From: Alphaproteobacteria bacterium UBA1185
GTDB taxonomy: Bacteria; Pseudomonadota; Alphaproteobacteria; Rs-D84
Assembly (NCBI GenBank): GCA_002310415.1
Contig: DBYN01000006.1
Span: forward strand, 154,565 to 218,564
Length of the DNA: 64,000 nucleotides
Direction: 5' to 3'
A program made the position numbers and the translations under genes. The number at the start of each line of letters is the position of its first letter. The first letter of the stretch is position 1. Below are positions 1 to 64,000 of this stretch, one piece after another. The notes below the pieces were generated by a model. It had not been told where the DNA came from. It made no database searches and was given only the letters and a program-made list of their open reading frames with translations.

Positions 1-1
1 A

Positions 2-775
2 TTAACTTTTTACTTCAAGCATTAAACCACAGTGGTCTGTTGGTTTATCGGCAAGACGTGGATTTATGTCTATTTCACAATTTTTAATCAATTTAATTGC
101 TGTTTTGTTGCATAGAAAATAATCCAAACGTAATCCCTGTTTATTGCCAACAGTATCACGGCCACGATAACCATACCAAGTATAATCAGTGTCTGTTGGA
201 TGAAAATAACGCCATGTATCTATCCATCCAAAATTCAACCATTGTTGCATAATATCGCGTGCATCAGGGGCAGAAATAGATGAACCAATATAATTTTTTG
301 GATTCCATATATCTTGGTCAGTAATTGCAATATTAAAATCCCCACCAATTATAACTGGTTCTTCTGAATCGAGATATTTTGAAATATAGTTTGTAAATGC
401 GTGCATCCATTCTAATTTATATTGAAATTTTGGTGATTCTATACAATCGCCATTTGGCATATATACATTTATAACCCGTATATGCCCGTCAATAACACAC
501 TCAAGAAAACGTGAATTAATATCTTTATAATTCGGTAGTCCCATAATTGAATCTTCGATGGAATATTTTGAAAAAGTTGCAACCCCATTCCAAGATTTTT
601 GACCAAATACTTTTATGTTATATCCAAATTCGTCAAATAAATTGTGCGGAAAATTGGCGTTTTCTACTTTTAATTCTTGGACTAAAATCGTATCATATTC
701 GCCAGTTTTTAATATATCCATAAAACTTTCAATATGTGCGCGAATAGAATTTATATTAAGTGTTAGTATTTTCAT
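2..775 (-). CDS. xth: Exodeoxyribonuclease III (Xth/ExoIII family AP endonuclease)
   Basis: 257 aa ORF. N-terminal 'MKILTLNINSIRAH', 'ILVQELK' and 'GGDFNIA...DHCGL' match the EEP/ExoIII family pattern. The stop codon lies at 2-4. Confidence 0.85.
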   Translation of the reverse strand: MKILTLNINSIRAHIESFMDILKTGEYDTILVQELKVENANFPHNLFDEFGYNIKVFGQKSWNGVATFSKYSIEDSIMGLPNYKDINSRFLECVIDGHIRVINVYMPNGDCIESPKFQYKLEWMHAFTNYISKYLDSEEPVIIGGDFNIAITDQDIWNPKNYIGSSISAPDARDIMQQWLNFGWIDTWRYFHPTDTDYTWYGYRGRDTVGNKQGLRLDYFLCNKTAIKLIKNCEIDINPRLADKPTDHCGLMLEVKS

Positions 776-947
776 ATTTGCAATCTTTATTTTGTAATAT
801 TATAATACACCTTGTCCAATATAAAAACAACAAGGATTTTATGTTATAAACATTTAAAGCAAACAGTAGTAAATGGTTTACAGGTGTTTTGTTTGTGATG
901 TCTAAATAGACATAGTGTTTATGATTTATAAAAAAAGGACAAATAAA

Positions 948-2525
948 ATGACAATGTATGATTTGTTAGAACAAAATATTAAGAAAAACGGAAATATGCT
1001 TTTTTTGGTACGTGAAAATATCACTTTTGGTGAATTACCAAAATATATAAAGGCGCGTGCTGCATCTTTGGCAGAAGCAGGGGTTAAAGCTGGTGATATT
1101 GTTGGTGTATTATCGCATAATTTGCCACAATTTATTTATAGTTTGTTTGCAATATGGTATTTGGGTGGAAAGGTTTTGTTGTTGGATACCAATTTGACAC
1201 CAGAAGAATATGACAATATGACCAAATTGACAGATTGTAAAATGGTTGTTGCTGAAAAATCTTTCTTTTACAAAACAAAAAATTTCAAATTCTTTGATAT
1301 TGAAACACAAGATAAAGAAGGTGTAGAAGTTAAACAATATAAATTGAAAGATGAAGATATTGCGACATTATCATTTACATCTGGTTCTACTGGAACACCA
1401 AAGATTGTTCCATTGACACATAAAAACTTGGTTTCTTGTTCCGAAGGTCTGGAAACATTAAGTATGTTTTTACGTCATGGTGAAACCATGTATGCATTTT
1501 TGCCATTATATCACGTTTTTGGTTTCGCGGTTGGTTTCTTGGCACCTATGCATTTTGGTATGAGTATTTTGTTACAGTCAACAATTAATCCAAATGCAAT
1601 ATTACAAGATTTTGCGACGTATAAGCCACAAATTATTCCGGCGGTTCCAAAATTGTTTGAAATTTTCCGTAAGAAAATTATTGATGGTATCAAGGCTAAG
1701 AAAAAGTGGTGGTTGGTATCGTTTATTATGAAGCGCCAAAAAACATTACGCATATTAGGATTGGGAAAATTGGTTGATAAAGTATTAAATCAAATTCGTG
1801 CTATATTCGGTGGTCGTGTGCGTTGTATGGTGGCTGGTGGTGCTGCGACTAAACCAGAGGTTGAAAATTTCTATAATAATCTTGGTATAGCGTTTGTTCA
1901 AGGTTATGGCATGACCGAAACTGTTGGGCCAATCTGCTGTTCTAAACCAGTAAAAAAACGTGTTCCGTTCGCTTTTGGTGCACCATTAGGAGGAAGTTGT
2001 TGTGAAATTCGCAATGCTGATGAAAACGGTATTGGTATGCTGTGGGTCCGTGGTGATCAAGTATTTGGTGGGTATTTGAATAACGAAGAAGCCAACAAAG
2101 AATGCTTTGATAAAAACGGATTTTTTTGTACAGGTGATTTGGTGTCTATTGACAAAAACGGTGAATATCATTTTGCCGGACGTAAAAAACAAGTGATTGT
2201 TTTGGATTCTGGTAAAAATGTTTATCCAGATGAATTGGAAGCCTTGTTTATGGAAATAAATGGTGTTAAAAATGTTGCTGTGTTTGAACACGAAATCAAA
2301 GGCAAAACTGTTGCATACGGCGTGTTTTCTGTTGAAGATGGTATGACAATGGAAAAATTGGCAAAAGAAGTTGCCGAAGCAAACAAGAAAGTTGCATCAT
2401 ATAAATGGGTTACTCATTTTGCTATGACAATGGATGATTTGCCTGTAACAAGTACTCAGAAAATCAAACATCATGTTGTACGTCAATGGTTAAAAGATGG
2501 AAAGTATACAAATAGACACGAATAA
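948..2525 (+). CDS. AMP-dependent synthetase/ligase (acyl-CoA synthetase family), paralog 1
   Basis: AMP-binding P-loop 'TSGSTGTPK' and adenylation motifs 'YGMTET' and 'GWLNTGD-like FFCTGDL'. Start set at MTMYD (948) by alignment to the downstream paralog, with an 'aaggac' RBS. Confidence 0.8.
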   Translation: MTMYDLLEQNIKKNGNMLFLVRENITFGELPKYIKARAASLAEAGVKAGDIVGVLSHNLPQFIYSLFAIWYLGGKVLLLDTNLTPEEYDNMTKLTDCKMVVAEKSFFYKTKNFKFFDIETQDKEGVEVKQYKLKDEDIATLSFTSGSTGTPKIVPLTHKNLVSCSEGLETLSMFLRHGETMYAFLPLYHVFGFAVGFLAPMHFGMSILLQSTINPNAILQDFATYKPQIIPAVPKLFEIFRKKIIDGIKAKKKWWLVSFIMKRQKTLRILGLGKLVDKVLNQIRAIFGGRVRCMVAGGAATKPEVENFYNNLGIAFVQGYGMTETVGPICCSKPVKKRVPFAFGAPLGGSCCEIRNADENGIGMLWVRGDQVFGGYLNNEEANKECFDKNGFFCTGDLVSIDKNGEYHFAGRKKQVIVLDSGKNVYPDELEALFMEINGVKNVAVFEHEIKGKTVAYGVFSVEDGMTMEKLAKEVAEANKKVASYKWVTHFAMTMDDLPVTSTQKIKHHVVRQWLKDGKYTNRHE

Positions 2526-2545
2526 TAAAAAAGGGTTGGCACAAA

Positions 2546-4126
2546 ATGAATATGTATCAAAAATTGGAAAATGCGGCAAATCAATGGCCAGAAAATTTAT
2601 TTTTGGTTCGTGAAGGCACCACGTATTCTCAATTTATTGCCCAGGTGCGTGCGCGTGCAGCGACTTTGCGTGATGCAGGTGTAAAGTCTGGCGATATAGT
2701 TGGTGTGTTATCTCATAATTTGCCACAATTTCCATTAACTTTGTTTGCGATATGGTATTTAGGCGGCATAGTTTTAATGTTAGACACTAATCTAACACCG
2801 TTTGAATACGATAATATGGCAGAAATAGCTGGATGCAAATTCGTTTGTGCTGAACCTTCGTTTTTTTATAAAACGGATAAATTTACTTTCTTTGACATAA
2901 TAAAAAAAGATGGCGATATAGATTATGATTTGCGTGCACATCCTTCCGAATCTACTGATATTGCGTTAATGTCGTTTACATCTGGTTCTACTGGAACACC
3001 AAAGGTTGTGCCATTAACACACTTTAATTTGATAGAATGTGCAAATTCTTTGGAAGATATGTCTGAATATTATCATTCTGGTGATATAATGTATGGATTT
3101 TTGCCTTTGTACCATATATTTGGATTTTCAATTGGTATTTTGGCAACGATTCATTTTGGTGGCGGTTTGGTATTACAGCCTACGATTAATCCAAAATATA
3201 TATTGGACGATTTTAAAAAATTCAAACCGCATGTTATTCCAGCTGTACCAAGAATTTGGGAATTGTTCCGTAATAAAATCATAGATAATATGAAAGTGCA
3301 AAAAAAGTGGCGTGTTGCTTCGTTTATTTTAAATAATCAAAAAACTTTGCAAGATATGGGGTTATCGTTCTTTGTTCGCAAAGTTCAAGAACCATTACTT
3401 GAAATATTTGGTGGTCGTGCAAGGTTATTGATTGCGGGGGGGGCTGCTACAAAACCAGAAGTTGAAAATTTCTATGAATCGTTGGGATTAGCGTTTATTC
3501 AGGGGTATGGTTTAACGGAAACAGTTGGACCGATCTGTATTTCAAAGCCAACAAGTAAAAGATTAGCGTATTCTGTGGGTGCGCCTACATCAAATAACGA
3601 ATGTGAAATTCGTGATAAAGATGAAAACGGTGTTGGTGTTTTGTGGTTGCGTGGACATCAGGTTTTTGGTGGATATTTGAATAATCCAACTGTTAATTCA
3701 GAAGTATTTGATGACAAAGGATTCTTTAACACTGGCGATATGGTTTATATGGATAAAAACGGCGAATTACATTTTGCTGGTCGTAAAAAACAAGTAATCG
3801 TTTTGGATTCTGGTAAAAACGTTTATCCAGATGAATTAGAAGCTCTGTATATGAATATAGATGGCGTGAAAAATGTTGCTGTGTTTGAGCACAAGGTTAA
3901 AGACAAAACTGTTACATATGCAGTATTTCAAGTTACGCCTGATATGACAATGGAAAAGTTAGCAAAAGAGGTTGCCGAAGCAAACAAGAAAGTTGCTTCA
4001 TACAAATGGGTTACACATTTTGCGATGACAACAGATGATTTGCCAGTAACTAGTACGCAAAAGGTTAAACATCACATTGTTCGTCAGAATTTGATTGATG
4101 GTCAATATCCTGATAGAAAAGAGTAA
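2546..4126 (+). CDS. AMP-dependent synthetase/ligase, paralog 2 (tandem duplicate)
   Basis: 526 aa with the same motifs ('TSGSTGTPK', 'YGLTET', 'FFNTGDM'). About 60% identical to the upstream gene, and the C-terminal 29 aa are identical. Confidence 0.8.
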   Translation: MNMYQKLENAANQWPENLFLVREGTTYSQFIAQVRARAATLRDAGVKSGDIVGVLSHNLPQFPLTLFAIWYLGGIVLMLDTNLTPFEYDNMAEIAGCKFVCAEPSFFYKTDKFTFFDIIKKDGDIDYDLRAHPSESTDIALMSFTSGSTGTPKVVPLTHFNLIECANSLEDMSEYYHSGDIMYGFLPLYHIFGFSIGILATIHFGGGLVLQPTINPKYILDDFKKFKPHVIPAVPRIWELFRNKIIDNMKVQKKWRVASFILNNQKTLQDMGLSFFVRKVQEPLLEIFGGRARLLIAGGAATKPEVENFYESLGLAFIQGYGLTETVGPICISKPTSKRLAYSVGAPTSNNECEIRDKDENGVGVLWLRGHQVFGGYLNNPTVNSEVFDDKGFFNTGDMVYMDKNGELHFAGRKKQVIVLDSGKNVYPDELEALYMNIDGVKNVAVFEHKVKDKTVTYAVFQVTPDMTMEKLAKEVAEANKKVASYKWVTHFAMTTDDLPVTSTQKVKHHIVRQNLIDGQYPDRKE

Positions 4127-4132
4127 AGCCAA

Positions 4133-4160
4133 AGGCCGGCGCTTGCCGGTTTTTGTTTTG
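4133..4160. terminator. Bidirectional rho-independent terminator (ccggcgcttgccgg + T-run) between convergent ligase and mnmE
   Basis: GC-rich inverted repeat 'ggccggcgcttgccggtttttgtttt' seen in the sequence. Confidence 0.6.
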
Positions 4161-4166
4161 CGTGGG

Positions 4167-5462
4167 TTATTTCCCTAAACACAATTTTGAAAATGTTGCA
4201 TCGGCGATTTCGCTGGTTGTTATTATGCCAAGGATTTTGCCTATTGCATCACTTGCTCTGCGGACATGTTCGGCAAATATATCATAATTATTTTCTGATT
4301 TTGTAATTGCATTATTTAATTCGTTTATCGCATCAAGTAACAATTCGTGTGTTCTTTCGTTTATTGCAACACGCGATTCAGCACCCCCCATTAATGTATG
4401 CATTTTGTCTCGGATTGTTGCCATCAATTTATCAAAACCGTCATTTGTTTTGGCGGATGTATAAATCACGTTTTTTAAATTTCTGGTTTTCAATAAATCA
4501 GATTTATTTATAACCGTAATTTCATCGTTATTTATTTCAGTTGGAATATCACTATAAACATGAATTATTAAATCTGCGGTTTTAATTTCGTTATATGTGC
4601 GTTCAATACCGATTTTTTCAATTGTATCATTTGATTCCCGAATTCCTGCTGTATCGGACAGATTGACCAGGTATCCATCAATGTCAATTTGTTGGGAAAC
4701 TACATCACGTGTTGTGCCGGCTATATCAGAAACTATTGCACGATTTGAACCAACCAATTTATTGAAAATTGACGATTTACCGACATTTGTTTCACCAACC
4801 AATACAATATTAAAACCATTACGCAAAGCACGTGTCCCACGATATCCAGCAATCGCATCTTGTAATTCGTTCAATAAAATCTTGGTTTTATCTTTGATTT
4901 TTATATCTATGTTTTTGGGCAGGTCATCTTCGTCATAATCCAATATAGCCGCTGCATACGCAGATATTTCAATCATCTGATTTCGCCAATTATTATATAT
5001 TTTTGAATCATGCCCAGTGAAAGATTTAAGGGCAGATTGACGTTGTTTATCTGTTTGTGCATCCAGCAGGGCAATTAAACCGTCCGCATCAGTTAAATCC
5101 ATTTTGTTGTTGAAAAATGCACGTTTAGAAAACTCACCACATTCCGCCATACGACAATTGTGGGCGCGTAGAAATTCAAAGATTTTATTTATGACCGCTG
5201 GTGCGCCATGTGAATGTATTTCAATAACGTCTTCGCCGGTGAAAGAGTGGGGCGCACCAAAATAAATCGCAATACATTGGTCAATTAAATCGCCGCTATC
5301 ATCTTTTAGATTTGTATAATAAGCATGTCGCGGTGTATGTGCGTTTTTATTTATAATGCGTTCAAACAGTGCAATCAAATTTGAACCGCTGATTCTTATA
5401 ACCGCAACACCGGCTTTGCCATGTCCAGAAGACAGCGCAAAAATATTTTCACAATTATTCAT
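4167..5462 (-). CDS. mnmE: tRNA modification GTPase MnmE (TrmE)
   Basis: 431 aa. G-domain 'GETNVGKSS', 'DTAG', 'NKSD'. Ends in the MnmE-specific C-terminal 'CLGK'. Confidence 0.9.
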   Translation of the reverse strand: MNNCENIFALSSGHGKAGVAVIRISGSNLIALFERIINKNAHTPRHAYYTNLKDDSGDLIDQCIAIYFGAPHSFTGEDVIEIHSHGAPAVINKIFEFLRAHNCRMAECGEFSKRAFFNNKMDLTDADGLIALLDAQTDKQRQSALKSFTGHDSKIYNNWRNQMIEISAYAAAILDYDEDDLPKNIDIKIKDKTKILLNELQDAIAGYRGTRALRNGFNIVLVGETNVGKSSIFNKLVGSNRAIVSDIAGTTRDVVSQQIDIDGYLVNLSDTAGIRESNDTIEKIGIERTYNEIKTADLIIHVYSDIPTEINNDEITVINKSDLLKTRNLKNVIYTSAKTNDGFDKLMATIRDKMHTLMGGAESRVAINERTHELLLDAINELNNAITKSENNYDIFAEHVRRASDAIGKILGIITTSEIADATFSKLCLGK

Positions 5463-6034
5463 TATTTATTACCACTTATTTCTTTTAATGCAATCGGGAC
5501 AAGTTGTGCGACGTCAAGTTTTGGATTATTTGATACCAATTTTTGTGCCATGTCAATAATGTCCATACGGCGGTATCCCAATGATTCCAATGCAGATAAT
5601 AAATCGGGCAATACACCATCATTGACCGTTCCAAAATCAAAACTGCCACCGCCCATTTTATTCTTTAATTCAACGATGATTTTTTCTGCAACCTTTTTGC
5701 CAACACCTGGTGCAGTGGCAATTGTTTTTGCGTCCCCAGTCGCAATTGCAGACATCAATGTTTCTGTTTTAATTGTTGACATAATAGCCAATGCAACCTT
5801 TGGTCCAACACCAGATACAGTTGTTAATTGATTAAATAAATTTTGGGCAGTCATAGTTGAAAAACCAAATAACCGAATCGAATCTTCGCGGACAATCGTT
5901 TCTATCCACAAAGAAATAGTTGCCTTTGGTGTCAGGTATTCCGGTGTATAGACCTTGTATCCGACACCCCCGGTCATTAAAATAACGTATCCATCACCAA
6001 TATAATCAATTATGCCTTGCAATTTGCCAATCAT
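5462..6034 (-). CDS. ruvA: Holliday junction DNA helicase RuvA
   Basis: 190 aa. 'MIGKLQGII...GGVGYKV' N-terminal OB domain and HhH motifs 'VSGVGPKVALAIM'. The stop overlaps the mnmE start by 1 nt. Confidence 0.9.
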   Translation of the reverse strand: MIGKLQGIIDYIGDGYVILMTGGVGYKVYTPEYLTPKATISLWIETIVREDSIRLFGFSTMTAQNLFNQLTTVSGVGPKVALAIMSTIKTETLMSAIATGDAKTIATAPGVGKKVAEKIIVELKNKMGGGSFDFGTVNDGVLPDLLSALESLGYRRMDIIDMAQKLVSNNPKLDVAQLVPIALKEISGNK

Positions 6035-6084
6035 TTGTTATCCTTTTAGGGTAATTTTAATCTAAAATAATCAAAAGGTCAAAT

Positions 6085-6801
6085 ATGAGTGGACACAGTA
6101 AATGGCACAACATCCAACATAAAAAGGGATTAGTTGATGCAGCACGTAGCGGTTTGTTTACAAAATTGGCACGTGAAATAACTATGGCGGCAAAATTGGG
6201 GGATAAAAACCCAGATAACAATCCAAGATTGCGGTTGGCAATTTTACAGGCCCGTAAAAATTCTATGCCGAACGATAATATTAAGCGTGCAATTGAAAAG
6301 GCATCTGGTACAAATACAGACAATTTTGTTGCGGTAAGATACGAAGGATACGGACCAAATGCGGTTCCTGTGATAGTAGAAGCATTGACTGATAATCCGC
6401 GTAGAACTGTACCAGAAGTGCGTAATATATTCGCCAAAAATGGTGGTAACATGGGGGAAGAGGGTTCTGTTGTGTTTATGTTCTCTCACGTTGGACAAAT
6501 TATGTATCCGGCTTCTATTGGTAAAACCGAAGATGAAATGATGGAATTGGTTATGGAGGTTGATGCAGATAATCTTGAATCATCCGAAGAAGGTTTTATC
6601 ATAACAACAAAACCAGATAACTTTATGAATATTCAAAAGGCGTTATCTGATAAATTGGGTGAACCAGAAAATGCTGAATTAACCTGGATACCAAATATGC
6701 CGATGGATTTAGATGATGAAGCATATGCAAAACTTGAAAAGTTGGTGGATGCTTTGGATGACAATGATGATGTTCAGAAGGTATTTACTGCTGCGGCATA
6801 A
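6085..6801 (+). CDS. yebC: YebC/PmpR family transcriptional regulator
   Basis: 238 aa. 'MSGHSKWHNIQHKKG...RLRLAILQARKNSMPNDNIKRAIEKASG' is canonical YebC. Confidence 0.9.
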   Translation: MSGHSKWHNIQHKKGLVDAARSGLFTKLAREITMAAKLGDKNPDNNPRLRLAILQARKNSMPNDNIKRAIEKASGTNTDNFVAVRYEGYGPNAVPVIVEALTDNPRRTVPEVRNIFAKNGGNMGEEGSVVFMFSHVGQIMYPASIGKTEDEMMELVMEVDADNLESSEEGFIITTKPDNFMNIQKALSDKLGEPENAELTWIPNMPMDLDDEAYAKLEKLVDALDDNDDVQKVFTAAA

Positions 6802-6822
6802 AAATTAATGTTTTGTGTAATG

Positions 6823-6850
6823 ATACACCACCCAATTGGGTGGTTTTTAT
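6823..6850 (+). terminator. Rho-independent terminator after yebC
   Basis: 'caccacccaattgggtggtttttattt' hairpin plus T-run. Confidence 0.55.
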
Positions 6851-6903
6851 TTATATGAATGCATTAAATATGATATAATTTATGCAAAGAAAGGATTTGT
6901 ATA

Positions 6904-7866
6904 ATGGCAAGAAAATTATTTTTTTGCGTTTTGATGTTTGTATTTTGTGGCACTGTGAATGCTTTTGCGAATAATGATGAATTAATAAATCGGGCGCAAG
7001 AATTATTAGAGGCTACGCGTATAACATGTTCTGGTATTTCAAACGAGATAAGCAAAATTTCCAATATATCAAAGGCTAATACCGCGGTAACTGCTGTTGG
7101 AACTGTCGCATCAACTGGTGCTTTGGCGGTTGGTATTAAAAAATCTCAGGAAGAGCAAGAAATAGAAAAATTAATTAATGAAATATGTAAAAAAGGTGGT
7201 TGTACCGCTGAAGGCGTTGAAAAAATGTCAAATAAAGATTTTTTTGAAAATGTCATTGTAAAATTACCCAGATTATACGAATTACAAAAAAAGATAGATA
7301 AATCAAAAACATTAGGGAATTGGCGGACTGGATTGATGGCGGGAACGATTGGAACAAATTTGGCATCTGCGATAATGTCCGGATTAAATATAAATCAATC
7401 TGATTTGGTGCAACATATATCTGCGTGTAATGCGATGGTGGAAAGTATGCAGGACATAGAAATGGAACTGAGAAAAGTAGGTGTTGATTCAAGTCAAATG
7501 CAATTGATGAAAAAGGTTAATAATGTTCGGACGTGGTGCAATAAAATAGATGTCAAAGAAATAGAAAAAATAGAAAATCGAATGAAAGGTGTGCTGGGAA
7601 CGTCTGTGGTCGGTGGTGTTATTGGTATAGTTGGTGTTGGAACTAGTGCGGCTGCGAATAGTGATAAATACATGGCAATAGAAAATAAAGTTAGATTAAC
7701 AGAACAGGAAAAGAAAAAGGAACATGCGTTAAATACAACGGCAAACGTAATGGCTGGTGCGAATATCGCAACTGGTGCAGTGGAAACAGGATTAAATATA
7801 TCACTTATAATATTAATAAAAAAATTAATCCAACAAGCAGAACGTTGTGAGGAAAATTTAAAATGA
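6904..7866 (+). CDS. Hypothetical secreted protein (signal peptide, Gly/Ala/Thr-rich hydrophobic segments, coiled-coil-like)
   Basis: N-terminal signal 'MARKLFFCVLMFVFCGTVNAFA'. No recognisable catalytic motif. Repeated 'GTVASTGALAVGI' / 'GGVIGIVGVGTSAAA' segments. Confidence 0.5.
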   Translation: MARKLFFCVLMFVFCGTVNAFANNDELINRAQELLEATRITCSGISNEISKISNISKANTAVTAVGTVASTGALAVGIKKSQEEQEIEKLINEICKKGGCTAEGVEKMSNKDFFENVIVKLPRLYELQKKIDKSKTLGNWRTGLMAGTIGTNLASAIMSGLNINQSDLVQHISACNAMVESMQDIEMELRKVGVDSSQMQLMKKVNNVRTWCNKIDVKEIEKIENRMKGVLGTSVVGGVIGIVGVGTSAAANSDKYMAIENKVRLTEQEKKKEHALNTTANVMAGANIATGAVETGLNISLIILIKKLIQQAERCEENLK

Positions 7867-8027
7867 AAATCTTTGGGTACGTGATGGTTGTATGGAGAAT
7901 ATCATGCTGTGTTTTTGAAAGGTATTACAAGAAAATTTGAGTTTGGATATGAATAGAACTAAATAATTCTTAACAAGATAATCTGGATAGAATGCCTAAA
8001 TTTTAATATAAAGTGATGTGATATATA

Positions 8028-8058
8028 TATAAACCGGCAAGATTGCCGGTTTTTTTAT
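8028..8058. terminator. Bidirectional terminator (aaccggcaagattgccggttttttt)
   Basis: Perfect 7-bp stem 'ccggcaa/ttgccgg' flanked by A-run and T-run. Confidence 0.6.
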
Positions 8059-8065
8059 AATGTTT

Positions 8066-8515
8066 TTATTGATTTGCAGGTTTTTGATTTGCGGCCGCAT
8101 TTTGTCTTTGTTCATACAATGCTGCAAAATCAACAGGTTGCATTGTAAATGCTGGAAAACCCGATTCCGCTGTCAATCTTGTTACCAATGCACGAACGGC
8201 TGGGAACAATAATGTCGGTACATCTATTAATAACGTCTTCTTTTTTGTTTCTTCGTCTTTTTCTTCATATTGGACAATCCCGGTATACGTAGATTCAATC
8301 AAAAACATTGTTTTATCATCTTTTTCCAATTTAGAATGGACTTTGGTAATCAAATCAACCATAAACAGATTATTTTCAGAACCTTTGATATTTATGTCAA
8401 TGTTGATTTCTAATTTTGCCTGACCGTTGTCTTGTTTAAAGAATAATTCTGGTACATTTGGGCTTTCGAATGAGATATCTTTCAAGAATTGTGAAATAAT
8501 ATTAAACTTTGGCAT
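8066..8515 (-). CDS. secB: Protein-export chaperone SecB
   Basis: 149 aa. 'KDISFESPNVP' matches E. coli SecB 'KDISFEAPNAP', and 'LLFPAVRALVTRL...PVDFAALY' resembles 'ILFPYARE...PVNFDALF'. Confidence 0.85.
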   Translation of the reverse strand: MPKFNIISQFLKDISFESPNVPELFFKQDNGQAKLEINIDINIKGSENNLFMVDLITKVHSKLEKDDKTMFLIESTYTGIVQYEEKDEETKKKTLLIDVPTLLFPAVRALVTRLTAESGFPAFTMQPVDFAALYEQRQNAAANQKPANQ

Positions 8516-8594
8516 GTATTGCTCCTTTTTTTATCCTCGGTTTTATGATAATATAGCATTAAGGAATTGTTTTTACAAGGGGGGATAATTAAAA

Positions 8595-9689
8595 ATGTCA
8601 TTATTTTCAAAATTTATGCGTTTGTTGGGTTTGTATATGTTCGTTGGGCTTATTGCAGCCTGCGATTTGTCATCACCAACCCATGTTGGTGACGATTCGC
8701 AAGTGCCTTCGAATTTGCGGGCTGTATCTTATTCGGCTTTGCCTGGGTGGCGCGCTGATGATGTGCGATATGCTTTACAGGCATTTCGTAATACCTGCAA
8801 AGCAAAGATTCAATACAAGGGGCAAGTTGTGCCAGATGCAGAATTGTTGCGTGAAAAATGTAATATGTTGCCAAGTTCTTCTGCGGATATAGCAACTGTG
8901 CGCGCTTGGTTTGAATCTAATTTCCAGCCTTATCAAGTTTATAATGAAAAGGGTGGTAAAACCGGTACATATACAGGTTATTATTCGCCAGTTATAAATG
9001 GGTGTCGTCAAAAGACTGCTGTTTGTAATGAACCAATAATGGGGGTGCCAATTGACGGTTCATCTTACAAGGGTGTATCAAAGCGTGATATTGTAAACAA
9101 AAGAATAGGGCGTATTTTATATTGGGCAAATATTGTTGATGTTCAAAATCTTCAAATCCAAGGCAGTGGTATGTTAAAATTGGACGATGGTAAAATGGTG
9201 AAATTAAACTTTGCTGCGGTTAATGATATGCCTTTTAAATCTATTGGAAAACAATTGCAAGACAAAGGTATAAAACCATCTGGTGGATATTCGGCTGATG
9301 CTGTGTGGACACATTTAAAACAAAATCCACAGTTAGCAAAAGAGGTAATTTATAACAATCCAAGATATGTTTATTTCTACGAATCTGGTCAGCATAGTGT
9401 AGTTGGAAAATTGGGAACTCCATTGTCAAAAATACGTAGTGTTGCGATGGATGATTCTCTGTATACGTTGGGTTTGCCTGTATATATTAATACTTCGCTT
9501 TCTGATGGGCGGTCTTTTAATCGGTTGATGATTGCGCAGGATACTGGTGGCGCAATCAAAGGTTGGATTCGTGCAGACATATTCTTTGGAAGTGGGGACG
9601 AAGCATACAAAGTTGCGCATGGTCAACATGCCCAAGGTCAAATGTTTATCTTAATGCCAAAAGAATACAGTTATGTCAAACCAAGATAA
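8595..9689 (+). CDS. mltA: Membrane-bound lytic murein transglycosylase A-like lipoprotein (MltA family)
   Basis: Lipobox 'LIAAC'. Size 364 aa. 'SALPGWRADDVRYALQAFRNTC' resembles the MltA N-terminal region, with a 3D-domain-like C-terminal part. The family call is from memory. Confidence 0.55.
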   Translation: MSLFSKFMRLLGLYMFVGLIAACDLSSPTHVGDDSQVPSNLRAVSYSALPGWRADDVRYALQAFRNTCKAKIQYKGQVVPDAELLREKCNMLPSSSADIATVRAWFESNFQPYQVYNEKGGKTGTYTGYYSPVINGCRQKTAVCNEPIMGVPIDGSSYKGVSKRDIVNKRIGRILYWANIVDVQNLQIQGSGMLKLDDGKMVKLNFAAVNDMPFKSIGKQLQDKGIKPSGGYSADAVWTHLKQNPQLAKEVIYNNPRYVYFYESGQHSVVGKLGTPLSKIRSVAMDDSLYTLGLPVYINTSLSDGRSFNRLMIAQDTGGAIKGWIRADIFFGSGDEAYKVAHGQHAQGQMFILMPKEYSYVKPR

Positions 9690-10008
9690 AAAAGCAAATC
9701 TTGTAATTCGTAAATCCAGACCACAAACGTTGGGTGCATCTTTTGGTGGGCTGTTAGATACTTTTGGTATTCGAGCATCTGATGCAGATTTGGCGAATAA
9801 TTGGAAAAATATTGTTGGTGCAGAAATTGCGAATATTTCAAAAGTTGTTGCAGTTAAACAAAAACGCGATAAGAAAATAGATGTTGTTTTGCGTCCTATG
9901 TCACCTGCGTTTGTGCTGGAATTATCATACAAAGTTGATGAGTGTATTAAAAAACTAAATAAATATTATGGTCGAGATATTGTTTCGAAAATAACAATCA
10001 GGAAGTAA
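9673..10008 (+). CDS. DUF721/DciA-like protein (putative replicative helicase loader family)
   Basis: 111 aa. Pattern 'W..IVG.EIA..S.VV......IDVVL...SPAFV.ELSY....I..LN...G..IV.KI' matches the DciA/DUF721 signature. Overlaps the mltA 3' end by 17 nt. Confidence 0.5.
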   Translation: MSNQDKKANLVIRKSRPQTLGASFGGLLDTFGIRASDADLANNWKNIVGAEIANISKVVAVKQKRDKKIDVVLRPMSPAFVLELSYKVDECIKKLNKYYGRDIVSKITIRK

Positions 10009-10009
10009 A

Positions 10010-10483
10010 ATGAAACGCATTTTGGGTATAGATCCAGGACTTTTGCATACAGGTTGGGCAATCATAGATGTTATTGGGAATGGCCGCAAATATATTGCTA
10101 GTGGTGTTATTTTGCCACCAACAAAAATGGCTTTGGCTGAAAGATTAGCGTTTATATTTAACGGTGTGTCTGAATTGTGTGAGAATTTTCAACCAAATGA
10201 ATGTGGTATAGAAGTGATTTTTGTTAATAAAAATGGAAAAACTACTTTGTTGTTGGGGCATGCACGTGCAGCGGCAATTACTGCGGTGGCAGTTAAAAAT
10301 ATACCGGTGTTTGAATATGAGCCAAACAAAGTAAAAAAAGCATTAACTTCAATTGGACATGCAGACAAAGAACAAATTTATAAAATGTTATCTATTTTGT
10401 TGCCTGATGCACATCCAAAAACATCGGATGAAAGTGATGCTATTGCAATCGCATTAACGCATGCAAATACATCGCGATTTTAA
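10010..10483 (+). CDS. ruvC: Crossover junction endodeoxyribonuclease RuvC
   Basis: 157 aa. 'ILGIDPGLLHTGWAII' RNase H-like fold start, with catalytic D/E positions conserved. Confidence 0.9.
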   Translation: MKRILGIDPGLLHTGWAIIDVIGNGRKYIASGVILPPTKMALAERLAFIFNGVSELCENFQPNECGIEVIFVNKNGKTTLLLGHARAAAITAVAVKNIPVFEYEPNKVKKALTSIGHADKEQIYKMLSILLPDAHPKTSDESDAIAIALTHANTSRF

Positions 10484-10543
10484 GAATAAAAAATAATTCT
10501 TTTAATTTTTTATTTGTGGTATATTTTTACACAGGGTGTAAAG

Positions 10544-11755
10544 ATGAGTAGAGATAAATATCTTGCAATTAATAAAAATGTAACTGGGTTTTCTTTCGCC
10601 AATTTGGGACTGTTTACTGGCTTTGCTAGCAGTATAGTTAATGCTGTTTATTCTTTGGTTATTTTGGGTATCTTTAAAGAGTTTTTTAACGAAGAAACGG
10701 CATCAGCGGCGGTTGGTGTATATGCGGCGGTTTATGCGCTTTTTGCGGTTTTTGTTGGTTTCTTTTCAACAGAAATTTTACGTTGGTTTACAAAAACAAG
10801 ATTGCTTTATATAACAATGGTAACCTTGGGTTTATGTTATTGTATGATGAGTTTTTCTGTCAAGGCAGAAACATTCATTGTTTTGGATTATGTTGCCCAG
10901 ACTGCTTTGACTTTGATAAGCGTGTTATTGCCATTATTTATTTCAGATTTTTCTAAGAACATAGGAATGGAAAAATTAAATGCTAGATTGCATTTGTGGG
11001 AAAATGTTGGTGCCATAGTTGCGCCTGTATTTGCGATGACTGCGGTTACATGGTTTGATGGTAATTATCGTGCGCCGTTTTTGGCTGCGGGAATAATTTA
11101 TTTTTCTGGGTTGTTGTTTTTTAAACATTTTGGTATTGTCCAGCCCGATAAAAAATTAAAACATGTAAATATACACAAGACTATAAGGGCTTTGAAGATT
11201 ACCGCGATTTCCTTTTTCAAAAAAGCCGGGATGTTGCGTGCATACGTTGTGAATTTCGGTTTTTATGCTTTGCGTTCTATGCGATTGCTTTATGTGCCGA
11301 TTGTTGTCATAGAAAACGGTTTTTCAAATGAAACGCTGGGGGTTGTTTTGTCTGTGGGTATTTTACCTTACATAATAATAGAGATGTTTATTGGTAAATT
11401 GATGAAAAGATATGGGGTGCGTTTGTGGTTAACTTTGGGATTTGTGTCATTTTCGGTTTTTTCGTTGTTTGCGACTTTTGTTACTGGATATAGTTTGTTG
11501 GTTATTTTTATATTGTGGCAAATATCTGGCGCTTTGATGGAATCAGCACATGATTTATTATTTTTTAATGATATGTCAAAACAAGATCAGGCAAAATATT
11601 ATGGTGTTTTCAGAACAAGTGTGAATTTTCCAAGTGTTATAGCACCAATTTTGGGAACATTATGTATCACAGTTTTTGGTTCGACATCAGCCGTGTGGTT
11701 AATAACCGCTGTTGCGGGCATATTATCTACGATAGTTTTGTGGTCAAGACGTTAA
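10544..11755 (+). CDS. MFS-type transporter (12 predicted TM helices)
   Basis: Twelve hydrophobic segments and an MFS-like loop, 'GKLMKRYGVR'. Start chosen at MSRDKYL. Confidence 0.6.
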   Translation: MSRDKYLAINKNVTGFSFANLGLFTGFASSIVNAVYSLVILGIFKEFFNEETASAAVGVYAAVYALFAVFVGFFSTEILRWFTKTRLLYITMVTLGLCYCMMSFSVKAETFIVLDYVAQTALTLISVLLPLFISDFSKNIGMEKLNARLHLWENVGAIVAPVFAMTAVTWFDGNYRAPFLAAGIIYFSGLLFFKHFGIVQPDKKLKHVNIHKTIRALKITAISFFKKAGMLRAYVVNFGFYALRSMRLLYVPIVVIENGFSNETLGVVLSVGILPYIIIEMFIGKLMKRYGVRLWLTLGFVSFSVFSLFATFVTGYSLLVIFILWQISGALMESAHDLLFFNDMSKQDQAKYYGVFRTSVNFPSVIAPILGTLCITVFGSTSAVWLITAVAGILSTIVLWSRR

Positions 11756-11767
11756 TATAAATAGGTC

Positions 11768-11796
11768 TTGCATTAAGGGGTTTTTGTTTGTATTAT
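11768..11796 (+). promoter_or_regulatory. Candidate sigma-70 promoter for recA (TTGCAT-17 nt-TATTAT)
   Basis: -35 'ttgcat' at 11768-11773, a 17-nt spacer, -10 'tattat' at 11791-11796, then RBS 'aaaagg' and the ATG at 11822. No alpha-type LexA box (GTTC-N7-GTTC) seen. Confidence 0.35.
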
Positions 11797-11821
11797 TTCC
11801 CAAAAGAAAAGGGGTAATTAC

Positions 11822-12895
11822 ATGGCAAAAAAAGAAGTTGAAAAAGACACAATCGTAGTAAAAAATCCTGCGTTGGAATCTGCTTTGGCACAAATTCAAA
11901 AACAATTCGGCAAAGAAGCTATCATGAAAATGGGTGATGGTTCTCAGCAAAATATAGAAGCGATATCATCTGGTTCTTTGGGGTTGGATATTGCGTTGGG
12001 TGTCGGCGGTTATCCGCGTGGGCGTATTGTTGAGATATATGGACCTGAATCTTCTGGTAAAACCACGTTGGCTTTGCATGCTGTGGCAGAAGCGCAAAAA
12101 AAGGGTGGCACATGTGCATATATTGATGCTGAAAATGCTTTGGATCCATCTTATGCCAGAAAACTTGGTGTCGATGTTGCTAATTTGATTATTTCCCAGC
12201 CAGATTCTGGTGAACAAGCATTGGAGATTGCAGATACTTTAATAAAATCTGGTGCAGTTGATGTCGTGGTTGTTGATTCTGTGGCTGCGCTGGTGCCAAA
12301 GGCCGAATTAGAAGGTAATATTGGCGATACCTATATGGGAACAACTGCTAGGCTGATGAGTCAGTCGTTAAAGAAATTGGCGGGTAGTGTTTCGCGTAGT
12401 AATACTTTGTTGATTTTCATAAATCAGATTCGTATGAAAATTGGTGTAATGTTCGGTAGCCCTGAAACAACGTCTGGTGGGAATGCATTAAAGTTCTATG
12501 CTTCTGTTCGTTTAGATATTCGTAGAACTGGTGCGATAAAAGATAAAGAAAATATTATTGGTAATGAAACTCGGGTAAAGGTTGTTAAAAACAAAGTTGC
12601 ACCACCTTTTAGAACGGTAGATTTTAAAATTATGTACGGCGAAGGTATTTCCAGAATAAGCGAAATATTGGATATGGGTGTGAAATACAACTTTATTGAA
12701 AAGGCTGGCAGTTTTTATTCTTATAACAATGAACGTATCGGTCAAGGCGAAGCGAACGCGCGTCAATGGTTAAAAGATAACCCAGATGCACAAAAAGAAT
12801 TACTGGATAAGATTATGGCCAAGGCAAATGGCATTGCAGAAGAAATGACAACTGGTCCGGGTGATGATTCTGATGCTGATATTGAAGGCGAATAA
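11822..12895 (+). CDS. recA: Recombinase RecA
   Basis: 357 aa. Walker A 'GPESSGKTT', L1/L2 regions '[37 protein letters not shown]', acidic C-terminus. Confidence 0.95.
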
Positions 12896-12951
12896 TAAGT
12901 GTTTTGGGCGATGCGAAAGTGTCGCCTGAATTTTGAAAATAAGGAGCAAGT

Positions 12952-13851
12952 ATGAATATAGCCAGATTTTTTGCGATGAGTGAAGTTGTATTACGTGGGC
13001 ATATTTTAAATTGGTTTTGGCGTAGTCGTGAACATCGGCGCATTGTTCGCAGTAACGTTATTTCGAATGTGATACCAAAATATTTTAAACGATATTTGCC
13101 TGCGGCTGCTGCTGTCAAAGAACGCAAAGTTATAAACGATGACAAAGGCGAAAAAATATTTACAATGTGGTTACAAGGGGAAGATAAAGCACCTGCGATG
13201 GTAAAGGCTTGTTTTAAAAGTATAAGAAAACATTGTAAACAGGAATTGGTTGTATTGGATGAAAATACAATTTTTGATTATATTACTTTGCCACAAGAAA
13301 TTATAGAAAAACGTAAACAGGGTAAAATCAAGCATGCACATTTTGCTGATATTTGTCGTGTTGAATTATTGTACGAACATGGTGGTATCTGGTTGGATTC
13401 AACTGATTTTGTTACTTCGCCAATTCCAAAGTGGATAATTGATGAAGATTTTTTTGTGTATATGGCTGGAAAAAACGTTGGCAGTCCATACAGTTTTATG
13501 CAAAATTGTTTTATTCGTGCGCGCAAAGGTGCTTATTTGCTAGATGCGTGGCGCGCGATGATTTTGGATTATTGGATGCACGAAAATCACAGTTTTGATT
13601 ATTTTATGCATCAATTGTTGTTTAAAACTTTGGTTATGAATGATGAACGTGCAAAAAAATATTTTGCAAAAATGCCGCATGTTGACCAAGATCCAACACA
13701 TGCTTTGTGGTGGACTTATCGAAATAGGCCGTTTGATAAAAAAACTTTTGACGATGTTACGTCTGGGGCTTTTTTTCAAAAGGTAACATATCGTGGTACT
13801 GAAAATCCAATTCCTGGTTCTTTTGAAGATGTTATGATAAATAAAATGTAG
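12952..13851 (+). CDS. Glycosyltransferase, DXD sugar-binding family (Gly_transf_sug / capsule-synthesis-like)
   Basis: 'HFADICRVELLYEHGGIWLDSTDFV' matches the conserved 'RLELLYKYGGIYLDTDV' block of the TcdA/Och1-type GT-A family. Confidence 0.6.
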   Translation: MNIARFFAMSEVVLRGHILNWFWRSREHRRIVRSNVISNVIPKYFKRYLPAAAAVKERKVINDDKGEKIFTMWLQGEDKAPAMVKACFKSIRKHCKQELVVLDENTIFDYITLPQEIIEKRKQGKIKHAHFADICRVELLYEHGGIWLDSTDFVTSPIPKWIIDEDFFVYMAGKNVGSPYSFMQNCFIRARKGAYLLDAWRAMILDYWMHENHSFDYFMHQLLFKTLVMNDERAKKYFAKMPHVDQDPTHALWWTYRNRPFDKKTFDDVTSGAFFQKVTYRGTENPIPGSFEDVMINKM

Positions 13852-13859
13852 GAGATTTT

Positions 13860-14882
13860 ATGCAGCCCAAAATATCAATTATTATACCGATGTATAATGT
13901 AGAAAAGTATCTGCGAAGATGTCTGGATTCTGTAAAAAATCAAACTTTTTCTGATTGGGTTGCAATTTGTGTCGACGATGGTTCGCTTGATAATTGTGGT
14001 AAAATCGCAGAAGAATATGCAAAAACAGATAAACGTTTTATTGTTATTCACAAAAAAAATGGTGGGTTGTCCGATGCCAGAAATGCGGGTATGCCGTATG
14101 CAAATGGTAAATATATAATGTTTTTAGATAGTGATGATTTTATTCATCCACAAACAATGGAAATTGCGTATAATTTGGCAGAAAAAAATAAATCAGATAT
14201 TGTTTCTTTTACTTATGACAGATTTTATCGCCCACAATTGATGGTGCGACATGTGTTGCATTTGGATACTGATAATGTCGTACCGTTTGGTGTAAAAAAG
14301 AGATATGATATTGAAAAAATACAAACACGTACAACAAATGATATTTTTGAATATGCAACAGAACGGACTCATAACAAAACAAATCCAAATCGAAAATGGT
14401 TAATTAAACATTGTCAGGTTTGGAAAAATTTATATAAAAAATCTTTAATCAAAGATATTCCTTTTATCAAGGGGATTTTGTTTGAAGATTTTCCATGGTG
14501 GTCTGCTGTTATGCTGAAACGTCCGCGTACAACAGTTGTTCCTTTACCATTATATTATTATATACCGAATTTTGGTGGTATTGTATTAAGTGAAAAGCAA
14601 TTAAGAATTATGCACAGTTTATGTGTGGGTATAAAAACTGCTTACAAATTATATAAACAAAAAGCAGATAAGATTCAAATGAAAAAATGGCAATCTTTAT
14701 TTATGTGGTTTTTTGTAAATTGGGCTTTTCGCAAATTAAAATATTTGAAAAATGATACAGAAATACAATCTGCGCGTGATGAGTTTATTGAAATGAACAA
14801 GATTGGTGTATTTAATGATGTTCCAGATGAATGGTATGATTTGCGTGAAAAAATATACAAATTTATCGGTGATTATAAATGA
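13860..14882 (+). CDS. Glycosyltransferase family 2 (paralog A)
   Basis: 'ISIIIPMYNVEKYLRRCLDSV..Q...DWVAICVDDGSLD' and the 'LDSDD' DXD motif. Contains an A8 tract at 14052-14059. Confidence 0.8.
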   Translation: MQPKISIIIPMYNVEKYLRRCLDSVKNQTFSDWVAICVDDGSLDNCGKIAEEYAKTDKRFIVIHKKNGGLSDARNAGMPYANGKYIMFLDSDDFIHPQTMEIAYNLAEKNKSDIVSFTYDRFYRPQLMVRHVLHLDTDNVVPFGVKKRYDIEKIQTRTTNDIFEYATERTHNKTNPNRKWLIKHCQVWKNLYKKSLIKDIPFIKGILFEDFPWWSAVMLKRPRTTVVPLPLYYYIPNFGGIVLSEKQLRIMHSLCVGIKTAYKLYKQKADKIQMKKWQSLFMWFFVNWAFRKLKYLKNDTEIQSARDEFIEMNKIGVFNDVPDEWYDLREKIYKFIGDYK

Positions 14883-15886
14883 AAATACATAGACCAAAAA
14901 TATCAATAATAATACCGGTGTATAATACAGAAAAGTATTTATCCAGATGTTTGGATAGTTTATTGAATCAGACTTTTCAAGATTGGTGTGCTATTTGTAT
15001 TGATGATGGTTCGACAGATAACAGCGCAAAGATTTTGGATAAATATACAAAAAATGATAATCGTTTTATTGTTATACATAAAAAAAATGCAGGTGTTTCA
15101 TCCGCGCGTAATGATGGTGTAACGAAGGCAAATTCTGAATATGTTATGTTTTTGGATTCTGATGACTGTATTCATCCACAAACATTAGAAATAGCGTATA
15201 ATACCGCGGTAAAAAATAATGTTGATATTGTTTCTTTTAAATATGATGCCAATTTATATAAAGATGCGTTAAATAGTGCAAATGTTGATGATTTGTTAAA
15301 AACACGCATAGTAATACGGTATGATTTGCAAAAAATACGATATAAACAAACAGATAGTCTAATAAAATTTGCGACAGAAAGAAATCATTCTTTTGGTCGA
15401 TATAAAATACGGCACTGTTATCCTGTGGTGCATTTATATAAATTGGATTTGATTAAAGGTATTAAATTTAATACAAAAATAAAGGTTACAGAAGATTTTC
15501 CATTTTGGACATCTGTATTGTTGCGTAATCCGAAAAGCATTATTTTGAATATCCCTTTATATTTTTATATTCCAAATAAAACGTCTGCTTTGGGGGCTAC
15601 AAATATCGAAAAGTTTTTTGATAATGTTTCGTTATCTATAATCGAATCGTTCAAAACCGTTTTAAAAAATGAACCGCAAAGTATGTGGGTTAAAATCTGG
15701 AAACGTGAATTTTTATGGCCGTTTATAATAACTTGTGTTCGTTCTGTACGCGCTATACAGGACAAACAGCGGGTTATAGAACGTTTAATAAAAATGAAAG
15801 AAATGAATATATTTGATAATCCGCCAACATTTCGTGCACGAAAGTATAAACATAGAATCGAAAAGATTATATCCCCGATTTCTTAA
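14879..15886 (+). CDS. Glycosyltransferase family 2 (paralog B, tandem duplicate)
   Basis: Same architecture, 'ISIIIPVYNTEKYLSRCLDSL...DDGSTDNS...LDSDD'. ATGA overlap with the upstream gene. Contains an A8 tract at 15080-15087. Confidence 0.8.
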   Translation: MKIHRPKISIIIPVYNTEKYLSRCLDSLLNQTFQDWCAICIDDGSTDNSAKILDKYTKNDNRFIVIHKKNAGVSSARNDGVTKANSEYVMFLDSDDCIHPQTLEIAYNTAVKNNVDIVSFKYDANLYKDALNSANVDDLLKTRIVIRYDLQKIRYKQTDSLIKFATERNHSFGRYKIRHCYPVVHLYKLDLIKGIKFNTKIKVTEDFPFWTSVLLRNPKSIILNIPLYFYIPNKTSALGATNIEKFFDNVSLSIIESFKTVLKNEPQSMWVKIWKREFLWPFIITCVRSVRAIQDKQRVIERLIKMKEMNIFDNPPTFRARKYKHRIEKIISPIS

Positions 15887-16709
15887 ATCTTGTTGGAAGT
15901 TTAATAGTTCGTTTTATGCCGAACATGGCTGGTTTTCGTAGTGCATAAATTGGACGGCAATACGTTTGTAAAATACGTGCAATATGTATCCATTTTTCAT
16001 TTGAAGGTTTTGTATTTGTAACCGCATTTATTGTTCCGTTTCCGCGTCTTTGTAAATGGTTTAACCAATCTTTACCGCGTTTTTTCGCTTTGTTTTCTAA
16101 CATTTTCATATCAATTGCGCCAAAGTGTAAAAGATATAAATTTTTATCCAGGTGGAAATTATGGCGTTTTATACTGTGAAATCCGCTGCCCCAAAACACA
16201 GGTTTATTTATAACAACTGGTTTGGTATAACGCGTGGAAAGCAGGGCATATTCGCGTTGTTGTAATAAGGGTGCTTTTATATCCAACTGTTTTTCATAAT
16301 TCAAATGTTGACCGATATCCAAGCCTAATCCAGATAATGTAGTGTTTATATATTTTTCAGATAAATATTCGGATAATGTTTTGTGTGTATTTGGGTCAAC
16401 AATTAAAAATTCATCGCTGTCACAACCAATAACAATATCATAAGTTTTTAATAATATATGTGCCAATTCAGAAAGTTTATTTATTCTGTATTTATCGCCA
16501 GACGAACGGGACATTGGTACGTATGGCAATTTTGTTATATGTGCTTTGCCGGCATTTTCCGGTATTTTTTGGTCAAATCCATCTAGTAATATATACAGAT
16601 TTTCTGTGCCAAAATTTTTTCCATAATAAGCAATCCAGCGCGACAAGAAAAATTCATCATCACGTGCCATTGTTATTGCTGCTATGCGTTTTTGTTTTTT
16701 CATAGACAT
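15867..16709 (-). CDS. Putative GT-A fold glycosyltransferase (unclassified family), opposite strand within GT island
   Basis: 280 aa. 'IVIGCDSDEFLIV' DXD-like acidic motif after a predicted beta strand. No other family-defining motif recognised. Confidence 0.35.
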   Translation of the reverse strand: MSMKKQKRIAAITMARDDEFFLSRWIAYYGKNFGTENLYILLDGFDQKIPENAGKAHITKLPYVPMSRSSGDKYRINKLSELAHILLKTYDIVIGCDSDEFLIVDPNTHKTLSEYLSEKYINTTLSGLGLDIGQHLNYEKQLDIKAPLLQQREYALLSTRYTKPVVINKPVFWGSGFHSIKRHNFHLDKNLYLLHFGAIDMKMLENKAKKRGKDWLNHLQRRGNGTINAVTNTKPSNEKWIHIARILQTYCRPIYALRKPAMFGIKRTIKLPTRFKKSGI

Positions 16710-16780
16710 ATATTCCTTGGTTGTCTATAATACGAGTACATTATATATATAATTGAATGTTTTTGCAATAAGGGAAAAAT

Positions 16781-17662
16781 ATGAAAAAACCAAAAGTTGC
16801 GATTTTGTATATTGCTTTGGGCAGATACATTTGTTTTTGGAAAGATTTTTACGAATCATGTGAAAAGCATTTGTTAAATTGTGATAAACATTATTTTATT
16901 TGGACGGATAATAAATCTTTTGATTATTACGATGCTAAAAATGTTACTGTTTCTGGTGCCCAAAAAATGGGCTGGCCTTTTGATACTGTTTTACGATTTG
17001 AAATGTTTTTACAACGACAAAAGGAATTGCAAAAATACGATTATGTTTATTTCTTTAATGCAAATATGTTGTTTGTAAACGATGTTGATTTGGCTGAAAT
17101 TACACCACAATCATGGCACGAATCTGGTATAGTTGCTGGTGTTCATCCGTTTTTTTATAAATCTGATAATCCAGATATATTACCGTATGAAAGACGTTGC
17201 CAATCTACCGCGGCGGTGCCGTATGGTATAGGCAAATATTATGTATGCGGTGCATTTAATGGTGGATGTGTGGATGCTTTTTTTAAAATGTGTAAAGTTT
17301 TATCAAAAAATGTCCAAACTGATTTAAATAATGGTATAGAAGCCATTGTTGATGACGAATCGCATTTAAATGCGTATTTGGTTGACAAGACTTTTTTACT
17401 TGCGGGTCGCGCATACGGTTTTCCCGAAGGACATTTAAGACACATTCGTCAAAAAGAACGTGATTTAATTAAAATCATATCAAGACACAAAGAAAACCCA
17501 AAGTATGGTGGTGTTCGTTGGTTGCGTGGTCAAACAGATAGAAAAACACCAAATAATATATTTACGCCACTTTTGATAAAAATGTGTAGGTTTATTTCTG
17601 TGTTTATAATGAATCCACAAAAACGCAGAAAGGTAAAAAAATATTTTGGTTCGTATTCGTAA
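16781..17662 (+). CDS. Glycosyltransferase family 6 (alpha-1,3-Gal/GalNAc transferase, ABO blood-group transferase-like)
   Basis: 'HYFIWTD' (compare GT6 'VHYYVFTD'). 'HPFFYKSDNPDILPYERRCQSTAAVPYGIGKYYVCGAFNGG' matches '[40 protein letters not shown]'. 'NGIEAIVDDESHLNAYLV' matches 'NGIEAVWHDESHLNKYLL'. Confidence 0.8.
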   Translation: MKKPKVAILYIALGRYICFWKDFYESCEKHLLNCDKHYFIWTDNKSFDYYDAKNVTVSGAQKMGWPFDTVLRFEMFLQRQKELQKYDYVYFFNANMLFVNDVDLAEITPQSWHESGIVAGVHPFFYKSDNPDILPYERRCQSTAAVPYGIGKYYVCGAFNGGCVDAFFKMCKVLSKNVQTDLNNGIEAIVDDESHLNAYLVDKTFLLAGRAYGFPEGHLRHIRQKERDLIKIISRHKENPKYGGVRWLRGQTDRKTPNNIFTPLLIKMCRFISVFIMNPQKRRKVKKYFGSYS

Positions 17663-17677
17663 AAAAGGGGGAATATC

Positions 17678-18661
17678 GTGATTGAGAAAATAAATATAGC
17701 ATTTTGTTTTGATGAAAACATGTATATGTTGGCGGGTGTTGCTATTGCATCTTTGTTATATCATGCTATGAATAATTGTGCGTATGATATATATTGTATT
17801 GTTCCAGAAGCATTTGCAAAGTCGAAGCGTGATGAATTAGTTGCGATGGTTGAGAGTAAAGATAAAAATTCAAAAATTATATTTTTAAATGCAAATCGCG
17901 ATTTTGATAATTCTGTGGTAAAACAGTATACGCCAGGTATTTTTTATAGATTTATGTTACTGAAATTATTGCCAAAAAATATAGATAAAATAATTTATTG
18001 CGATGTAGATGTAACATTTCATGATAATTTAATAGATTTGTATAATATAGATATGAAGGATAATTTGATTGCTGGCGTCGCAGATGCTGATCAATTATGT
18101 CGTGCATACCCAAACAATGGATCGTATATTAATAGTGGTATATTGTTGATGAATGTTAGTAAACTAAGATTAATAAACGCTTATGATGAGTGGCTAAAAT
18201 TATCTAAGCAAGATATTTTTGCTTATCCGGATCAGGATATATTAAACAAAACATGTGACGGTAAAATTTTGTATTTACCTATGAGGTATAATTATATGCC
18301 TGGCGCTGGCGGGCGGTTTGAAAAACCTGTGGCTGATGGAATTTACACAATGTCAGATTATCAAGATGCCGTTCGAAATCCTGCGATAATTCATTATATT
18401 TTACGGCAGCCATGGAAAAATCGTGAAAATTTAGTCGGAGATTTATGGTGGAAATATGCTTATATGACACCGTTTTATGCATATTTCAGGTCAAAGATAG
18501 AACATCAACCAGCTTTAATAAAAAAAGATGTTTATCTGTTTAATTTGATTAAAATCATGACAATAAAAATACGTCAAACAAAACACAAATATTACTTGTT
18601 TGGTTTTTTACCTTTATTTCTGATTAAAATACCAGACAGATTTGATAGAAGACAAGTATAA
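17678..18661 (+). CDS. Glycosyltransferase family 8 (LPS alpha-1,2/1,3-glucosyl/galactosyltransferase RfaJ/RfaI-like)
   Basis: GTG start with an 'aagggggaa' RBS. 'INIAFCFDENMYMLAGVAIASL', 'YCDVDV' DXD, 'NSGILLMNV' and C-terminal 'IIHYILRQPWK' match GT8 family motifs. Confidence 0.75.
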   Translation: MIEKINIAFCFDENMYMLAGVAIASLLYHAMNNCAYDIYCIVPEAFAKSKRDELVAMVESKDKNSKIIFLNANRDFDNSVVKQYTPGIFYRFMLLKLLPKNIDKIIYCDVDVTFHDNLIDLYNIDMKDNLIAGVADADQLCRAYPNNGSYINSGILLMNVSKLRLINAYDEWLKLSKQDIFAYPDQDILNKTCDGKILYLPMRYNYMPGAGGRFEKPVADGIYTMSDYQDAVRNPAIIHYILRQPWKNRENLVGDLWWKYAYMTPFYAYFRSKIEHQPALIKKDVYLFNLIKIMTIKIRQTKHKYYLFGFLPLFLIKIPDRFDRRQV

Positions 18662-18695
18662 TTGTATGTGATAAAAGAAATTTATTATATAATAT

Positions 18696-18719
18696 AAAAA
18701 CCGCTATACAGCGGTTTTT
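18696..18719. terminator. Bidirectional terminator hairpin (aaaaccgctatacagcggttttt)
   Basis: Lies between convergent GT8 and typA. Member of a repeated hairpin family (see 48699 and 52744). Confidence 0.6.
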
Positions 18720-18743
18720 AAGTGTTTTATCGTTTTTATATCT

Positions 18744-20588
18744 TTAATCAGTTTCAGCAAAACGATATGCTTTTTTACGTTTACCACTATCTAATTCTTT
18801 TTTGCGCAAACGAATCGTTGCCGGTGTAACTTCGACCAATTCATCATCTTGGATATACGATAACGCTTCTTCCAAAGACATTTTTCTTGGTGGTGCCAAG
18901 AACAATTTTTCATCGGCAGTTACACTGCGAACGTTTGTTAATTGTTTACCGCGGACTGGGTTAACTTCGATGTCATTTTCTTTGCTGTGTTCACCAACAA
19001 TCATGCCACTATACACTTCTGTTTGTGGACCAACAAATAACACACCTCGTGGTTCCAAATTATGTAGTGCATACGTTGTTGTAGAACCCGCTTCCATAGA
19101 AACCAAAACGCCCGGACGGTATTGTGTAATTGGGCCACGATATGAATCGTATTTATCAAAAACCCTGTTCATAATGCCTGTGCCACGCGTATCTGTTCTG
19201 AATTCAGATAAATATCCAATCAAACCGCGTGATGGCGCAGAAAATACAATGCGTGTTTTACCAATACCAGATGGTTTCATCTCTGTAATTGTTGCTTTGC
19301 GCTTAGTCATTTTTTCAATAACAACACCGCTGAATTCATCGTCTACATCAATAACTACTTCTTCGATTGGTTCAAGTTTTTCACCGTTTTCATTTGTTTG
19401 CATAACAACACGTGGACGTGATACAGATAATTCAAAGCCTTCACGACGCATAGTTTCAATTAAAATACCCAATTGTAATTCACCACGACCAGATACTTCA
19501 AATGCTTCATTATTTTCACTTTGGGAAACACGTAATGCGATGTTTGTTTCTGCTTCTCGGAATAATCTTTCACCGATCATACGCGATGTTAATTTTTTGC
19601 CGGATTTACCAGCCAACGGCGAAGTATTCACAAAAAATGTCATAGTTAATGTTGGGGGGTCAATCGGCATAGCAGGGATTGGTTCGTTTACAGATGGGTC
19701 GCAAAGCGTATCTGCCACGGTTGCTTTTGAAAAACCAGCCAAAACAACAATGTCACCAGCAGATGCAGAATCCCTAGATACTTTATTTATACCTTGATGT
19801 TCAATAATTTTTGTGATTTTGGCATTTTCGATAAATTCACCTTTCATATTTATTGCTTTCACGGTTTGCCCAACATGGACTGTTCCAGATTCGATTTTAC
19901 CAGTCAAAATGCGACCAACATAGGGGTCTGCCTCTAATGTAGTTGCCAACATAGTAAAAGGTGCATCAATTTGACATCTTGTTCCATTGCAATCTGGGGC
20001 AGGGACATGGTCCACAATCAATTGGAATAGTGGTGTTAAATCTTTGTTTGGATTATCAATATCTTTTAAATCACGAATCGCCCAACCATCACGACCACAT
20101 GCATATAAATATGGAAAATCAAGTTGTGAATCATTTGCACCCAATTTATCAAATAAATCAAAAGTTTCAGTTAAAACTTCTTCTGGTCTTGCATCACCAC
20201 GGTCAATTTTATTTATACATACAATAGGGCGCAAATTTAATTTTAATGCCTTGGATAATACGAACTTTGTTTGAGGTAATGGACCTTCGGCGCTGTCTAC
20301 CAATAAAACTACACCATCAACCATAGATAAAATACGTTCAACTTCGCCACCAAAATCAGCGTGTCCCGGGGTGTCAACGATATTAATTTTATATTCGCCC
20401 CATTGGATAGATGTTGGTTTTGCTGATATAGTAATTCCTCGTTCGCGTTCGATATCACCGCTGTCCATAACGCGGTCTTCGACGTGTTCATTTTCACGAA
20501 ATGTACCAGCCTGTTTCAACATATTATCAACCAAAGTCGTTTTACCATGGTCAACGTGTGCAATAATTGCAATATTACGAATTTTCAT
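18744..20588 (-). CDS. typA: Translational GTPase TypA/BipA
   Basis: 'MKIRNIAIIAHVDHGKTTLVD', 'DTPGHADF', 'NKIDR' and EF-G-like domains. Start set at MKIRN (20588) with an 'aagg' RBS; the longer ORF extension was rejected. Confidence 0.9.
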   Translation of the reverse strand: MKIRNIAIIAHVDHGKTTLVDNMLKQAGTFRENEHVEDRVMDSGDIERERGITISAKPTSIQWGEYKINIVDTPGHADFGGEVERILSMVDGVVLLVDSAEGPLPQTKFVLSKALKLNLRPIVCINKIDRGDARPEEVLTETFDLFDKLGANDSQLDFPYLYACGRDGWAIRDLKDIDNPNKDLTPLFQLIVDHVPAPDCNGTRCQIDAPFTMLATTLEADPYVGRILTGKIESGTVHVGQTVKAINMKGEFIENAKITKIIEHQGINKVSRDSASAGDIVVLAGFSKATVADTLCDPSVNEPIPAMPIDPPTLTMTFFVNTSPLAGKSGKKLTSRMIGERLFREAETNIALRVSQSENNEAFEVSGRGELQLGILIETMRREGFELSVSRPRVVMQTNENGEKLEPIEEVVIDVDDEFSGVVIEKMTKRKATITEMKPSGIGKTRIVFSAPSRGLIGYLSEFRTDTRGTGIMNRVFDKYDSYRGPITQYRPGVLVSMEAGSTTTYALHNLEPRGVLFVGPQTEVYSGMIVGEHSKENDIEVNPVRGKQLTNVRSVTADEKLFLAPPRKMSLEEALSYIQDDELVEVTPATIRLRKKELDSGKRKKAYRFAETD

Positions 20589-20688
20589 TTTTTGTGCCTT
20601 GTTTATTGTATGTTTTTTGATAAATGTATAGGTTAAACTATATTTTTCTAATTTCAAGAAATTTTAATATGAAATATTAAAAAATAAC

Positions 20689-20712
20689 AAATGCCCATTT
20701 GGGCATTTGTTT
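20689..20712 (-). terminator. serS terminator hairpin (aaatgcccatttgggcattt + T-run on minus strand)
   Basis: Inverted repeat seen in sequence, followed on the minus strand by 'ttatttttt'. Confidence 0.5.
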
Positions 20713-20728
20713 GTATACAGCGGTTTTT

Positions 20729-22009
20729 CTAATGTTGGCCACCAATTTTGGTTCGACCACCCATCAATGGTTGTAATTTTTTTGGTATGTTGACCGACCC
20801 ATCTGCATTTTGATGATTTTCCATCAATGGGACCAAAGCGCGAGGCAGGGCGATACCTGTATTATTTAACGTTGCAACGAAATCAACTTCACCAGATGCG
20901 TTTTTACGGTATCTTGTATTTGTTCTGCGTGCCTGAAATTGACCAATGGACGAACAAGAACCCAATTCACGATATGCGTTTTCACTTGGCACCCATGCTT
21001 CGACATCGTTCATTTTTACTTTGTTAAATCCCATATCGCCAGTCGAATTTGCGATTATACGATATGGTAATTCCAAATCTTCCATAATTTCGCACAAATT
21101 ATTTAACAAAAATTCATGCATTTTATCACTGTCTTCTGGTTTACAAAAAACAAATTGTTCGATTTTTTTGAATTGATGAACACGAACCAAACCGCGTGTG
21201 TCGCGACCTGCTGCACCTGCTTCTTTGCGGAAACATTCAGAAAAGGCAGAATATTTTATTGGTAATTCGTTTTCGTTCAATATTTCGTCAGCATGCAAAG
21301 AATTTAATATAATTTCAGACGTACCAGCCAGACATCTTTCTGTGCCAGTCAACATGAATACATCATCATTCATAACAGACAAATCAGAACCCATAAAATG
21401 TCCTGCATTGAAAATTGTTTGAGGTTTTGTTATTGATGGGCAATTGATAAATTTGAATCCCTTGGCTATAAGTTTTTGCATAACATAAGTTTGGACAGCC
21501 AACTCTAATTCAGCCAATTCGCCACATAATGCATACAAGCGTGCGCCACAGGCATTTGCAAGTCTTTCAGGTATCCACCAGTTATTCATATCCAATAAAT
21601 CCCATTGTGGACGTGGTGTAAAATCAAATGTGCGTGGTGTCCCTATACGGCGGATTTCAACGTTTGAAGATTCATCAGGTCCAATTGGTGCATCCGATGA
21701 TGGAATCTGTGGAACACGATGTAATAAATCGTTTAATACATTTTCTTTGTCCGCTAGTTCAACCATTTCGCTTGCGATTTCCTCACTTATTGCTTTGGAT
21801 TTAGCAATCAATGTTGCTTTGTCAGAACTGGTCGGGATTTCTTTTGATATTTTATTTTTCTCGGCCGTTTTTGTTTGTGTAATTGTTTTTAATTCACGAA
21901 CTCGTTTGTCCAGATTCAAAATATCATCAACGACATCTGGAAAATTTTTTACCAGACACGCGTTTTTAACGATGTCTGGATTTTCACGAATAAATTTTAT
22001 ATCTAACAT
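20729..22009 (-). CDS. serS: Seryl-tRNA synthetase
   Basis: 426 aa. N-terminal coiled coil 'MLDIKFIRENPD' and class II motifs ('FRKEAGAAGRDTRGLVRVHQF', 'GRTKIGGQH' C-terminus). Confidence 0.9.
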   Translation of the reverse strand: MLDIKFIRENPDIVKNACLVKNFPDVVDDILNLDKRVRELKTITQTKTAEKNKISKEIPTSSDKATLIAKSKAISEEIASEMVELADKENVLNDLLHRVPQIPSSDAPIGPDESSNVEIRRIGTPRTFDFTPRPQWDLLDMNNWWIPERLANACGARLYALCGELAELELAVQTYVMQKLIAKGFKFINCPSITKPQTIFNAGHFMGSDLSVMNDDVFMLTGTERCLAGTSEIILNSLHADEILNENELPIKYSAFSECFRKEAGAAGRDTRGLVRVHQFKKIEQFVFCKPEDSDKMHEFLLNNLCEIMEDLELPYRIIANSTGDMGFNKVKMNDVEAWVPSENAYRELGSCSSIGQFQARRTNTRYRKNASGEVDFVATLNNTGIALPRALVPLMENHQNADGSVNIPKKLQPLMGGRTKIGGQH

Positions 22010-22031
22010 TTGTTTATCCCTGTTATAGTTT

Positions 22032-22928
22032 TTAATCTTTGGAATTTAAGTATTGAATTGCATCCATCGCCGCACTACATCCAGTGCCGACAGCGGTTGC
22101 AACTTGCATTTTAATATTGCTTTTTACATCCCCGGCAACGAACATGCCGGATGGTAAAGATTCTGATTCTATACGGCCGATTTCGTCGCGTTTAACGTTT
22201 TCAGTTAAATAATCTGTGTTTGCTTCGTGACCAATCGCAACAAAAATTCCGTCGCATTCAATTTCATTACCTGTTGTCGTTGTTGCAATCAATTTATCTG
22301 AATCGTGTTTCTGGGAAATAGATTTTAATTCTGTGTTATATATACATTCAATATTTTCTTTTTCGGCCACACGGTCGCGTAATACGGCCTCGGCACGAAA
22401 AAACTCTGATTTACGATAAATAATTTTTACAGATTTTGCAACATCTGCCAAATATAAAGCATCATTCAAAGCAGCATTTCCGCCACCAATAACCAAAACA
22501 TCACGACCCGAATAGAAAAATCCGTCACATGTTGCACAGTAAGAAACGCCCCGACCAAAGAATTCTTTGGCGCCGTCTATTTCCAATCTGCGTGCCGATG
22601 CACCGGTTGCGAGTATTACTGTTTTAGAATCAACTGTTTTGCCATTATCGCAAACGATGGTGTACGTGCCGTCTGTGTTAAATTTAATATTATTTGCAGA
22701 TGTAGATTCCGATTTAACACCAAAAGATTCCGCCTGTTTTTTCATAAATAAAATCAAATCCATTCCAGAACCGTTCCATCCGGGATAATTTTCAAGTGTT
22801 GCAATCTCTGCCGTTTGTCCGCCAAGTGATGCACCCGTTATAACCAATGTTTTTTTGTTTGCACGACCACAATAAATCGCGGCAGTCCATCCAGCAGGTC
22901 CAGAACCCAGTATAATTACATCATACAT
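22032..22928 (-). CDS. trxB: Thioredoxin-disulfide reductase
   Basis: 'VIILGSGPAGWTAAIY' FAD site, redox-active 'CATCDG', NADPH site 'VIGGGNAA'. Confidence 0.85.
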   Translation of the reverse strand: MYDVIILGSGPAGWTAAIYCGRANKKTLVITGASLGGQTAEIATLENYPGWNGSGMDLILFMKKQAESFGVKSESTSANNIKFNTDGTYTIVCDNGKTVDSKTVILATGASARRLEIDGAKEFFGRGVSYCATCDGFFYSGRDVLVIGGGNAALNDALYLADVAKSVKIIYRKSEFFRAEAVLRDRVAEKENIECIYNTELKSISQKHDSDKLIATTTTGNEIECDGIFVAIGHEANTDYLTENVKRDEIGRIESESLPSGMFVAGDVKSNIKMQVATAVGTGCSAAMDAIQYLNSKD

Positions 22929-23000
22929 TTTAATTCCTATGTTTTATTTGCAACAAATAATAGCATAAAAACGCCCGCTTGCAAATACAAAATAGGTATT

Positions 23001-23501
23001 TTATTTGTTGAAATATTTTTTTAAAGTTTCGTACGCAGTGGTTATTTTGGTAAATTCCATTGTTGCAGATTCTTTGTTTTTGGCTGTGTCTGGATGGTAT
23101 TTTTTTGCGAGTGCTCGATATTTAATACCAACTTCTCGCCATGATGCAGTTATAGGCAATTCAAACACTTTTAATGCAGAAACTATTTGTGCAGGAACAG
23201 TCTTTTTAACAGGCATTGTATCAAATTTATCTCGTCCCATTAAGAAATCGTTTAAGAATTTTACATAATCTGCTTCGTTTTTATTGGTTTTATCCTTGTC
23301 TTTATCAGCAATTCCAAATGTTTCACGTTCCCATTCAGCATCTATTTCATCTGGACTCATATCAGCATAATAATTCCAATTTTTGTTATATTCAGCAGCA
23401 TGTTCTTTGCAAAACCACCAATATTCGCGTAAATCACGCGTTTTTGGGGCACGGCATGTGCCGGCTTTGGTACAACCAGGATGTTCACATTTTTTTATCA
23501 T
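23001..23501 (-). CDS. J-domain protein (C-terminal DnaJ domain with HPD motif; N-terminal Cys-cluster)
   Basis: 'SWREVGIKYRALAKKYHPDTAKNKE' is a J-domain with HPD. N-terminal 'CEHPGCTKAGTCRAP...WFCKEH' looks like a Zn-binding cluster. Confidence 0.6.
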   Translation of the reverse strand: MIKKCEHPGCTKAGTCRAPKTRDLREYWWFCKEHAAEYNKNWNYYADMSPDEIDAEWERETFGIADKDKDKTNKNEADYVKFLNDFLMGRDKFDTMPVKKTVPAQIVSALKVFELPITASWREVGIKYRALAKKYHPDTAKNKESATMEFTKITTAYETLKKYFNK

Positions 23502-23503
23502 AA

Positions 23504-24367
23504 TTATATTTCCTTGATTTTGTTGTGTGCCAATGGGTGAGCAGATTCAACTGTGTCACGTAAATGTTCTGGTAAAACGTGTGTATAAATTTGAGTAGTT
23601 GATATATCTTCGTGTCCAAGCATTGTTTGTATTATACGTAAATTTGCACCACCGGTCAATAAATGTGAAGCAAATGAATGACGTAAGACGTGCGGACTAA
23701 CGCGTTCGGGTTCTATGCCAGCCAATATCGCACATTTTTTTAATATTTTAAAAAATCCGTCACGTGTTATATGTCCGGTTTTAGAATTAGAAGGAAAGAT
23801 ATATTTAGATTCATTATTACCACGATACTGTAACCATGTATACAGTGCATTTTGGGCATCTTGGTGCATTGGAACCAATCTTTCTTTGGCACCTTTGCCA
23901 TGAATTAAAAGTTTATCACCGAGATTAGCTGTCAGTGGTAATTCGCATAATTCAGATACACGTAATCCCGAGGCATACAATAATTCTATCATACAATGCA
24001 AACGAACAGAATTTTTTGTATCACCAGCAGAAGAAATAAGTAATTCAATTTCTTGTTTGGATAAAAGTTTTGGTAATGCGCGACCCTGTTTGGGTAATTC
24101 CAGATTTGATGTCGGATTTGTGGATATGATTTTTTCTAGCATTAAAAATTTATAAAATGTTCGTAAAGCACTTGCCTTGCGGGCAACAGATGATGGTTTT
24201 TCGTGTAAATTTGATAAATAATTTTGGATATCTTTGTTTGATGCTTGTAATAAATTACCAATGGTATTTTGGACCGCGATTAAATCGGAAGAATACGCTT
24301 CAAGTGTTTTTTGACTACGTCCTTTTTCTGCTGATAATGCTTCTAAAAAAATATCTATGTAATTCAT
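23504..24367 (-). CDS. Site-specific tyrosine recombinase XerC/XerD family
   Basis: 'RLHCMIELLYASGLRVSEL', 'LRHSFASHLL', 'LGHEDISTTQIYTHV' with catalytic R-H-R-Y. Start set at MNYIDIF. Chromosomal context with no phage genes points to Xer rather than a phage integrase. Confidence 0.75.
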   Translation of the reverse strand: MNYIDIFLEALSAEKGRSQKTLEAYSSDLIAVQNTIGNLLQASNKDIQNYLSNLHEKPSSVARKASALRTFYKFLMLEKIISTNPTSNLELPKQGRALPKLLSKQEIELLISSAGDTKNSVRLHCMIELLYASGLRVSELCELPLTANLGDKLLIHGKGAKERLVPMHQDAQNALYTWLQYRGNNESKYIFPSNSKTGHITRDGFFKILKKCAILAGIEPERVSPHVLRHSFASHLLTGGANLRIIQTMLGHEDISTTQIYTHVLPEHLRDTVESAHPLAHNKIKEI

Positions 24368-24505
24368 GGGAACAGGATTATTTCTGTTAATTCTGATTTT
24401 GGTGCAAAAGATATAAGCATCAAGACGAATAATATCACGATTATCGCCCAAATTATATATTTTTTACGGTTATTCTTTTTTTTGTAAAATGACATACCTG
24501 TATCC

Positions 24506-25570
24506 TTAGATTGTATCAAAACTGGTTATAAACACACAAGATGCAGCAATAATTATAATTTGCGGCGCAATAATGGCAATTAATGGTGGTAATGTGCCGG
24601 TTGTACCAAGTGCATTAAATAAATTAACAATAAAATACAATGCAAAGCATGTTAATATACCTAAACTGAATTTAACACCAAAACTGTAATTTCTGCGTTG
24701 TTTGGTTTGGGCAAACGCCATACCTAACATAACCATAGCCATCATTGTTAATGGTAAAAATAATAAAGTCCAAAATTGTACCAAATGTCCGCGAGTGATA
24801 ACGCCAATCGCGTTCATTTTTTTTATAAATACAGGCAATTTCCAAAATGATATTTGGTCAGGTTTAAGGTATCTGTCCAAGACAGTTCGGGGGTTCAGTT
24901 TTGTATCAATATGTTTTGAAGATTTGTTTGTAACACCATCTGAATTTAATGTTGTTGCATCGTTTATGTCCAGACCTGAATACGATAATTTGGCATTATT
25001 TGCAGAAATGCGTTCTTGTAATTTAAATTCTTTGTTTTGTAAAAATACATTTACGTTATAAAAGATAATATCTTGTTTTTCAACGTTCATGTCTGTTGCG
25101 CGCAGGGTTAAAAAACCATTATCAGACGTTTCGCGTAACCATATAGCATCGTCTATTAATTTTAATTGATGTCCTGTTAAATTGCTGGTTGCGAGATTAA
25201 CAGCATATGGATTTAACACTGTTGAAGCAAAAATACCGATTAGTGTAGCACCAATTAAAAATGGACGAACAATTTGATATGGTGATAATCCTGCGCCAGA
25301 AATAATTATTAATTCAGAAGATTTTGTTAAACTGTATGAAACAAGTAACGTCCCCATAAATACAGTCAAAGGCAAAAACATTGGTATGTATTCCAATAAT
25401 CTTTTCCATGCATCAAATAATGTGGAAAGGGCATCAGGATTAGATGATAATCTTTCAACAAAAGTTACAGCAAAAATGATTCCGCATACTGTTAGCATTA
25501 CAATGAAAAAACTGCCGAAAAAACGACGCATAAGGAATCTTGTTAAAACGTTTGTTTTGAATATATACAT
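24506..25570 (-). CDS. LPS export ABC transporter permease LptF/LptG (YjgP/YjgQ family)
   Basis: Six TM segments in the YjgP/YjgQ arrangement. N-terminal 'LTRFLMRRFFGSF' resembles 'LDRYI.REF.G.F'. Start set at MYIFK. Confidence 0.6.
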   Translation of the reverse strand: MYIFKTNVLTRFLMRRFFGSFFIVMLTVCGIIFAVTFVERLSSNPDALSTLFDAWKRLLEYIPMFLPLTVFMGTLLVSYSLTKSSELIIISGAGLSPYQIVRPFLIGATLIGIFASTVLNPYAVNLATSNLTGHQLKLIDDAIWLRETSDNGFLTLRATDMNVEKQDIIFYNVNVFLQNKEFKLQERISANNAKLSYSGLDINDATTLNSDGVTNKSSKHIDTKLNPRTVLDRYLKPDQISFWKLPVFIKKMNAIGVITRGHLVQFWTLLFLPLTMMAMVMLGMAFAQTKQRRNYSFGVKFSLGILTCFALYFIVNLFNALGTTGTLPPLIAIIAPQIIIIAASCVFITSFDTI

Positions 25571-25656
25571 AACATACAGTATAATAGTTTGAAATGATAA
25601 TTGCAAAATTAAATTTTAATGATATATTGTTACATACATAAATTAAGGATTTTAGT

Positions 25657-26127
25657 ATGGAAAAGAAACCTGTATCACGTCAAGGATTTGAGGCCTTGGT
25701 TGCAGAATTAAAAGATTTGCAAGAAAATCAAAGACCAGAGATATTAAAAGTTATTGAATGGGCGCGTTCGTTGGGCGATTTGTCTGAAAATGCTGATTAT
25801 AGTGCTGCAAAAGAAAAACAACGTAATATAGATAAGCGAATTCAATTTATAGAATCTTTTATAAGAGATGCCCAGGTTGTAGATATTGATTCTTTGTCTG
25901 GCAATCGTGTCGTTTTTGGTGCCAAAGTCATTACAGAAGACGAAGACGGTAATAAAATGGAATGTCGGATTTTATCGGATATAGAATCTGATGGACGTAA
26001 AGTTATATCTTGTACATCCCCGGTTGGGCGTGCATTAATTGGGCATTGTGTCGGGGATACTTGCACTGTTCGTTTGCCAAACGGTGAAAAAGAATTTGAA
26101 ATAATTGATGTAAAATTCAAGGATTGA
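25657..26127 (+). CDS. greA: Transcription elongation factor GreA
   Basis: 156 aa. 'LVAELKDLQENQRPEIL...LGDLSENADYSAAKEKQ' and a C-terminal FKBP-like domain. Confidence 0.9.
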   Translation: MEKKPVSRQGFEALVAELKDLQENQRPEILKVIEWARSLGDLSENADYSAAKEKQRNIDKRIQFIESFIRDAQVVDIDSLSGNRVVFGAKVITEDEDGNKMECRILSDIESDGRKVISCTSPVGRALIGHCVGDTCTVRLPNGEKEFEIIDVKFKD

Positions 26128-26128
26128 T

Positions 26129-27880
26129 ATGTCTATACGGATTTTGCCAGATTTTCTTGTTAATCAAATTGCAGCCGGTGAAGTTGTTGAGAAACCGTCC
26201 AGTGTTGTAAAAGAGTTAATTGAAAACGCATTGGATGCAGGGGCAGATCAAATTGTTATTGATGCAATTGATGGTGGTCGCACATTGATTTCTGTTATAG
26301 ATAATGGTTCTGGTATGTCAAAAGAAGATTTGGCAAATTGTATTATGCGACATGCGACATCCAAATTACCAAATGATGATTTATTAAATATTAATTTTAT
26401 GGGATTTCGTGGTGAAGCGTTGCCGTCAATTGCATCTGTATCCGATATGTTAATAGATACATGTAATGAACAAGATAAACATGGTTGGTGTTTAAACGCC
26501 AATACAGGAGAAATCAAGCCGTCTGATTGGGAAAAAGGGACAAGAATAAAAGTGTCTAATTTGTTCGCTAAAACACCGGCAAGATTAAAATTTTTGCATT
26601 CAGACAAAGCAGAAATGTTAGGCATAGTAGAAACAGTAAAAAGATTGGCGGTTGGGCATCCAGATGTGGGATTTGTTTTAAACAACAAATGGTTTTTTCC
26701 AAAAAATCAAAATTTAATTGAACGAATTGTTTCTATAATGGGTGCAGATGTACACGACAAAATGTTAAATGTAGATTCGGTGTCATCTTCATCTGATATG
26801 CATTTGTATGGATTTATTTCACACCCTACATTAAGACGGGCTTCGTCTGTTGATCAATATTTATTCATAAATGGCAGAATGGTTAAAGATAAAGTATTGG
26901 TATCTGCTTTGCGTGCTGCGTATATGGATGTTATGCATGCGCGTGAATTTCCATTATGTGCATTATATTTAGATTTGCCACCAGAATATGTTGATGTAAA
27001 TGTATCGCCTGCAAAAACAGAGGTTCATTTTTTAGAACCAACACACGTTCGGGCTTTTATAATAAAAACATTACGTGATGTTTTATCAAAAACTTTGCAA
27101 CAAACAAATAATATTATTATGCCAAATATAACACATTCGTTTAATAATAAATCAGATTCAATAAAATCTGTTATGCAACCTTGGTTATATAATCATAACT
27201 TAAATCAGACAGAATCTTGCCCAACATTTGTTGCAGAACCTGTATCCAGCAGAAATTGCTGTATAGAACAAAATGATGATACAGAAAAAAATATTATAAC
27301 AAATGAAACTTTTGATTTGCCTTTGGGGCGTGTTATTGGTCAATTAAATAATAAATATATTTTGGCAGAAAGTAAGAATGGTTTGGTGATTATCGATCAA
27401 CATGCCGCTCATGAAAGAATAACGTATGAAAAAATAAGGTTGCATGAAATTAAAATACAGCCCCTGTTATCTCCGATGGTTGTTCATTTGCGTGAAGAAG
27501 ATGTTTCGGCTGTATTAGAAATATCAAATGAATTAAAAGAATCTGGTTTATGTTTGGACGCTTTTGGAAATAATGCGATTGCTATTTTTGAAAAACCGGC
27601 TGATTGGGATTTAAATTGGGAGACTTGTTTGCATGATATTGCCGATGAAGTTCGTGTATATGGACATTCTTCTAGGTTGAAAGAAAAGTTGCATTTAAAG
27701 TTGGCTAATTATGCATGCCATCATTCTGTCAGGGCAGGGCAGAAATTAGATTATGAACAAATGGATGCTTTGTTGCGAGACATAGAACGTACAGAGCGTG
27801 GAAGCGAATGTAATCATGGTCGTCCTGTGTACAAGGTTATATCAATGGCGGAATTGGATACTATGTTTGAACGATTGTGA
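26129..27880 (+). CDS. mutL: DNA mismatch repair protein MutL
   Basis: 'NQIAAGEVVEKPSSVVKELIENALDAG...IDNGSGM' GHKL ATPase N-terminus. C-terminal 'QHAAHERI' dimerisation/endonuclease region. Confidence 0.9.
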   Translation: MSIRILPDFLVNQIAAGEVVEKPSSVVKELIENALDAGADQIVIDAIDGGRTLISVIDNGSGMSKEDLANCIMRHATSKLPNDDLLNINFMGFRGEALPSIASVSDMLIDTCNEQDKHGWCLNANTGEIKPSDWEKGTRIKVSNLFAKTPARLKFLHSDKAEMLGIVETVKRLAVGHPDVGFVLNNKWFFPKNQNLIERIVSIMGADVHDKMLNVDSVSSSSDMHLYGFISHPTLRRASSVDQYLFINGRMVKDKVLVSALRAAYMDVMHAREFPLCALYLDLPPEYVDVNVSPAKTEVHFLEPTHVRAFIIKTLRDVLSKTLQQTNNIIMPNITHSFNNKSDSIKSVMQPWLYNHNLNQTESCPTFVAEPVSSRNCCIEQNDDTEKNIITNETFDLPLGRVIGQLNNKYILAESKNGLVIIDQHAAHERITYEKIRLHEIKIQPLLSPMVVHLREEDVSAVLEISNELKESGLCLDAFGNNAIAIFEKPADWDLNWETCLHDIADEVRVYGHSSRLKEKLHLKLANYACHHSVRAGQKLDYEQMDALLRDIERTERGSECNHGRPVYKVISMAELDTMFERL

Positions 27881-27948
27881 ATGTGGTTTTTTGCTTTACA
27901 TGTCGTTGTTTTTTTACTAGTCTTACCCTATGATAAAGGAGAATATTC

Positions 27949-28269
27949 ATGAATCAAACAGCAGAAATTGCAAAAGAAGTTGGTCAAAATGTATCATTAA
28001 ACACTCAACAAGGTAGTGTTTGGGGTATGGTTGTTTATTGCTTGGTTATTGTTGGTATTTTGTATTTATTTATGATACGCCCAAATAAAAAGCGTATGGC
28101 AGAATACCAGAAAATGGTAGACAGTATCAAGGTTGGTAATCGGATATTGGCGGCTGGTATTTATGGAACTGTTAAACAAGTAAAAGAAAAAACAATCGAA
28201 ATGGAAATTGCAAAAGGTGTTGTTATTGAGGTCAGTAAAAACGCTGTCGCAGGTATAGAAGAAAATTAA
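27949..28269 (+). CDS. yajC: Preprotein translocase subunit YajC
   Basis: 106 aa. A single TM, then 'GDEVVTxGGIxGTV'-like 'GNRILAAGIYGTVKQV'. Confidence 0.85.
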   Translation: MNQTAEIAKEVGQNVSLNTQQGSVWGMVVYCLVIVGILYLFMIRPNKKRMAEYQKMVDSIKVGNRILAAGIYGTVKQVKEKTIEMEIAKGVVIEVSKNAVAGIEEN

Positions 28270-28279
28270 ATAGGGGTTT

Positions 28280-29842
28280 ATGATGTTTAAAAAACTGGCT
28301 ATAATTTTTATTGCTTTATTTGGTATATTGTTGGCGGTACCGACATTGTCGCCGTCTTTGGCACCGTATTTTCCGTCTTGGATAAAGCCTATTCCTTTGG
28401 GATTGGATTTAAAAGGGGGGGCACAATTATTGTTGGAAGTTGATACAGATGTTATGTTAAAAGAAAAATCTGCACAATTGTATGATGAAGTGCGTTCCGC
28501 TATGATTGATCGCGACAGAGGGGTTATTCGTTTTTCCGATTTACGTAATACTGGTAAAGGGGTTAGTTTAATTGTGCGTGATGATAATATGGTATCCAAA
28601 GCCAAAGGTCGTCTTAGACATGTATTGGGCAATAATGTAGATATATCATCTAATGGGAAAACTTTATTTATAGCCTATACATCCAAGGCACGTGAAGAGA
28701 TGATAAATGATGCTATGTCGCGTAGTATTGAAATTGTTAGACGTCGTATTGATGCGCTGGGTACAAAAGAACCATCTATTCAATCTCAGGGTGGTAAATA
28801 CATTTTGGTTCAATTGCCTGGTGTTGATAATCCAGAACATATTAAAAATTTGATTGGAAAAACTGCAAAGATGTCTTTTCATTTGGTGAATGAAAATATT
28901 ACATCTGAACAGTTGACATCTGGTCATGCGCCATCTGGGACAATGTTTTTGTCGTATATGAACAGCCCAGAACAAAAGGTTCCTGTGTATACTCGTATAG
29001 AAGTGTCGGGTGATAGTTTGAAAAATTCAGAGGCCTCGTTTGACCAAAATAATATGCCTGTTGTAACAACTGAATTTGACGCATCTGGAACACGTCGATT
29101 TGCTAAATTAACAACAGAGCATGTGAACGAACGTTTCGCGATTGTGTTGGATGACAAGGTTTTGTCTGCGCCGACGATTCGTGAACCAATTCCAGGTGGG
29201 CGCGGTCAAATTTCTGGTGGATTTACATTACAAGGTGCCAAAGATCTAGCGGTTTTGTTGCGCTCTGGTGCTTTGCCGGCTCCGCTTTCTGTTATTGAAG
29301 AAAGAACAGTTGGGGCTGGATTGGGTGCAGATACAATCGCAACTGGTAAAATAGGCTCTGTGGTTGGTGTGATATTTATATTGGTATTTATGTTAATGCT
29401 TTACGGATTTTTCGGTTTTATCGCAGATGTTGTTTTAGTTGTAAATCTTATGATGATAATAGGTATTTCCGCTTTGTTTGGTGCAACTTTGACTTTGCCA
29501 GGGATTGCGGGTATTGTGTTGACTTTGGGTATGGCTGTTGACGCGAATATTTTACCTTTTGAGAGAATAAGAGATGAAGTTCGTAGTGGCGCGCCTACGT
29601 TGCGTGCGGTTGAATATGGTTTTTCACGTTCAACAAAAACTGTGTTGGATGGTGAATTAACAAATTTGATTTGCGCATTGATTTTGTTCCAGTTTGGTGC
29701 AGGTCCGATTCGTGGTTTTGCTGTAACTTTGTCAATTGGTGTTGCTACTACGTTGTTCACATGTTTGACTTTGACGAAGGTTTTGGTTGATTATTACATG
29801 AACGGCAAAAGTAGAAAAATTGGTTATATAAGAAATAAATAA
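28280..29842 (+). CDS. secD: Protein translocase subunit SecD
   Basis: 520 aa. Periplasmic domain followed by six C-terminal TM segments with the 'LTLPGIAGIVLTLGMAVDANIL' SecDF signature. Confidence 0.9.
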   Translation: MMFKKLAIIFIALFGILLAVPTLSPSLAPYFPSWIKPIPLGLDLKGGAQLLLEVDTDVMLKEKSAQLYDEVRSAMIDRDRGVIRFSDLRNTGKGVSLIVRDDNMVSKAKGRLRHVLGNNVDISSNGKTLFIAYTSKAREEMINDAMSRSIEIVRRRIDALGTKEPSIQSQGGKYILVQLPGVDNPEHIKNLIGKTAKMSFHLVNENITSEQLTSGHAPSGTMFLSYMNSPEQKVPVYTRIEVSGDSLKNSEASFDQNNMPVVTTEFDASGTRRFAKLTTEHVNERFAIVLDDKVLSAPTIREPIPGGRGQISGGFTLQGAKDLAVLLRSGALPAPLSVIEERTVGAGLGADTIATGKIGSVVGVIFILVFMLMLYGFFGFIADVVLVVNLMMIIGISALFGATLTLPGIAGIVLTLGMAVDANILPFERIRDEVRSGAPTLRAVEYGFSRSTKTVLDGELTNLICALILFQFGAGPIRGFAVTLSIGVATTLFTCLTLTKVLVDYYMNGKSRKIGYIRNK

Positions 29843-29862
29843 AAAATGCGAAGGAGTTAGTT

Positions 29863-30726
29863 ATGAAATTGCATTTTATGAAATATCGTAAATTGTCTTA
29901 CTGGATTTCTGGTATTTGTATTTTATTGTCCATTTTATCCATTATGATAAGGGGGTTCAATTATGGAATTGACTTTTCAGGTGGTATCGCAATGGAAATA
30001 ACGCCAAAAACAGCGGAGTATACCATTGATAAAATGCGTCATGATTTAGAGGCTTTTAAACCAGAATTGCAATCTGTGGACGGAAATTCAATTTTGTTGC
30101 GTGTTGGTTTGCCCAAAGGTTCGACAGATGAACAACAAAATCTTCGTGTTGCAGAAATAAAAAATATTTTGGGTAGTCGTGTTGAGTATTCTCAGATTCA
30201 AGTAGTTGGTCCAAAAATTGGCGGAGAATTAATACGTGGTGGTGTGTTGGCTATATTGGTATCATTTGTATTGATGGCAGTTTATATTTGGATTCAATAT
30301 CGTGGTGGTTATGCGGTCGGTTCGTTTGTGTCTTTGGTATTGGATTTGATTTTAATGTTTGGGTTCTTTTCTATTGTGGGATTAGAATTCAATCAGACGG
30401 CGATTGCTGTTATATTGATGGGGGTTGGTTATTCTATTAATGATAAAGTTGTGAATTATGATCGTATTGATGAAAATATAAAGAAATATCATAAAATGCC
30501 AATGTCTGATTTAATAGATTTATCTGTTAATGAAATGTTATACAGAACTATTATGACCAGTGTTTCTACTATATTGGCGATGGTTGGAATTTATATTTTT
30601 GGTGGTCAAATGTTGCGTGAATTTGCAATTGCAATGACTTTTTCAATTGTTATGGGTACATTGACCAGTATATATATATCTAATGTTATTTTGTATCATT
30701 TTAATTTAAGGGAAACCGAATATTAA
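29863..30726 (+). CDS. secF: Protein translocase subunit SecF
   Basis: 287 aa. 'GIDFSGG' start and SecDF TM core 'ILMGVGYSINDKVV'. Confidence 0.9.
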   Translation: MKLHFMKYRKLSYWISGICILLSILSIMIRGFNYGIDFSGGIAMEITPKTAEYTIDKMRHDLEAFKPELQSVDGNSILLRVGLPKGSTDEQQNLRVAEIKNILGSRVEYSQIQVVGPKIGGELIRGGVLAILVSFVLMAVYIWIQYRGGYAVGSFVSLVLDLILMFGFFSIVGLEFNQTAIAVILMGVGYSINDKVVNYDRIDENIKKYHKMPMSDLIDLSVNEMLYRTIMTSVSTILAMVGIYIFGGQMLREFAIAMTFSIVMGTLTSIYISNVILYHFNLRETEY

Positions 30727-30759
30727 AAAACGTTTCTTGGAAGCAAAGGAGAAAAAACA

Positions 30760-32262
30760 ATGAATTTAAAATATTTATTGGTTTGGGGCGGATTATTTTT
30801 GTTTCCAAGTATCTTATCGGCATCTGATGCGTCTGTTCAAAATTCTATAATTCAAGATGCAGAAACAGAAAGAATATCTAATGTATTTGCTGATATTTAT
30901 GAAAAATTAGATAGTGTAAAGTGGGCTGGTAAAAACATAGATATTGTTATAGAAAGTTTGGAATCTTTGAATCCCAAGGCTCATATAGCAGCAACTGGTG
31001 AACGGATTGTTTTAGTATGGGGTGATGAATTGGTTGGTAATTATCCATATCCAACAGAAAAAAATTGGAAAGAATATGGTCAAATAACAACTGCTTTGAT
31101 TATGAATATGCGTGAAAAAGATGCCAATTTACGGTCTTTGAATGATGTAGAATTATATAATGTTGTTGTTAACGCTTTGTTGTCCGGCATAGATGAAAAT
31201 GGTGGTTATATATATTCAAAAGATGCTATTAAAGAAAATGATTTTAAGATGTTAACCAGTATCGGGTTTGATGGTGGACGTGATGAATACGGTAATTTCA
31301 GGGTTATGGGTGTTTTTAAAGACTCGCCTGCAGATATTGCAGGAATAGAAAGCGGTGATATAATTTCTGAAATAAACGGTAAACGTGTATCACAAATGAA
31401 GGATAGCGAGATATCTGCTGTGTTAGTGGGGTATAATTCTGGTACTTCGAAATTAAAATTATTAACTCCGACAGGAAACAGAAATGTTTCGTTGCGACGT
31501 GCAACAGTTGTGTTGGCTGATGCCGATGTTATATATCGTGCCTTGGACGATAAAGACGGTATATTAGAGATTATCATACATAAAATATCTGATGGTGCTG
31601 TTAACATAGTTAATGAAGCATTAGCCAAGCATAATAATACCAGTGGTATCATTTTAGATTTACGTACCAGTTTGGGTGATGATGAAAAAGCCGCTGCTAA
31701 ATTAGCCGGTTTATTTGTTGGCAAAAAACCAGTGATGAGAATTGCAGAAACATCTTTTGATGAATTAGAGGTTGTTCCAGGTGGTGATGCAGTTACTGAT
31801 GCTCCAGTTATTGTTTTAATATCTGATACAACACGTGGCACAGCCGAAGCGGTGGCATCTGCATTTTATGAAAACAAGCGTGGTGTTTTAATAGGGACAC
31901 CAACAGCTGGTCATTCCAGAATAGCAAGTATTATTGATTTAAAAAATGGTGGGGCGTTAGAGTTATTTAATAAATCTGTAAAAACAGGACAAGGAAACAC
32001 CCTGGATGGTCGTGGTATGTTCCCATTGGTTTGTTTATCTAATATACGAAACGAATCGCAACAAGAAGCATTTTTCTTGAATGTTCTAAACGGTGATTTT
32101 AATGCACGTGATTATAATAAAAACGTGAAAGTTGATGTGAAATCTTTGCGCAAAGCCTGCCCAAAAATCACAAGTGGTACAGATGAGGATAACATAGCAA
32201 CTGCGGTTAGTGTGAAGATTTTAACAGATAAAAAAATATATCAAGAACTAATGGATTTATAA
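30760..32262 (+). CDS. S41 (C-terminal processing peptidase)-like periplasmic protein with PDZ domain; catalytic Ser/Lys positions apparently substituted
   Basis: Signal peptide. PDZ 'GVFKDSPADIAGIESGDIISEINGKRV'. The S41 core aligns with 'LINGGSASASE...GTRSFGKG' but reads 'LISDTTRGTAE...GTPTAGHS'. Confidence 0.5.
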   Translation: MNLKYLLVWGGLFLFPSILSASDASVQNSIIQDAETERISNVFADIYEKLDSVKWAGKNIDIVIESLESLNPKAHIAATGERIVLVWGDELVGNYPYPTEKNWKEYGQITTALIMNMREKDANLRSLNDVELYNVVVNALLSGIDENGGYIYSKDAIKENDFKMLTSIGFDGGRDEYGNFRVMGVFKDSPADIAGIESGDIISEINGKRVSQMKDSEISAVLVGYNSGTSKLKLLTPTGNRNVSLRRATVVLADADVIYRALDDKDGILEIIIHKISDGAVNIVNEALAKHNNTSGIILDLRTSLGDDEKAAAKLAGLFVGKKPVMRIAETSFDELEVVPGGDAVTDAPVIVLISDTTRGTAEAVASAFYENKRGVLIGTPTAGHSRIASIIDLKNGGALELFNKSVKTGQGNTLDGRGMFPLVCLSNIRNESQQEAFFLNVLNGDFNARDYNKNVKVDVKSLRKACPKITSGTDEDNIATAVSVKILTDKKIYQELMDL

Positions 32263-32263
32263 A

Positions 32264-32947
32264 ATGTTTATACAAAAAGACAATACAATTAAATGGAAGT
32301 GGGTATTATTTGGCGCGATTATTGTCATTGCGCTGGTTTTATGTGGGGTGTTTTGGGGTGACAAAATATTGCATCCTTTGATTCATCGTCCAACTTGCAG
32401 CACATGGGATTATAGCAAGACTATTTTGTGTTCAATAGCACTTGGTATCGGTAAAGCATTTGCATCAAAAATGTGGCTTTTGGTATCGGGGTTATCCGTT
32501 TTGTTTTTCTTTGTATACAAAGCAATCCGTAACGAATTTGATTTCAGGTATGCTTTTGTAAAAATTAAAAACAGTTATGTGTTTTATATATTTTGTTCTG
32601 TGGTTTTGGCTTTTATTATGACGGGATGTTTAAAGGTTTTGATTGGACGTTCACGACCAATTTTATTTGAAGCATTTGGTGTGGCTGTTTTTAAACCAGG
32701 TACGTTTTTTAGATTATATCATTCTATGCCGTCTGGTCATACTGCGGTAAGTTTTGCTGGATTGATTATGATAGGTATGTTGTTTCCGCGTATAAAGTGG
32801 ATTGCCTGGATGATGGCGATTATTATTGGTGTATCACGTATCTATGTTGGTGCTCATTGGCCAAGCGATGTTATATTGGGCGCGTTCGTTGGCTTGTTGT
32901 GTGCGGATTTGGTAAAGATGGGTTTGCGTAAAATCAATACTAAATGA
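32264..32947 (+). CDS. PAP2-family membrane phosphatase (PgpB/LpxE-like)
   Basis: PAP2 motifs 'KVLIGRSRP', 'PSGHT', 'SRIYVGAHWPSD'. Six TM segments. Confidence 0.8.
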   Translation: MFIQKDNTIKWKWVLFGAIIVIALVLCGVFWGDKILHPLIHRPTCSTWDYSKTILCSIALGIGKAFASKMWLLVSGLSVLFFFVYKAIRNEFDFRYAFVKIKNSYVFYIFCSVVLAFIMTGCLKVLIGRSRPILFEAFGVAVFKPGTFFRLYHSMPSGHTAVSFAGLIMIGMLFPRIKWIAWMMAIIIGVSRIYVGAHWPSDVILGAFVGLLCADLVKMGLRKINTK

Positions 32948-32957
32948 TTTTTGCACT

Positions 32958-35186
32958 TTGGTTTGTTTTGTGATAAAATACCCGTTGATGGAAAGAAAAT
33001 CAAAGTTTTTACCAACCAGTATTTCTGTTATGTTACGTAATTTATTATTGCGTAGTGGTGGAATTGTTTTGTGTTTTGTGTCTTTGTGGTTGGTTATTTC
33101 ATTGATATTTTTTAATCCCTATTTATCTGGCTTTTCTGTTGATGGAAATTTTGGTGTGCAGGGTATAACAGGTAATATTGTCGGTTTTATAAGATATATG
33201 ATTGGATTTATTCCGGCACTATTTCTGTTTTTATGTTTGGGACGATTTGGACTAAGTCTTTTGATTGGTTGGGATGAAGAACGTGCACCAGAATATAATT
33301 TTTTGCGCGGTTTTGTTACTTTGTGTATTGGGGCCGCGGGGTTGGGTTTGATTTCTACATCCAATACGTATGGTGGAATGCTCGGTTCCATTGTTGTGGC
33401 GGATGTTGGACCAATTTTATCTGTTGCTGCGATGCCAATAGGTTTTATTTTAATAGCCTTGTTTTGTGTTATGGCTGGGATTTTATTACATGTAAAATGG
33501 TATCATGTTCAAGGGGCTGTGCGGACAACGTATCGTTTGGTTCGAAATGTATTGTCGGCTTTCCATTTAATCGCCCCGTTGGAACCAGAAGTTGAAGAAG
33601 TTGTAGAAGAAGATGATGTTGAAGAAGAAATTGAAGAGGAACAAGAAAAACCAAAACGAAAACGTGTATCTCGTAAGAAAGTCGTTGATATTATTGAAGA
33701 GCGGGAATATGAGTTACCAGATCCAGAATTATTAGAAAAATCGGTTTTTGGTAAAAATATTATTACGCCAGAATTTAAACAGACTGCGCAATTATTACAA
33801 GACCATTTCGAAGAATTTGGTATTCGCGGAGAAGTTGTTGGAATTAAACCTGGACCAATTGTAACACAATATGAATTTGAACCAGAACCTGGAACCAGAA
33901 TAGCCAAAATTACAGAGACGGCCAGTGATATGACACGCGCGATGGCAACCGAAAAAATTCGTATTACGCCTATTGCAGGAACAAAATATATTGGTATAGA
34001 AATGGTAAATTTGGATAGAAAGAAAGTGCGTTATCAAACTTTGATGTCTAATCCATCCTTTGTTAATTCTAAATATTCGATACCTTTGGCTTTGGGGGTG
34101 AATATCAGTGGTGAAGCCATGTATTATGATTTGGCAAAAATGCCACATATGATGATTGCTGGTAGAACAGGGTCTGGTAAGTCTGTTTTTGTTCAATCTA
34201 TTATAACTTCGATTGTTTATCATTTTACACCAGATAAATGTAAATTGATGATTATTGATCCTAAGGCAGTGGATTTTGCAGCGTGGGATAATATTCCACA
34301 TTTAATTACACCCGTGGTTACTGACCCAACAGAATCTGTCAATGCTTTGAAATGGTCTGTGCGTGATATGGAAGAGCGGTACAAAAAATTAAAAAAGTTG
34401 GGTGTTCGTAATATTGGTGAATATAATGCCAAAGTGTCCGCTTTGCGTGATAGTGGCGAAGTTTTGACCGAGCAAGTGGTTGTAGGAACAGATGAAGAAA
34501 CTGGCGAATTTGAATATGAAACACAGCAGATAGATTTGTCTGATATGCCGTATTTGGTCATCATAATAGACGAGGTGGCGGATTTAATGACTATCGCACG
34601 CAAAGATGTGGAATTATGTGTGCAACGTTTGGCTCAAAAGGCACGTGCGGCAGGTATTCATTTGGTTATGGCGACTCAGCGTCCATCCGCAGATGTTATT
34701 ACCGGTGTTATCAAAGCAAACTTTCCAACGCGCATCTCTTTTCAGGCGCGCAGTAATATAGACTCTATGACTACATTGGGTGAAAAGGGAGCAGAACAAT
34801 TATTGCCTTGTGGTGATATGTTATTTAGTGAAGCAGGGCGACCGCCAGTGCGTATTCATGGTGCATTGATTGATAATGATGAAGTGAATCGTGTTGCTGA
34901 GTTTTTACGTGAACAGGGCGAGCCAGAATATACCGAAGGTATTACGGCAGAAGAAGCATCTGCATCAGATACAATTCCGGGAATGCCAGCATCAAAAGAA
35001 TCTAAGTCAAATGATTTGTATGAACAAGCCAAAGAAATTGTCTTGCGTGATAAAAAACCAACTATTTCGTATTTGCAACGTCGTTTAGCAATTGGATATA
35101 ACAAAGCTGCTACTTTGATTGAACGTATGGAAGAAGAAGGATTAATAAGTGCGGCAGATGTATCTGGAAAACGCCATATTTTATAA
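32958..35186 (+). CDS. ftsK: DNA translocase FtsK
   Basis: N-terminal TM segments, an acidic linker, Walker A 'GRTGSGKSV', 'ATQRPS', and a C-terminal gamma domain 'LYEQAKEIVLRDKKPTISYLQRRLAIGYNKAA'. Confidence 0.9.
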   Translation: MVCFVIKYPLMERKSKFLPTSISVMLRNLLLRSGGIVLCFVSLWLVISLIFFNPYLSGFSVDGNFGVQGITGNIVGFIRYMIGFIPALFLFLCLGRFGLSLLIGWDEERAPEYNFLRGFVTLCIGAAGLGLISTSNTYGGMLGSIVVADVGPILSVAAMPIGFILIALFCVMAGILLHVKWYHVQGAVRTTYRLVRNVLSAFHLIAPLEPEVEEVVEEDDVEEEIEEEQEKPKRKRVSRKKVVDIIEEREYELPDPELLEKSVFGKNIITPEFKQTAQLLQDHFEEFGIRGEVVGIKPGPIVTQYEFEPEPGTRIAKITETASDMTRAMATEKIRITPIAGTKYIGIEMVNLDRKKVRYQTLMSNPSFVNSKYSIPLALGVNISGEAMYYDLAKMPHMMIAGRTGSGKSVFVQSIITSIVYHFTPDKCKLMIIDPKAVDFAAWDNIPHLITPVVTDPTESVNALKWSVRDMEERYKKLKKLGVRNIGEYNAKVSALRDSGEVLTEQVVVGTDEETGEFEYETQQIDLSDMPYLVIIIDEVADLMTIARKDVELCVQRLAQKARAAGIHLVMATQRPSADVITGVIKANFPTRISFQARSNIDSMTTLGEKGAEQLLPCGDMLFSEAGRPPVRIHGALIDNDEVNRVAEFLREQGEPEYTEGITAEEASASDTIPGMPASKESKSNDLYEQAKEIVLRDKKPTISYLQRRLAIGYNKAATLIERMEEEGLISAADVSGKRHIL

Positions 35187-35274
35187 ATATGTTTTAATTT
35201 ATTTTTTTGTATTTTTGGCTTTTTTATAATCAATTTTTATGATATAATACCGGTAAAATGAAAGGAGTTTTTAT

Positions 35275-36570
35275 ATGAAAAAAAGTATGTTAGTTTTGAT
35301 TTTACTTGGATTAATGCCTGTTTTGGGTGCTGGTGCGTATGAATATCGTAAAGAGAGCAGTCAATACACCACCACTCGTTCGTCAGATGGGTATAAAAAA
35401 TCTAGGACGGTTCGTAAAACTGGCAGTTATCACAATACTATAAATAATAATTTTTATTATGCTCAGCCATCACAACCATCGAATCGTTCACAGATGTATC
35501 GTGATTATGACAGCGAATATGTTTCGCGTGAAACGATTGTTGAAAAAGATGATTCTGTTTTGCAAATAAGACCGGAACGTTCATCCCAGGAACGTAAATA
35601 TTTCTTGGCACATCCATTTTTTCAACCGTTGCAATCAAGATTTGGTTCTGTAACAGATGTGTCATATGCTAATGGAAATATGGATTTCAGTTTGTTGGAT
35701 GGTACGTTTTATGATTTGGATAAACCTGTGCCGGCTGGGTATAATGATGCCGTTTATGCAGATATAAATCTTAAAGGCGAATCATCAGTAAAACAGTTCT
35801 TGGTCAAAGAAGATTTCAGTTTGGGTTTATCTGATACTTTGGCATTGATTTTGATGGCTCAATATGATTCTACCAAGGTTAAATTTGATAATTGGTCCAG
35901 TGGTGAAAAGGGTAGTTCGTCTTCTAATTCTGGCGTAAATGTGTTTGGTATTGGTTTACAAAATCGCTTTATTGATAATGGCGAATGGATTGCGATGTTT
36001 TCTGGATTTTTCCAACATCAAAAAGATACAGCTAATTCATTTATCTTTGATATCAAGGGTGGATACAAGATTGACAGAACAACTGTATACGGATTGGCAC
36101 GTTTGGGATATTCAAATTTGACAGATGGTGATGTATATGGTGTCAAAGTTGATGAAGACACTGGTGATTATATGGTTTTAACCTATAAAACAGATGTTAA
36201 AGATATCGTAAATGTAGAAGTTGGTGGTGGTGTATTCTCTGTTTTGGATAAAACCATTTATCTTGGGGGTGAAATGCTTTACGGACACTATGATTGGCAC
36301 AATCAATTGAATATCAAAGGTACAATTGGTTTCCAACCACGTGAATCTTTTGCATTAAGTTTATACGCATCTACTTCATTGTATGATTCAGCCAAGGGAA
36401 AAATAAATCAATTTATCAATTACGATGTAGATCCTGCACCAGTTGTTGACCCAGAAACAGAAAACGTACTGACAAATCCAGATAGCAGATTGGGGTACAC
36501 TGTTGGCAATTACGAAGTCAACAAATATAATGAATGGAAAATAGGTGTTCAACTTATTGCATATTTCTAA
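35275..36570 (+). CDS. Putative outer-membrane beta-barrel protein (signal peptide, C-terminal aromatic residue)
   Basis: Signal 'MKKSMLVLILLGLMPVLGAGA'. Alternating hydrophobic beta strands. Ends in '...IGVQLIAYF'. Confidence 0.45.
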   Translation: MKKSMLVLILLGLMPVLGAGAYEYRKESSQYTTTRSSDGYKKSRTVRKTGSYHNTINNNFYYAQPSQPSNRSQMYRDYDSEYVSRETIVEKDDSVLQIRPERSSQERKYFLAHPFFQPLQSRFGSVTDVSYANGNMDFSLLDGTFYDLDKPVPAGYNDAVYADINLKGESSVKQFLVKEDFSLGLSDTLALILMAQYDSTKVKFDNWSSGEKGSSSSNSGVNVFGIGLQNRFIDNGEWIAMFSGFFQHQKDTANSFIFDIKGGYKIDRTTVYGLARLGYSNLTDGDVYGVKVDEDTGDYMVLTYKTDVKDIVNVEVGGGVFSVLDKTIYLGGEMLYGHYDWHNQLNIKGTIGFQPRESFALSLYASTSLYDSAKGKINQFINYDVDPAPVVDPETENVLTNPDSRLGYTVGNYEVNKYNEWKIGVQLIAYF

Positions 36571-36605
36571 TCAGTTGTCTTGTGTATAACTGTGGTGTTG
36601 GTGTG

Positions 36606-37478
36606 ATGAAAAAGTATTTGTTGGCATTAATTGGTTTGTTCGTTGTAAATGTTGCGCTGGCGCAAGGTGTAGTGTTGTCTGATACTTATGTATCAGATGA
36701 TGCTTTGACGGAAGAACCTGTTGTCGAAGAACCTTTTGTTGCGCCGCAATCGTCGAAGTCTGTTGTATCACAAAAATCTGGTGGGTATGTTGAACAACAG
36801 GTGAAACCTGTATTTCGTGGTGTTGTATCAAATGATTTATCTGACCCCTTGTTTATGTTACCAGATGATAGATTTTTATCTGATACGTTTGTTAATTTCA
36901 TAGACAGTAAATTACGTCTGGGGCAGTATATTGGATATGGTATAAATAACAATTTTGTTATTCATGCCAGTATGCTTTATCAGATAGATTTTACACGAAA
37001 TCATGAAAATGGTTTTTCCAGTACTGAATTTGGTGGAATATATCGTATGAACCATGGAACGGGCCAATCGCATATAATTTCAGATGTTTTGTTTGGGTTG
37101 AAGTTATGGGGTTCATCGCATGTTAGAACACCAGAATATGCAGATTCGTCTTATTATGCAGGATTGCGTTTTGGACGTCAATTTGCAGGTTTAACATTGG
37201 CGGGAACCGTAAAATCTACGTGGGTATTCCAAGATGAACGTGGATTATCTTATATTGATTTTATTCCAGAGGCGTATTTTAGATTTCAATATGATTGGCG
37301 TGCAGGTTTGGGATTTGATTTCAGGAAATCTACGAACAGATTTTTATTGCCAAATCAAGGGTGGTTAAATTTGAAACTGTTACGTCAGTATGGCAATACT
37401 CAATGGGTTGGACGGTTTGATTATGAATTTGAATCCGAAGAAGTTCAAGTTGGTATGAATATCAAGATATTGTTTTAA
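36606..37478 (+). CDS. Putative outer-membrane beta-barrel protein (second of tandem pair)
   Basis: Signal 'MKKYLLALIGLFVVNVALAQG'. Ends in '...VGMNIKILF'. Start set at the internal MKKYLL. Confidence 0.45.
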   Translation: MKKYLLALIGLFVVNVALAQGVVLSDTYVSDDALTEEPVVEEPFVAPQSSKSVVSQKSGGYVEQQVKPVFRGVVSNDLSDPLFMLPDDRFLSDTFVNFIDSKLRLGQYIGYGINNNFVIHASMLYQIDFTRNHENGFSSTEFGGIYRMNHGTGQSHIISDVLFGLKLWGSSHVRTPEYADSSYYAGLRFGRQFAGLTLAGTVKSTWVFQDERGLSYIDFIPEAYFRFQYDWRAGLGFDFRKSTNRFLLPNQGWLNLKLLRQYGNTQWVGRFDYEFESEEVQVGMNIKILF

Positions 37479-37484
37479 TTTATA

Positions 37485-38741
37485 TTATTTTTTTCTAAAA
37501 CTGTTCCAATATTCCAGACGTTTTTTTATTTCGCGTTCAAAACCTCTTTCGATTGGTTGGTATAGATTGACACGTTTCATACCATCTGGAAAACAATTTT
37601 GTCCACTGCAACCGCTTTCTGTTTCTGGGTCATAAACATAGCCATCGCTGTATCCTAGATTTTTCATCATTTTTGTTGGTGCGTTTAATATGTTTTTGGG
37701 TGGCATTAAACTGCCTGTGTCGCGCGCAAGTTTATATGATGCGGTTTGTGCTTTGTATGTAGAAATACTTTTGGGTGATGTTGATAAATATATAACCAAT
37801 TCTGTAATGGCGATATCGCCTTCGGGTGAACCCATACGTTCGTATATTTGCCACGCAGATAAAGCAATTTGCATAGCGTTCGGGTCGGCCAAACCGATAT
37901 CTTCCATCGCAAAACGTGTTAGACGACGTAGAATATATCGTGGGTCTTGACCAGATGTTATCATGCGTGCAACCCAATATAGTGCGGCATCTGTATCTGA
38001 TGCGCGTAGTGATTTATGTACAGCAGATATTAAATTGTAATGTTCATCGCCAGATTTGTCGGACATAGGTGCGCGTTTTTGAATTGTTTTGTCCAATGTT
38101 TCTGGTGTTAAATCTTTTTTAAATTTTACGCCAGAAATATATTCAACGGTATTTAATAAAAATCTTGCATCACCATCCGCCATTTGTGCAAGATGTATTT
38201 TTGCATCATCTGTCAAAGGTAATTTTTTATCTAAAAATTTTTCTGCACGTTCAATCAATGTCAATAAATCCGTCGTAGACAGCGGTTTTAATACGCCAAT
38301 ATGACAACGTGATAATAACGCGTTGTTCAAATTAAAACTGGGGTTTTCTGTTGTAGCACCGACAAATACAACTGTCCCATCTTCAAGATAAGGTAACAAT
38401 GTATCTTGTTGTGTTTTATTAAATCGATGAATTTCATCAATAAACAACAATGTATTGCGCCCAATATCGTGATTCATACGTGCGCTGTCCATCGCTTTTT
38501 TTATATCAGCAGTTCCAGAAAATACGGCAGACATTGGAACAAAATCCATATCTATGGAATTAGCCAATGCGCGTGCAATTGTGGTCTTTCCGCATCCGGG
38601 CGGGCCCCATAATAATAAATTAGACAGATTGCCATTTTCAACCATACGGCGAACAATACCGTTTTCACCAAGTAAATCAGTTTGACCAACAATTTCATCA
38701 ATCGTTTTTGGACGCATTAAATCGGCAAGTGGTCTGGTCAT
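37485..38741 (-). CDS. rarA: Replication-associated recombination protein A (RarA/MgsA AAA+ ATPase)
   Basis: 'LLLWGPPGCGKTTIARALA', 'FIDEIHRFNKTQQD', and a MgsA C-terminal helical domain. Confidence 0.85.
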   Translation of the reverse strand: MTRPLADLMRPKTIDEIVGQTDLLGENGIVRRMVENGNLSNLLLWGPPGCGKTTIARALANSIDMDFVPMSAVFSGTADIKKAMDSARMNHDIGRNTLLFIDEIHRFNKTQQDTLLPYLEDGTVVFVGATTENPSFNLNNALLSRCHIGVLKPLSTTDLLTLIERAEKFLDKKLPLTDDAKIHLAQMADGDARFLLNTVEYISGVKFKKDLTPETLDKTIQKRAPMSDKSGDEHYNLISAVHKSLRASDTDAALYWVARMITSGQDPRYILRRLTRFAMEDIGLADPNAMQIALSAWQIYERMGSPEGDIAITELVIYLSTSPKSISTYKAQTASYKLARDTGSLMPPKNILNAPTKMMKNLGYSDGYVYDPETESGCSGQNCFPDGMKRVNLYQPIERGFEREIKKRLEYWNSFRKK

Positions 38742-38838
38742 TTTTCTTTCTTTATTATCCTTTTATGATATAATAATCATATTAAATAATTAAAGATTTA
38801 TCAAGACGGAAAACAAAATTGAACAAGGTAGGTTTATT

Positions 38839-40866
38839 ATGCGTGTTTATGTAAATTACGAAAATAAAACATGGAAAAAATACGATATTGATTTTGAAAA
38901 AATTGCGTCAGCGGCGGTTTTGGATGCTGATAAAGATGCAGAAGTTTCTGTTACTTTGGTAAATGATAAAAAAATTCAACGGTTAAACAAACAATATCGT
39001 GGTGTGGATAAACCAACGAATGTATTGTCTTTCGAATTGGGGGATGATTTATTATTGGGTGATATATTTATATCTTTGGATACTGTTGTCAAAGAAGCCC
39101 ATGCTGCATGTATTTCTGTGGAAGAACACACTGCACATATGATTGTTCATGGTATGTTACATTTACAGGGGTACGATCATTTGAATGATAAAGATGCTAT
39201 AATTATGGAACAGAAAGAAATTAAAATATTAAAACAATTAGGTTATAAAAACCCGTATGAAGAATCGAATAATGATTATCCACAATGTACAGAAGAATCT
39301 TGTTGTCCTGGTAGATGGATAACTAAATTAAAATCAATTAAAATCAGGCAAAATAGTTTTTGGCAATATTTTTTGGCATCCGTATTTGGAATTATTTGTT
39401 CTTTTGGTTTTGCTCCGTTTAATTTATGGATGTTGTCTTTATTTGCTATTGGTGGTATGTATTATTTAATAACCAGAAAGACCGGAAATATTAGTTTTAT
39501 GAAATCTTGGTTTGTGGCATTTCCGTTTGGGGCTTTTTATGGTATGTCTATGTTTTGGTGGGTTTTTCATTCGGTTTATGTTGTACCAGAATTAACAGAT
39601 AAATTTGCAATATGGGTTATTCCTGGATTGTTGGGCATAGGTTTGATTTGTGGTTTTATATTATCGTTACCTTTTGCTGTGATTCGTTATATTTCAAGCA
39701 AACCAGCGAATAGGGCGATTTTATTTGCTGTATCCTGGACGTTAGTGTTATGGTTGCGCGAATGGTTTTTAACTGGTTTTCCATGGAATCCAATATCTAA
39801 TATAACTATGTCTATGCCAATGGTTATAAATTCTATCGCTTTGTGGGGATCGTTGGGTTTGTCTTTTGTTATAGTTGGGTTGATTGCAAGTTTTATAGAA
39901 TTATTACGTTACAGAAAGTCAAAGTCTTGCATTGTTGTGTTTGTAGTGTATGCAGTATTGTTTTTAATCGGGTGTATTTATGGTTTGCATAATATGCATA
40001 AATCACAACCAAATAATATGGAAAATATCCCGATGATAAGGATTATACAGCCCGCTAAGTCTGCTGAATACAAAAGATTAAGGGTTGAACATAGTATTAG
40101 AGAAGTTGTACAGAAAAGATACCAAGATTTGATTGATTGGGCAAAAGAAGATAGAACCGTAGAACCAGATATAATAGTTTATCCAGAAACTGTCTATCCG
40201 TATTGGGTTGCGGAACCTGAATTTCCTTTGTCACGAATATTAAATACAAATGTTATTATGGGCGTTCTTACTTATAATGCCGGTAAAAAGTACAATTCTA
40301 TGGTCATAGCAGATAAAACAGGTGAAATTCAACATTTGTATAACAAAGCACATTTGGTACCGTTTGGGGAATACAGACCTTTTGGGGATATAATTCCAAC
40401 ACCTGGACAATTAAGTCCTGGAAGCCAAGCAAAAAAAATAATGTCTATAAATACCAAATATGGTGATTTTAAGGTTGCTCCGGCTATTTGTTATGAAATA
40501 ATTTTTTCTGATTCTTTGGTGCCACGTGGCGGAACACCTGATGCTGTTGTAAATATAACTAATGACACATGGTTTGGGCAAACACCAGGCGTATATCAGC
40601 ATTTAGATATGGTCAGACGTTACGCAATTGAATCAGGTTTGCCGGTTATTCGTGCAAATTATTCTGGGATAAGTGCTTTTGTTATGCCAGACGGCAATGT
40701 TGAATCAATGTTGTATGTTGGTCAAACGGGGCATTTAGACGGTTTTGTATGGGGAGCTCATAATACTGTATATAGAATACTGGGGCGTGATATGTGGGTG
40801 ATAATTATTTTGTTGTTTTCAATAATTGTTTTAAAATCCATATCCGTATTTCAGAAGAAAGATTAG
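38839..40866 (+). CDS. Fusion ORF: YbeY endoribonuclease domain (aa 1-150) + apolipoprotein N-acyltransferase Lnt (aa ~180-675)
   Basis: YbeY Zn motif 'HGMLHLQGYDH'. Then the Lnt TM region ('FGFAPFNLWMLSLFA'), CN-hydrolase E/K/C ('PETVYPYW', 'YNKAHLVPFGEY', 'APAICYEIIF'). One continuous frame with no in-frame Met at the domain junction. Confidence 0.7.
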   Translation: MRVYVNYENKTWKKYDIDFEKIASAAVLDADKDAEVSVTLVNDKKIQRLNKQYRGVDKPTNVLSFELGDDLLLGDIFISLDTVVKEAHAACISVEEHTAHMIVHGMLHLQGYDHLNDKDAIIMEQKEIKILKQLGYKNPYEESNNDYPQCTEESCCPGRWITKLKSIKIRQNSFWQYFLASVFGIICSFGFAPFNLWMLSLFAIGGMYYLITRKTGNISFMKSWFVAFPFGAFYGMSMFWWVFHSVYVVPELTDKFAIWVIPGLLGIGLICGFILSLPFAVIRYISSKPANRAILFAVSWTLVLWLREWFLTGFPWNPISNITMSMPMVINSIALWGSLGLSFVIVGLIASFIELLRYRKSKSCIVVFVVYAVLFLIGCIYGLHNMHKSQPNNMENIPMIRIIQPAKSAEYKRLRVEHSIREVVQKRYQDLIDWAKEDRTVEPDIIVYPETVYPYWVAEPEFPLSRILNTNVIMGVLTYNAGKKYNSMVIADKTGEIQHLYNKAHLVPFGEYRPFGDIIPTPGQLSPGSQAKKIMSINTKYGDFKVAPAICYEIIFSDSLVPRGGTPDAVVNITNDTWFGQTPGVYQHLDMVRRYAIESGLPVIRANYSGISAFVMPDGNVESMLYVGQTGHLDGFVWGAHNTVYRILGRDMWVIIILLFSIIVLKSISVFQKKD

Positions 40867-41017
40867 ATTTGGGCTCACGTTTATCATCGATATTTTTAAT
40901 TAGTTGTGCAACAGGTATGTTATGCTTTTTGGCGATTGCTTTTAATACATCAAAAAATTCTTGTTCCAAAGAGATGCTTGTTTGATGTCCGGATAAAGAT
41001 ATTGATATTTTTTGCAT
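40805..41017 (-). CDS. Ribbon-helix-helix (CopG/Arc-like) small protein
   Basis: 'ISISLSGHQTSISLEQEFFDVLKAIAKKHNIPVAQLIKNID' matches the conserved alphaproteobacterial RHH family 'SVTLSGHRTSISLEPAFW..L..IA'. Overlaps the lnt 3' end convergently by 62 nt. Confidence 0.55.
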   Translation of the reverse strand: MQKISISLSGHQTSISLEQEFFDVLKAIAKKHNIPVAQLIKNIDDKREPKSNLSSEIRIWILKQLLKTTK

Positions 41018-41018
41018 T

Positions 41019-41453
41019 TTATATTTTCCCAACAATTAAACAATCCAACATAGCGCGATACGGATCGTCATATTTTCGCAATACAGATAAATTCAAATTA
41101 TCCAACATAAAGCAAGTACCAAATGCATCTGCAGCAAACCAAAATAAATCGTTTCTGCCAAATACAGTTTTTCCAATTAAATTTTTGTTTCCAATTATAT
41201 CCTTGTTTATTGCAATTATTGATGGCAAAGGATATTTTATACCGCGTTGAATTTCGGTTGAACCAAATATACATGCAGAGCCCAATGTTACAGCGGAACA
41301 ATTATGATATAAATCTATTAAAAATGTCGGTAACATAGCAGCGCGTATGTCTTTTAAAATTGTGTTAGCAATATTTATTTTGTTTGCATCACTGGCGGGA
41401 AAAATTTGTGCGCCTTTGGATTGTAACAAAGATATAAATTCTTGGGTTGTCAT
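41019..41453 (-). CDS. Hypothetical protein, SUKH/SMI1-KNR4-like (putative immunity-protein fold)
   Basis: 144 aa. 'LPTFLIDLYHNCSAVTLGSACIFG' and 'LFWFAADAFGTCFMLD' resemble the SUKH-1 'LP.dY..FL..yNGG...G' and 'iPfA.DggGNyyc.D' blocks. The start directly abuts the upstream stop (TAAATG). Confidence 0.35.
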   Translation of the reverse strand: MTTQEFISLLQSKGAQIFPASDANKINIANTILKDIRAAMLPTFLIDLYHNCSAVTLGSACIFGSTEIQRGIKYPLPSIIAINKDIIGNKNLIGKTVFGRNDLFWFAADAFGTCFMLDNLNLSVLRKYDDPYRAMLDCLIVGKI

Positions 41454-41957
41454 TTATTCATTTCCTCGTCCAGATGCAAAAAACGCAGACTGAGATAATC
41501 TGTCCGAAGTTGAATTTCCCCCAGCACCGCCATTTGCAAGATTTGTTGAAATATAAATTTTTTTCGCGGGGTTTGGTAAAAATACCGTTTTTGCATTACT
41601 TTGCTCAATGATAAATCTGTCCAGATTATGACTTTGTGGAAAGGTTAAACACATAAACATATTATCAATATCAATCTTTCCACCCCATATCAACGGAATT
41701 CTGAATCGCAAAGATGTATTTTCTGGTAATTGTTTACCCATTATTAAATTCATAAATTCTTCTTTTGGTAAATTCAAAAAAGCGATTTCTTCAAAAGAAT
41801 CTGTCAGGGAAGCCATAAATTCTCGTCGCAAGGCAGAATATAATTTAAACCAATCTGCGTTTATTATGCAACGATTTGGCGTGTATTCCATCACTGGCAT
41901 ATCGTCCATTCCGAGTGCTGTTAACCGTTCAAGCGCAGAATGTTTTGTTAATTGCAT
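41454..41957 (-). CDS. Hypothetical protein (no recognisable family)
   Basis: 167 aa, soluble, Gly-rich tail 'NLANGGAGGNSTS'. Translationally coupled to the downstream SUKH-like gene. Confidence 0.4.
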   Translation of the reverse strand: MQLTKHSALERLTALGMDDMPVMEYTPNRCIINADWFKLYSALRREFMASLTDSFEEIAFLNLPKEEFMNLIMGKQLPENTSLRFRIPLIWGGKIDIDNMFMCLTFPQSHNLDRFIIEQSNAKTVFLPNPAKKIYISTNLANGGAGGNSTSDRLSQSAFFASGRGNE

Positions 41958-41969
41958 TCGTGTTAATCC

Positions 41970-42845
41970 TTAAATATTTTTAGCATATGTAATGATTGTA
42001 TCAATATAATCAGAATATGCATCAAAATTTTCTTGTTCTGATTCGTCTGTTGGTGGATTTGGGTTGTTGGTTATAAATTCTTTTAATTCATCTAGGTTAT
42101 GGAATATCAAAACATTGTCATCGGAAATATATATTTGTTTTGTATCTAAAACAAAAGCAGAAATTGTTATAGGAATGTCTTCTAAAGTTTCTTTGAAAAT
42201 GTCGCTTAACTTATCAATAGATTTCTTAAATCTTTCAATATCACAATCCACAGCACCAACCCAAACTGTCTCGTTATTTCCAATTGCAAATAAATTTGTA
42301 GTAAATCCAGAAATTGTTAATTTTGGTTTAACTTTATAACCTGCGTTTGCAAATATAGTAGATAACTCGGAATCATACAAAGTTGTTGGTTGTGTATTTG
42401 TTGGTTTGTTTTGTGCCAAAGATTGTTCTGATTGGTGTTGTGCAGCAATATTTGCGATGTTTTTGGGTAAATTTAATTTTGGCGGTTGATTTAGGTGTAC
42501 AAAGTTATTTGGACCAGGATATGTAGTATCTGTTTGTTTCTGTTTTCCAAGTTGTGTGGTATTCAAGATAGATGTATTTTCAGTTTTTGTAACAATGGTT
42601 TTGCCAAAACGTGGTTTAAAAATCATATATAGTCCAAATATAGTAATAAATACTGCAACACCAATAGAAACATAAAATGTTTTGTCAATTGGTGTATGTG
42701 AAACCTGTAACTTTGCCAATTCATCCCAATGTTCGGCATAAAAAATATTAAAACTGAATCGCACATTTAACCAAAACGAAAGTCCAAGCAAAACAGATGT
42801 GCAAAGCAATATAGATGATAAAATTTTTTCTATGTATTTGTTCAT
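41970..42845 (-). CDS. Hypothetical membrane protein (2 N-terminal TM helices, Q/T/N/P-rich linker, C-terminal alpha/beta domain, acidic tail)
   Basis: TM1 'ILSSILLCTSVLLGLSFWL', TM2 'FYVSIGVAVFITIFGLYMIF'. No known motif. Confidence 0.4.
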   Translation of the reverse strand: MNKYIEKILSSILLCTSVLLGLSFWLNVRFSFNIFYAEHWDELAKLQVSHTPIDKTFYVSIGVAVFITIFGLYMIFKPRFGKTIVTKTENTSILNTTQLGKQKQTDTTYPGPNNFVHLNQPPKLNLPKNIANIAAQHQSEQSLAQNKPTNTQPTTLYDSELSTIFANAGYKVKPKLTISGFTTNLFAIGNNETVWVGAVDCDIERFKKSIDKLSDIFKETLEDIPITISAFVLDTKQIYISDDNVLIFHNLDELKEFITNNPNPPTDESEQENFDAYSDYIDTIITYAKNI

Positions 42846-42887
42846 TTTATTTTTATTGTATCACATTTTATGATAAACTGACAACAA

Positions 42888-43559
42888 ATGATTGAAGCAA
42901 ATGAAATTTTTTCAGATTTTGATAAACGAATCGCTTTTTGGTGCGATAATGTCGCAGATACTGCTGAGTTGGCTGATTTATCAAATAATTTAATAGAAAA
43001 TAAAATTGATTTAATATCAGTTGTGCCAAATGCGGTTTATTTTTTGTGGACATGTTTGGAAAAACAAAATGTTAAAATTTTACCAAGATATTATTTCGCA
43101 CCACTGCAAAAAAATATGGATACATATGTGTCAGAATTGGTTAAAAATATCACTAATGTTTTCAAAAAGGGTGCAACAGGTGTTCAAATTTTTTTGAAAA
43201 TGCGGGATTTAGAACGTTTTACAGACACTATAAAGTTTGTTCGTAATGATTTGTTTTTTGAACATGTGTTATGTGTGGGCTTTGATATAAATGATATTAA
43301 TTTTGAAGATTGGGATTTAGTTTTTCAAAAATTGCATGATTTATGTGCGGATGCGCTTGTGTTAACATTAAATGAAGATATGGGAAATCGGTCTGATTTT
43401 GTGGGACGTGTTTACGGTATGTTGCAAAAATGGGATTTTGGCGGAGAATTACACTTTAAATTAAATAACGACTACGAACGTATGGACCAAGTAATCCGCT
43501 TGATTGAATCAGAAAAAAATGAATTATCTGATAAATTACGCTTTTTCTTGGATTATTAA
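42888..43559 (+). CDS. Hypothetical protein (possible TIM-barrel, DeoC-like by weak resemblance only)
   Basis: 223 aa. 'IDLISVVPNAVYFL' weakly recalls a DeoC beta-strand. No catalytic Lys motif identified. Confidence 0.3.
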   Translation: MIEANEIFSDFDKRIAFWCDNVADTAELADLSNNLIENKIDLISVVPNAVYFLWTCLEKQNVKILPRYYFAPLQKNMDTYVSELVKNITNVFKKGATGVQIFLKMRDLERFTDTIKFVRNDLFFEHVLCVGFDINDINFEDWDLVFQKLHDLCADALVLTLNEDMGNRSDFVGRVYGMLQKWDFGGELHFKLNNDYERMDQVIRLIESEKNELSDKLRFFLDY

Positions 43560-44230
43560 TTATTTGATAAAATTAGATATTTTGGTTCGGTTGTTTTTGC
43601 TTTATTTTTTAATTGGTATCTGGTTTTAATCGTTTGCAGATTTGTTGATTTGATTTTCAATGTCGTTTGTTTTAGTTGTTCGCAAATCCAATCATAATAT
43701 TCCCAATGGTCTGTACCAATTATAATTTGACCATTTTGTTCCAGATATTTAGATAACAGGTTTAAAAAATCAGTGTTTAATAATCTTCGCTTTTCGTGTT
43801 TTGCTTTTGGCCATGGGTCAGGATGCAATATCCAAATTTGTGAAAATTTTACGTTATGAAAATCTTGTGTATACAGCAGTAATCTAACGTCATCAGGATA
43901 AATACGAATATTTGTGTATTCAGAAAAAATGCTATTATCCGATTCGTTTGTCATGGCAGAAAGTAGGGCGGCAACCCCATTTGCAAATGGTTCAGCACCA
44001 ATAATTATTGAATCTGGATTATTAATTGCTAAATCGCGTAAATGTTCACCGTTGCCAAAACCAATTTCTAAAATAGCCTGTTTTTCGGCGTTTTCAGATG
44101 AGTTTGGTGCAATTTTGGGCAATAAATTATCTATCAACCATTGTTTGCGATTAGATAATTTTTTACCATGTCTGCGACCAAAGGTTCGTATGTCTGTTTT
44201 TTCAAAATGTTTTAATTCTTGTTTTTCCAT
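43556..44230 (-). CDS. trmB: tRNA (guanine46-N7)-methyltransferase
   Basis: 'ILEIGFGNGEHL' SAM motif and 'IRIYPDDVRLLL'. 224 aa. Confidence 0.85.
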   Translation of the reverse strand: MEKQELKHFEKTDIRTFGRRHGKKLSNRKQWLIDNLLPKIAPNSSENAEKQAILEIGFGNGEHLRDLAINNPDSIIIGAEPFANGVAALLSAMTNESDNSIFSEYTNIRIYPDDVRLLLYTQDFHNVKFSQIWILHPDPWPKAKHEKRRLLNTDFLNLLSKYLEQNGQIIIGTDHWEYYDWICEQLKQTTLKIKSTNLQTIKTRYQLKNKAKTTEPKYLILSNN

Positions 44231-44277
44231 ATATTTAGTATAAAATCACTTTATTATAAAAACAAGGTGAAATAAAA

Positions 44278-45855
44278 ATGCGTAATGGATTATCAAAAGA
44301 TTTAATTACACGTGTGCTTGGTGGCGCACCTAAATATACTTTGGATGAATTGGAATCTAAATATCCACCACGTGATTTACCAGAAGGTGCTTTTGTAACC
44401 CGTTTTGCACCCAGCCCGACTGGATATATGCATTTGGGGAATTTATATAGTGGCTTGATTGATTATAAATTGGCTCAACAATCAAACGGTGTTTTTTTAT
44501 TACGTATAGAAGATACAGATACCAAACGTGAAATCAAAGATGCTGTCAATATAGTAATAGATTCTTTGGCACGATTTGGTATAAAAAACAATAATGATAT
44601 TTCTGATTATGGTCCGTATTACCAATCACAACGTAAAGATATTTACCATTCTGTGGCTGCACATTTGTTAGAAAAAGGGTTGGCATATCCTTGCTTTTTA
44701 ACCCAGGAAGAAATGGATGAAATTCGTGAAAAGCAAAAATTGGCTGGTTTGGCAACTGGTATTTACGGTGAATATGCCAGGGACAGGGATATTTGTGAAG
44801 AAGAAATAATTAAACATCTTGATAATGGTGAAGTGCCGTCGATTCGTTTGTATTCGATGGGCAACCCAGAAAACAGAATATATGTTAAAGATTTTGTTCG
44901 TGGCTCTATATCTGTACCAGAAAATAACGAAGATATTGTTTTAATTAAATCTACTGATAGATTGCCAACATATCATTTTGCACACTTATGTGATGATCAT
45001 TTTATGCGCATAACTCATGTTGTACGTGGTGAAGAATATTTTGGAACTGTCGCATTGCATGTTCAAATGTTTCGTATTATGGGTTGGTCTTTGCCAAATT
45101 ATATTCATACATCTACGCTTGATAAAATTGATGAAGAAACTGGTAAACAAAGAAAAATGTCCAAACGTAAAGATCCAGAAAATAATGTTGCTTTTTTCTT
45201 AGAACAAGGTTGGCCAACAGATGCGGTTATTGAATACCTTGGAAATATTTTGGCGCCTGGTTATGAGGAAGCAAAAATCAAAGGACAAGTTAAGTCCTTT
45301 TGGGATTATGAATTACGACCCCAAAAAATACCAGCATCTGGCAGTTTGTTTGATATGAAAAAATTGGAATGGTGGGCAAAAGAATATATTGCAACTTTGC
45401 CAGTTGATGTATTGGTTAAACATGTTGTTGATTGGGCAAATGAATACGGTAATGAAGATAATAAAAAACAAGTTGCTGATGTGCCATATTTGACATCTGT
45501 GTTGGCGATTGAACGTGATAATCCAAAACGTATTCGTAAAGATTTTATTACTTGGCAACAGACGTTAAACGAGGTGTCTTATTTTTGGGATTTCTTGTTT
45601 GTTTCGAACAAAGAATATGAATATAACCAAGATGTATTAAGGAGTTTCTTAGAAACTTGGAACGAAGCAGATGATAAAGATACTTGGTGGGGCAAGGTTG
45701 TATCGGTTGCCGAAAAGTGCGGTGTTAAACCGGGTGAAGCTGCGATGAATTTACGCGTTGCGATGACTGGACGTACTAATACACCAGATTTATATTCTAT
45801 AATGCATGTGTTGGGTGATGAACGTGTTCGTGAACGTATAAATAAACATATATAA
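44278..45855 (+). CDS. gltX: Glutamyl-tRNA synthetase (divergent GluRS)
   Basis: 'VTRFAPSPTGYMHLGN' HIGH region and 'KMSKRK' KMSKS. 525 aa, with a C-terminal anticodon-binding extension. Confidence 0.75.
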   Translation: MRNGLSKDLITRVLGGAPKYTLDELESKYPPRDLPEGAFVTRFAPSPTGYMHLGNLYSGLIDYKLAQQSNGVFLLRIEDTDTKREIKDAVNIVIDSLARFGIKNNNDISDYGPYYQSQRKDIYHSVAAHLLEKGLAYPCFLTQEEMDEIREKQKLAGLATGIYGEYARDRDICEEEIIKHLDNGEVPSIRLYSMGNPENRIYVKDFVRGSISVPENNEDIVLIKSTDRLPTYHFAHLCDDHFMRITHVVRGEEYFGTVALHVQMFRIMGWSLPNYIHTSTLDKIDEETGKQRKMSKRKDPENNVAFFLEQGWPTDAVIEYLGNILAPGYEEAKIKGQVKSFWDYELRPQKIPASGSLFDMKKLEWWAKEYIATLPVDVLVKHVVDWANEYGNEDNKKQVADVPYLTSVLAIERDNPKRIRKDFITWQQTLNEVSYFWDFLFVSNKEYEYNQDVLRSFLETWNEADDKDTWWGKVVSVAEKCGVKPGEAAMNLRVAMTGRTNTPDLYSIMHVLGDERVRERINKHI

Positions 45856-45892
45856 TTTTGTGTATACAGCAGAAAGAAAGGAATAGATTATT

Positions 45893-46657
45893 ATGAAAAA
45901 AGCGAAAAAAATTGTTAAACAACAACTGAAAGAAGTAAAACACGATAAGCGTGCCTTTGGTTTGTTAAAGTTTTTACGCGCTACAGGTCTATTTCGTTGG
46001 GAAAGACCGTCAACTAAATCAGAAGAAGTCCTGAATATCTTAACACATGGAATTGGTATTGGGTTGGCGATGGCAGCATTGTGTTTATTGGTTGCGTTTG
46101 CTGTTTTGTACCATAATCCATGGGCGGTTGTTGCGTGTTCCTTGTTTGGGGTTACTATGTTCACTTTGTATTTTGGTTCGACAATGTGTCACGCAACAAT
46201 TGGGGACAGAAGCGAATGTTTTTTTGAAGTGTGGGATAGTATAGCAATTTATGCGTTGATTGCAGGGACTTATACACCATTTTTGTTGGTTAATTTAAAC
46301 CTTGGTGGATATCCGGCTTTGGGTTGGACTATGTTTGGTGTTTTGTGGGCAATCGTTATATTTGGTGCAATTATGAAAATCAAAAGTCCGCGTCGCCAAC
46401 CTAAATGGATGGTTGCTTTGTATTTAATAATGGGCTGGGCGTTGGTTTGGATTTTGCCCGCTATGATTAAAACTATATCAGCGCGCGGAATGTGGTTTGT
46501 ATTAGCGGGTGGATTATCTTATTCAATTGGGGTGATTTTTTATTTATGGCGTAAATTAAAGTTTGCACATGCGTTATGGCATTTGTTTGTAATTGGTGGT
46601 AGTGTGTGTTTCTTTTTCGCTGTATTATTTGGCTCAATAATTGATTTTATAAGATAA
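45893..46657 (+). CDS. Hemolysin III / PAQR family membrane protein
   Basis: Seven TM helices. 'HGIGIGLA', 'TMCHA' and 'HALWHLFV' His motifs. Confidence 0.8.
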   Translation: MKKAKKIVKQQLKEVKHDKRAFGLLKFLRATGLFRWERPSTKSEEVLNILTHGIGIGLAMAALCLLVAFAVLYHNPWAVVACSLFGVTMFTLYFGSTMCHATIGDRSECFFEVWDSIAIYALIAGTYTPFLLVNLNLGGYPALGWTMFGVLWAIVIFGAIMKIKSPRRQPKWMVALYLIMGWALVWILPAMIKTISARGMWFVLAGGLSYSIGVIFYLWRKLKFAHALWHLFVIGGSVCFFFAVLFGSIIDFIR

Positions 46658-46698
46658 ACAAAATCCATCTATACAACGGGTTTGTTGATGTATAACGT

Positions 46699-48021
46699 TT
46701 AATCAAATGGATTTTCAGATTTATTGTATTCAATAACAATTGGTAAATGTTCCAAATGCAAAGCAGTTGCGATACCGCGTCTTAGATATCTTGTGTATGA
46801 TTCTGGTATATCAGAAGCCCCACCAACATTAATAGTTATTTTTATCGGGTGGTGTCCAGTTTGTCGCGCAAATTTAATTTTCATTGGACGTTTCAGGCGT
46901 GATATAGGTGGCTGTCTGTCTGCAACCAATTTTTCAATGATACGATTTAATAAACTGGTTGGTGTATCAGAATTACTTATATCCCATTGTTCATATACAC
47001 GTTTAAATAAATTCTGAATACCTGTACCTGTTTTAGCGGATACAGCCAAAATCAAGGGTTTTATGATTTGATGAAATGAATTTGTAAACTGATGTTTTAA
47101 TTTCAATAATTTTTCATCACGTTCAATTTGGTTAACCAAATCCCATTTGTTTAATGCAATACATAATATTTTTCCTGCATCATAAACACGAGCAGCAATA
47201 GATAATGTCTGATTTTCAATATTCTTTGTCGCATCAACTATTAAAACAACAATGTTTGCTTTGTCTATTGCATCCAAAGATTTTAATGCAGACAATGTTT
47301 CTACATCATCTGTGACACCTGATTTGCGTCGTAAACCAGCGGTATCCATCAAAATAATATCACGACCATAAAAATGTGTTGGGATTTTTACAGTATCACG
47401 TGTTATACCTGGTTCATCTTTGACAATTTGACGATTTTCACCCAGTACGTGGTTCACAAACGTAGATTTTCCCACATTTGGTTGACCCAATATTGCGATT
47501 TTTATTTTTGTGTTTGGTTCTTCGGATACATTTTCATCTTTGGCGATGTTATCCATAAAATTGTATATTTCATCAAAACCGCGTTTGTGTTCAGCAGATA
47601 TCAATACAGGTTCGCCAAATCCCAATTTATAAAAATCGTGTGTATCAGATAATCTTTTTGCAGATTCTGATTTATTTATCAACAACAAAGCAGGTGCTTT
47701 GCTTTTTTTATGTACCAGTTTTGCCCATTCTAAATCCATAGGCAACAAACCTGTTTTGCCATCAACAACAAACAAGATTGCATCGGCTTTTTCAATAGTC
47801 TGAATTGCCATGTTCGTTGAATCGTGTCCGATACCAGATTTTGTATTTTCAAGACCAGCGGTGTCAAATACAGTCCATGGACGATTTGGAATGTTTCCAG
47901 AAATAACATCGCGTGTAACACCAGGTCTGTCATGAACAAGCGCATCTCGTGAATTAGTTAATCCGTTAAAAAGTGTAGATTTTCCAGTGTTTGGACGACC
48001 TATAATAACTATGCTTTTCAT
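46699..48021 (-). CDS. der: Ribosome-biogenesis GTPase Der (EngA)
   Basis: Two tandem G domains ('GRPNTGKSTLFN', 'GQPNVGKSTFVN') plus a KH-like C-terminal domain. Confidence 0.9.
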   Translation of the reverse strand: MKSIVIIGRPNTGKSTLFNGLTNSRDALVHDRPGVTRDVISGNIPNRPWTVFDTAGLENTKSGIGHDSTNMAIQTIEKADAILFVVDGKTGLLPMDLEWAKLVHKKSKAPALLLINKSESAKRLSDTHDFYKLGFGEPVLISAEHKRGFDEIYNFMDNIAKDENVSEEPNTKIKIAILGQPNVGKSTFVNHVLGENRQIVKDEPGITRDTVKIPTHFYGRDIILMDTAGLRRKSGVTDDVETLSALKSLDAIDKANIVVLIVDATKNIENQTLSIAARVYDAGKILCIALNKWDLVNQIERDEKLLKLKHQFTNSFHQIIKPLILAVSAKTGTGIQNLFKRVYEQWDISNSDTPTSLLNRIIEKLVADRQPPISRLKRPMKIKFARQTGHHPIKITINVGGASDIPESYTRYLRRGIATALHLEHLPIVIEYNKSENPFD

Positions 48022-48090
48022 TTTTTTTCCATTGATTTTTTTTAATTATAAAGCAAAAATATAAATAAGCAAACACCAAGGAGATAAAAA

Positions 48091-48687
48091 ATGAAAGCAA
48101 AAAAAAGAAATTGGTTTAAGAGATTAACTGATATATTTTTCAGACCAAAATATTTCTTTACTAAAATTGTTGCTGATGGGAAAATGGAAGATGCTATGTT
48201 GCGTGCATTTTTATGGGGGTTAGTTGGTGGTATATTGGTTTTGATTATACAATTGGTGCGTGGCAATCCATTTACATTTTTGGCATTGTTCAAAGCAATA
48301 ATAGTTTGTCCAGTGTTAGCTGTTGTTTTATTATTCGTGTTTGCTGGATTAATGATGTTGGTTTCAGAAATCACGATGGGGGATCGTGATTGGGAAATAT
48401 CGGTCAAAGGTCTGGCATCTATATTTTTTGTCTATCCATTGACTTTGCTGTTAAATGCGTTGGCATTTAATTGTACATCGATTTGGGTAATAAGTATTGC
48501 GACAGATTTGTATATTTTATTTCTGCTTTATAACATATCGGTTTATTGTTTGCATTGTAAGAAGGTTAGTGTGATGTTTGTTTTTGTGGTTGGTGCTGTG
48601 TTATTGGCAACGGTGTATATGTCTGATTACAGAACGTTATGGTTTTTTATTAAAAATATGCCCGCTACATTAACGTGTTTATTTTAA
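48091..48687 (+). CDS. Hypothetical integral membrane protein (5 TM)
   Basis: Hydrophobicity pattern only. Confidence 0.4.
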   Translation: MKAKKRNWFKRLTDIFFRPKYFFTKIVADGKMEDAMLRAFLWGLVGGILVLIIQLVRGNPFTFLALFKAIIVCPVLAVVLLFVFAGLMMLVSEITMGDRDWEISVKGLASIFFVYPLTLLLNALAFNCTSIWVISIATDLYILFLLYNISVYCLHCKKVSVMFVFVVGAVLLATVYMSDYRTLWFFIKNMPATLTCLF

Positions 48688-48698
48688 TATAAGTCAAT

Positions 48699-48721
48699 AA
48701 AACCGCCGTATAGGCGGTTTT
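48699..48721. terminator. Bidirectional terminator hairpin (aaaaccgccgtataggcggtttt)
   Basis: Perfect inverted repeat with a GTATA loop between convergent genes. A 100% identical copy lies at 52744-52767. Confidence 0.6.
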
Positions 48722-58374: not shown

Positions 58375-59340
58375 ATGAAAAAATCTAAAAGCAATAAAAA
58401 AGTAGTTCGTAAACCAGCAAAGATAGAGATGCGCGACAATTGTTGTTCTGCGACAAGTGTTTGGTCTTGGACGATTTATGTTTATTGGTTCATAATTTTA
58501 TTTTTTATTGCAGCGACGTTTTATATCTTGGGGCGTAGTCATGAATTTTTACATCCAACAGAACAAAATGTTGTTGTTACAGAAGAAGTTTTGATGCGAC
58601 CAAGCGATTATATTGATTCTGCTAAAAAGAAATTACAAGAAGGTAATGTTGATGATGCAATTGCAGAATTAACTACTGCTGTGGAATCTGATGCAACTTC
58701 TAATGTTTATGCTTTGCGTGGTGAAGCGTATATGCAAATTGGAGATTATCAGAAAGCCTTGGATGATTTTAACAGTGCAATTGAAAAAGATTCTATGAAT
58801 GCAATTGCGTTTTATGATCGTGCTTTGTTGAATACTCGGTTGGAAAATTATGATGCGGCTTTGAATGATATAAACAATGCGTTGGCATCACAATCTATGA
58901 AACCATCAGAAATTTTAACTATGCGCGATTTGTATGCTAAGCGTGGTCAGTTAAATCTGTGGTTAAAGAATTGGCAGGGTGCTGTTGTTGATTATACTAA
59001 TTCGTTGGCACGTGCCGAGGGTAGAATATCTGCGGATGTTTATGCAGAACGTGGTGAAGCCTTTACCGCTTTGGGTGATTATGAAAATGCAGTTAATGAT
59101 TATACATCTGCTGTGCGTGTGATTTCAGAGCAAATTCAGGCTGCACCAACCCAGGAAGAACGTGAAAAACAATCAAGCAGCGCGATGGGATATTTTGAAA
59201 AATCTGCTGCTTTGAATTTCAAAATGGGTAATAACGCAGCCGCACGTAACGATTTAGAGTCTGCGTTTGCAATCGCTGTGGCTTTGGATGATGGCGAAAG
59301 TGCGGACAGAATTCAAAAATTGATAGGCGATTTAGATTAA
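58375..59340 (+). CDS. TPR-repeat protein with N-terminal TM anchor
   Basis: TM 'WTIYVYWFIILFFIAATFYILG', then repeated 'A...Y..RG.AY...GDY..A..D...A' TPR units. Confidence 0.6.
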   Translation: MKKSKSNKKVVRKPAKIEMRDNCCSATSVWSWTIYVYWFIILFFIAATFYILGRSHEFLHPTEQNVVVTEEVLMRPSDYIDSAKKKLQEGNVDDAIAELTTAVESDATSNVYALRGEAYMQIGDYQKALDDFNSAIEKDSMNAIAFYDRALLNTRLENYDAALNDINNALASQSMKPSEILTMRDLYAKRGQLNLWLKNWQGAVVDYTNSLARAEGRISADVYAERGEAFTALGDYENAVNDYTSAVRVISEQIQAAPTQEEREKQSSSAMGYFEKSAALNFKMGNNAAARNDLESAFAIAVALDDGESADRIQKLIGDLD

Positions 59341-59579
59341 TAACATATCCAGAATCCGTTATTTTGTTTCGATTTGATTTTTGGGCAAAATGACGGATTT
59401 TTTTTGACTTTTGCGTTTTCTGGTAATAAAATACTAGTATGTTTTGTAATTTATTTGTTTTCACTATCACTACAACAACCCCTTTGGGGGTGTAGATTTT
59501 TATTTGTGCAAAATAATTGCACGTATTATAATAAACAAGCGATTTAATAAATAAAGAATAAAAACAAAGGTAAAAAAAT

Positions 59580-61313
59580 ATGTCTTATCCAATTGAAACA
59601 ATTCGTCATTCGTTGGCTCACGTTATGGCGGCGGCTGTGCAAAAATTATATCCAGATGTAAAGTTTGCTGGGGGTCCCGCGATTGAAAACGGATTTTATT
59701 ATGATTTTGATACTGAACATCGTTTCAGTGAAGAAGATTTTGCGGCAATAGAAAAAGAAATGAAATCTTTAATCAAAAGTGATGGTCGATTTGACAGACG
59801 CGAAATATCGTTGAGCGAAGCGAAGGAAATTTTCAAAGACCAACCGTATAAAATGGAATGGTTAAATGAATATGATGCAAATGGCGAGGTGTTGTCTATT
59901 TATACTTTCCGCGATTTTACAGATTTGTGTCGTGGACCACATGTCGCATCCAGCAAGGATTTACCAAAAGATGGTTTTAAAATAAGAACTGTTGCTGGTG
60001 CATACTGGCGTGGCGATTCGAAAAATAAAATGTTACAACGTATTTATGTTGATGCGTTTGCAAATGGCGAAGAATTGGCTGAGTTTTTAAAAAGACAAGA
60101 AGAGGCGGCAACCCGGGATAATCGTAAACTGGGTAAAGATATGGATTTGTTCCATTTTGAACCTGAATATGCACCAGGTGCTGTGTTTTGGCATGACAAA
60201 GGATTCAAGGTTTATCGTAAACTGGTCGATTTTATTCGTACACGTCAAAATCGTGAAGGTTATCTGGAAATATCAACACCAACAGTTATGGAGCGTTCTT
60301 TGTGGGAACGTTCGGGACACTGGGCAAAGTATGCAGAACATAATTATTCTGGTAAAACGTTGGATGGCAAAGATTTTTGTGTGAAACCGATGTCGTGTCC
60401 GGGTGGAATGTTGGTATATGCTCAGGGGATAAAATCGTATAAAGATTTACCATTGTATTTGGCTGAATTTGGTAAAGTGAATCGTTATGAAGCCTCTGGT
60501 GCGCTGGCGGGTTTGATGCGTGTGCGCGAATTAACACAAGACGATGCACATATTTTCTGTACCGAAGAGCAATTACAAGAAGAAGTTGTTAAAACATTAC
60601 GTTTGATGATAGATGTTTATCACAAACTGGGTTTTGACAAAATATTGATGGATTTAGAAACTCGTCCAGATTCAGAGTTTCGTATTGGTTCTGATGAAGT
60701 TTGGGATTTCGCAGAAGGTGCGTTACGTAAATCGTTGGAATCTATGGGAGTAGATTATATTTTGGCAGAAGGTGAAGGTGCGTTTTATGGTCCAAAGATT
60801 TGTTTGTATTTGTGGGATGCTATTGGGCGTAAATGGCAATGTGGAACTGTGCAGTTAGATATGAATTTACCAGAAAGATTCGATTTGACTTATATTGGTG
60901 AAGATGGTGAAAAACATCGTCCAATTATGTTGCATCGTGCTATATTGGGTTCTATTGAAAGATTTATGGGGATATTATTGGAATCAACAGGTGGAAATCT
61001 ACCATTGTGGTTGTCACCAGAACCTGTGGTTGTAACCCCTGTATCTGAAAAATACAAAGATTATGCAAACGAAGTTGTGGAACAATTGCGCAAAGTTGGC
61101 GTTTATGCACGTGCGGATTTGCGTGATGAAAAAGTAAATTATAAGATTCGTGAATTGTCTTTGATTAAAACGCCCATCATCGCTGTTGTTGGTGAAAAAG
61201 AAATGGACGATAAAACGGTTACACTACGTTATTTCGGCAAACAAGAGCAACAAACGGAATCTTTATCTGATTTTGTGAAATATATGGCTGATGCAATTAA
61301 ATTGCCATTATAA
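59580..61313 (+). CDS. thrS: Threonyl-tRNA synthetase (lacks N-terminal TGS domain)
   Basis: Editing-domain 'HSLAHV...CRGPH', class II core 'RDNRKLGKDMDLFHF', 'FCVKPMSCPGG', 'RVRELTQDDAHIF', 'GTVQLDMNLPERF'. 577 aa, starting directly at the N2/editing domain. Confidence 0.85.
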   Translation: MSYPIETIRHSLAHVMAAAVQKLYPDVKFAGGPAIENGFYYDFDTEHRFSEEDFAAIEKEMKSLIKSDGRFDRREISLSEAKEIFKDQPYKMEWLNEYDANGEVLSIYTFRDFTDLCRGPHVASSKDLPKDGFKIRTVAGAYWRGDSKNKMLQRIYVDAFANGEELAEFLKRQEEAATRDNRKLGKDMDLFHFEPEYAPGAVFWHDKGFKVYRKLVDFIRTRQNREGYLEISTPTVMERSLWERSGHWAKYAEHNYSGKTLDGKDFCVKPMSCPGGMLVYAQGIKSYKDLPLYLAEFGKVNRYEASGALAGLMRVRELTQDDAHIFCTEEQLQEEVVKTLRLMIDVYHKLGFDKILMDLETRPDSEFRIGSDEVWDFAEGALRKSLESMGVDYILAEGEGAFYGPKICLYLWDAIGRKWQCGTVQLDMNLPERFDLTYIGEDGEKHRPIMLHRAILGSIERFMGILLESTGGNLPLWLSPEPVVVTPVSEKYKDYANEVVEQLRKVGVYARADLRDEKVNYKIRELSLIKTPIIAVVGEKEMDDKTVTLRYFGKQEQQTESLSDFVKYMADAIKLPL

Positions 61314-61319
61314 TAAATT

Positions 61320-61346
61320 AGGGCGGGACGATTATGTTCCGCCCGT
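61320..61346 (+). terminator. Terminator-like hairpin after thrS (gggcgggacgattatgttccgccc)
   Basis: Imperfect GC-rich inverted repeat followed by 'gttt'. Confidence 0.4.
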
Positions 61347-61373
61347 TTAGATAATAAAGTGCAAGGAAAGAAG

Positions 61374-61502
61374 ATGAAAAAATTATTAATATTTTTGGCA
61401 TTATTTATTGCAGGATGTGCCTGTAATTGTGAGATGGAACCAATTATTGAATCAAATCATAAATTGATTGTGCCACCTGATTTTGGAAATATGCCAAAAT
61501 AA
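61374..61502 (+). CDS. Small lipoprotein (42 aa; below ORF-track cutoff)
   Basis: 'aaggaaagaag' RBS 7 nt upstream. 'MKKLLIFLALFIAGCACNC...' has a textbook lipobox 'IAGC'. TAA stop at 61500-61502. Confidence 0.4.
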   Translation: MKKLLIFLALFIAGCACNCEMEPIIESNHKLIVPPDFGNMPK

Positions 61503-61578
61503 TTATAAAGGTTTCTTGGTTATTGTGTTTTTTTGTGATATAATGCATTTATGTTGATGATATAAATGGGGGGATATC

Positions 61579-62322
61579 ATGAAGGACCAAGAAGAAAATT
61601 TAGATTTGTTAGATTTAGAAGAAGATACAGAAACTGACACTTTACCAGAGGCTGAACCGTTTTCTGCGCCACGTCCAAAAAGACCTTGGTTATTGATGGG
61701 GGTTGGTGTTGCCATCATTGTGTTAGCAACATGGATTATTGTTACGCAGGTTGGAAAAGATTCAGGAACATCAGTTAATGTAAATCTGGATGCCCCTGTT
61801 GTTGAAGATTTGAATGTCCCTGTTGCTGCACCAGATTTAAATGCTCCTGTAAAAAAGGCAGAAATTGCACCAAAACAGGAAAAGGTTGTTAAACCAATTG
61901 AAACGGTGAAAGTTGTTGAAGCAGACGGTAATCCTGTGCGTGTCATAGATGACAGAAAAGAAGTCACTTTTAATCCAGACAAGGCGACAACGAAAAATAC
62001 AGTTAAACCTGTTGCTGCAAAAAAAATAACTGCACCAACAACACAAAAATCTGTGAAGAAACCGGTTGTTACCGCAACCACCGGCAGTATATATGTTCAA
62101 TTTGGTTCTTACAGCACTCGTGCATTGGCACAAGCCGCAGAACAAAAATTGCGTGCCACACACCAGACTTTGTTTAATGGTAAACAATTTGTTATTTTGG
62201 CAGCGGAGGTGAATGGTAAAACAATATATAGATTGCGTGTGCCGTTTGTGTCTGCAAGTGAAGCCAATGGTTTTTGTAGAAATGCAAAATCTGATGGTTT
62301 AGATTGTTATGTTGCAAAATAA
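61579..62322 (+). CDS. SPOR-domain (peptidoglycan-binding, septal) protein
   Basis: Acidic N-terminus, a TM 'WLLMGVGVAIIVLATWIIV', a Pro/Ala/Val-rich linker, and a C-terminal SPOR 'IYVQFGSYSTRALAQAAEQKL...YRLRV'. Confidence 0.75.
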   Translation: MKDQEENLDLLDLEEDTETDTLPEAEPFSAPRPKRPWLLMGVGVAIIVLATWIIVTQVGKDSGTSVNVNLDAPVVEDLNVPVAAPDLNAPVKKAEIAPKQEKVVKPIETVKVVEADGNPVRVIDDRKEVTFNPDKATTKNTVKPVAAKKITAPTTQKSVKKPVVTATTGSIYVQFGSYSTRALAQAAEQKLRATHQTLFNGKQFVILAAEVNGKTIYRLRVPFVSASEANGFCRNAKSDGLDCYVAK

Positions 62323-62339
62323 TAATTGGGGGTATAGAT

Positions 62340-62522
62340 ATGAGATTCGGTATTTGGGAAATAATTTTAATTGCTTTGTTGGTGATTGTTTTGTTCGGCA
62401 GTGCCAAGATTCCAGGTATGATGAAAAATTTGGCTGGTGGTATCAAGGTTTTCAAAAAAGAAATCAAAGACGAAAAAACACCAAAGGTTAAAAAGAAAGT
62501 AAGTAAAACAGGTAAAAAGTAA
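62340..62522 (+). CDS. tatA: Twin-arginine translocase subunit TatA/E
   Basis: 'MRFGIWEIILIALLVIVLFGSAKIPGMMKNLAGGIKVFKK', a canonical TatA TM plus amphipathic helix. Start set at MRFG with a 'ggggg' RBS. Confidence 0.85.
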   Translation: MRFGIWEIILIALLVIVLFGSAKIPGMMKNLAGGIKVFKKEIKDEKTPKVKKKVSKTGKK

Positions 62523-62523
62523 A

Positions 62524-62558
62524 AAATACCCCAAGGTTGATTGCCTTGGGGGGTTTTT
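62524..62558. terminator. Bidirectional terminator (ccccaaggttgattgccttgggg + T7)
   Basis: 8-bp perfect stem between convergent tatA and dksA. Confidence 0.65.
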
Positions 62559-62990
62559 TTATCTTTCGTTCTTTTCTATTTCTTCTTGTTCTTCAATCGT
62601 TTTGGTTGCCAATGGACGCGCCAAGAGCCGTTGTAATCCGATTTCTTCGCCAGATATAACACTGTAACCAAATGTTCCATTTTCGATACGTTCCAATGCA
62701 GCATCTATCTTTTTTAACAGATTTGCACTGCGTTCGGACATGCGTAAATCCATGGCGATTTCTTGTTCAAATGTTGTCTGGTCTTGTTCGTCACCGACAC
62801 CAGAATTTTCAGTTTTATCAGCAATTCTTACATCGTTTAATATATCATTATGGTCATGAGCCAACTTTTCACGTCTTGCACTTAATAATTGATAAAAATA
62901 TGCCAAATGTTCAGGACACATATATGGTTCTGTTTTCTTTGGAACATATTTGGGTGGCAATTCAATATTTTTAAAGTTTTTTTGTGCCAT
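62559..62990 (-). CDS. dksA: DksA-family RNA polymerase-binding transcription factor lacking the Cys4 zinc finger
   Basis: Coiled-coil tip 'GDEQDQTTFEQE' (the D-x-x-D of DksA). C-terminus aligns to 'FGYCESCG..IG..RLEARPTA.LCI.C' but reads 'FGYSVISGEEIGLQRLLARPLATKTIEEQ', so all four Cys are replaced. Confidence 0.7.
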   Translation of the reverse strand: MAQKNFKNIELPPKYVPKKTEPYMCPEHLAYFYQLLSARREKLAHDHNDILNDVRIADKTENSGVGDEQDQTTFEQEIAMDLRMSERSANLLKKIDAALERIENGTFGYSVISGEEIGLQRLLARPLATKTIEEQEEIEKNER

Positions 62991-62991
62991 A

Positions 62992-63312
62992 TCAAGACTC
63001 CTTTAATTCTTTTATCCATAATGTCAGGGTTTCTGCATCCATTAACCCTGTGCGAGCCTCTCTCAATTCCCCATTTTTGAAAGCCAAAACACTTGGAATG
63101 CTGCGAATTCCAAATTTTGCGGGTGTGCGTCTATTTGTTTCGTCGATTTCGAATTTTACAAAATTCACATCCGTTTCGCTTTCTGATACAGATTCAAATA
63201 TTGGGCCAAACATTTGGCATGGACCACACCACGATGCCCAAAAGTCTACCAATGTTAAACCATCAGATATTAATGAATCAAATGTATTGTCGTTTGCGTG
63301 TTGCAGAGCCAT
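62992..63312 (-). CDS. trxA: Thioredoxin
   Basis: 'LVDFWASWCGPCQMFGPI' active site. 107 aa from MALQHAND; the upstream ORF extension was rejected. Confidence 0.85.
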   Translation of the reverse strand: MALQHANDNTFDSLISDGLTLVDFWASWCGPCQMFGPIFESVSESETDVNFVKFEIDETNRRTPAKFGIRSIPSVLAFKNGELREARTGLMDAETLTLWIKELKES

Positions 63313-63387
63313 TTTTTCTCCTTTTGTTCTGTTGCATTTATCTTTAAGAGTATTATAATCATAGCAAAAAGCAAGAGAAAAACCACA

Positions 63388-64000
63388 TGAAAAAAATCGT
63401 TTATATGGATGCTGCGGCAAGTTGGTTAAAAAATCAATCAGTAATAGAAACTGAGGGGGATTTTTTAACTAATTCTTATGCTAATGCAGGGCGGGGCGTT
63501 TGTGAGCGTGCATCAAATGTGGATAAAATGATTGATAATGTACGGCATCAAGTGGCTGATTTTATTGGTGCGGGTTCATCAAATATAGTTTTTACATCTG
63601 GCGCAACAGACGGTTTAAACCGGGTTGTGGGTATTATACAAAACACTCTTGGCTTGGAAAATAAAAAACTAATTGTTGCTGTTTCTGATTTGGACCATCA
63701 TAGTGCGCGTATGCCATGGGAATATTTGGCTGGACAAGGAAAATGTGAATTGGTTGTTTGTCCTTTGGATGAAAATTTAAATATAGATATAGATAATATC
63801 CCAATCTGCGATATTTTTGTAATAACTGCTATGTCAAATGTTTTGGGTGTTCCGCAAAATGTCGAAAAAATTATCCGTATTGCGCGCAAAAAAAATCCGA
63901 ATGTTATAACAATTGTAGATGCTGCGCAATTTGTTGTTTATGAAAATATAGATGTTTCACAAATGGATTGCGACTTTTTATGTTTTTCCGGACATAAAAT
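63388..64000 (+). CDS. Cysteine desulfurase / class V aminotransferase (5' partial, continues past window end)
   Basis: 'IVYMDAAAS...FTSGATDGLN' and the PLP-Lys motif 'FSGHK' at the very end of the window. No stop before 64000. Confidence 0.7.

Follow-up and report, generated by a model that had tools for sequence, protein, structure and literature searches.

The interval between recA and typA in an uncultured, Candidatus Enterousia-like alphaproteobacterium from the ruminant gut (order Rs-D84) is a fixed-position glycosyltransferase (GT) locus that is filled differently by almost every related species. We favour the reading that this cassette-shuffled locus specifies the outer, species-specific portion of an oligosaccharide anchored to lipid, probably the outer core of a lipooligosaccharide (LOS) or LPS. 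Profile searches indicated that six consecutive open reading frames at positions 12952-18661 of the window (the whole 64-kb stretch of DNA analysed) each scored above the Pfam gathering threshold of a GT family. This HMM classification agreed with the initial annotation, which had described a DXD-family enzyme, two tandem GT2 genes, a minus-strand GT-A-like gene, a GT6 and a GT8; the profile scores of the flanking genes confirmed that the cluster lies between recA and typA. The features are listed below.

11822-12895, + strand: recA, conserved left anchor of the slot (TIGR02012 536 bits, PF00154 464 bits; 89-100% identity in all 29 loci compared)
12903-12934, + strand: GC-rich hairpin followed by TTTT, directly 3' of recA, read off the sequence (RNAfold -16.1 kcal/mol)
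12952-13851, + strand: gtA, Caps_synth/GT32-like transferase with a GT-A fold (PF05704 219 bits; Gly_transf_sug 32 bits), slot core gene
13860-14882, + strand: gtB, GT2 with a DSDD motif (Glycos_transf_2 PF00535 133 bits), slot core gene
14879-15886, + strand: gtC, second GT2 (Glycos_transf_2 PF00535 129 bits), variable cassette at position 3
15867-16709, - strand: gtD, GT2_4-like GT-A transferase with a DSDE motif (Glyco_tranf_2_4 PF13704 39.5 bits, cut-off 27.5), vertically inherited centre of the slot
16710-16780, no strand assigned: divergent gtD/gtE promoter region, 71 bp (putative promoters, consensus matches only)
16781-17662, + strand: gtE, predicted bacterial metal-independent GT6 of the alpha-1,3-Gal/GalNAc-transferase family (Glyco_transf_6 PF03414 84 bits, cut-off 25), variable cassette
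17371-17482, + strand: short recombination tract within gtE, holding 25 of the 33 gtE SNPs between two haplotypes
17678-18661, + strand: gtF, GT8 retaining transferase with a DVD motif (Glyco_transf_8 PF01501 109 bits), accompanies gtE
18695-18720, both strands: bidirectional intrinsic terminator between convergent gtF and typA (11-pair stem with 4 GC pairs, flanked by A5 and T5)
18744-20588, - strand: typA/bipA, conserved right anchor of the slot (TIGR01394 904 bits; 90-100% identity in 29 loci)

The ribosome-binding site (AAGGAG) and ATG of gtA were found about 20 nt downstream of the hairpin that follows recA. Most of the 29 related loci have a hairpin equivalent to it but with other stem sequences, and the structure may serve as a recA terminator or attenuator. 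The best sigma-70-like match of the divergent promoter region was at 16703-16731 (+ strand, 11/12) and the second at 16768-16740 (- strand, 10/12). The terminator closing the cluster, previously placed at 18696-18719, was recovered on both strands with one more nucleotide at each end. Translation of typA probably starts at 20588, giving a product of 614 aa, equal to the called homologues. As the initial annotation had proposed, the cluster is made of transferases only: no flippase, polymerase, chain-length regulator, nucleotide-sugar gene, primer, exporter or chain terminator was found in the 64-kb window. Inner-core genes (waa, Kdo, heptose) were found neither in the window nor adjoining any of the 29 slots.

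The survey of relatives covered 29 complete recA-typA slots, both flanks being present in each. Every slot was occupied (29/29) by GT genes spanning 4.8-8.8 kb, and the set resolved into 25 architectures and 25 protein families. Each slot contained five to nine single-domain GTs, drawn from Caps_synth, several GT2, GT2_4, RgpF-like, GT61, GT4, Stealth, GT6, GT8, GT92 and HtrL-like families; the only non-GT accessories were an acetyltransferase of the Hexapep type and a NUDIX protein. No nucleotide-sugar gene was seen in the 29 slots. Searches for a priming phosphoglycosyl transferase, for Wzx/Wzy/Wzz and for an ABC exporter were negative in each of the four slots that had precomputed Pfam gene tables and in all family representatives scanned. 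Outside the clade, recA did not adjoin a GT cluster.

Three genes, gtA, gtB and gtD, form the core of the slot in nearly all relatives, and gtC and the GT6-GT8 pair are swappable cassettes. Cassette content was unrelated to the relatedness of the flanks (Spearman -0.17). gtA was recovered in 28 of the 29 slots, and its identity did not track flank phylogeny (rho 0.06). Its AF2 model (pLDDT 78.6) matched best the folds of Och1 (GT32), SetA, YeGT and glycogenin, all with low TM values of 0.3-0.4. Both gtB (family F1) and gtD were present in 29/29 slots, and gtD identity followed flank phylogeny closely (rho 0.85). gtD orthologues reached 46 bits against PF13704, and a homologue with 82% identity carries the name Ca. 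Enterousia merdequi; the AF2 model of gtD (pLDDT 52.7) was too poor for use. gtB and gtC are paralogues sharing 43% identity, strongest in the N-terminal 120 aa. Among the 29 slots, gtC (family F13) was limited to the source species and one other (L145), and the third position was taken by a GT4 in nine other slots.

The locus had been expected to vary, often between strains. Variation between species was evident from the slot architectures; at strain level, the two haplotypes of the source species were collinear, shared one architecture and were 98.8-100% identical, so that the gene-content variation found lies between species, with two haplotypes representing variation within a species. The gene differing most between the haplotypes was gtE (3.7%, compared with 0.1-1.7% for the other genes from mltA to trxB). 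Phase-variable simple-sequence tracts in GT genes are typical of Neisseria, Haemophilus and Campylobacter LOS loci, although they are not universal. The only such tracts here were A8 runs in gtB and gtC; no length difference between the two haplotypes and no tandem repeats were found.

The GT6 cassette has characterised relatives. Searches with gtE against BoGT6a of Bacteroides ovatus (4ayj) returned an E value of 6e-46, and about 1e-21 against human GTA/GTB; the score against NCBIfam Gltr_6 was 232 bits, slightly below the 250-bit cut-off. Homology to BoGT6a and other metal-independent bacterial GT6 enzymes (PDB 4ayj/4ayl/4cj8; PMC3516806, PMC3961637) extends over the full catalytic domain. 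In place of DXD, gtE has NAN, its FFNANM aligning with FFNANL in BoGT6a and VDVDM in the human enzymes, and NAN was kept in 108 of 110 gtE homologues. The catalytic Glu is conserved within DDES, aligned with HDES of BoGT6a and GTA/GTB (BoGT6a Glu192, GTA Glu303). The protein ends in a basic-hydrophobic-basic tail, TDRK...LLIKMCRFISVFIM...KRRKVKKYFGSYS, that is kept across the clade and corresponds to the C-terminal membrane-association domain described for bacterial GT6 enzymes (PMC3516806). On the evidence of profile, NAN motif, catalytic Glu and tail, gtE is a predicted metal-independent bacterial GT6 of the BoGT6a type. In the literature, bacterial GT6 enzymes are described as membrane-associated, with a role in LPS O-antigen synthesis (PMC3516806). 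The gtE clade is large and consists of mostly unannotated proteins of about 293 aa, the few named members coming from gut Alphaproteobacteria and some Bacteroidales.

Residues lining the donor site set gtE apart from BoGT6a. At the positions of human residues 266-268, gtE has Cys-Gly-Ala, a triplet found in 84 of 110 aligned GT6 sequences, whereas GalNAc-specific BoGT6a has Ala-Gly-Gly and human GTB has Met-Gly-Ala. Since the last position is Ala in the human B transferase and Gly in the human A transferase, the Ala of gtE suggests that the donor is a hexose (Gal) and not GalNAc. At the acceptor position gtE has a small Ser, compared with Ile in BoGT6a and Trp in alpha3GalT. For transfer of the blood-group A/B type, the Ala equivalent to residue 268 (shared with GTB) and the Ser at the fucose-accommodating position are hints at residue level only. 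The bacterial GT6 enzymes that have been characterised require Fuc-alpha-1,2-Gal as acceptor; no GT11 fucosyltransferase, which would provide such an H-type acceptor, was found in any of the 29 slots, and this counts against the LOS reading. In this gtE differs from its characterised bacterial counterparts.

gtE (family F8) occurs in 6 of the 29 slots, and in five of these gtF (family F9) follows it. The PF01501 profile begins at residue 6 of the GTG-started form of gtF. The closest solved relatives were WbbM (6u4b, O-antigen; E 5e-15) and LgtC of Neisseria meningitidis, an LOS alpha-1,4-galactosyltransferase (1g9r/1ss9, about 5e-14; also 1ga8). gtF shares with LgtC and the GT8 domain of WbbM the fold and the DXD motif (DVD), at E values of about 1e-14; this similarity is distant, and donor, acceptor and linkage are not transferable. 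LgtC associates with the membrane through a basic/aromatic C-terminus, and gtF ends in a hydrophobic KYYLFG tail (KYYLFGFLPLFLIK). Basic-hydrophobic C-terminal tails were also seen in the GT6 and in some GT2 cassettes.

We infer the following acceptor, order of transfer, donor sugars and biological role. The six enzymes, as peripheral membrane proteins, would add sugars singly to a lipid-anchored acceptor on the cytoplasmic side of the inner membrane. Most likely this acceptor would be lipid A-core and the product an LOS outer core; genes located elsewhere would supply the machinery that flips and exports the completed glycolipid. LptF/G is encoded within the window, about 6 kb from the cluster. 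The genes present in nearly every species, gtA (GT32-like), gtB (GT2) and gtD (GT2-like), would build a common inner part, and the other positions would act as exchangeable cassettes for species-specific outer residues. Here these cassettes are the second GT2 and the GT6-GT8 pair, which by family mechanism would add terminal alpha-linked sugars. The variation would serve antigenic or receptor diversification. A link to the LPS core is made plausible by one more distant genome (L101), in which a GT6 58% identical to gtE adjoins Caps_synth, a heptosyltransferase-like gene of the GT9 family (Glyco_transf_9), HldE, GmhA, GmhB, HldD (388 bits, exceeding the cut-off) and an ABC gene resembling MsbA; the Caps_synth gene of that genome shares just 28% identity with gtA over 120 aa, and the GT9 match is weak (28 bits). 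The interpretation in the initial annotation is partly supported: an LOS outer core is the probable product, and insertion of the locus as an island is not supported. Transferase-only content and gene-content variation across the lineage, both features of outer-core loci, were found, and phase-variable tracts were not.

Alternatively, and with appreciably lower probability, the locus may make a polymer built on undecaprenyl phosphate (capsule, O-polysaccharide or wall type); its primer and exporter, the latter of ABC or synthase type, would then be encoded in another part of the genome. Caps_synth, Stealth hexose-1-phosphate transferases (7/29 slots) and RgpF-like genes (22/29 slots) are usual in capsule or rhamnan-type polymer synthesis, and being more typical of capsule or wall polysaccharides these families count against the LOS reading. 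Moreover, WbbM, the best solved GT8 match of gtF, is an O-antigen polymerising GT, and ABC-exported polymers are likewise assembled wholly by cytoplasmic GTs. However, the marks of O-antigen and capsule clusters (an initiating phosphoglycosyl transferase, a flippase and polymerase or ABC exporter, a chain terminator, nucleotide-sugar genes) were found neither in the slots nor in the window. Five to nine single-domain GTs per slot suit an oligosaccharide better than a repeat polymer, and the homologous GT6 of L101 sits beside ADP-heptose and MsbA genes.

That the GTs act on proteins (adhesins, or targets of a partner or host reached by secretion) instead of on a lipid-linked glycan is very unlikely. 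The gtA fold search did match effector glucosyltransferases (Legionella SetA, YeGT, PaToxG), the window encodes a VirD4-type coupling protein, and the lineage has been suggested to depend on a partner; but TM values of only 0.3-0.4 reflect the generic GT-A fold, the GTs are small, single-domain proteins with membrane-anchoring tails, and no secretion signal or oligosaccharyltransferase was found. We know of no nine-GT arrays among effector sets.

Recent acquisition of the cluster as a genomic island between two core genes, the interpretation first given to this locus, is largely refuted and is the least probable reading of all. Its GC is slightly below that of the surroundings (0.30-0.35 against 0.36-0.40), and gtC and the GT6-GT8 pair are missing from most related species. 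Against this, none of the 29 recA-typA junctions was empty, the core genes are common to relatives, and gtD is vertically inherited. Composition was native: compared with the window's other 51 genes, cluster GC was 0.320 vs 0.356 (z -1.4), GC3 had a z of -0.75, and the codon-usage distances of the six GT genes were 0.081-0.101 (0.098 +/- 0.023 for the others), all within their range. The initial annotation had itself seen no mobile-element signature, and we likewise found no tRNA in the 64-kb window and no flanking direct or inverted repeats, the sole repeat being the gtB/gtC paralogy. Of the integrase family, the neighbourhood contains just a XerC/D-type housekeeping recombinase, located about 5 kb from the cluster, and no GT6 relative above 40% identity was present in the phage or plasmid collections.

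Published genomes of the genus Enterousia are below 1 Mb, and the lineage is without a TCA cycle, respiration and part of glycolysis, with a lifestyle that is possibly partner-dependent (PMC12306168). That so reduced a lineage keeps 5-9 GT genes at one site and reshuffles them among nearly all species points to strong diversifying selection on the cell surface; the selecting agent would be phage, host immunity or partner recognition. A more speculative proposal, to which we give little weight, is that the slot acts as a recombination-driven glycan barcode. The flanks and the gtD core would be homology anchors for cassette swaps, the surface oligosaccharide, different in nearly every species, would set partner or host recognition or phage escape, and the GT6-GT8 pair would display terminal alpha-Gal or blood-group-B-like epitopes that mimic, or prime against, ruminant host glycans. 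The enzymes of the large GT6 clade are candidates for producing alpha-Gal or blood-group-like antigens in the ruminant gut, and the locus could be a practical marker for typing Enterousia-like populations in metagenomes from ruminants.

Variable surface-glycan loci are common, and this kind of locus is not new. The LOS classes of Campylobacter jejuni and the lgt clusters of Neisseria and Moraxella are LOS outer-core loci of variable gene content. The recA-typA slot shares with them a fixed site, a (nearly) transferase-only content, a mosaic of GT2, GT8 and GT4 genes and the absence of Wzx/Wzy/Wzz. Unlike these loci, it showed no phase variation mediated by homopolymers or repeats and is without sialic-acid or heptosyltransferase genes; the variation recorded in it is between species rather than strains, and its anchors are recA and typA rather than inner-core genes. 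The enterobacterial galF-gnd O-antigen locus is one example of the hypervariable O-antigen or capsule loci that occupy a fixed site. Loci of that type carry nucleotide-sugar genes together with wzx/wzy or wzm/wzt, whereas the recA-typA slot had none in 29 examples; both have conserved housekeeping flanks, proposed here too as recombination anchors for cassette exchange, and a content decoupled from the core phylogeny.

All six open reading frames between recA and typA matched glycosyltransferase (GT) families above the Pfam gathering threshold, and strong NCBIfam equivalog matches identified both flanking genes. Together with a terminator found on both strands, these matches indicated that the initial annotation had described the sequence correctly. 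The features of this interval, hereafter the slot, and its GT genes (gtA to gtF) are:

11822-12895: recA, left flank, strong NCBIfam equivalog match
12952-13851, plus strand: gtA, Pfam Caps_synth (219 bits), also Gly_transf_sug (32 bits)
13860-14882, plus strand: gtB, Pfam Glycos_transf_2 (133 bits)
14879-15886, plus strand: gtC, Pfam Glycos_transf_2 (129 bits)
15867-16709, minus strand: gtD, Pfam Glyco_tranf_2_4 (39.5 bits)
16781-17662, plus strand: gtE, Pfam Glyco_transf_6 (84 bits)
17678-18661, plus strand: gtF, Pfam Glyco_transf_8 (109 bits)
18695-18720, both strands: A5-stem-T5 terminator
18744-20588, minus strand: typA, right flank, strong NCBIfam equivalog match

The genes are tightly set, with spacings from gtA to gtF of 8, -4, -20 (a convergent overlap), 71 and 15 nt. 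The sole repeat returned by the repeat search is a paralogy (300 nt, 73% identity) between gtB and gtC, in their 5' parts.

Identical RecA and GT6 proteins are encoded on contigs from cattle and buffalo gut metagenomes. The closest species representatives are uncultured Alphaproteobacteria MAGs (RecA 91-92% identical), and a gtD homologue with 82% identity carries the annotation Candidatus Enterousia merdequi. Enterousia (order Rs-D84) has genomes of 0.75-1.0 Mb without a TCA cycle or respiratory chain and with incomplete glycolysis, and a partner-dependent lifestyle has been suggested (PMC12306168). The window is consistent with this published description: its GC content is approximately 35%, its housekeeping genes are densely packed, and tRNA and Rfam searches of the whole 64 kb returned no match. 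Elsewhere in the window, one 675-aa ORF (38839-40866, plus strand) combines a YbeY endoribonuclease domain with an apolipoprotein N-acyltransferase (LNT_N and CN_hydrolase) and resembles a gene fusion. Encoded at 54668-56938 on the minus strand is a type IV secretion coupling protein of the VirD4/TraG type (T4SS-DNA_transf, TrwB_AAD_bind, TraG-D_C), in a lineage with published genomes below 1 Mb; the genes beside it (53405-54652 and 52787-53392) are functionally unassigned or LpoB-like.

The slot was surveyed in the two closest GTDB species (L015 and L016), three contigs reached via GT6 homologues (L097, L098 and L100), 80 metagenome contigs reached through gtD, the window and a second haplotype of the same species (L006). 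Twenty-nine loci carrying both recA (89-100% identical) and typA (90-100% identical) were counted; L097 was left out because it ends before typA. The interval was filled in all 29, with 4.8-8.8 kb of genes. Clustering of the 186 slot proteins at 50% identity gave 25 families in 25 distinct architectures. A core was nearly constant, gtB and gtD being present in every slot and gtA recovered in 28, and an RgpF-like gene, lacking in the window, lay downstream of gtD in 22. The other slot genes encode GT61 (10/29), GT4 (9/29), Stealth (7/29), GT6 (6/29), GT8 (5/29, plus one divergent), GT92 (5/29), HtrL/YibB-like (4/29, match below threshold), Hexapep acetyltransferase (2/29) and NUDIX (2/29) proteins, with further GT2 and GT4-like families scattered among the slots. 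The gtC family was found elsewhere only in L145, the usual occupant of its position being a GT4, and GT6 was followed by GT8 in five of the six GT6-bearing slots. The Pfam tables and family representatives of the 29 slots showed no gene for a flippase, polymerase, chain-length regulator, priming transferase or exporter and none for a nucleotide-sugar pathway.

The identity of gtD tracked flank phylogeny (rho 0.85), as did the RgpF-like gene (rho 0.78) and, weakly, gtB (rho 0.28); gtA identity did not (rho 0.06), and the content of exchangeable genes (cassettes) was unrelated to flank relatedness (Spearman -0.17). These sequence comparisons suggest that the centre is inherited vertically and that the two arms are reshuffled or exchanged as alleles. 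Apart from the same-species pair formed by the window and L006-L009, the surveyed loci are at least ~10% apart in recA and typA DNA and therefore represent different species, so that species-variable slot content is well supported. Contigs with identical RecA or GT6 all fell into these two collinear haplotypes, a small sample. Since this sole same-species pair is identical in architecture, the variability observed is between species.

Between the haplotypes, gtE contains 33 SNPs (3.7%, versus 0.1-1.7% in other mltA-trxB genes). Twenty-five of them fall within approximately 110 bp (17371-17482) in the C-terminal third of the GT6, the haplotypes being otherwise ~99% identical. Codon changes over the whole gene comprise 15 synonymous and 10 non-synonymous differences, and gtF, which follows it, has a single difference in 984 sites. 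The 17371-17482 segment thus looks like a short imported recombination or gene-conversion tract. Phase variation was rejected: the only homopolymers were A8 runs in gtB and gtC, with no length polymorphism between haplotypes and no tandem repeats. A 227-aa UDG-like gene of the second haplotype (L006-L008) takes the place of a 320-aa ORF without a Pfam match (6904-7866), and the adjacent secB region (8063-8520) shows 4.3% divergence versus ~0.5-1% in most other compared genes; this region is a second recombination or replacement hotspot.

A GC-rich hairpin followed by TTTT lies directly 3' of recA (12903-12934), and a strong RBS and the gtA start follow some 20 nt on; gtA-gtC therefore probably rely on read-through from recA for their transcription. 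The hairpin occupies the same place in most of the 29 loci (L098, L105, L110, L118, L119, L126, L136, L142, L148, L159, L163, L170, L171, L173 and others) with differing stem sequences, and may gate read-through into the GT genes. The region's best sigma-70-like matches, which are consensus matches only, were found on both strands of the 71-bp gtD/gtE spacer.

The gtE product is a full-length homologue of the metal-independent GT6 of Bacteroides ovatus, BoGT6a (E 6e-46), and is homologous to the human A/B transferases (E about 1e-21). NAN takes the place of the DXD of metal-dependent enzymes, the catalytic Glu is retained (DDES), and the protein ends in a basic-hydrophobic-basic tail of ~45 residues. 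An NAN-type motif, the catalytic Glu and such a tail define the bacterial GT6 branch (PMC3516806), and gtE agreed with the BoGT6a type in every sequence-level test. At the equivalents of human residues 266-268, gtE carries Cys-Gly-Ala, a triplet shared by 84 of the 110 GT6 sequences aligned, versus Met-Gly-Ala in GTB, Leu-Gly-Gly in GTA and Ala-Gly-Gly in BoGT6a; the human enzymes, taken as analogues, point to a hexose as donor in preference to a HexNAc. The triplet (C156-G157-A158) is invariant between haplotypes, and a Cys/Arg polymorphism lies seven residues downstream, at C163. The position admitting the acceptor 2'-fucose is Ser in gtE, versus Ile in BoGT6a and Trp in the non-fucose alpha3GalT, so a fucosylated acceptor may be compatible with this enzyme.

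A GT6 homologue with 65% identity (P0032) was found in a different context in another alphaproteobacterial MAG (L099, 10001-15270), beside an APH-type kinase, an RgpF-like gene and a TOD1_MUCI70 plus TupA-like ATP-grasp protein and near a toxin-antitoxin-like pair (Gp49/HI1420); the Enterousia-type slot is therefore not the only site of the GT6 cassette. Synechococcus phages B23 and B3 (MN695335.1 and MN695334.1) carry GT6 homologues (32% identity) adjoining a GT11 gene. GT11 with GT6 is the classical H-antigen plus A/B-type pairing; it is absent from the Enterousia slots, none of the 29 containing a GT11 gene.

The gtF product has a DVD motif and is distantly related to WbbM (O-antigen) and LgtC (LOS alpha-1,4-GalT). 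Its Pfam profile starts at residue 6 of the GTG-started ORF, making a 327-aa form likely. A PDB sequence search gave no match for gtA and nothing meaningful for gtD. The AF2 model of gtA (pLDDT 78.6) matched generic retaining GT-A folds, e.g. GT32 Och1, at a TM of 0.3-0.4, enough to predict the fold and insufficient for specificity. The gtD model, built with 30 close homologues, was poor (pLDDT 52.7) and unusable, and its putative GT-A assignment is that of Pfam PF13704 only. A C-terminal tail consisting of a K/R-rich stretch, YYLFG or YFGSY and a hydrophobic segment is shared by enzymes with unrelated catalytic domains: gtE (17530-17662), gtF (18560-18661) and GT2 families F12 and F22 (in L111, L118, L163, L170 and L162). 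It was present in 5/5 GT8, 6/6 GT6 and 3/4 F12 proteins. This tail is probably a common membrane anchor making cassettes interchangeable; its occurrence in unrelated families fits an exchangeable set of peripheral-membrane enzymes acting on a lipid-linked substrate.

We favour, with moderate confidence, the LOS/LPS outer core as the slot product. Cytoplasmic GTs would add sugars straight onto lipid A-core, with the remaining steps left to MsbA and the Lpt system. Such an LOS-type pathway fits the lack of genes for priming, flipping, polymerisation and export in 29 independent slot versions. LptF/G is encoded within the window, ~6 kb from the slot, and bacterial GT6 enzymes have been assigned a part in the synthesis of LPS O-antigen (PMC3516806). 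On L101, an 887-kb contig of another reduced-size genome, a 58% identical GT6 adjoins Caps_synth, GT9-family, HldE, GmhA, GmhB, HldD and MsbA-like ABC transporter genes, by their families an LPS inner-core neighbourhood, although this link is a single, more distant case. It also speaks against the slot building a polymer with primer and exporter encoded elsewhere in the genome, a reading that we consider rather unlikely even though Caps_synth, Stealth and RgpF-like families are found more typically in capsule and wall-polymer synthesis. Little weight is given to glycosylation of proteins by these GTs.

The initial annotation had also read the six genes as an island inserted between recA and typA. 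This reading was not borne out, as no GT-free or empty junction was found among the 29 loci carrying both flanks and the genes are native in composition. Their mean GC is 0.320 versus 0.356 +/- 0.026 for the window's other 51 genes (z -1.4), the reduction being mainly at codon positions 1 and 2; GC3 is 0.240 versus 0.266 (z -0.75), and codon-usage distances are 0.081-0.101 versus 0.098 +/- 0.023. A foreign origin judged by base composition or codon usage is therefore unsupported. The annotation had rightly seen no mobile-element signature: tRNA genes, flanking repeats (repeat search) and a nearby phage-type integrase are all absent. A mobile-element origin was likewise rejected, the phage and plasmid collections searched containing no relative of the window's GT6 above 40% identity. 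Outside the clade, GT genes do not come after recA; in Rhodobacteraceae recA is followed a few kb further on by typA, yet homologues of the six GTs are missing. Recent acquisition of an island thus has little probability.

A literature search turned up no publication on the LPS of Rs-D84 or on this slot. Here, a minimal-genome lineage spends 5-9 genes at one site on a glycan differing in almost every species, and the slot brings to light a large, so far unstudied GT6 clade whose members may synthesise alpha-Gal or B-like epitopes in the ruminant gut. In its behaviour the slot resembles the LOS loci of Campylobacter or Neisseria, which vary in gene content, as well as O-antigen loci at fixed sites. 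Unlike these systems, it is devoid of phase-variable repeats, sugar-pathway and export genes, and its anchors are recA and typA.

Follow-up and report, generated by a model that had tools for sequence, protein, structure and literature searches.

The ABO and alpha-Gal antigens are products of GT6 enzymes, whose bacterial relatives have been proposed to serve host mimicry and to be the origin of the anti-A, anti-B and anti-Gal antibodies that occur naturally. We asked whether an ORF at positions 16781-17662 (plus strand) of a 64 kb stretch of DNA, hereafter the window, encodes an enzyme of this family and whether its product builds a blood-group-like epitope, as had been suggested in an earlier note on the same DNA. 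The analyses indicated that the product of the ORF is probably a functional alpha-glycosyltransferase of the BoGT6a type, retaining and metal-independent, whose gene is located in a surface-glycan island and which belongs to a subfamily with an altered sugar-binding pocket.

The DNA is AT-rich (GC 0.35) and an identical GT6 protein was found in run SRR094926 of the cow-rumen metagenome of Hess 2011, in agreement with the AT-rich, host-associated organism that had been supposed. The syntenic relatives were one rumen MAG and contigs whose GT6 is labelled Alphaproteobacteria by NCBI, and these support an alphaproteobacterial host; the taxonomic spread of the GT6 relatives is given by metagenome contigs and source names.

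Family membership and fold

The ORF listing gives the gene an ATG start and a product of 293 aa, and a Shine-Dalgarno-like AGGGA is located 5' of the start at 16771-16775. The protein consists of a catalytic GT-A domain (approximately aa 1-250) followed by a membrane tail (approximately aa 251-293). The Pfam profile PF03414 (Glyco_transf_6) matched aa 6-202 with 83.6 bits (E=1.5e-23) against a gathering cutoff of 25 bits; the profile HMM search named in the earlier note as a possible refutation thus returned GT6. The closest solved structure was Bacteroides ovatus BoGT6a (E=5.7e-46), while human GTA/GTB and bovine alpha3GT were matched with E values of about 1e-21 and 1e-12, respectively, so that the similarity lies well outside the range of chance. 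The AlphaFold (AF2) model of the protein (pLDDT 93.1, pTM 0.89) was superposed by Foldseek on BoGT6a 4cj8 with a TM of 0.92 at 1.7 A, and the best 16 matches were all BoGT6a (TM 0.90-0.93, rmsd 1.7-2.0 A), with GTA, GTB and alpha3GT ranking next.

Inspection of the translation confirmed the presence of all four sequence blocks that had been quoted, KHYFIWTD (aa 36-43), FFNANMLFVNDVD (aa 91-103), YERRCQSTAAVPYGIGKYYVCGAFNGG (aa 136-162) and NGIEAIVDDESHLNAYL (aa 184-200). Quoting the last of these as DDESHLN masks that the D-E is preceded by V-D instead of the W-H of GTA, GTB, alpha3GT and BoGT6a. The profile match, the similarity to BoGT6a, GTA, GTB and alpha3GT and the Foldseek superposition all bear out the GT6 assignment, and the ORF is a real, intact GT6 glycosyltransferase gene whose product is a bacterial relative of the human ABO enzymes. 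The NCBIfam bacterial GT6 model NF041524 gave 232.5 bits (E=4.5e-69), under its cutoff of 250 bits, a near miss that would fit a divergent subfamily but not a non-member.

The view that bacteria seldom carry GT6 no longer holds. When searched for exhaustively, GT6-like sequences formed 2,084 clusters at 50% identity, of which 1,246 had E<=1e-10. With approximately 2,000 such clusters, the diversity of the bacterial metal-independent GT6 enzymes far exceeds the roughly 25-30 species that structural papers on bacterial GT6 cite.

Metal site, catalytic residues and C-terminal tail

Gap-free alignment placed N93-A94-N95 (17057-17065, plus strand) opposite BoGT6a N95-A96-N97 and human GTB D211-V212-D213, that is, an NXN instead of the metal-binding DXD. 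Both N93 and N95 were invariant in alignment A1, and NAN was present in 210 tabulated homologs. The choice between NXN and DXD, which had been left open, is settled by this direct alignment in favour of the metal-independent NXN motif. The DVD of the earlier note, D101-V102-D103 (17081-17089, plus strand), starts 6 residues past the NXN and was rejected as a metal site, since it aligns with H-V-G of GTB and is poorly conserved. D101 was found in just 17 of the 87 members of the subfamily described below (Pro in 53) and D103 was invariant inside the subfamily while variable outside.

The catalytic loop V190-D191-D192-E193 (17348-17359, plus strand) corresponds in gap-free alignments to W-H-D-E of GTA, GTB and BoGT6a. 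D192-E193 are equivalent to GTA D302-E303 and BoGT6a D191-E192 and were invariant in A1 and in 87/87 subfamily members, E193 being the catalytic Glu equivalent to human E303. The C-terminal lid from K237 to R249 (17489-17527, plus strand) maps to BoGT6a K231 and R243, the two cationic residues which bind the UDP diphosphate instead of a metal ion (PMC3961637), and both K237 and R249 were invariant in A1 and in the subfamily. The conserved catalytic and UDP-binding set thus comprises Y16, W65, R72, N93, N95, D192, E193, K237 and R249, whose roles have been described for BoGT6a (PMC3516806, PMC3961637).

The basic-hydrophobic-basic (BHB) membrane-association domain was defined in PMC3516806. The C-terminal tail of the protein (17531-17659, plus strand) carries TDRK, IFTPLLIKMCRFISVFIM and KRRKVKK in that order, and its 44 aa (approximately aa 250-293) include 10 K/R and 1 D/E. 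The sole hydrophobic 19-residue windows of the protein are located there (Kyte-Doolittle 1.2-1.55), a hydrophobic core spans aa 260-277, helices are predicted for aa 262-273 and aa 279-286, and the arrangement is conserved across the subfamily. Judged by sequence, a C-terminal BHB domain is present, and the protein is assigned to the known metal-independent bacterial clade typified by BoGT6a, its metal independence being predicted from the NXN.

By homology, we infer the chemistry of the enzyme as follows. A UDP-hexose would be bound, most likely UDP-Gal and possibly UDP-GalNAc or both; N93 together with K237 and R249 of the lid would hold the diphosphate in lieu of Mn2+, and E193 and D192 would position the sugar for retaining transfer. 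The target would be a hydroxyl on a sugar of a lipid-linked surface-glycan intermediate, classically the 3-OH of beta-Gal, and the BHB tail would keep the enzyme at the cytoplasmic face of the inner membrane.

Intactness and selection of the GT6 gene

The earlier note had also allowed for a disrupted pseudogene. The identical protein was encoded on 5 independent metagenome contigs and the orthologs in L001 and L014 were intact. The dN/dS of the gene was 0.08-0.11, a range equal to that of SerRS and TrxR, and the gene is under purifying selection. These data bear on the reading that the gene is a GT6 remnant, in decay or catalytically dead, or that it encodes a non-enzymatic sugar-binding protein, which could be argued from the replacement of both BoGT6a W189 and H190, residues called key for substrate binding. 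We consider this highly improbable: the frame is intact on the 5 contigs and in all orthologs, the dN/dS is low, none of the 87 subfamily members departs from the catalytic D-E, the NXN, K237 or R249, the W/H replacements are fixed in the subfamily instead of scattered, and the AF2 model is confident and well folded.

The glycosyltransferase island

Pfam analysis placed the GT6 ORF inside a glycosyltransferase cluster, as expected for the surface-glycan locus that had been postulated; the gene lies in a variable block of 6 glycosyltransferase genes extending from recA to typA. The conserved left border is recA (11822-12895, plus strand; Pfam on L002), 92-95% identical in L001 and L014, and the conserved right border is typA/bipA (18744-20657, minus strand; Pfam on L002), 96-97% identical in the same two relatives. 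On the left side of the island, Pfam identified a GT32-like Caps_synth gene (12952-13851) and two GT2 genes (13860-14882 and 14879-15886), all on the plus strand, the GT2 genes having PRK10073 as their top NCBIfam resemblance. In L014 a GT2 gene is split by a frameshift located at a short T-run and not at a long tract.

Divergently oriented to the GT6 gene is a gene for a 280-aa GT2_4-type (GT-A) glycosyltransferase (15867-16709, minus strand; PF13704, E=7.9e-10), which is conserved beside GT6 in the 7 closest relatives only and is unrelated to the 259-aa neighbour in L006. The divergent gap of 71 bp is the site of a promoter-like TAGACA, 17 nt spacer and TATAAT (16703-16731, plus strand) approximately 50 nt 5' of GT6; it was the top match in the 9 kb scanned (11/12), but such sites were in total no more numerous than the shuffled expectation, so that the evidence it gives is weak. 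Downstream, a GT8-family gene (17678-18661, plus strand; PF01501, E=3.9e-31) starts 15 nt past the GT6 stop with its own GGGGGA Shine-Dalgarno and is probably co-transcribed with GT6. Its product showed a weak match to LPS 3-alpha-galactosyltransferase, and the gene was missing from the syntenic relatives L001 and L014. A bidirectional terminator-like hairpin with an 11-bp stem (18695-18720) is located between the convergent GT8 and typA genes; like the promoter, it was called by consensus matching, with site counts at or near the shuffled expectation.

Closely related rumen alphaproteobacteria do not share the same gene content in the recA-typA island. The GC of the island was 0.32 and that of the flanks 0.36 +/- 0.024, with similar GC3. 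A recent horizontal acquisition of GT6 was rejected, the drop in GC being modest and GC3 similar, while orthologs hold the same slot in related genomes and have diverged like other non-core genes. No subfamily members were found on sequenced phages or plasmids. Phase variation was likewise rejected, since the island contains no homopolymer longer than 8 nt and such tracts were not commoner than in the AT-rich background.

LptF/G are encoded in the window, and the island was found to contain neither a flippase nor a polymerase gene. The assignment to the LPS core draws on the genes around GT6 in other genomes: L008 has it together with genes for a GT9 heptosyltransferase, HldE and GmhA, and in L017 it adjoins LpxB and LpxA. 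Against the assignment, on a Bacteroidales contig the subfamily gene is part of a capsule- or O-antigen-like cluster, and those in L010, L016, L018 and L019 are orphans amid housekeeping genes. We infer that the island most likely builds a strain-variable oligosaccharide of the LPS core/LOS type, or another surface oligosaccharide.

Some GT-A enzymes are bacterial toxins, and the window encodes a VirD4/TraG-like coupling protein (54668-56938), so that the GT6 protein might be imagined as a secreted effector which glycosylates proteins of the host or of competitors, perhaps through a type IV secretion system. The GT6 gene is, however, located within a glycosyltransferase block 37 kb from the VirD4-like gene, and its product carries a membrane-association tail typical of LPS-building bacterial GT6; neither a signal peptide nor effector-type features were seen in the protein, and relatives elsewhere adjoin LPS-core and lipid A genes. 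We consider an effector role highly improbable, and a surface-glycan glycosyltransferase is retained as the probable reading.

The specificity pocket defines a subfamily

Sequence comparison assigned the GT6 protein to a tight subfamily of 87 sequences sharing the V-D-D-E loop and a C-G-A donor triplet. Compared with 157 other bacterial GT6 proteins, the subfamily has the signature L13, C156-G-A158, V190-D191 and S234, each fixed position occurring in at least 79 of 87 members. The subfamily collapses into a single representative at 50% identity, and there is a gap in identity from 59% down to 46%. The Trp-His which precedes Asp-Glu in all solved GT6 structures (W300/189 and H301/190) is replaced by V190 in 83/87 and D191 in 87/87 members, while W was found in 119 and H in 143 of the 157 others. 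Trp is not an absolute requirement of the family, V/F/Y-H-D-E being present in 34 other bacterial GT6 sequences.

The donor-specificity triplet C156-G157-A158 (17246-17254, plus strand) corresponds in direct alignments to L266-G-G268 of GTA, M266-G-A268 of GTB and A155-G-G157 of BoGT6a, and C156 and A158 were found in 84/87 and 87/87 subfamily members. This segment has a role in the choice between Gal and GalNAc (PMC3516806, PMC4202792), and position 266 is taken as the main steric determinant of donor choice (PMC4202792). The donor residues of the protein combine an Ala as in GTB with a Cys that is smaller than the Met or Leu at position 266. The acceptor site retains H122, Y154 and, at position A7, a small residue (S234), while Trp is replaced by Val, Thr by Pro, and the A2 position is occupied by Phe.

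The 87-member V-D-D-E/C-G-A subfamily is a new finding and would represent an uncharacterised specificity variant of a known family; the protein is a new GT6 member, the family and its metal-independent type being already known. Since W to V and H to D affect residues that are both key in the BoGT6a papers, a different specificity or a reduced activity is possible, and given the discrete signature the acceptor may be other than the fucosylated H antigen. On this basis the subfamily, which is distributed over Alphaproteobacteria and Bacteroidales of the rumen, the termite gut and other guts, may tentatively be suggested, though at less than even likelihood, to be a new specificity class of GT6 that acts on a non-fucosylated, possibly non-galactoside acceptor (LPS core or another surface glycan) or uses a donor other than UDP-Gal/GalNAc. 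Such a class, if true, would take GT6 past the alpha1,3-Gal(NAc)-to-beta-Gal reaction which defines every characterised member.

A shift of the chemistry itself, to a donor other than UDP-Gal/GalNAc or to an acceptor other than a beta-galactoside (e.g. LPS-core heptose, glucose or rhamnose), is suggested by six active-site positions (L13, C156, A158, V190, D191 and S234) that are fixed unlike in other bacterial GT6, by D191 in place of the His which the BoGT6a papers modelled to H-bond O6' of the donor, and by the sub-threshold NCBIfam score. The neighbourhoods also are mostly GT61, RgpF (rhamnan synthesis) and GT32-like genes and not the fucosyl- and galactosyltransferase partners of blood-group loci. 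On the contrary, R72, D192, E193 and G157, the binders of galactose O3/O4 in BoGT6a, are unchanged, Trp189 and His190 of BoGT6a reach the donor via main-chain atoms only in the crystal complex (PMC3961637), and Trp is missing also from the 34 V/F/Y-H-D-E sequences. We regard a shifted chemistry as unlikely.

A possible blood-group mimicry

The other specific proposal is that the protein is a classical histo-blood-group A/B synthase, which transfers alpha1,3-Gal/GalNAc onto Fuc-alpha1,2-Gal of LPS and gives an A/B-like epitope mimicking rumen mucosal glycans. Several features of the active site are in its favour: H122 is kept (His in the fucose-requiring enzymes, Gln in alpha3GT), the A7 position that accommodates fucose carries a small residue (S234), as it does in GTA/GTB, and no Trp, and the donor segment C-G-A-F equals M-G-A-F of human GTB at 3/4 positions. 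The organism is from a mammalian gut, and the characterised bacterial GT6 enzymes (BoGT6a, WbnI and the H. mustelae enzyme) all take Fuc-alpha2-Gal acceptors (PMC4202792). On the other hand, a Val is found here where every solved GT6 has a Trp stacking on the acceptor Gal, T134 of BoGT6a is Pro, and the position of GTA G235/BoGT6a G124 is Phe.

The genomic context was searched for a source of the fucosylated acceptor. Neither a fucosyltransferase, GT11 included, nor GDP-fucose pathway genes were found in the 64 kb window, and the divergent 280-aa neighbour was rejected as a hidden fucosyltransferase, being GT2_4-type and without similarity to the GT11 of L017. Among 33 non-redundant subfamily loci (377 ORFs) GT11 was not enriched; it was found once, in L017 (subfamily member P0046), where a GT11-family gene (119.6 bits) divergently adjoins GT6, a point in favour of the synthase, while the recurrent neighbours were GT2, GT61, GT32-like, GT2_4 and RgpF. 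With no fucosyltransferase in the window and an adjacent GT11 in 1/33 loci, mimicry is plausible although unsupported here, and the mimicry epitope cannot be upheld in the form in which the earlier note gave it. A true A/B-like antigen made by the protein is possible, but we judge the classical synthase to be improbable, to much the same degree as a shifted chemistry.

These results describe a coherent gut-associated subfamily in which the loop that binds the sugar has been rebuilt from W-H to V-D and the catalytic machinery has been retained, and which in rumen alphaproteobacteria is encoded in a strain-variable glycosyltransferase island. Should the product truly be a B-like or alpha-Gal-like epitope, the subfamily would be a microbial source of these antigens that is new for ruminants. 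If, instead, the specificity differs, the subfamily would offer a natural experiment on how GT6 encodes the choice of donor and acceptor and, for the synthesis of glycans, a metal-independent candidate enzyme. In both cases the addition to the well-understood GT6 family would be incremental.

Comparison with known systems

BoGT6a (PDB 4AYL, 4AYJ, 4CJ8, 4CJB, 4CJC) is a metal-independent GalNAc-transferase that makes the blood-group A antigen. The GT6 protein shares with it approximately 36-40% identity over aa 5-250, the same fold, N-A-N, the catalytic D-E, K231/R243 (K237/R249 here), Y13, W66, R73 and the BHB tail. The two proteins differ in that W189-H190 and A-G-G-L of BoGT6a are V190-D191 and C-G-A-F here, and in T10, G124, T134, I228 and H239 of BoGT6a, which correspond to L13, F124, P135, S234 and V245, respectively. 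The tail of BoGT6a has 17 aa compared with 44 aa here, and its source is a human-gut Bacteroides while that of the present protein is a rumen alphaproteobacterium.

GTA, GTB and bovine alpha-1,3-galactosyltransferase have in common with the protein the blocks HYF/YxFTD, YERR...GG and NGIEA..DESHLN.YL, the GT-A fold (TM approximately 0.69), the equivalent of the catalytic E303, and H233 (H122 here); the donor segment resembles in particular that of GTB (M-G-A-F and C-G-A-F). In contrast, the vertebrate enzymes have a D-V-D that needs Mn2+ where N-A-N is found here and W300-H301 in place of V-D, and, as type II Golgi membrane proteins, they carry an anchor and a stem at the N terminus, while the present protein has a C-terminal amphipathic/hydrophobic tail and is without an N-terminal extension.

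WbnI of E. coli O86 (B antigen) and the GTA-like BgtA of Helicobacter mustelae (A antigen), compared by description, are members of the bacterial GT6 family and act in the assembly of LPS O-antigen or LOS (PMC4202792, PMC3516806). Both act on Fuc-alpha1,2-Gal acceptors and E. coli O86 has the alpha1,2-fucosyltransferase WbwK (PMC4202792), while GT11 is missing from the window here. The GT6 proteins of cyanophage P-SSM2 and Parachlamydia acanthamoebae, which form the prokaryotic DXD clade, are likewise GT6 enzymes whose catalytic domain is minimal, the identity to the cyanophage genes being approximately 32%. That clade keeps the DXD and is without the BHB tail, and since the present protein has NXN and a BHB tail it belongs to the other prokaryotic clade.

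Identification and integrity of the GT6 gene

The GT6 gene occupies positions 16781-17662 (+) of the window, starts with ATG, is preceded by a Shine-Dalgarno sequence, AGGGA, 5 nt ahead of the ATG, and codes for a protein of 293 aa (the query, to which residue numbers refer unless another protein is named). Start and end were exact, and all sequence blocks quoted in an earlier, sequence-only note were found. Pfam assigned PF03414 Glyco_transf_6 to the query (E=1.5e-23; 83.6 bits, cutoff 25 bits); the profile-HMM failure that the note had named as a refutation did not occur, and the GT6 observation is confirmed. The top match among all PDB sequences was BoGT6a, the metal-independent GT6 of Bacteroides ovatus (E=5.7e-46, query aa 5-250), followed by about 55 entries of human ABO transferases (~1e-21) and then bovine alpha-1,3-galactosyltransferase, alpha3GT (~1e-12). 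The AlphaFold2 model built from a 41-sequence alignment was of high confidence, with a mean pLDDT of 93.1 and a pTM of 0.89, and its best 16 Foldseek matches in the PDB were all BoGT6a chains (TM 0.90-0.93, normalised to target; rmsd 1.7-2.0 A), with the human enzymes GTA and GTB and alpha3GT ranking after them.

Five independent contigs carried the identical protein amid the same neighbours, and intact orthologs occurred in two syntenic relatives, against which GT6 dN/dS was 0.11 and 0.08, in the range found for SerRS, TrxR and the MFS transporter; the substitutions specific to the subfamily described below were fixed, not scattered. The disrupted pseudogene in other isolates that the earlier note had named as a refuting case was therefore not encountered.

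Metal motif, catalytic residues and C-terminal tail

The local sequence FFNANMLFVNDVD had left the choice between a DXD and an NXN metal motif open. HMMER alignment, gap-free in this region, placed N93-A94-N95 opposite BoGT6a N95-A96-N97 and human D211-V212-D213; N93 and N95 were invariant in the 41-sequence alignment and N-A-N was found in 210 of the tabulated homologs. The downstream DVD was rejected as metal site: it lies six residues past the NXN, opposite GTB H-V-G, and its first Asp is poorly conserved (17/87 close relatives, with Pro in 53/87). Because the alignment is gap-free, N93 and N95 are invariant and the DVD is not conserved, the question is settled at sequence level in favour of the NXN type. 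With its NXN motif BoGT6a is fully active in EDTA, and replacement of N95 by Asp lowers kcat more than 4000-fold (PMC3516806). The UDP diphosphate is held in BoGT6a by two cationic C-terminal residues, K231 and R243 (PMC3961637), whose equivalents K237 and R249 were both invariant. The catalytic D191-E192 of BoGT6a corresponds to D192-E193, and its Y13, W66 and R73 are kept as Y16, W65 and R72.

The last 44 residues, GQTDRKTPNN-IFTPLLIKMCRFISVFIM-NPQKRRKVKKYFGSYS, carry 10 K/R against 1 D/E, contain the sole strongly hydrophobic 19-residue windows of the query together with two predicted helices, and are conserved throughout the subfamily. PMC3516806 delimits the bacterial clade by NXN plus a 'basic-hydrophobic-basic' (BHB) membrane-association domain, which the tail matches at sequence level. 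In every structural criterion the query conforms to GT6 and to the bacterial NXN/BHB clade.

A subfamily with an altered sugar pocket

In a gap-free alignment the W-H-D-E loop of GTA, GTB and BoGT6a corresponded to V190-D191-D192-E193. In all solved GT6 structures the loop Trp stacks against the acceptor galactose; the loop His has been modelled to bind donor O6' (PMC3516806). Two database searches supplied 244 well-aligned homologs in which the pocket positions were read: 87 subfamily members, all sharing 54% identity or more with the query, and 157 other bacterial GT6 proteins. D191 and A158 were fixed in the subfamily (87/87 each), as was V190 (83/87), and C156 (84/87), S234 (86/87) and L13 (79/87) were typical of it, while the other 157 had W in 119 and H in 143 at the loop and mostly G/A/C/S at 158, Q/M/C/A at 156, I/L/M at 234 and T at 13. 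When 1.84 billion cluster representatives were searched exhaustively, a single full-length representative (59% identity) stood for the subfamily; identity fell to 46% at the next match. The query scored 232.5 bits with the NCBI curated bacterial GT6 model, just below the 250-bit cutoff, which is why its relatives are named only 'glycosyl transferase' or 'hypothetical protein'. A literature search returned no description of the V-D-D-E / C-G-A variant. Judged from these conserved positions, the group is a discrete subfamily and an uncharacterised variant of the known bacterial clade, and its specificity deserves an assay. A further subfamily-specific position is D103-L104, directly after the NXN strand and within aa 101-104 (window 17081-17092); it is invariant in the 87 members, whereas the remaining bacterial GT6 proteins vary there (G/S/D/N/T).

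Donor and acceptor

The donor residues that the earlier note had singled out, GTA/GTB 266-267-268, could be assigned by alignment to C156-G157-A158. GTB has M-G-A-F where the query has C-G-A-F, equal at three of four positions, while BoGT6a, a GalNAc transferase, has A-G-G-L. The latter segment governs the choice of BoGT6a between GalNAc and Gal (PMC3516806), and one review holds residue 266 to be the main steric determinant (PMC4202792). The Cys at the 266 equivalent is smaller than Met and Leu. The 'cis-AB' mutant GTA L266G/G268A accepts both donors, and it was among the listed structural matches of the query model. The Ala at the 268 equivalent points to UDP-Gal, which would be the most likely donor with a chance of about even or slightly better, given the small Cys and the dual donor use of the cis-AB enzyme. 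GalNAc or dual donor use is possible, and the donor may be another sugar.

On the acceptor side, the query resembles fucose-requiring GT6 enzymes in H122 and in the small residue (S234) at the fucose-accommodating position. It differs from BoGT6a in having Pro for T134 and in the loss of the acceptor-stacking Trp; the position of GTA G235 and BoGT6a G124 is Phe, a residue confined to its nearest relatives (7/87 members).

Organism and glycosyltransferase island

The window has a GC content of 35% and its genes are almost wholly housekeeping; one of the identical-protein contigs derives from run SRR094926 of the Hess et al. 2011 cow-rumen metagenome, in agreement with the AT-rich, host-associated alphaproteobacterium proposed earlier. 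The sole match among GTDB species genomes was 'uncultured proteobacterium RUG12675', whose locus is syntenic with the window (RecA 95%, TypA 96% identical), and the GT6 protein of a second syntenic contig is labelled by NCBI as from an Alphaproteobacteria MAG. With LptF/G, Lnt, BamB and LpoB encoded in the window, the organism has a diderm envelope and LPS transport.

Several other features of the window were recorded. One 675-aa ORF (38839-40866, +) joins a YbeY endoribonuclease domain (aa 17-134) to an apolipoprotein N-acyltransferase (LNT_N aa 184-347, CN_hydrolase aa 464-621), either as an unusual gene fusion or as two adjoining genes read through. A VirD4/TraG-type T4SS coupling protein of 756 aa (54668-56938, -) is isolated: its neighbours are housekeeping genes, and no further T4SS component was recognised around it. 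Two AMP-binding genes of the acyl/aryl-CoA ligase type, coding for 536 and 526 aa, lie in tandem at 915-4126 (+), and an ORF at 51346-51999 (+) matching DUF2659 (E=9e-8), a domain known mainly from Rickettsiales-type genomes, adjoins a BamB-like gene. Several ORFs of 144-431 aa, some in runs of three, gave no Pfam match at E<=1e-5 (41019-43559, 48091-50352, 35275-37478, 53405-54652 and 6904-7866).

Six glycosyltransferase genes are packed between recA and typA (window 12952-18661) in the order GT32-like Caps_synth, two GT2 paralogs, a divergent GT2_4-type gene, GT6 and GT8, which bears out the surface-glycan locus of the earlier note; no flippase, polymerase or initiating transferase gene was found in the island, and its GC is slightly low (0.32 vs 0.36 +/- 0.024). 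Only 15 nt separate GT6 from GT8, and a Shine-Dalgarno sequence precedes each gene. The region's best promoter-like match lies ahead of the pair and an 11-bp-stem hairpin, common to the convergent typA, lies 3' of it; the two may form an operon.

Comparison with the slots of the syntenic contigs L001 (5354-13115) and L014 (3159-11148) revealed that both kept the GT32-like gene, a single GT2, the 280-aa GT2_4-type gene and GT6, and that both lacked GT8 and the second GT2 and carried RgpF, GT92, GT61 and a GT4 instead. The island flanks were 92-97% identical between the window and related rumen genomes. GT6 identity to the syntenic relatives was 70-72%, while the MFS transporter reached 74-76% and most housekeeping genes of the flanks (RuvC, RecA, TypA, SerRS, TrxR) 81-97%. 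These differences in gene content mark the recA-typA slot as a variable glycosyltransferase island, in which GT6 is a long-term resident. In L014 a frameshift near a short T-run (~4560), with no long homopolymer involved, breaks up the ortholog of the first GT2 (4077-5101), which is a pseudogene, a switch or the result of a sequencing error.

Neighbourhoods of the subfamily and possible blood-group mimicry

Subfamily GT6 genes occurred with GT9 heptosyltransferase, HldE and GmhA (contig L008), near LpxB and LpxA (L017), within a large polysaccharide cluster of a Bacteroidales contig (L012) and, in some cases, alone amid housekeeping genes. The query would thus be expected to add a sugar to an LPS core/LOS-type or other surface oligosaccharide. 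After 34 further metagenome loci had been fetched, all loci were reduced to 33 non-redundant subfamily loci, in which the recurrent families within ~4 kb were GT2 (15), GT61 (13), Caps_synth (12), GT2_4 (12), RgpF (8) and GT92 (5). On contig L018 (11193-16522) an orphan member adjoins a prophage-like block of serine recombinase, DUF2924, ParB-methyltransferase and terminase large subunit genes.

The classical A/B reaction requires a Fuc-alpha1,2-Gal acceptor, the product of a GT11 enzyme and GDP-fucose. The idea of an A/B-like mimicry epitope, suggested in the earlier note, is kept alive by L017, an alphaproteobacterial contig (it carries GcrA), where a genuine GT11 gene scoring 119.6 bits lies divergently next to the subfamily GT6. 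However, neither GT11 nor GDP-fucose genes were found within the 64 kb window, and phmmer with the L017 GT11 recovered only itself among the 377 ORFs of the 33 loci. Since GT11 pairing (1/33 loci) is atypical, synthesis of an A/B antigen mimic by the query is possible but an improbable, minority reading. The 280-aa divergent neighbour in the window, tried as a fucosyltransferase, is unrelated to GT11. The L017 surroundings (6548-8867, -, and 9941-12664, +) comprise, besides the GT11 fucosyltransferase-family gene, a DUF268/methyltransferase gene and a hexapeptide-repeat gene on the same side of GT6, and on the other side a 907-aa ORF with no Pfam match, just beyond which lie LpxB and LpxA.

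Comparison with known GT6 enzymes

Knowledge of the bacterial NXN/BHB clade dates from 2005-2014 and comes from WbnI, BoGT6a and the H. mustelae enzyme; another bacterial GT6 would not surprise a specialist. Rarity of GT6 in bacteria is an outdated view, as the exhaustive search recovered 2,084 GT6-like clusters at E<=1e-3 (1,246 at E<=1e-10) against the 25-30 species cited in structural papers (PMC3516806). No subfamily members were found on sequenced phages or plasmids, and the phage relatives belong to the known cyanophage DXD clade, at ~32% identity to the query. What might interest a specialist is a conserved gut-associated clade in which the acceptor-stacking Trp and the adjoining His are replaced.

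Follow-up and report, generated by a model that had tools for sequence, protein, structure and literature searches.

What is the block of five genes between trmB and ybeY-lnt in this uncultured gut alphaproteobacterium? In the stretch of 64,000 nucleotides analysed here (the window), the first-pass annotation saw an accessory block with the shape of a toxin/immunity or defence module. HNH plus SUKH is a textbook toxin/immunity cassette, but here the two genes behave as a core pair that is fixed and evolves slowly. The HNH protein has lost its nuclease site, but across distant lineages it still occurs together with its partner and a membrane protein. Relatives with the histidines still in place invariably have the pair flanking a type IV coupling ATPase. 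The genes and sites concerned are as follows.

41970..42845, minus strand: 291-aa 'TM2' protein with two N-terminal TM helices, a linker, an alpha/beta C-terminal domain and an acidic tail
[quoted passage not shown]
41019..41453, minus strand: 144-aa SUKH-like (YrhA-type) protein, coupled to the HNH-like gene by TAAATG
40805..41017, minus strand: RHH_4 ribbon-helix-helix protein of 70 aa, closing the operon, with its ATG at 41017
42888..43559, plus strand: 223-aa divergent orphan, adjoining the conserved module but outside it
54668..56938, minus strand: VirD4/TraG-type type IV coupling protein (T4CP) of 756 aa, with PF02534 and Walker motifs
42855..42884, minus strand: best sigma-70-like promoter match (TTGTCA-18-TACAAT with TG), a candidate operon promoter

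A fixed gene set between trmB and ybeY-lnt

All five open reading frames proposed by the first-pass annotation, as well as the TAAATG junction and the RHH gene, are real and lie where it had placed them. Its four-gene minus-strand operon is likewise borne out by tightly packed, co-directional genes. The stop of the 291-aa gene and the start of the 167-aa gene are separated by 12 nt, with an AGGA within this spacer. The 167/144 junction sequence is GAATAAATGACA, which confirms the TAAATG coupling, and TAAAATG follows the 144-aa stop. The best promoter match is found within the 42-bp gap separating the divergent 291-aa and 223-aa genes, 5' of the 291-aa gene, and this placement fits a single operon. 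Sigma-70-like sites in the region do not exceed the shuffled expectation in total, and the best site is a consensus match alone.

The gene closing the operon encodes a ribbon-helix-helix protein that matches PF13467 (RHH_4) with 77.3 bits (cut-off 25, E 9e-22, profile positions 2-66 of 67). It had been described as a CopG-like RHH protein of 76 aa. The RHH assignment stands, but the CopG assignment does not (CopG_antitoxin E 0.033, below the cut-off), and 70 aa is the likelier length. We rejected the TTG start giving 76 aa, as the ATG at 41017 matches all relatives and is most likely the true start. This gene and the convergent ybeY-lnt share 62 nt at their 3' ends, and the 70-aa orthologs show the same overlap. 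A type II toxin-antitoxin module was also rejected, since no neighbour matches a TA toxin family and the CopG_antitoxin match is under its cut-off. The HMM of the 223-aa orphan matches solely the window and two related loci (L001 and L002), and the orphan has no detectable relatives outside the window clade.

We then investigated the same locus in related genomes. The gene order trmB–223–291–167–144–RHH><ybeY-lnt is the same in all three distinct related genomes (four loci). The term 'accessory block' is thus refuted, as every relative sampled has the same order. Between the window and L002, the HNH-like, SUKH and RHH proteins are 68%, 69% and 67% identical, while ybeY-lnt and trmB show 67% and 74%. 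In their divergence, the 167-aa, 144-aa and RHH proteins do not outpace ybeY-lnt. The block shows none of the marks of an island (integrase, tRNA, composition shift), no PADLOC-DB 2.0 match was found for any of the five proteins at E up to 1, and no PHROG match was found for the operon proteins. In this uncultured clade of gut Alphaproteobacteria, the block is a fixed set of genes that evolves slowly. One homolog of the 144-aa protein carries the source name Candidatus Enterousia merdequi.

The HNH-fold protein and its SUKH partner

[quoted passage not shown] No curated HNH profile (Pfam, NCBIfam) matches the window protein, its clade or the long forms of other lineages, and the HNH link is a transitive one. 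It leads from the window clade to the long forms (98.4%), from a long form to an IncHI2 plasmid protein (BLASTP 4e-19), and from the latter to PF01844 (26.9 bits, cut-off 21.4). The IncHI2 HNH protein also aligns with the window clade (hhalign E 3e-5). The catalytic His of strand 1 and the His metal ligands of the helix are absent from the window protein, which has R84, F85, N99, F106, S109 and D113. Among these, R84/N99/F106/S109/D113 occupy the positions where relatives carry H/N/H (or x)/H/H. The pattern R-N-F-S/A/C-D is found in about 130 clade members and H-N-x-H-H in about 80 T4CP-adjacent members, and the structural Asn is the sole active-site residue kept in the window clade. Judged by sequence and predicted fold, the 167-aa protein is an HNH-fold nuclease relative whose catalytic histidines have been lost. 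As every active-site histidine is lost across the roughly 130 clade members, an active toxin is unlikely, although D113 and other residues might in theory retain metal binding. None of the T4CP-adjacent relatives has the canonical general-base His, which is the second H in the HH dyad of the plasmid protein. Its lack even in these 'intact' relatives makes the ancestral activity uncertain as well. The gene upstream of the 144-aa gene had been called effector-like, which holds for its ancestry (an HNH nuclease fold) but is unlikely to hold in the sense of an active toxin.

In most lineages, the HNH proteins usually have an N-terminal MWDWSG peptide and a P/Q-rich linker, and those of T4CP-linked loci keep an H…N…H…H metal-site signature. 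Both the N-terminal extension and all histidines are gone from the HNH-like protein of the window clade. A family-wide GGNxxSDRL motif lies within the disordered C-terminal tail. None of the His-less forms examined (window clade, L004, L053 and L054) has an adjacent T4CP.

The 144-aa protein had been likened to SUKH proteins, and this agrees with our searches of its orthologs and family. The motifs quoted for it are legible in the translation. The window protein itself has no Pfam match and falls below every curated SUKH threshold; its full-length alignment with NF038335 (YrhA family) scores 16.2 bits against a cut-off of 55 (E 0.0074). The ortholog in L005 passes the same cut-off with 66.6 bits. 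Among 26 orthologs, the Pfam matches are to SUKH_5 (10), SMI1_KNR4 (7) and SUKH_6 (6) and to no other family, with a best E of 9e-5 and none evidenced at gathering score. The SUKH structure 2ICG is the best PDB profile match of the 144-aa family (E 0.05), and the YrhA protein of the IncHI2 plasmid aligns with this family at 95% in hhalign.

An active toxin/immunity or anti-phage module is highly improbable here. In such a module, the 167-aa protein would be the toxic effector, with the 144-aa protein conferring immunity; the 291-aa protein would serve as a membrane sensor or in delivery, and regulation would fall to the RHH protein. The pairing of an HNH fold with a SUKH protein is the archetypal nuclease-toxin/immunity pairing (PMC3113570), the two genes are translationally coupled and an RHH gene lies inside the operon. 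These features are set against the clade-wide replacement of the active-site histidines and the housekeeping-like evolution of a block fixed at one housekeeping locus in every relative. Length and cassette variability are also missing: the 120 homologs listed for the 167-aa protein are all 160-171 aa long and at least 67% identical. The lack of PADLOC and PHROG matches and of island marks points the same way. The toxin/immunity or defence shape seen initially is therefore apt as a description of ancestry (HNH fold and SUKH partner) but unlikely to describe present activity, given the histidine loss, the fixed locus and the lack of a PADLOC match.

The closest described arrangement is the HNH/EndoVII-SUKH pair of polymorphic toxin systems (Zhang, Iyer & Aravind 2011, PMC3113570), in which an HNH-fold gene is likewise followed by a translationally coupled SUKH gene. 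However, the window pair has no N-terminal trafficking domain (RHS, CdiA, WXG or LXG), no cassettes and no polymorphism. It is a single-copy pair with housekeeping-like conservation and lost histidines, and is T4CP-linked in relatives. We rejected assignment to a polymorphic toxin system, as the 167-aa protein is stand-alone, its 120 listed homologs are uniform and it occurs as a single copy at the same locus in relatives. A T4CP linkage of the HNH-SUKH pair was not found in PMC3113570 or its 2012 sequel.

Linkage to a type IV coupling protein in related bacteria

Distant homologs were found by sensitive profile search, and their genes follow a T4CP gene. All 43 of the other species-level loci, which come from Alphaproteobacteria of the gut and elsewhere, have the order TM2 (one or two copies)–T4CP–HNH-like. 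The SUKH gene comes directly after the HNH-like gene, as in the window, in 42 of them, the remaining locus stopping inside the HNH-like gene. Six of the 48 loci compared have RHH_4 inside the DNA retrieved, as do L054, L055 and L056. Since the first three genes of the operon flank a T4CP gene in related bacteria, the block is not a mobile toxin or defence island. By gene neighbourhood, this conserved linkage to a VirD4-type T4CP is the true context of the gene set, and it escaped the first-pass annotation.

The window has its own T4CP, an ortholog (48-50% identity, tblastn) of the one separating the TM2 and HNH-like genes elsewhere. The protein encoded at 54668-56938 has the T4SS-DNA_transf, TrwB and TraG-D_C domains (PF02534, 168.7 bits; PF12696, 69.8 bits; PF10412, 67.8 bits), N-terminal TM helices and intact Walker A (PPGTGKT) and Walker B (LFVLDE) motifs. 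Its ortholog misses all NCBIfam equivalog and subfamily cut-offs, which indicates a divergent subfamily. No virB genes were found in ten large ORFs scanned at 18.7-48.7 kb or in ten around the T4CP. The closest plasmid T4CPs lie in virB4-B8-B9-B10-B11-virD4 clusters, and VirB8-like genes occur at most 10 kb from the module in three loci. The link between operon and T4CP is drawn from synteny, the T4CP of the window itself being 12 kb distant.

The 291-aa protein also belongs to this context. The features described for it (two N-terminal hydrophobic helices, a Q/T/N/P-rich linker and an acidic tail) are legible in the translation, and an F-N-I-F-Y..HW motif lies between the two TM helices. It is a member of a 2-TM family (family HMM E 9e-86) encoded directly upstream of a VirD4-like gene in related lineages. 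In the alignment, the conserved family segment GDWLADEERFNDExPLWFSExxHRxSPV is missing from it; the GDWLADEERFNDE...HRxSPV block is absent from the TM2 of the window clade. The C-terminal domains of TM2 orthologs weakly resemble the membrane-anchored NERD (PF08378) / PD-(D/E)xK proteins, with matches to NERD below the cut-off of 22.1 bits (20.0 and 16.6 bits; E 0.001 and 0.012) and to REase_MTES_1575 below its cut-off (E 0.035-0.06; 0.035 for the window protein, which has no other match of this kind). Against this likeness, the 291-aa protein has lost the most conserved segment of the TM2 family. No plasmid homologs of TM2 were found.

The location between trmB and ybeY-lnt, 12 kb from the T4CP, could mean that the operon is now a clade-specific envelope or housekeeping operon whose T4CP link is historical. 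The His-less forms of L053 and L054 fit such a history, as their neighbours are exbB/exbD or asmA and uvrB rather than T4SS genes, and SUKH proteins such as Syd act outside conflict, for example by binding SecY (PMC3113570). However, the TM2-HNH-SUKH trio has remained together in every lineage, with or without a T4CP, the window retains an intact orthologous T4CP, and the His-less form in L004 adjoins VirB6-like genes. We give this explanation a small but appreciable chance.

It is quite unlikely that the operon is a decayed interbacterial weapon, in which the clade has disarmed the toxin and keeps the SUKH protein, with a harmless scaffold, against HNH nucleases delivered by the T4SSs of its neighbours. 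His-bearing forms do lie beside a T4CP in 43 species, which come from comparable habitats (gut, rumen and faeces), the conserved tail motif sits in a disordered C-terminus as in T4SS substrates, and Xanthomonadales are known to have antibacterial T4SS effectors with cognate immunity proteins (PMC11253643). It is, however, hard to see why a dead toxin kept only as a by-product would still show 51 invariant positions and 67-90% identity within the clade. The window SUKH protein is 13-22% identical to the partners of His-bearing forms, making cross-protection doubtful, and the His-bearing forms are themselves without the canonical general-base His, slow-evolving and single copy.

Possible roles of the module and its plasmid counterpart

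We lean, with modest confidence, towards the operon being the window clade's reduced, non-catalytic version of a T4CP-linked TM2/HNH/SUKH module. The core of this module would comprise the 2-TM protein, the HNH-fold protein and a SUKH/YrhA-type binding partner, with RHH_4 sometimes present. In the window clade, the T4CP lies 12 kb off, the HNH extension and histidines and the TM2 core segment have been lost, and RHH_4 closes the operon. The 167-aa pseudo-nuclease and the 144-aa SUKH protein may form a stable, non-toxic complex like that of HNH toxins with SUKH immunity proteins. Together with TM2 and the T4CP, such a complex would serve at the inner membrane as an adaptor, gate or regulator. 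Alternatively, the 167-aa protein may itself be a substrate recognised by the T4CP via its conserved disordered GGNxxSDRL tail. From these sequence comparisons we infer that its probable role is that of an adaptor, a regulator or a substrate complex. RHH_4 may autoregulate the operon from a promoter in the 42-bp gap.

T4CPs can have dedicated accessory or adaptor proteins, such as DotM, DotN and IcmSW for DotL of Legionella and the RHH protein TrwA for TrwB of R388. The layout around the T4CP is similar, with an upstream membrane-protein gene, downstream genes for small soluble proteins and sometimes an RHH gene, and by analogy would be consistent with a part in a coupling complex or in substrate recruitment. 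None of DotM, DotN, IcmS/W and TrwA showed sequence similarity to the proteins of the module, and none came up in PDB profile searches. To our knowledge, no described coupling complex contains nuclease-fold or SUKH components. A tentative possibility, to which we give somewhat less than an even chance, is that the TM2, HNH-fold and SUKH proteins are dedicated, previously undescribed partners of VirD4-type coupling proteins in host-associated Alphaproteobacteria. They might form a coupling or substrate-recruitment complex of a new kind, built of nuclease-fold and immunity-fold parts. Otherwise, the HNH protein might be an effector translocated by the T4SS and recognised by its GG[NKT]xxxDR tail, with the SUKH protein as chaperone or immunity protein. 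In either case, the window clade would hold a naturally 'disarmed' form, whose retention would point to a non-catalytic role. The T4SS field thereby gains testable candidate coupling-protein partners or substrates in a large uncultured gut alphaproteobacterial group. For genome mining, the locus is a caution that a toxin/immunity shape does not equal a conflict system.

The candidate set is also tied to an uncharacterised gene pair on conjugative plasmids. The 'HNH endonuclease' and 'YrhA family protein' of an IncHI2-type plasmid (pMY490-mcr-9, NZ_CP053569.1), beside trhG/trhH, are homologous to the window pair and share its gene order; the spacing is about 10 nt and the setting is one of conjugation/T4SS genes. 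The plasmid HNH protein differs in having the canonical HH..N..H, in passing Pfam HNH and in lacking the GGNxxSDR tail, and on the two plasmids inspected the pair is not beside a T4CP or TM2-type gene. Our literature search turned up no study of what the plasmid pair does. By tblastn, the HNH–YrhA pair matches 458 plasmids, 433 of them typed conjugative. Most are large conjugative plasmids of Enterobacteriaceae of the IncHI2 kind, and the one checked is IncHI2A.

Layout and conservation of the operon

All five open reading frames (ORFs) placed between trmB and lnt by the first-pass annotation were recovered at the same coordinates when the sequence was checked. The region is arranged as follows.

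40805-42845, minus strand: operon for a 291-aa two-transmembrane (2-TM) protein (TM2), a 167-aa HNH-like protein, a 144-aa SUKH-like protein and an RHH protein
42888-43559, plus strand: divergent gene for a 223-aa protein
38839-40866, plus strand: ybeY-lnt fusion, a single 675-aa ORF (ybeY endoribonuclease at residues 17-134; lnt as LNT_N plus CN_hydrolase)

The four minus-strand genes are packed as a single unit. The 291-aa stop and the 167-aa start are 12 nt apart with AGGA between them, the 167- and 144-aa genes join as TAAATG, and TAAAATG follows the 144-aa stop, its ATG at 41017 opening a 70-aa RHH ORF of the same length as in all relatives examined. As judged by consensus match, the strongest sigma-70-like site of the region falls upstream of the 291-aa gene, in the 42 bp that separate it from the divergent 223-aa gene. 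GC content (about 0.29-0.34) and GC skew run through the block and its flanks without a break, and no tRNA genes were found within the window. The convergent RHH_4 and ybeY-lnt genes overlap by 62 nt at their 3' ends (40805-40866). The identical overlap occurs in close relatives with the same block (L002, L055 and L056), indicating that it is conserved and is not an ORF-calling accident. The ybeY-lnt fusion is also found in L001/L002, L055 and L056, at 667-671 aa.

For the 167-aa and the 144-aa protein alike there are hundreds of homologs of near-constant length (67-90% identity) in gut, rumen and faecal 'Alphaproteobacteria bacterium' MAGs; one homolog bears the name Candidatus Enterousia merdequi. 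We compared synteny in four loci representing three distinct relatives (L001 and L002 share an identical 167-aa-type protein), whose 167-aa-type proteins are 68-72% identical to that of the window. The gene order der-hlyIII-gltX-trmB-223-TM2(290-321 aa)-168-144-RHH_4(70 aa)><ybeY-lnt-...-mgsA is the same in all four.

Protein identity between the window and L002
gltX: 80%
trmB: 74%
SUKH-like (144 aa): 69%
HNH-like (167 aa): 68%
RHH: 67%
ybeY-lnt: 67%
223-aa protein: 55%
TM2 (291 aa): 49%

The first-pass annotation had regarded the block as accessory. The conserved order, together with identities of the 167-aa, 144-aa and RHH proteins like those of housekeeping genes, shows that it is not an accessory island; a gene order shared by relatives was part of what that annotation had set down as refuting its reading. 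Gene content varies locally on the other side of lnt, outside the block: between ybeY-lnt and mgsA, L001/L002 have a 627-aa TPR protein (L001 9111-10994), L056 has a Ros/MucR gene and the window (38742-38838) has neither.

The SUKH-like and HNH-like proteins

The RHH protein, which matches Pfam RHH_4 at 77.3 bits, is the only one of the five proteins identified directly by a profile. The 144-, 167-, 291- and 223-aa proteins have no significant match in Pfam, NCBIfam, PADLOC or PHROGs, and PDB sequence searches with the block proteins returned nothing significant. Below threshold, the 144-aa protein aligns over its full length with the NCBIfam YrhA family (E 0.0074), and the C-terminal domain of the 291-aa protein gives a weak lead to REase_MTES_1575 (E 0.035).

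The window 144-aa protein falls under every curated threshold. In distant loci, the product of the gene that follows the HNH-like gene resembles it weakly but consistently (E 2e-5, 5e-4 and 0.03), and the alignment of the family is coherent. The ortholog in L005, a locus where the HNH-like gene is next to the gene for a VirD4/TraG-type type IV coupling protein (T4CP), passes the YrhA-family cut-off of NCBIfam (66.6 bits vs 55). The Pfam families matched by 26 orthologs are SUKH_5 (10), SMI1_KNR4 (7) and SUKH_6 (6), with no others, and the best PDB profile match of the family is 2ICG, which PMC3113570 lists among SUKH structures. Moreover, on two plasmids, the IncHI2-type pMY490-mcr-9 and one from Kosakonia, the gene directly after an HNH endonuclease is annotated 'YrhA family protein', and the pMY490 protein scores 95% against the 144-aa family in hhalign. 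On these sequence comparisons the 144-aa protein is probably of the SUKH/YrhA type, and the SUKH-like call of the first-pass annotation holds.

A profile search of 1.84 billion representatives gave 57 relatives of the 167-aa protein. Many are 200-420 aa long, and in these an N-terminal MWDWSG peptide is followed by a low-complexity linker rich in P/Q and then by a C-terminal domain with the motif PENFN[VI]H[LI]K[VI]PxEYGGxxxFSNLxLIQTHPYHxxIHKFI. The window clade aligns with these long forms over 143 columns (hhalign 98.4%, E 9e-15). When its alignment comprised only 30 sequences of 67% identity or more, AF2 reached a pLDDT of 46, and a usable model was obtained only after distant homologs were added. 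In this model (pLDDT 79.3 overall, about 85-90 across residues 1-140), residues 81-85/100-104/105-118 form a beta-beta-alpha core and the tail is disordered; Foldseek found no significant match in the PDB. Independent evidence comes from sequence: tblastn with a long form gave matches to an 'HNH endonuclease' on 458 plasmids (E about 1e-11 to 1e-12), 433 of them typed conjugative. Most are large Enterobacteriaceae plasmids, and the single one checked is IncHI2A. The pairwise comparison with the IncHI2A-plasmid protein gave E 4e-19. This plasmid protein passes Pfam HNH (26.9 bits vs a cut-off of 21.4) and matches the window clade at E 3e-5, with VHHKIPLDDGG aligned to LRFRIPLIWGG.

Residues at five motif positions in 251 family members (window: R84, N99, F106, S109, D113)
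T4CP-adjacent forms: H-N-x-H-H, about 80 members
Window clade: R-N-F-S/A/C-D, about 130 members
Other short forms: M-N-Y-R-A, I-N-H-S-F and similar, about 20 members

In the plasmid HH dyad, the second H occupies the canonical general-base position. None of the alphaproteobacterial members carries a histidine there, and that of the 'intact' forms lies one residue upstream. The alignments and the predicted model make the 167-aa protein a member of the HNH fold whose active site has been erased, with the histidines replaced throughout the window clade. An active toxin/immunity or defence module, as the first-pass annotation proposed, is therefore unlikely; the SUKH-like and effector-like ancestry that it recognized still stands. 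Forms with and without the histidines alike retain a conserved GG[NKT]xxxDR[LS] motif in their disordered C-terminal tail, which argues for a function other than catalysis. We speculate that this motif may be a recognition signal.

MWDWSG is almost invariant in most T4CP-adjacent HNH-like proteins (42 or more sequences; L003:7001-7963 and L006-L043) and is followed by 100-250 residues of P/Q/Y/A-rich low complexity. The sequence resembles a docking peptide conserved at the terminus and tethered by a disordered stretch. Both are missing from the window's 167-aa protein.

Linkage to a VirD4-type coupling protein

Immediately upstream of the HNH-like gene in L003 and L005 is a T4CP gene, itself with one or two 2-TM genes upstream. 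We scanned 43 loci (one genome per species) with a family-HMM census of neighbours; most are from MAGs of Alphaproteobacteria of gut, rumen or faecal origin, 'Acetobacter sp. CAG:977' and Rhodospirillales bins among them. The order TM2(x1-2)-T4CP-HNH-like occurs in all 43, and SUKH comes next in 42, the remaining locus stopping inside the HNH-like gene. In these related lineages TM2, HNH and SUKH are strictly linked to a VirD4-type T4CP. RHH_4 lies upstream of TM2 in L031, L033 and L005.

The window 291-aa protein belongs to the TM2 family, sharing the N-terminal F-N-I-F-Y..HW and the C-terminal GY.V....I.G...FA block, and is without the conserved GDWLADEERFNDExPLWFSExxHRxSPV segment. TM2 orthologs show sub-threshold matches to NERD, with no plasmid homolog and no informative PDB match. 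Most lineages carry two tandem TM2 paralogs, each of about 345-390 aa, upstream of the T4CP (L003:2307-4494 and the majority of L006-L048), and in L044-L048 the first copy is short (158-165 aa, TM region only).

No His-less form of visible context (window clade, L004, L053 and L054) has a T4CP within its cluster. The window does encode a T4CP ortholog (54668-56938; 48-50% identity, Walker A and B motifs intact), among the housekeeping genes rsmE, rluA-type, thrS and lpoB-like. Directly downstream of it are a 415-aa protein (53405-54652, minus strand), which reads as a lipoprotein from its ...LYSCAS lipobox-like N-terminus, and an LpoB-like protein (52787-53392, minus strand). The family HMM of the 415-aa protein matched nothing in any other locus, and no family was assigned. 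The 'Rickettsiales bacterium' locus L004 has the same four-gene order beside VirB6/TrbL-like genes, three loci have VirB8-like genes no more than 10 kb from the module, and the closest plasmid T4CPs stand at the end of virB4-B8-B9-B10-B11-virD4 clusters.

The window operon probably encodes a non-catalytic HNH-like:SUKH complex that, with TM2, would serve the T4CP or a T4SS as adaptor, gate, regulator or substrate, RHH_4 being the putative transcriptional regulator. A present function unrelated to T4SS would suit the separation of operon and T4CP in the window and is less well supported, since the TM2-HNH-SUKH trio stays together in every lineage, with or without the T4CP, and the window keeps an intact orthologous T4CP. 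A disarmed weapon retained for immunity would account for the erased site beside a SUKH protein; this too has less support than an adaptor-like role.

Relation to known systems and other orphan genes

The window pair represents a variation on the theme of HNH toxin and SUKH immunity (PMC3113570) and is homologous to the uncharacterised HNH-YrhA pair of IncHI2-type and related enterobacterial plasmids. On the IncHI2A-typed plasmid, an 'HNH endonuclease' (about 350 aa) and a 'YrhA family protein' (168 aa) are encoded beside trhG/trhH.

L050 (NZ_CP053569.1, pMY490-mcr-9), 8359-9936: HNH-YrhA pair
L049 (Kosakonia plasmid), 8383-9936: HNH-YrhA pair

We found no characterisation in the literature on YrhA function, IncHI2 HNH or T4SS plus SUKH. 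Three features appear to lack precedent: a T4CP and a 2-TM partner invariably linked to the pair in Alphaproteobacteria, entire clades that have an erased active site and evolve under purifying selection, and, in the long forms, an N-terminal extension of MWDWSG plus PQ-rich sequence. No paper describing them was found within an incomplete literature coverage. An RHH-antitoxin TA module was ruled out, as there is no toxin-family partner and the RHH_4 linkage is only sporadic. For a DotL/DotM/DotN-like coupling complex and a TrwA-TrwB-like Dtr module no sequence link was found, and both are analogies only. Tox-REHH, found in T5, T6, T7 and T9SS contexts (bioRxiv 10.64898/2026.09.22.753552), is a separate family with nothing connecting it to the HNH-like family.

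The 223-aa protein is conserved within the window clade only, with no match in Pfam, NCBIfam, PDB, PADLOC or PHROGs and no relatives detected outside the clade. A 42-bp gap separates the start of its gene from the divergent 291-aa gene, and at their 3' ends its gene and trmB share 4 nt. Two other adjoining ORFs without a Pfam match, of 431 aa (35275-36570) and 314 aa (36534-37478), lie on the plus strand at 35275-37478. The signal-peptide-like N-terminus and the C-terminal ...NIKILF of the 314-aa ORF suggest that its product is an outer-membrane beta-barrel.

What the first reader, a model, noticed from the sequence alone, without database searches (positions are those of the whole stretch)
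38839..40866. Single ORF fusing YbeY (rRNA maturation endoribonuclease) to apolipoprotein N-acyltransferase Lnt
ybeY and lnt are normally separate members of one operon, often as ybeY-corC/tlyC-lnt in alphaproteobacteria. Here a 675-aa continuous frame has the full YbeY Zn site 'HGMLHLQGYDH' followed, via a ~30-aa Cys-containing linker ('CTEESCCPGRW'), by a complete Lnt (8 TM + CN-hydrolase E/K/C). There is no corC and no in-frame ATG/GTG start in the linker. Lnt's N-terminus is cytoplasmic, so the fusion is topologically feasible. It is either a real bifunctional fusion, a non-canonical internal start, or an assembly frameshift that removed a stop.
Basis: seen in the sequence. Interest (0 to 1): 0.6.

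Follow-up and report, generated by a model that had tools for sequence, protein, structure and literature searches.

The report
Conserved YbeY–Lnt fusion protein
In a group of small-genome gut bacteria (Candidatus Enterousia and relatives), the ribosome-maturation enzyme YbeY and the membrane lipoprotein-acylating enzyme Lnt are permanently joined into one protein; this is a real, undescribed but mechanistically modest variant of two well-known enzymes.

Summary
Window 38839..40866 (+) is one 675-codon ORF. It encodes a complete YbeY domain (aa 1-141), a 31-aa linker containing CTEESCCPG, and a complete Lnt.

It is not an assembly artefact. The same uninterrupted frame occurs in all 80 species-level genomes retrieved (50-71% identity). 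It also occurs in more than 270 protein clusters, down to about 30% identity. These come from Candidatus Enterousia / order Rs-D84 and related uncultured Alphaproteobacteria with genomes of about 0.75-1 Mb.

- All catalytic residues of both enzymes are invariant in the 81 aligned sequences.
- Linker length takes 34 different values (4-76 aa), all in frame.
- No conserved internal start exists.

Relatives show a likely route to the fusion:
- The canonical operon is miaB-phoH-ybeY-corC-lnt.
- One relative has ybeY and lnt adjacent with an 8-nt stop/start overlap and no corC.
- A deep-branching fused member has miaB directly followed by fused ybeY-lnt.

The most likely product is a YbeY domain tethered to the cytoplasmic face of the inner membrane by Lnt's first helix, with the two enzymes working independently. 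The clade-specific three-cysteine linker motif remains unexplained.

Public annotation calls these proteins only "apolipoprotein N-acyltransferase", and I found no paper describing the fusion. I rate it a new variant of a known kind, of moderate interest.

The parts
38825..38832 (+). Shine-Dalgarno-like AAGGTAGG upstream of the ATG at 38839
   Evidence: Read directly from the sequence. The consensus promoter scan of the 97-nt intergenic region was uninformative.
38839..40866 (+). Single ybeY-lnt fusion ORF, 675 aa plus stop
   Evidence: The identical protein is encoded on 3 contigs, including a bovine gut metagenome.
38839..39261 (+). YbeY domain (aa 1-141), ending at LGYKNPYE, which matches the E. 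coli YbeY C-terminus LGYEDPY
   Evidence: Pfam and NCBIfam hits. Alignment to PDB 1xm5. AlphaFold2 pLDDT about 90. Mean identity to the 80 relatives is 0.70, the highest of any region.
39148..39180 (+). Zinc site H104-x3-H108-x5-H114 (E. coli H114/H118/H124). Further functional residues are R54 (38998-39000), T60/N61 (39016-39021) and D75 (39061-39063).
   Evidence: The three His and R54 are invariant in 81/81 sequences. T60, N61 and D75 are invariant in alignment A2. The roles of the E. coli equivalents come from bioRxiv 10.64898/2026.08.26.747336.
39262..39354 (+). Linker (aa 142-172). It comprises an acidic stretch, the Cys motif C150-x4-C155-C156-P-G (39286-39312), then the basic juxtamembrane segment RWITKLKSIKIRQN (39313-39354).
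   Evidence: pLDDT 49-67, with a short predicted helix at 159-166. Among the 81 genomes, C150 is kept in 68, C155 in 69 and C156 in 67. Within class A linkers these three columns are 92-100% Cys, and they are absent from class B linkers.
39355..40023 (+). Lnt membrane domain, TM1-TM7 (aa 173-395)
   Evidence: LNT_N hit. Alignment to Lnt structures 5n6m and 5xhq starts at TM1. The model has seven long helices at 174-388. Basic residues cluster in the predicted cytoplasmic loops, read from the sequence.
40024..40758 (+). Periplasmic nitrilase-type domain of Lnt (aa 396-640), with catalytic E450 (40186-40188), K503 (40345-40347) and C551 (40489-40491)
   Evidence: CN_hydrolase and TIGR00546 hits. 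The triad is invariant in 81/81 sequences. K503 and C551 are mapped to E. coli K335 and C387 through the 5xhq alignment. E450 = E267 was placed by motif, not by that alignment: query YPET matches PET in the P. aeruginosa Lnt alignment (5n6m), whereas the E. coli row is misaligned there.
40759..40866 (+). TM8, the short basic cytoplasmic tail (QKKD) and the stop codon
   Evidence: Predicted helix at 650-670.
40805..41035 (-). Convergent ribbon-helix-helix (RHH_4) gene overlapping the 3' end of ybeY-lnt by 62 nt. This is context, not part of the fusion.
   Evidence: Pfam RHH_4, E = 9e-22. The same overlap is seen in L001, L002 and the distant relative L084.
37485..38741 (-). Divergently transcribed rarA/mgsA-type AAA ATPase gene upstream. 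Because of it, ybeY-lnt has its own 97-nt upstream region and is not part of a phoH/corC operon.
   Evidence: Precomputed Pfam hits for L001 and the ORF list.

Best explanation
This is a real, lineage-wide gene fusion. It encodes one bifunctional inner-membrane protein.

The N-terminal YbeY domain is a zinc hydrolase needed for 30S subunit maturation. It sits in the cytoplasm. A flexible 31-aa linker ties it to the first transmembrane helix of a complete apolipoprotein N-acyltransferase (Lnt). Lnt's nitrilase domain faces the periplasm and N-acylates lipoproteins.

The fusion arose in place from the ancestral miaB-phoH-ybeY-corC-lnt operon during genome reduction. Loss of corC left ybeY and lnt abutting with overlapping stop and start codons. 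A small indel then joined the frames. The fused state has since been held by selection across a deep clade of uncultured gut Alphaproteobacteria.

The two active sites lie on opposite sides of the membrane. They therefore most likely work independently. The fusion's effects would be obligatory co-expression at 1:1 and a permanent membrane anchor for YbeY.

Shown here: the continuous ORF, its conservation, the intact catalytic residues, the frame-preserving linker indels, the synteny series and the predicted two-domain architecture. Inferred: that one polypeptide persists in the cell, the membrane topology, the independence of the two activities, and the order of the evolutionary steps.
For: - Domain hits are well above the curated cut-offs.
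- All 80 species-level genomes retrieved (191 tblastn-confirmed stretches; 50-71% identity) have one stop-free frame spanning the YbeY zinc motif and Lnt.
- More than 270 collected protein clusters are fused, some only about 30-35% identical to the window protein.
- YbeY H104/H108/H114/R54 and Lnt E450/K503/C551 are invariant in 81/81 sequences. The YbeY part is the best conserved region.
- Linker length takes 34 values between 4 and 76 aa, and every one is in frame.
- Only 6 of 81 genomes have a Shine-Dalgarno-like in-frame start in the linker, and these sit at different positions.
- The AlphaFold2 model has mean pLDDT 86 and pTM 0.73. It shows two confident domains, a low-confidence linker and eight TM helices.
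- Lnt structures align from TM1 onward.
- The evolutionary series is: L085/L086, miaB-phoH-ybeY-corC-lnt; L090, ybeY stop and lnt start overlapping by 8 nt with no corC; L087/L088, miaB directly followed by fused ybeY-lnt.
- The window and the distant relative L084 share ftsK ... ybeY-lnt / RHH_4 synteny.
- No phoH, corC or miaB lies in the window or in the flanks of the 80 fused loci.
- Rs-D84 / Enterousia genomes are about 0.75-1.0 Mb (PMC12306168).
Against: - There is no protein-level evidence. Cleavage in the poorly conserved, low-confidence linker cannot be excluded.
- Only 64 kb of this genome was seen, so a second stand-alone ybeY or lnt elsewhere is not ruled out.
- A few stand-alone Lnt sequences nest among the fused ones in a rough neighbour-joining tree. 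One fused protein (P0136) pairs with a stand-alone one. The history therefore includes fissions or more than one fusion.
- The conserved three-cysteine motif suggests the linker may be more than a passive tether. The simple model does not explain it.
Confidence: 0.8

Rival explanations
1. The fused polypeptide is only a precursor. It is cut in the linker after membrane insertion, releasing soluble YbeY and leaving a normal Lnt.
For: The linker is the least conserved region, with mean identity 0.36. It is predicted with low confidence, pLDDT 49-67. That is typical of protease-accessible segments.
Against: No recognisable cleavage motif is conserved. Some fused relatives have linkers of only 4-13 aa, which leaves little room for a processing site. 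No dedicated protease gene lies nearby.
Confidence: 0.08
2. Lnt is also, or mainly, translated on its own from an internal non-canonical start. The long ORF would then overstate the fusion.
For: An in-frame TTG sits at codon 179 in the window. Scattered ATG/GTG/TTG codons occur in the linker or TM1 of 75 of 81 relatives. A weak promoter-like match lies at 39316-39344.
Against: These codons are not positionally conserved. Only 6 of 81 have a Shine-Dalgarno-like sequence upstream, and most lie inside TM1, so they would truncate it. Promoter-like matches are fewer than in shuffled sequence. If Lnt were translated separately, nothing would keep 34 different linker lengths in frame.
Confidence: 0.05
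3. It is an assembly or sequencing artefact, or a pseudogene, in which a frameshift removed the ybeY stop codon.
For: A few short or chimeric database entries exist: P0134, P0141 and P0144.
Against: The identical protein comes from three independent assemblies. The fusion is present in 80 of 80 related genomes retrieved and in hundreds of clusters. All catalytic residues are invariant.
Confidence: 0.01
4. The fusion is functionally coupled. The juxtamembrane cysteine cluster binds metal or senses redox state and so regulates the YbeY zinc site. It might, for example, act as an in-cis cysteine switch, linking ribosome maturation to envelope or metal status.
For: C150, C155 and C156 are 92-100% conserved within the long-linker clade. 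Some relatives expand the motif into metallothionein-like runs of up to nine Cys. A 2026 preprint reports that Cys121 of uS11 displaces His124 from the YbeY zinc in a cysteine-switch-like step (10.64898/2026.08.26.747345).
Against: The motif is absent from the 53 short-linker fused proteins and from 7 of the 80 close genomes, so it is not needed for the fusion to work. No fourth Cys or His partner co-varies with it. The model gives no confident fold for it.
Confidence: 0.06

Closest known systems
E. coli ybeZ(phoH)-ybeY-ybeX(corC)-lnt operon and its alphaproteobacterial version miaB-phoH-ybeY-corC-lnt
   Same: It has the same two enzymes in the same order and orientation. The canonical arrangement was seen directly in L085/L086 and is described for E. 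coli in bioRxiv 10.1101/2023.03.20.533420.
   Different: Here phoH and corC are gone from the locus. ybeY and lnt share one reading frame with no stop or start between them.
YbeY-Era fusion proteins (Clostridia, Selenomonadales, Thermoleophilum album)
   Same: YbeY is the N-terminal domain of a two-domain protein. It is fused to the product of a gene it is often linked with (review PMC10582724).
   Different: In that case the partner is a soluble 30S assembly GTPase that physically works with YbeY. Here the partner is a polytopic membrane enzyme of an unrelated pathway whose active site is in the periplasm.
Stand-alone Lnt of E. coli and P. aeruginosa (PDB 5n6h, 5xhq, 5vrg, 5n6m)
   Same: It has eight TM helices, a periplasmic nitrilase domain and an E-K-C triad. 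The alignment runs from TM1 to the end of the nitrilase domain.
   Different: Identity is only about 30% (against an alphaproteobacterial Lnt). The short cytoplasmic N-terminus is replaced by about 170 residues of YbeY plus linker.
Mycobacterial Ppm1 (Lnt-like domain fused to polyprenol-monophosphomannose synthase) - recalled from memory, not tested here
   Same: It is a precedent for Lnt-family membrane domains occurring in natural fusions with a cytoplasm-facing enzyme.
   Different: The partner is different, it sits at the other end of the protein, and it belongs to a functionally related envelope pathway.
Membrane-anchored RNA-processing enzymes (RNase Y by an N-terminal TM helix, RNase E by an amphipathic helix) - established knowledge, not tested here
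   Same: An RNA- or ribosome-directed enzyme is held at the cytoplasmic face of the membrane.
   Different: Those anchors are dedicated short segments. Here the anchor is a whole second enzyme.

Membership tests
YbeY (PF02130 / TIGR00043, UPF0054) | Profile score above the curated cut-off | tested here: met
   Pfam 123 bits against a cut-off of 25. TIGR00043 130.6 bits against 45.
YbeY (PF02130 / TIGR00043, UPF0054) | Zinc-binding H-x3-H-x5-H motif (E. coli H114/H118/H124) | tested here: met
   H104/H108/H114, aligned to PDB 1xm5. Invariant in 81/81 sequences.
YbeY (PF02130 / TIGR00043, UPF0054) | Substrate-contacting residues (E. coli R59, T65, N66, D85) | tested here: met
   R54, T60, N61 and D75 are invariant. 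Their roles are taken from bioRxiv 10.64898/2026.08.26.747336.
YbeY (PF02130 / TIGR00043, UPF0054) | Zinc-dependent activity (16S rRNA 3' processing and/or uS11 isoaspartyl formation) | not testable with these tools
   Needs biochemistry or complementation.
Apolipoprotein N-acyltransferase Lnt (TIGR00546; PF20154 + PF00795) | Equivalog profile score above the cut-off | tested here: met
   228.4 bits against a cut-off of 132.9. LNT_N and CN_hydrolase Pfam hits.
Apolipoprotein N-acyltransferase Lnt (TIGR00546; PF20154 + PF00795) | Catalytic triad Glu-Lys-Cys (E. coli E267/K335/C387) | tested here: met
   E450/K503/C551 are invariant in 81/81 sequences. K503 and C551 are mapped through the 5xhq alignment. 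E450 is mapped by the conserved PET motif, using the 5n6m alignment.
Apolipoprotein N-acyltransferase Lnt (TIGR00546; PF20154 + PF00795) | Eight TM helices, with the nitrilase domain between TM7 and TM8 and the N-terminus in the cytoplasm | tested here: met
   The AlphaFold2 model has seven long helices at 174-388, the nitrilase domain at 396-640 and a helix at 650-670. The positive-inside pattern is read from the sequence. The orientation itself is inferred from the solved homologues.
Apolipoprotein N-acyltransferase Lnt (TIGR00546; PF20154 + PF00795) | N-acylation of diacylated apolipoproteins | not testable with these tools
   Needs an Lnt-depletion complementation or an in vitro assay.
Stable translational gene fusion (as opposed to adjacent genes or an artefact) | One frame with no stop, conserved in independent genomes, with frame-preserving indels at the junction | tested here: met
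   80 of 80 genomes, 277 fused proteins with 34 linker lengths, and 3 independent contigs carrying the identical protein.
Stable translational gene fusion (as opposed to adjacent genes or an artefact) | A single polypeptide detected in cells | not testable with these tools
   No proteomic data are available.

The most novel reading that the evidence does not exclude
The fusion may be more than a by-product of genome shrinkage. The conserved juxtamembrane C-x4-CC-P-G cluster could be a metal or redox sensing element that gates the zinc site of the tethered YbeY domain. It would act as an in-cis counterpart of the uS11 Cys121 "cysteine switch" just reported for YbeY. Ribosomal small-subunit maturation would then be tied to the state of the cell envelope or to metal supply. 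That would also give a functional reason for the long-puzzling linkage of ybeY with corC and lnt.
Probability: 0.06. Interest if true: 0.75.

Novelty: new variant of a known kind. Interest (0 to 1): 0.4.

Why it matters
- **A natural test of where YbeY can work.** YbeY is nearly universal in bacteria and its molecular job is still debated. The older view is an RNase for the 16S 3' end. Two 2026 preprints instead describe it as the enzyme that installs an isoaspartate in ribosomal protein uS11. A whole clade here keeps YbeY permanently bolted to the inner membrane, sometimes through a linker of fewer than 15 residues. This shows that its essential function is compatible with membrane tethering and with 1:1 expression with Lnt. 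That constrains models of where and on what YbeY acts.
- **A documented route to fusion.** The locus shows step by step how a conserved operon collapses into a fusion during genome reduction.
- **An annotation gap.** Hundreds of database entries labelled only "apolipoprotein N-acyltransferase" also carry the cell's YbeY. Gene-content surveys could therefore wrongly score these genomes as lacking ybeY.
- **Limits.** Beyond these points it is a combination of two well-understood enzymes, with no sign of new chemistry.

Tried and rejected
- **Promoter and terminator scan of 38500-41300.** It gave fewer promoter-like sites than shuffled sequence and was uninformative.
- **tRNA and Rfam scans of the whole window.** Both found nothing.
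- **tblastn for PhoH, CorC, MiaB and uS11.** None was found in the window or in the flanks of the fused loci. The location of corC in this genome, if it exists at all, is therefore unknown.
- **Gene upstream of the stand-alone Lnt P0362 (L083).** I checked whether it was ybeY. It is not, and it has no Pfam hit.
- **A fourth Cys or His ligand co-varying with the linker cysteines.** None was found. Only weak enrichment of two TM cysteines appeared.
- **Literature searches.** YbeY + Lnt/apolipoprotein N-acyltransferase + fusion/fused returned nothing on this architecture. The YbeY review with DOI 10.1042/BST20200669 is not held.
- **Triple YbeY-CorC-Lnt fusions.** I considered whether the 750-850-aa relatives were of this type. 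They are not. Their extra length comes from repeated in-frame inserts.
- **Neighbour-joining tree of Lnt parts.** It is rough, using a BLOSUM distance with no support values. I used it only to note that the history is not strictly a single fusion with no reversals.
Full report
**1. The observation**

Window 38839..40866 (+) is a single 675-codon ORF. It starts at an ATG preceded by AAGGTAGG.

Pfam finds YbeY at aa 17-134, LNT_N at aa 184-347 and CN_hydrolase at aa 464-621. The NCBIfam equivalog models for YbeY and for Lnt both score far above their cut-offs.

Alignment to solved structures maps these residues:

| Residue(s) in window protein | E. coli equivalent | Reference structure |
|---|---|---|
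| H104 / H108 / H114 | zinc ligands H114 / H118 / H124 | 1xm5 |
| K503, C551 | K335, C387 | 5xhq |
| E450 (placed by the PET motif) | E267 | 5n6m |

YbeY ends at LGYKNPYE (aa 134-141), which matches the natural C-terminus of E. coli YbeY. Lnt homology starts at about aa 173-176, the beginning of TM1. The 31 residues between them contain CTEESCCPG followed by the basic stretch RWITKLKSIKIRQN.

The only in-frame potential start between the domains is a TTG at codon 179. It lies inside TM1 and has no Shine-Dalgarno sequence. The window holds no corC, phoH or miaB, and no second ybeY or lnt.

**2. Is it real?**

- The identical protein is encoded on three independent contigs, one from a bovine gut metagenome.
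- A word-indexed search returned 839 relatives. The best 120 are all 664-700 aa with all three domains.
- A scan of one genome per GTDB species gave 191 confirmed stretches. In all 80 loci kept (50-71% identity), one stop-free frame spans the YbeY zinc motif and Lnt.
- An exhaustive HMMER search of 50%-identity representatives, plus two further searches, extended the fused family to proteins only about 30-35% identical.
- In total 277 collected proteins are fused. Their linkers take 34 different lengths from 4 to 76 aa, all in frame.
- In the 81-sequence alignment, the zinc histidines, R54 and the Lnt triad are invariant. The YbeY part is the most conserved region at 0.70 mean identity, against 0.54-0.58 for Lnt and 0.36 for the linker.

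An assembly artefact or pseudogene is excluded.

**3. Who carries it**

The genomes are metagenome-assembled genomes (MAGs) named Candidatus Enterousia, "Alphaproteobacteria bacterium" or "Rickettsiales bacterium". They come from rumen, horse, chicken, human and termite guts.

Enterousia belongs to the uncultured order Rs-D84. Its members have genomes of about 0.75-1.0 Mb (PMC12306168). One of that paper's MAGs is locus L018.

**4. How it arose**

| Stage | Locus | Arrangement |
|---|---|---|
| Canonical operon | L085 / L086 (ordinary alphaproteobacterium) | miaB-phoH-ybeY-corC-lnt, with overlapping stops and starts |
| Adjacent, unfused | L090 | ybeY ends ...LKIENPYE*; the lnt ATG lies 8 nt before that stop (ATGAATAA); no corC |
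| Fused, operon compacted | L087 / L088 (deep-branching fused member P0135) | miaB directly followed, with a 4-nt overlap, by fused ybeY-lnt |
| Fused, relocated | window and L084 (about 51% identical) | ftsK ... ybeY-lnt, with a convergent RHH_4 gene overlapping the 3' end |

In L090 one small indel would fuse the frames. Its Lnt is 46% identical to that of the fused protein P0136.

The simplest reading is operon compaction during genome reduction, followed by frame fusion. A rough tree of the Lnt halves shows one large fused clade with a few stand-alone sequences nested inside it. It also pairs P0136 with a stand-alone Lnt. Some fissions, or a second independent fusion, are therefore likely. 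I do not regard the number of events as settled.

**5. How it most likely works**

An AlphaFold2 model built from 60 fused sequences has mean pLDDT 86 and pTM 0.73. It shows:
- a confident YbeY domain;
- a low-confidence linker (pLDDT 49-67) with a short helix at aa 159-166;
- seven TM helices at aa 174-388;
- the nitrilase domain at aa 396-640;
- an eighth TM helix at aa 650-670.

Lysines and arginines cluster in the linker, in the even-numbered loops and in the C-terminal tail. Lnt homologues of known structure have both termini in the cytoplasm. The YbeY domain must therefore be cytoplasmic and the Lnt active site periplasmic (inference).

The two catalytic centres are on opposite sides of the membrane, so direct chemical coupling is implausible. 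The fusion most likely yields a membrane-anchored YbeY made in fixed 1:1 ratio with Lnt.

Tethering is compatible with what is known of YbeY. It acts with the 30S subunit, Era and uS11 (PMC10582724). Two August 2026 preprints identify it as the zinc-dependent enzyme that forms isoaspartate in uS11. The residues they single out (E. coli T65, N66, D85, H114) are invariant here as T60, N61, D75 and H104.

Post-translational cleavage in the linker, or some internal initiation, cannot be excluded without protein data. There is no conserved signal for either. Frame preservation across many linker indels argues against independent translation of Lnt.

**6. The linker**

There are two linker classes.
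- **Long linker.** The window's clade has a linker of about 32-35 aa with C-x4-5-C-C-P-G. The three Cys columns are 92-100% conserved among 208 such proteins. A few relatives use C-x3-C-x2-C instead. Others expand the motif into metallothionein-like runs of up to nine cysteines.
- **Short linker.** The more distant fused proteins (53 collected) have Lys-rich linkers of 4-29 aa (mostly 10-25) without cysteines.

The motif is therefore a later addition that the fusion does not need. It is probably a small metal-binding element, but no fourth ligand co-varies with it and the model does not fold it. Its role is unexplained. A cysteine-switch-like interplay with the YbeY zinc is a low-probability idea. 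It is suggested by the uS11 Cys121 mechanism reported in 10.64898/2026.08.26.747345.

**7. Comparison with what is known, and novelty**

- Each half passes every sequence-level membership test for its family.
- Known relatives of the architecture are the unfused ybeZYX-lnt operon and YbeY-Era fusions.
- From memory, two further parallels are the Lnt-Ppm fusion of mycobacteria and membrane-anchored RNases.
- I found no paper mentioning a YbeY-Lnt fusion.
- NCBI and JGI name these proteins only "apolipoprotein N-acyltransferase", although precomputed Pfam hits list all three domains.

It is thus a previously undescribed variant of known enzymes. It has a clear origin and is of moderate interest, chiefly as a natural experiment on where YbeY can work and as an annotation trap.

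Noticed in passing
window 35275-37478 (+): Two tandem ORFs (431 and 314 aa) have signal-peptide-like N-termini and C-terminal ...AYF / ...ILF endings typical of outer-membrane beta-barrels. Neither has a Pfam hit. Together with rarA they lie between ftsK and ybeY-lnt, whereas in the distant relative L084 ftsK directly precedes ybeY-lnt.
   Followed up: partly
window 40805-41035 (-) against the lnt end at 40866: A ribbon-helix-helix (RHH_4) gene converges on ybeY-lnt and overlaps its last 62 nt. The same overlap is kept in L084, whose fusion protein is only about 51% identical. This suggests a conserved antisense or termination arrangement.
   Followed up: partly
window 41019-43559: Four consecutive genes (144, 167, 291 and 223 aa) have no Pfam hit. 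Genes of similar sizes occupy the same positions in L084, so they look like conserved lineage-specific proteins of unknown function.
   Followed up: partly
window 1-64000: ARAGORN finds no tRNA gene in 64 kb. Rfam finds no match at gathering thresholds. Overall G+C is 35%.
   Followed up: yes
related proteins P0356, P0310, P0300, P0304, P0306 (not in the window): The long (750-850 aa) fused homologues carry repeated in-frame inserts. For example, GTRNKEKGISCDCAGGNN.SYR. occurs three times in P0356, at aa 206, 281 and 382. The inserts sit in the linker and in Lnt loops. They resemble Rickettsia-type palindromic elements that insert into coding sequence.
   Followed up: partly
L075 (CAVGNU010000003.1): This record is titled Bacteroides fragilis. 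Its fusion protein has the same length (670 aa) and the same distinctive HGTLHLMGYDH motif as those of the "Rickettsiales"/UBA6376 MAGs L069-L073. The bin is probably mislabelled or contaminated.
   Followed up: no
P0134, P0141, P0144 (representative library): These are short or chimeric versions of the fusion. One is a 318-aa protein that switches to unrelated sequence after TM3. One is a 219-aa frameshifted form. One is a 164-aa form ending just after the Cys motif. They are probably contig ends or assembly errors, but rare natural fission variants cannot be ruled out.
   Followed up: no
L083 and protein P0133: Stand-alone Lnt proteins about 40% identical to the window's Lnt half nest among fused sequences in a rough tree. 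In L083 the upstream gene is not ybeY. This hints at secondary fission or relocation in some lineages.
   Followed up: partly
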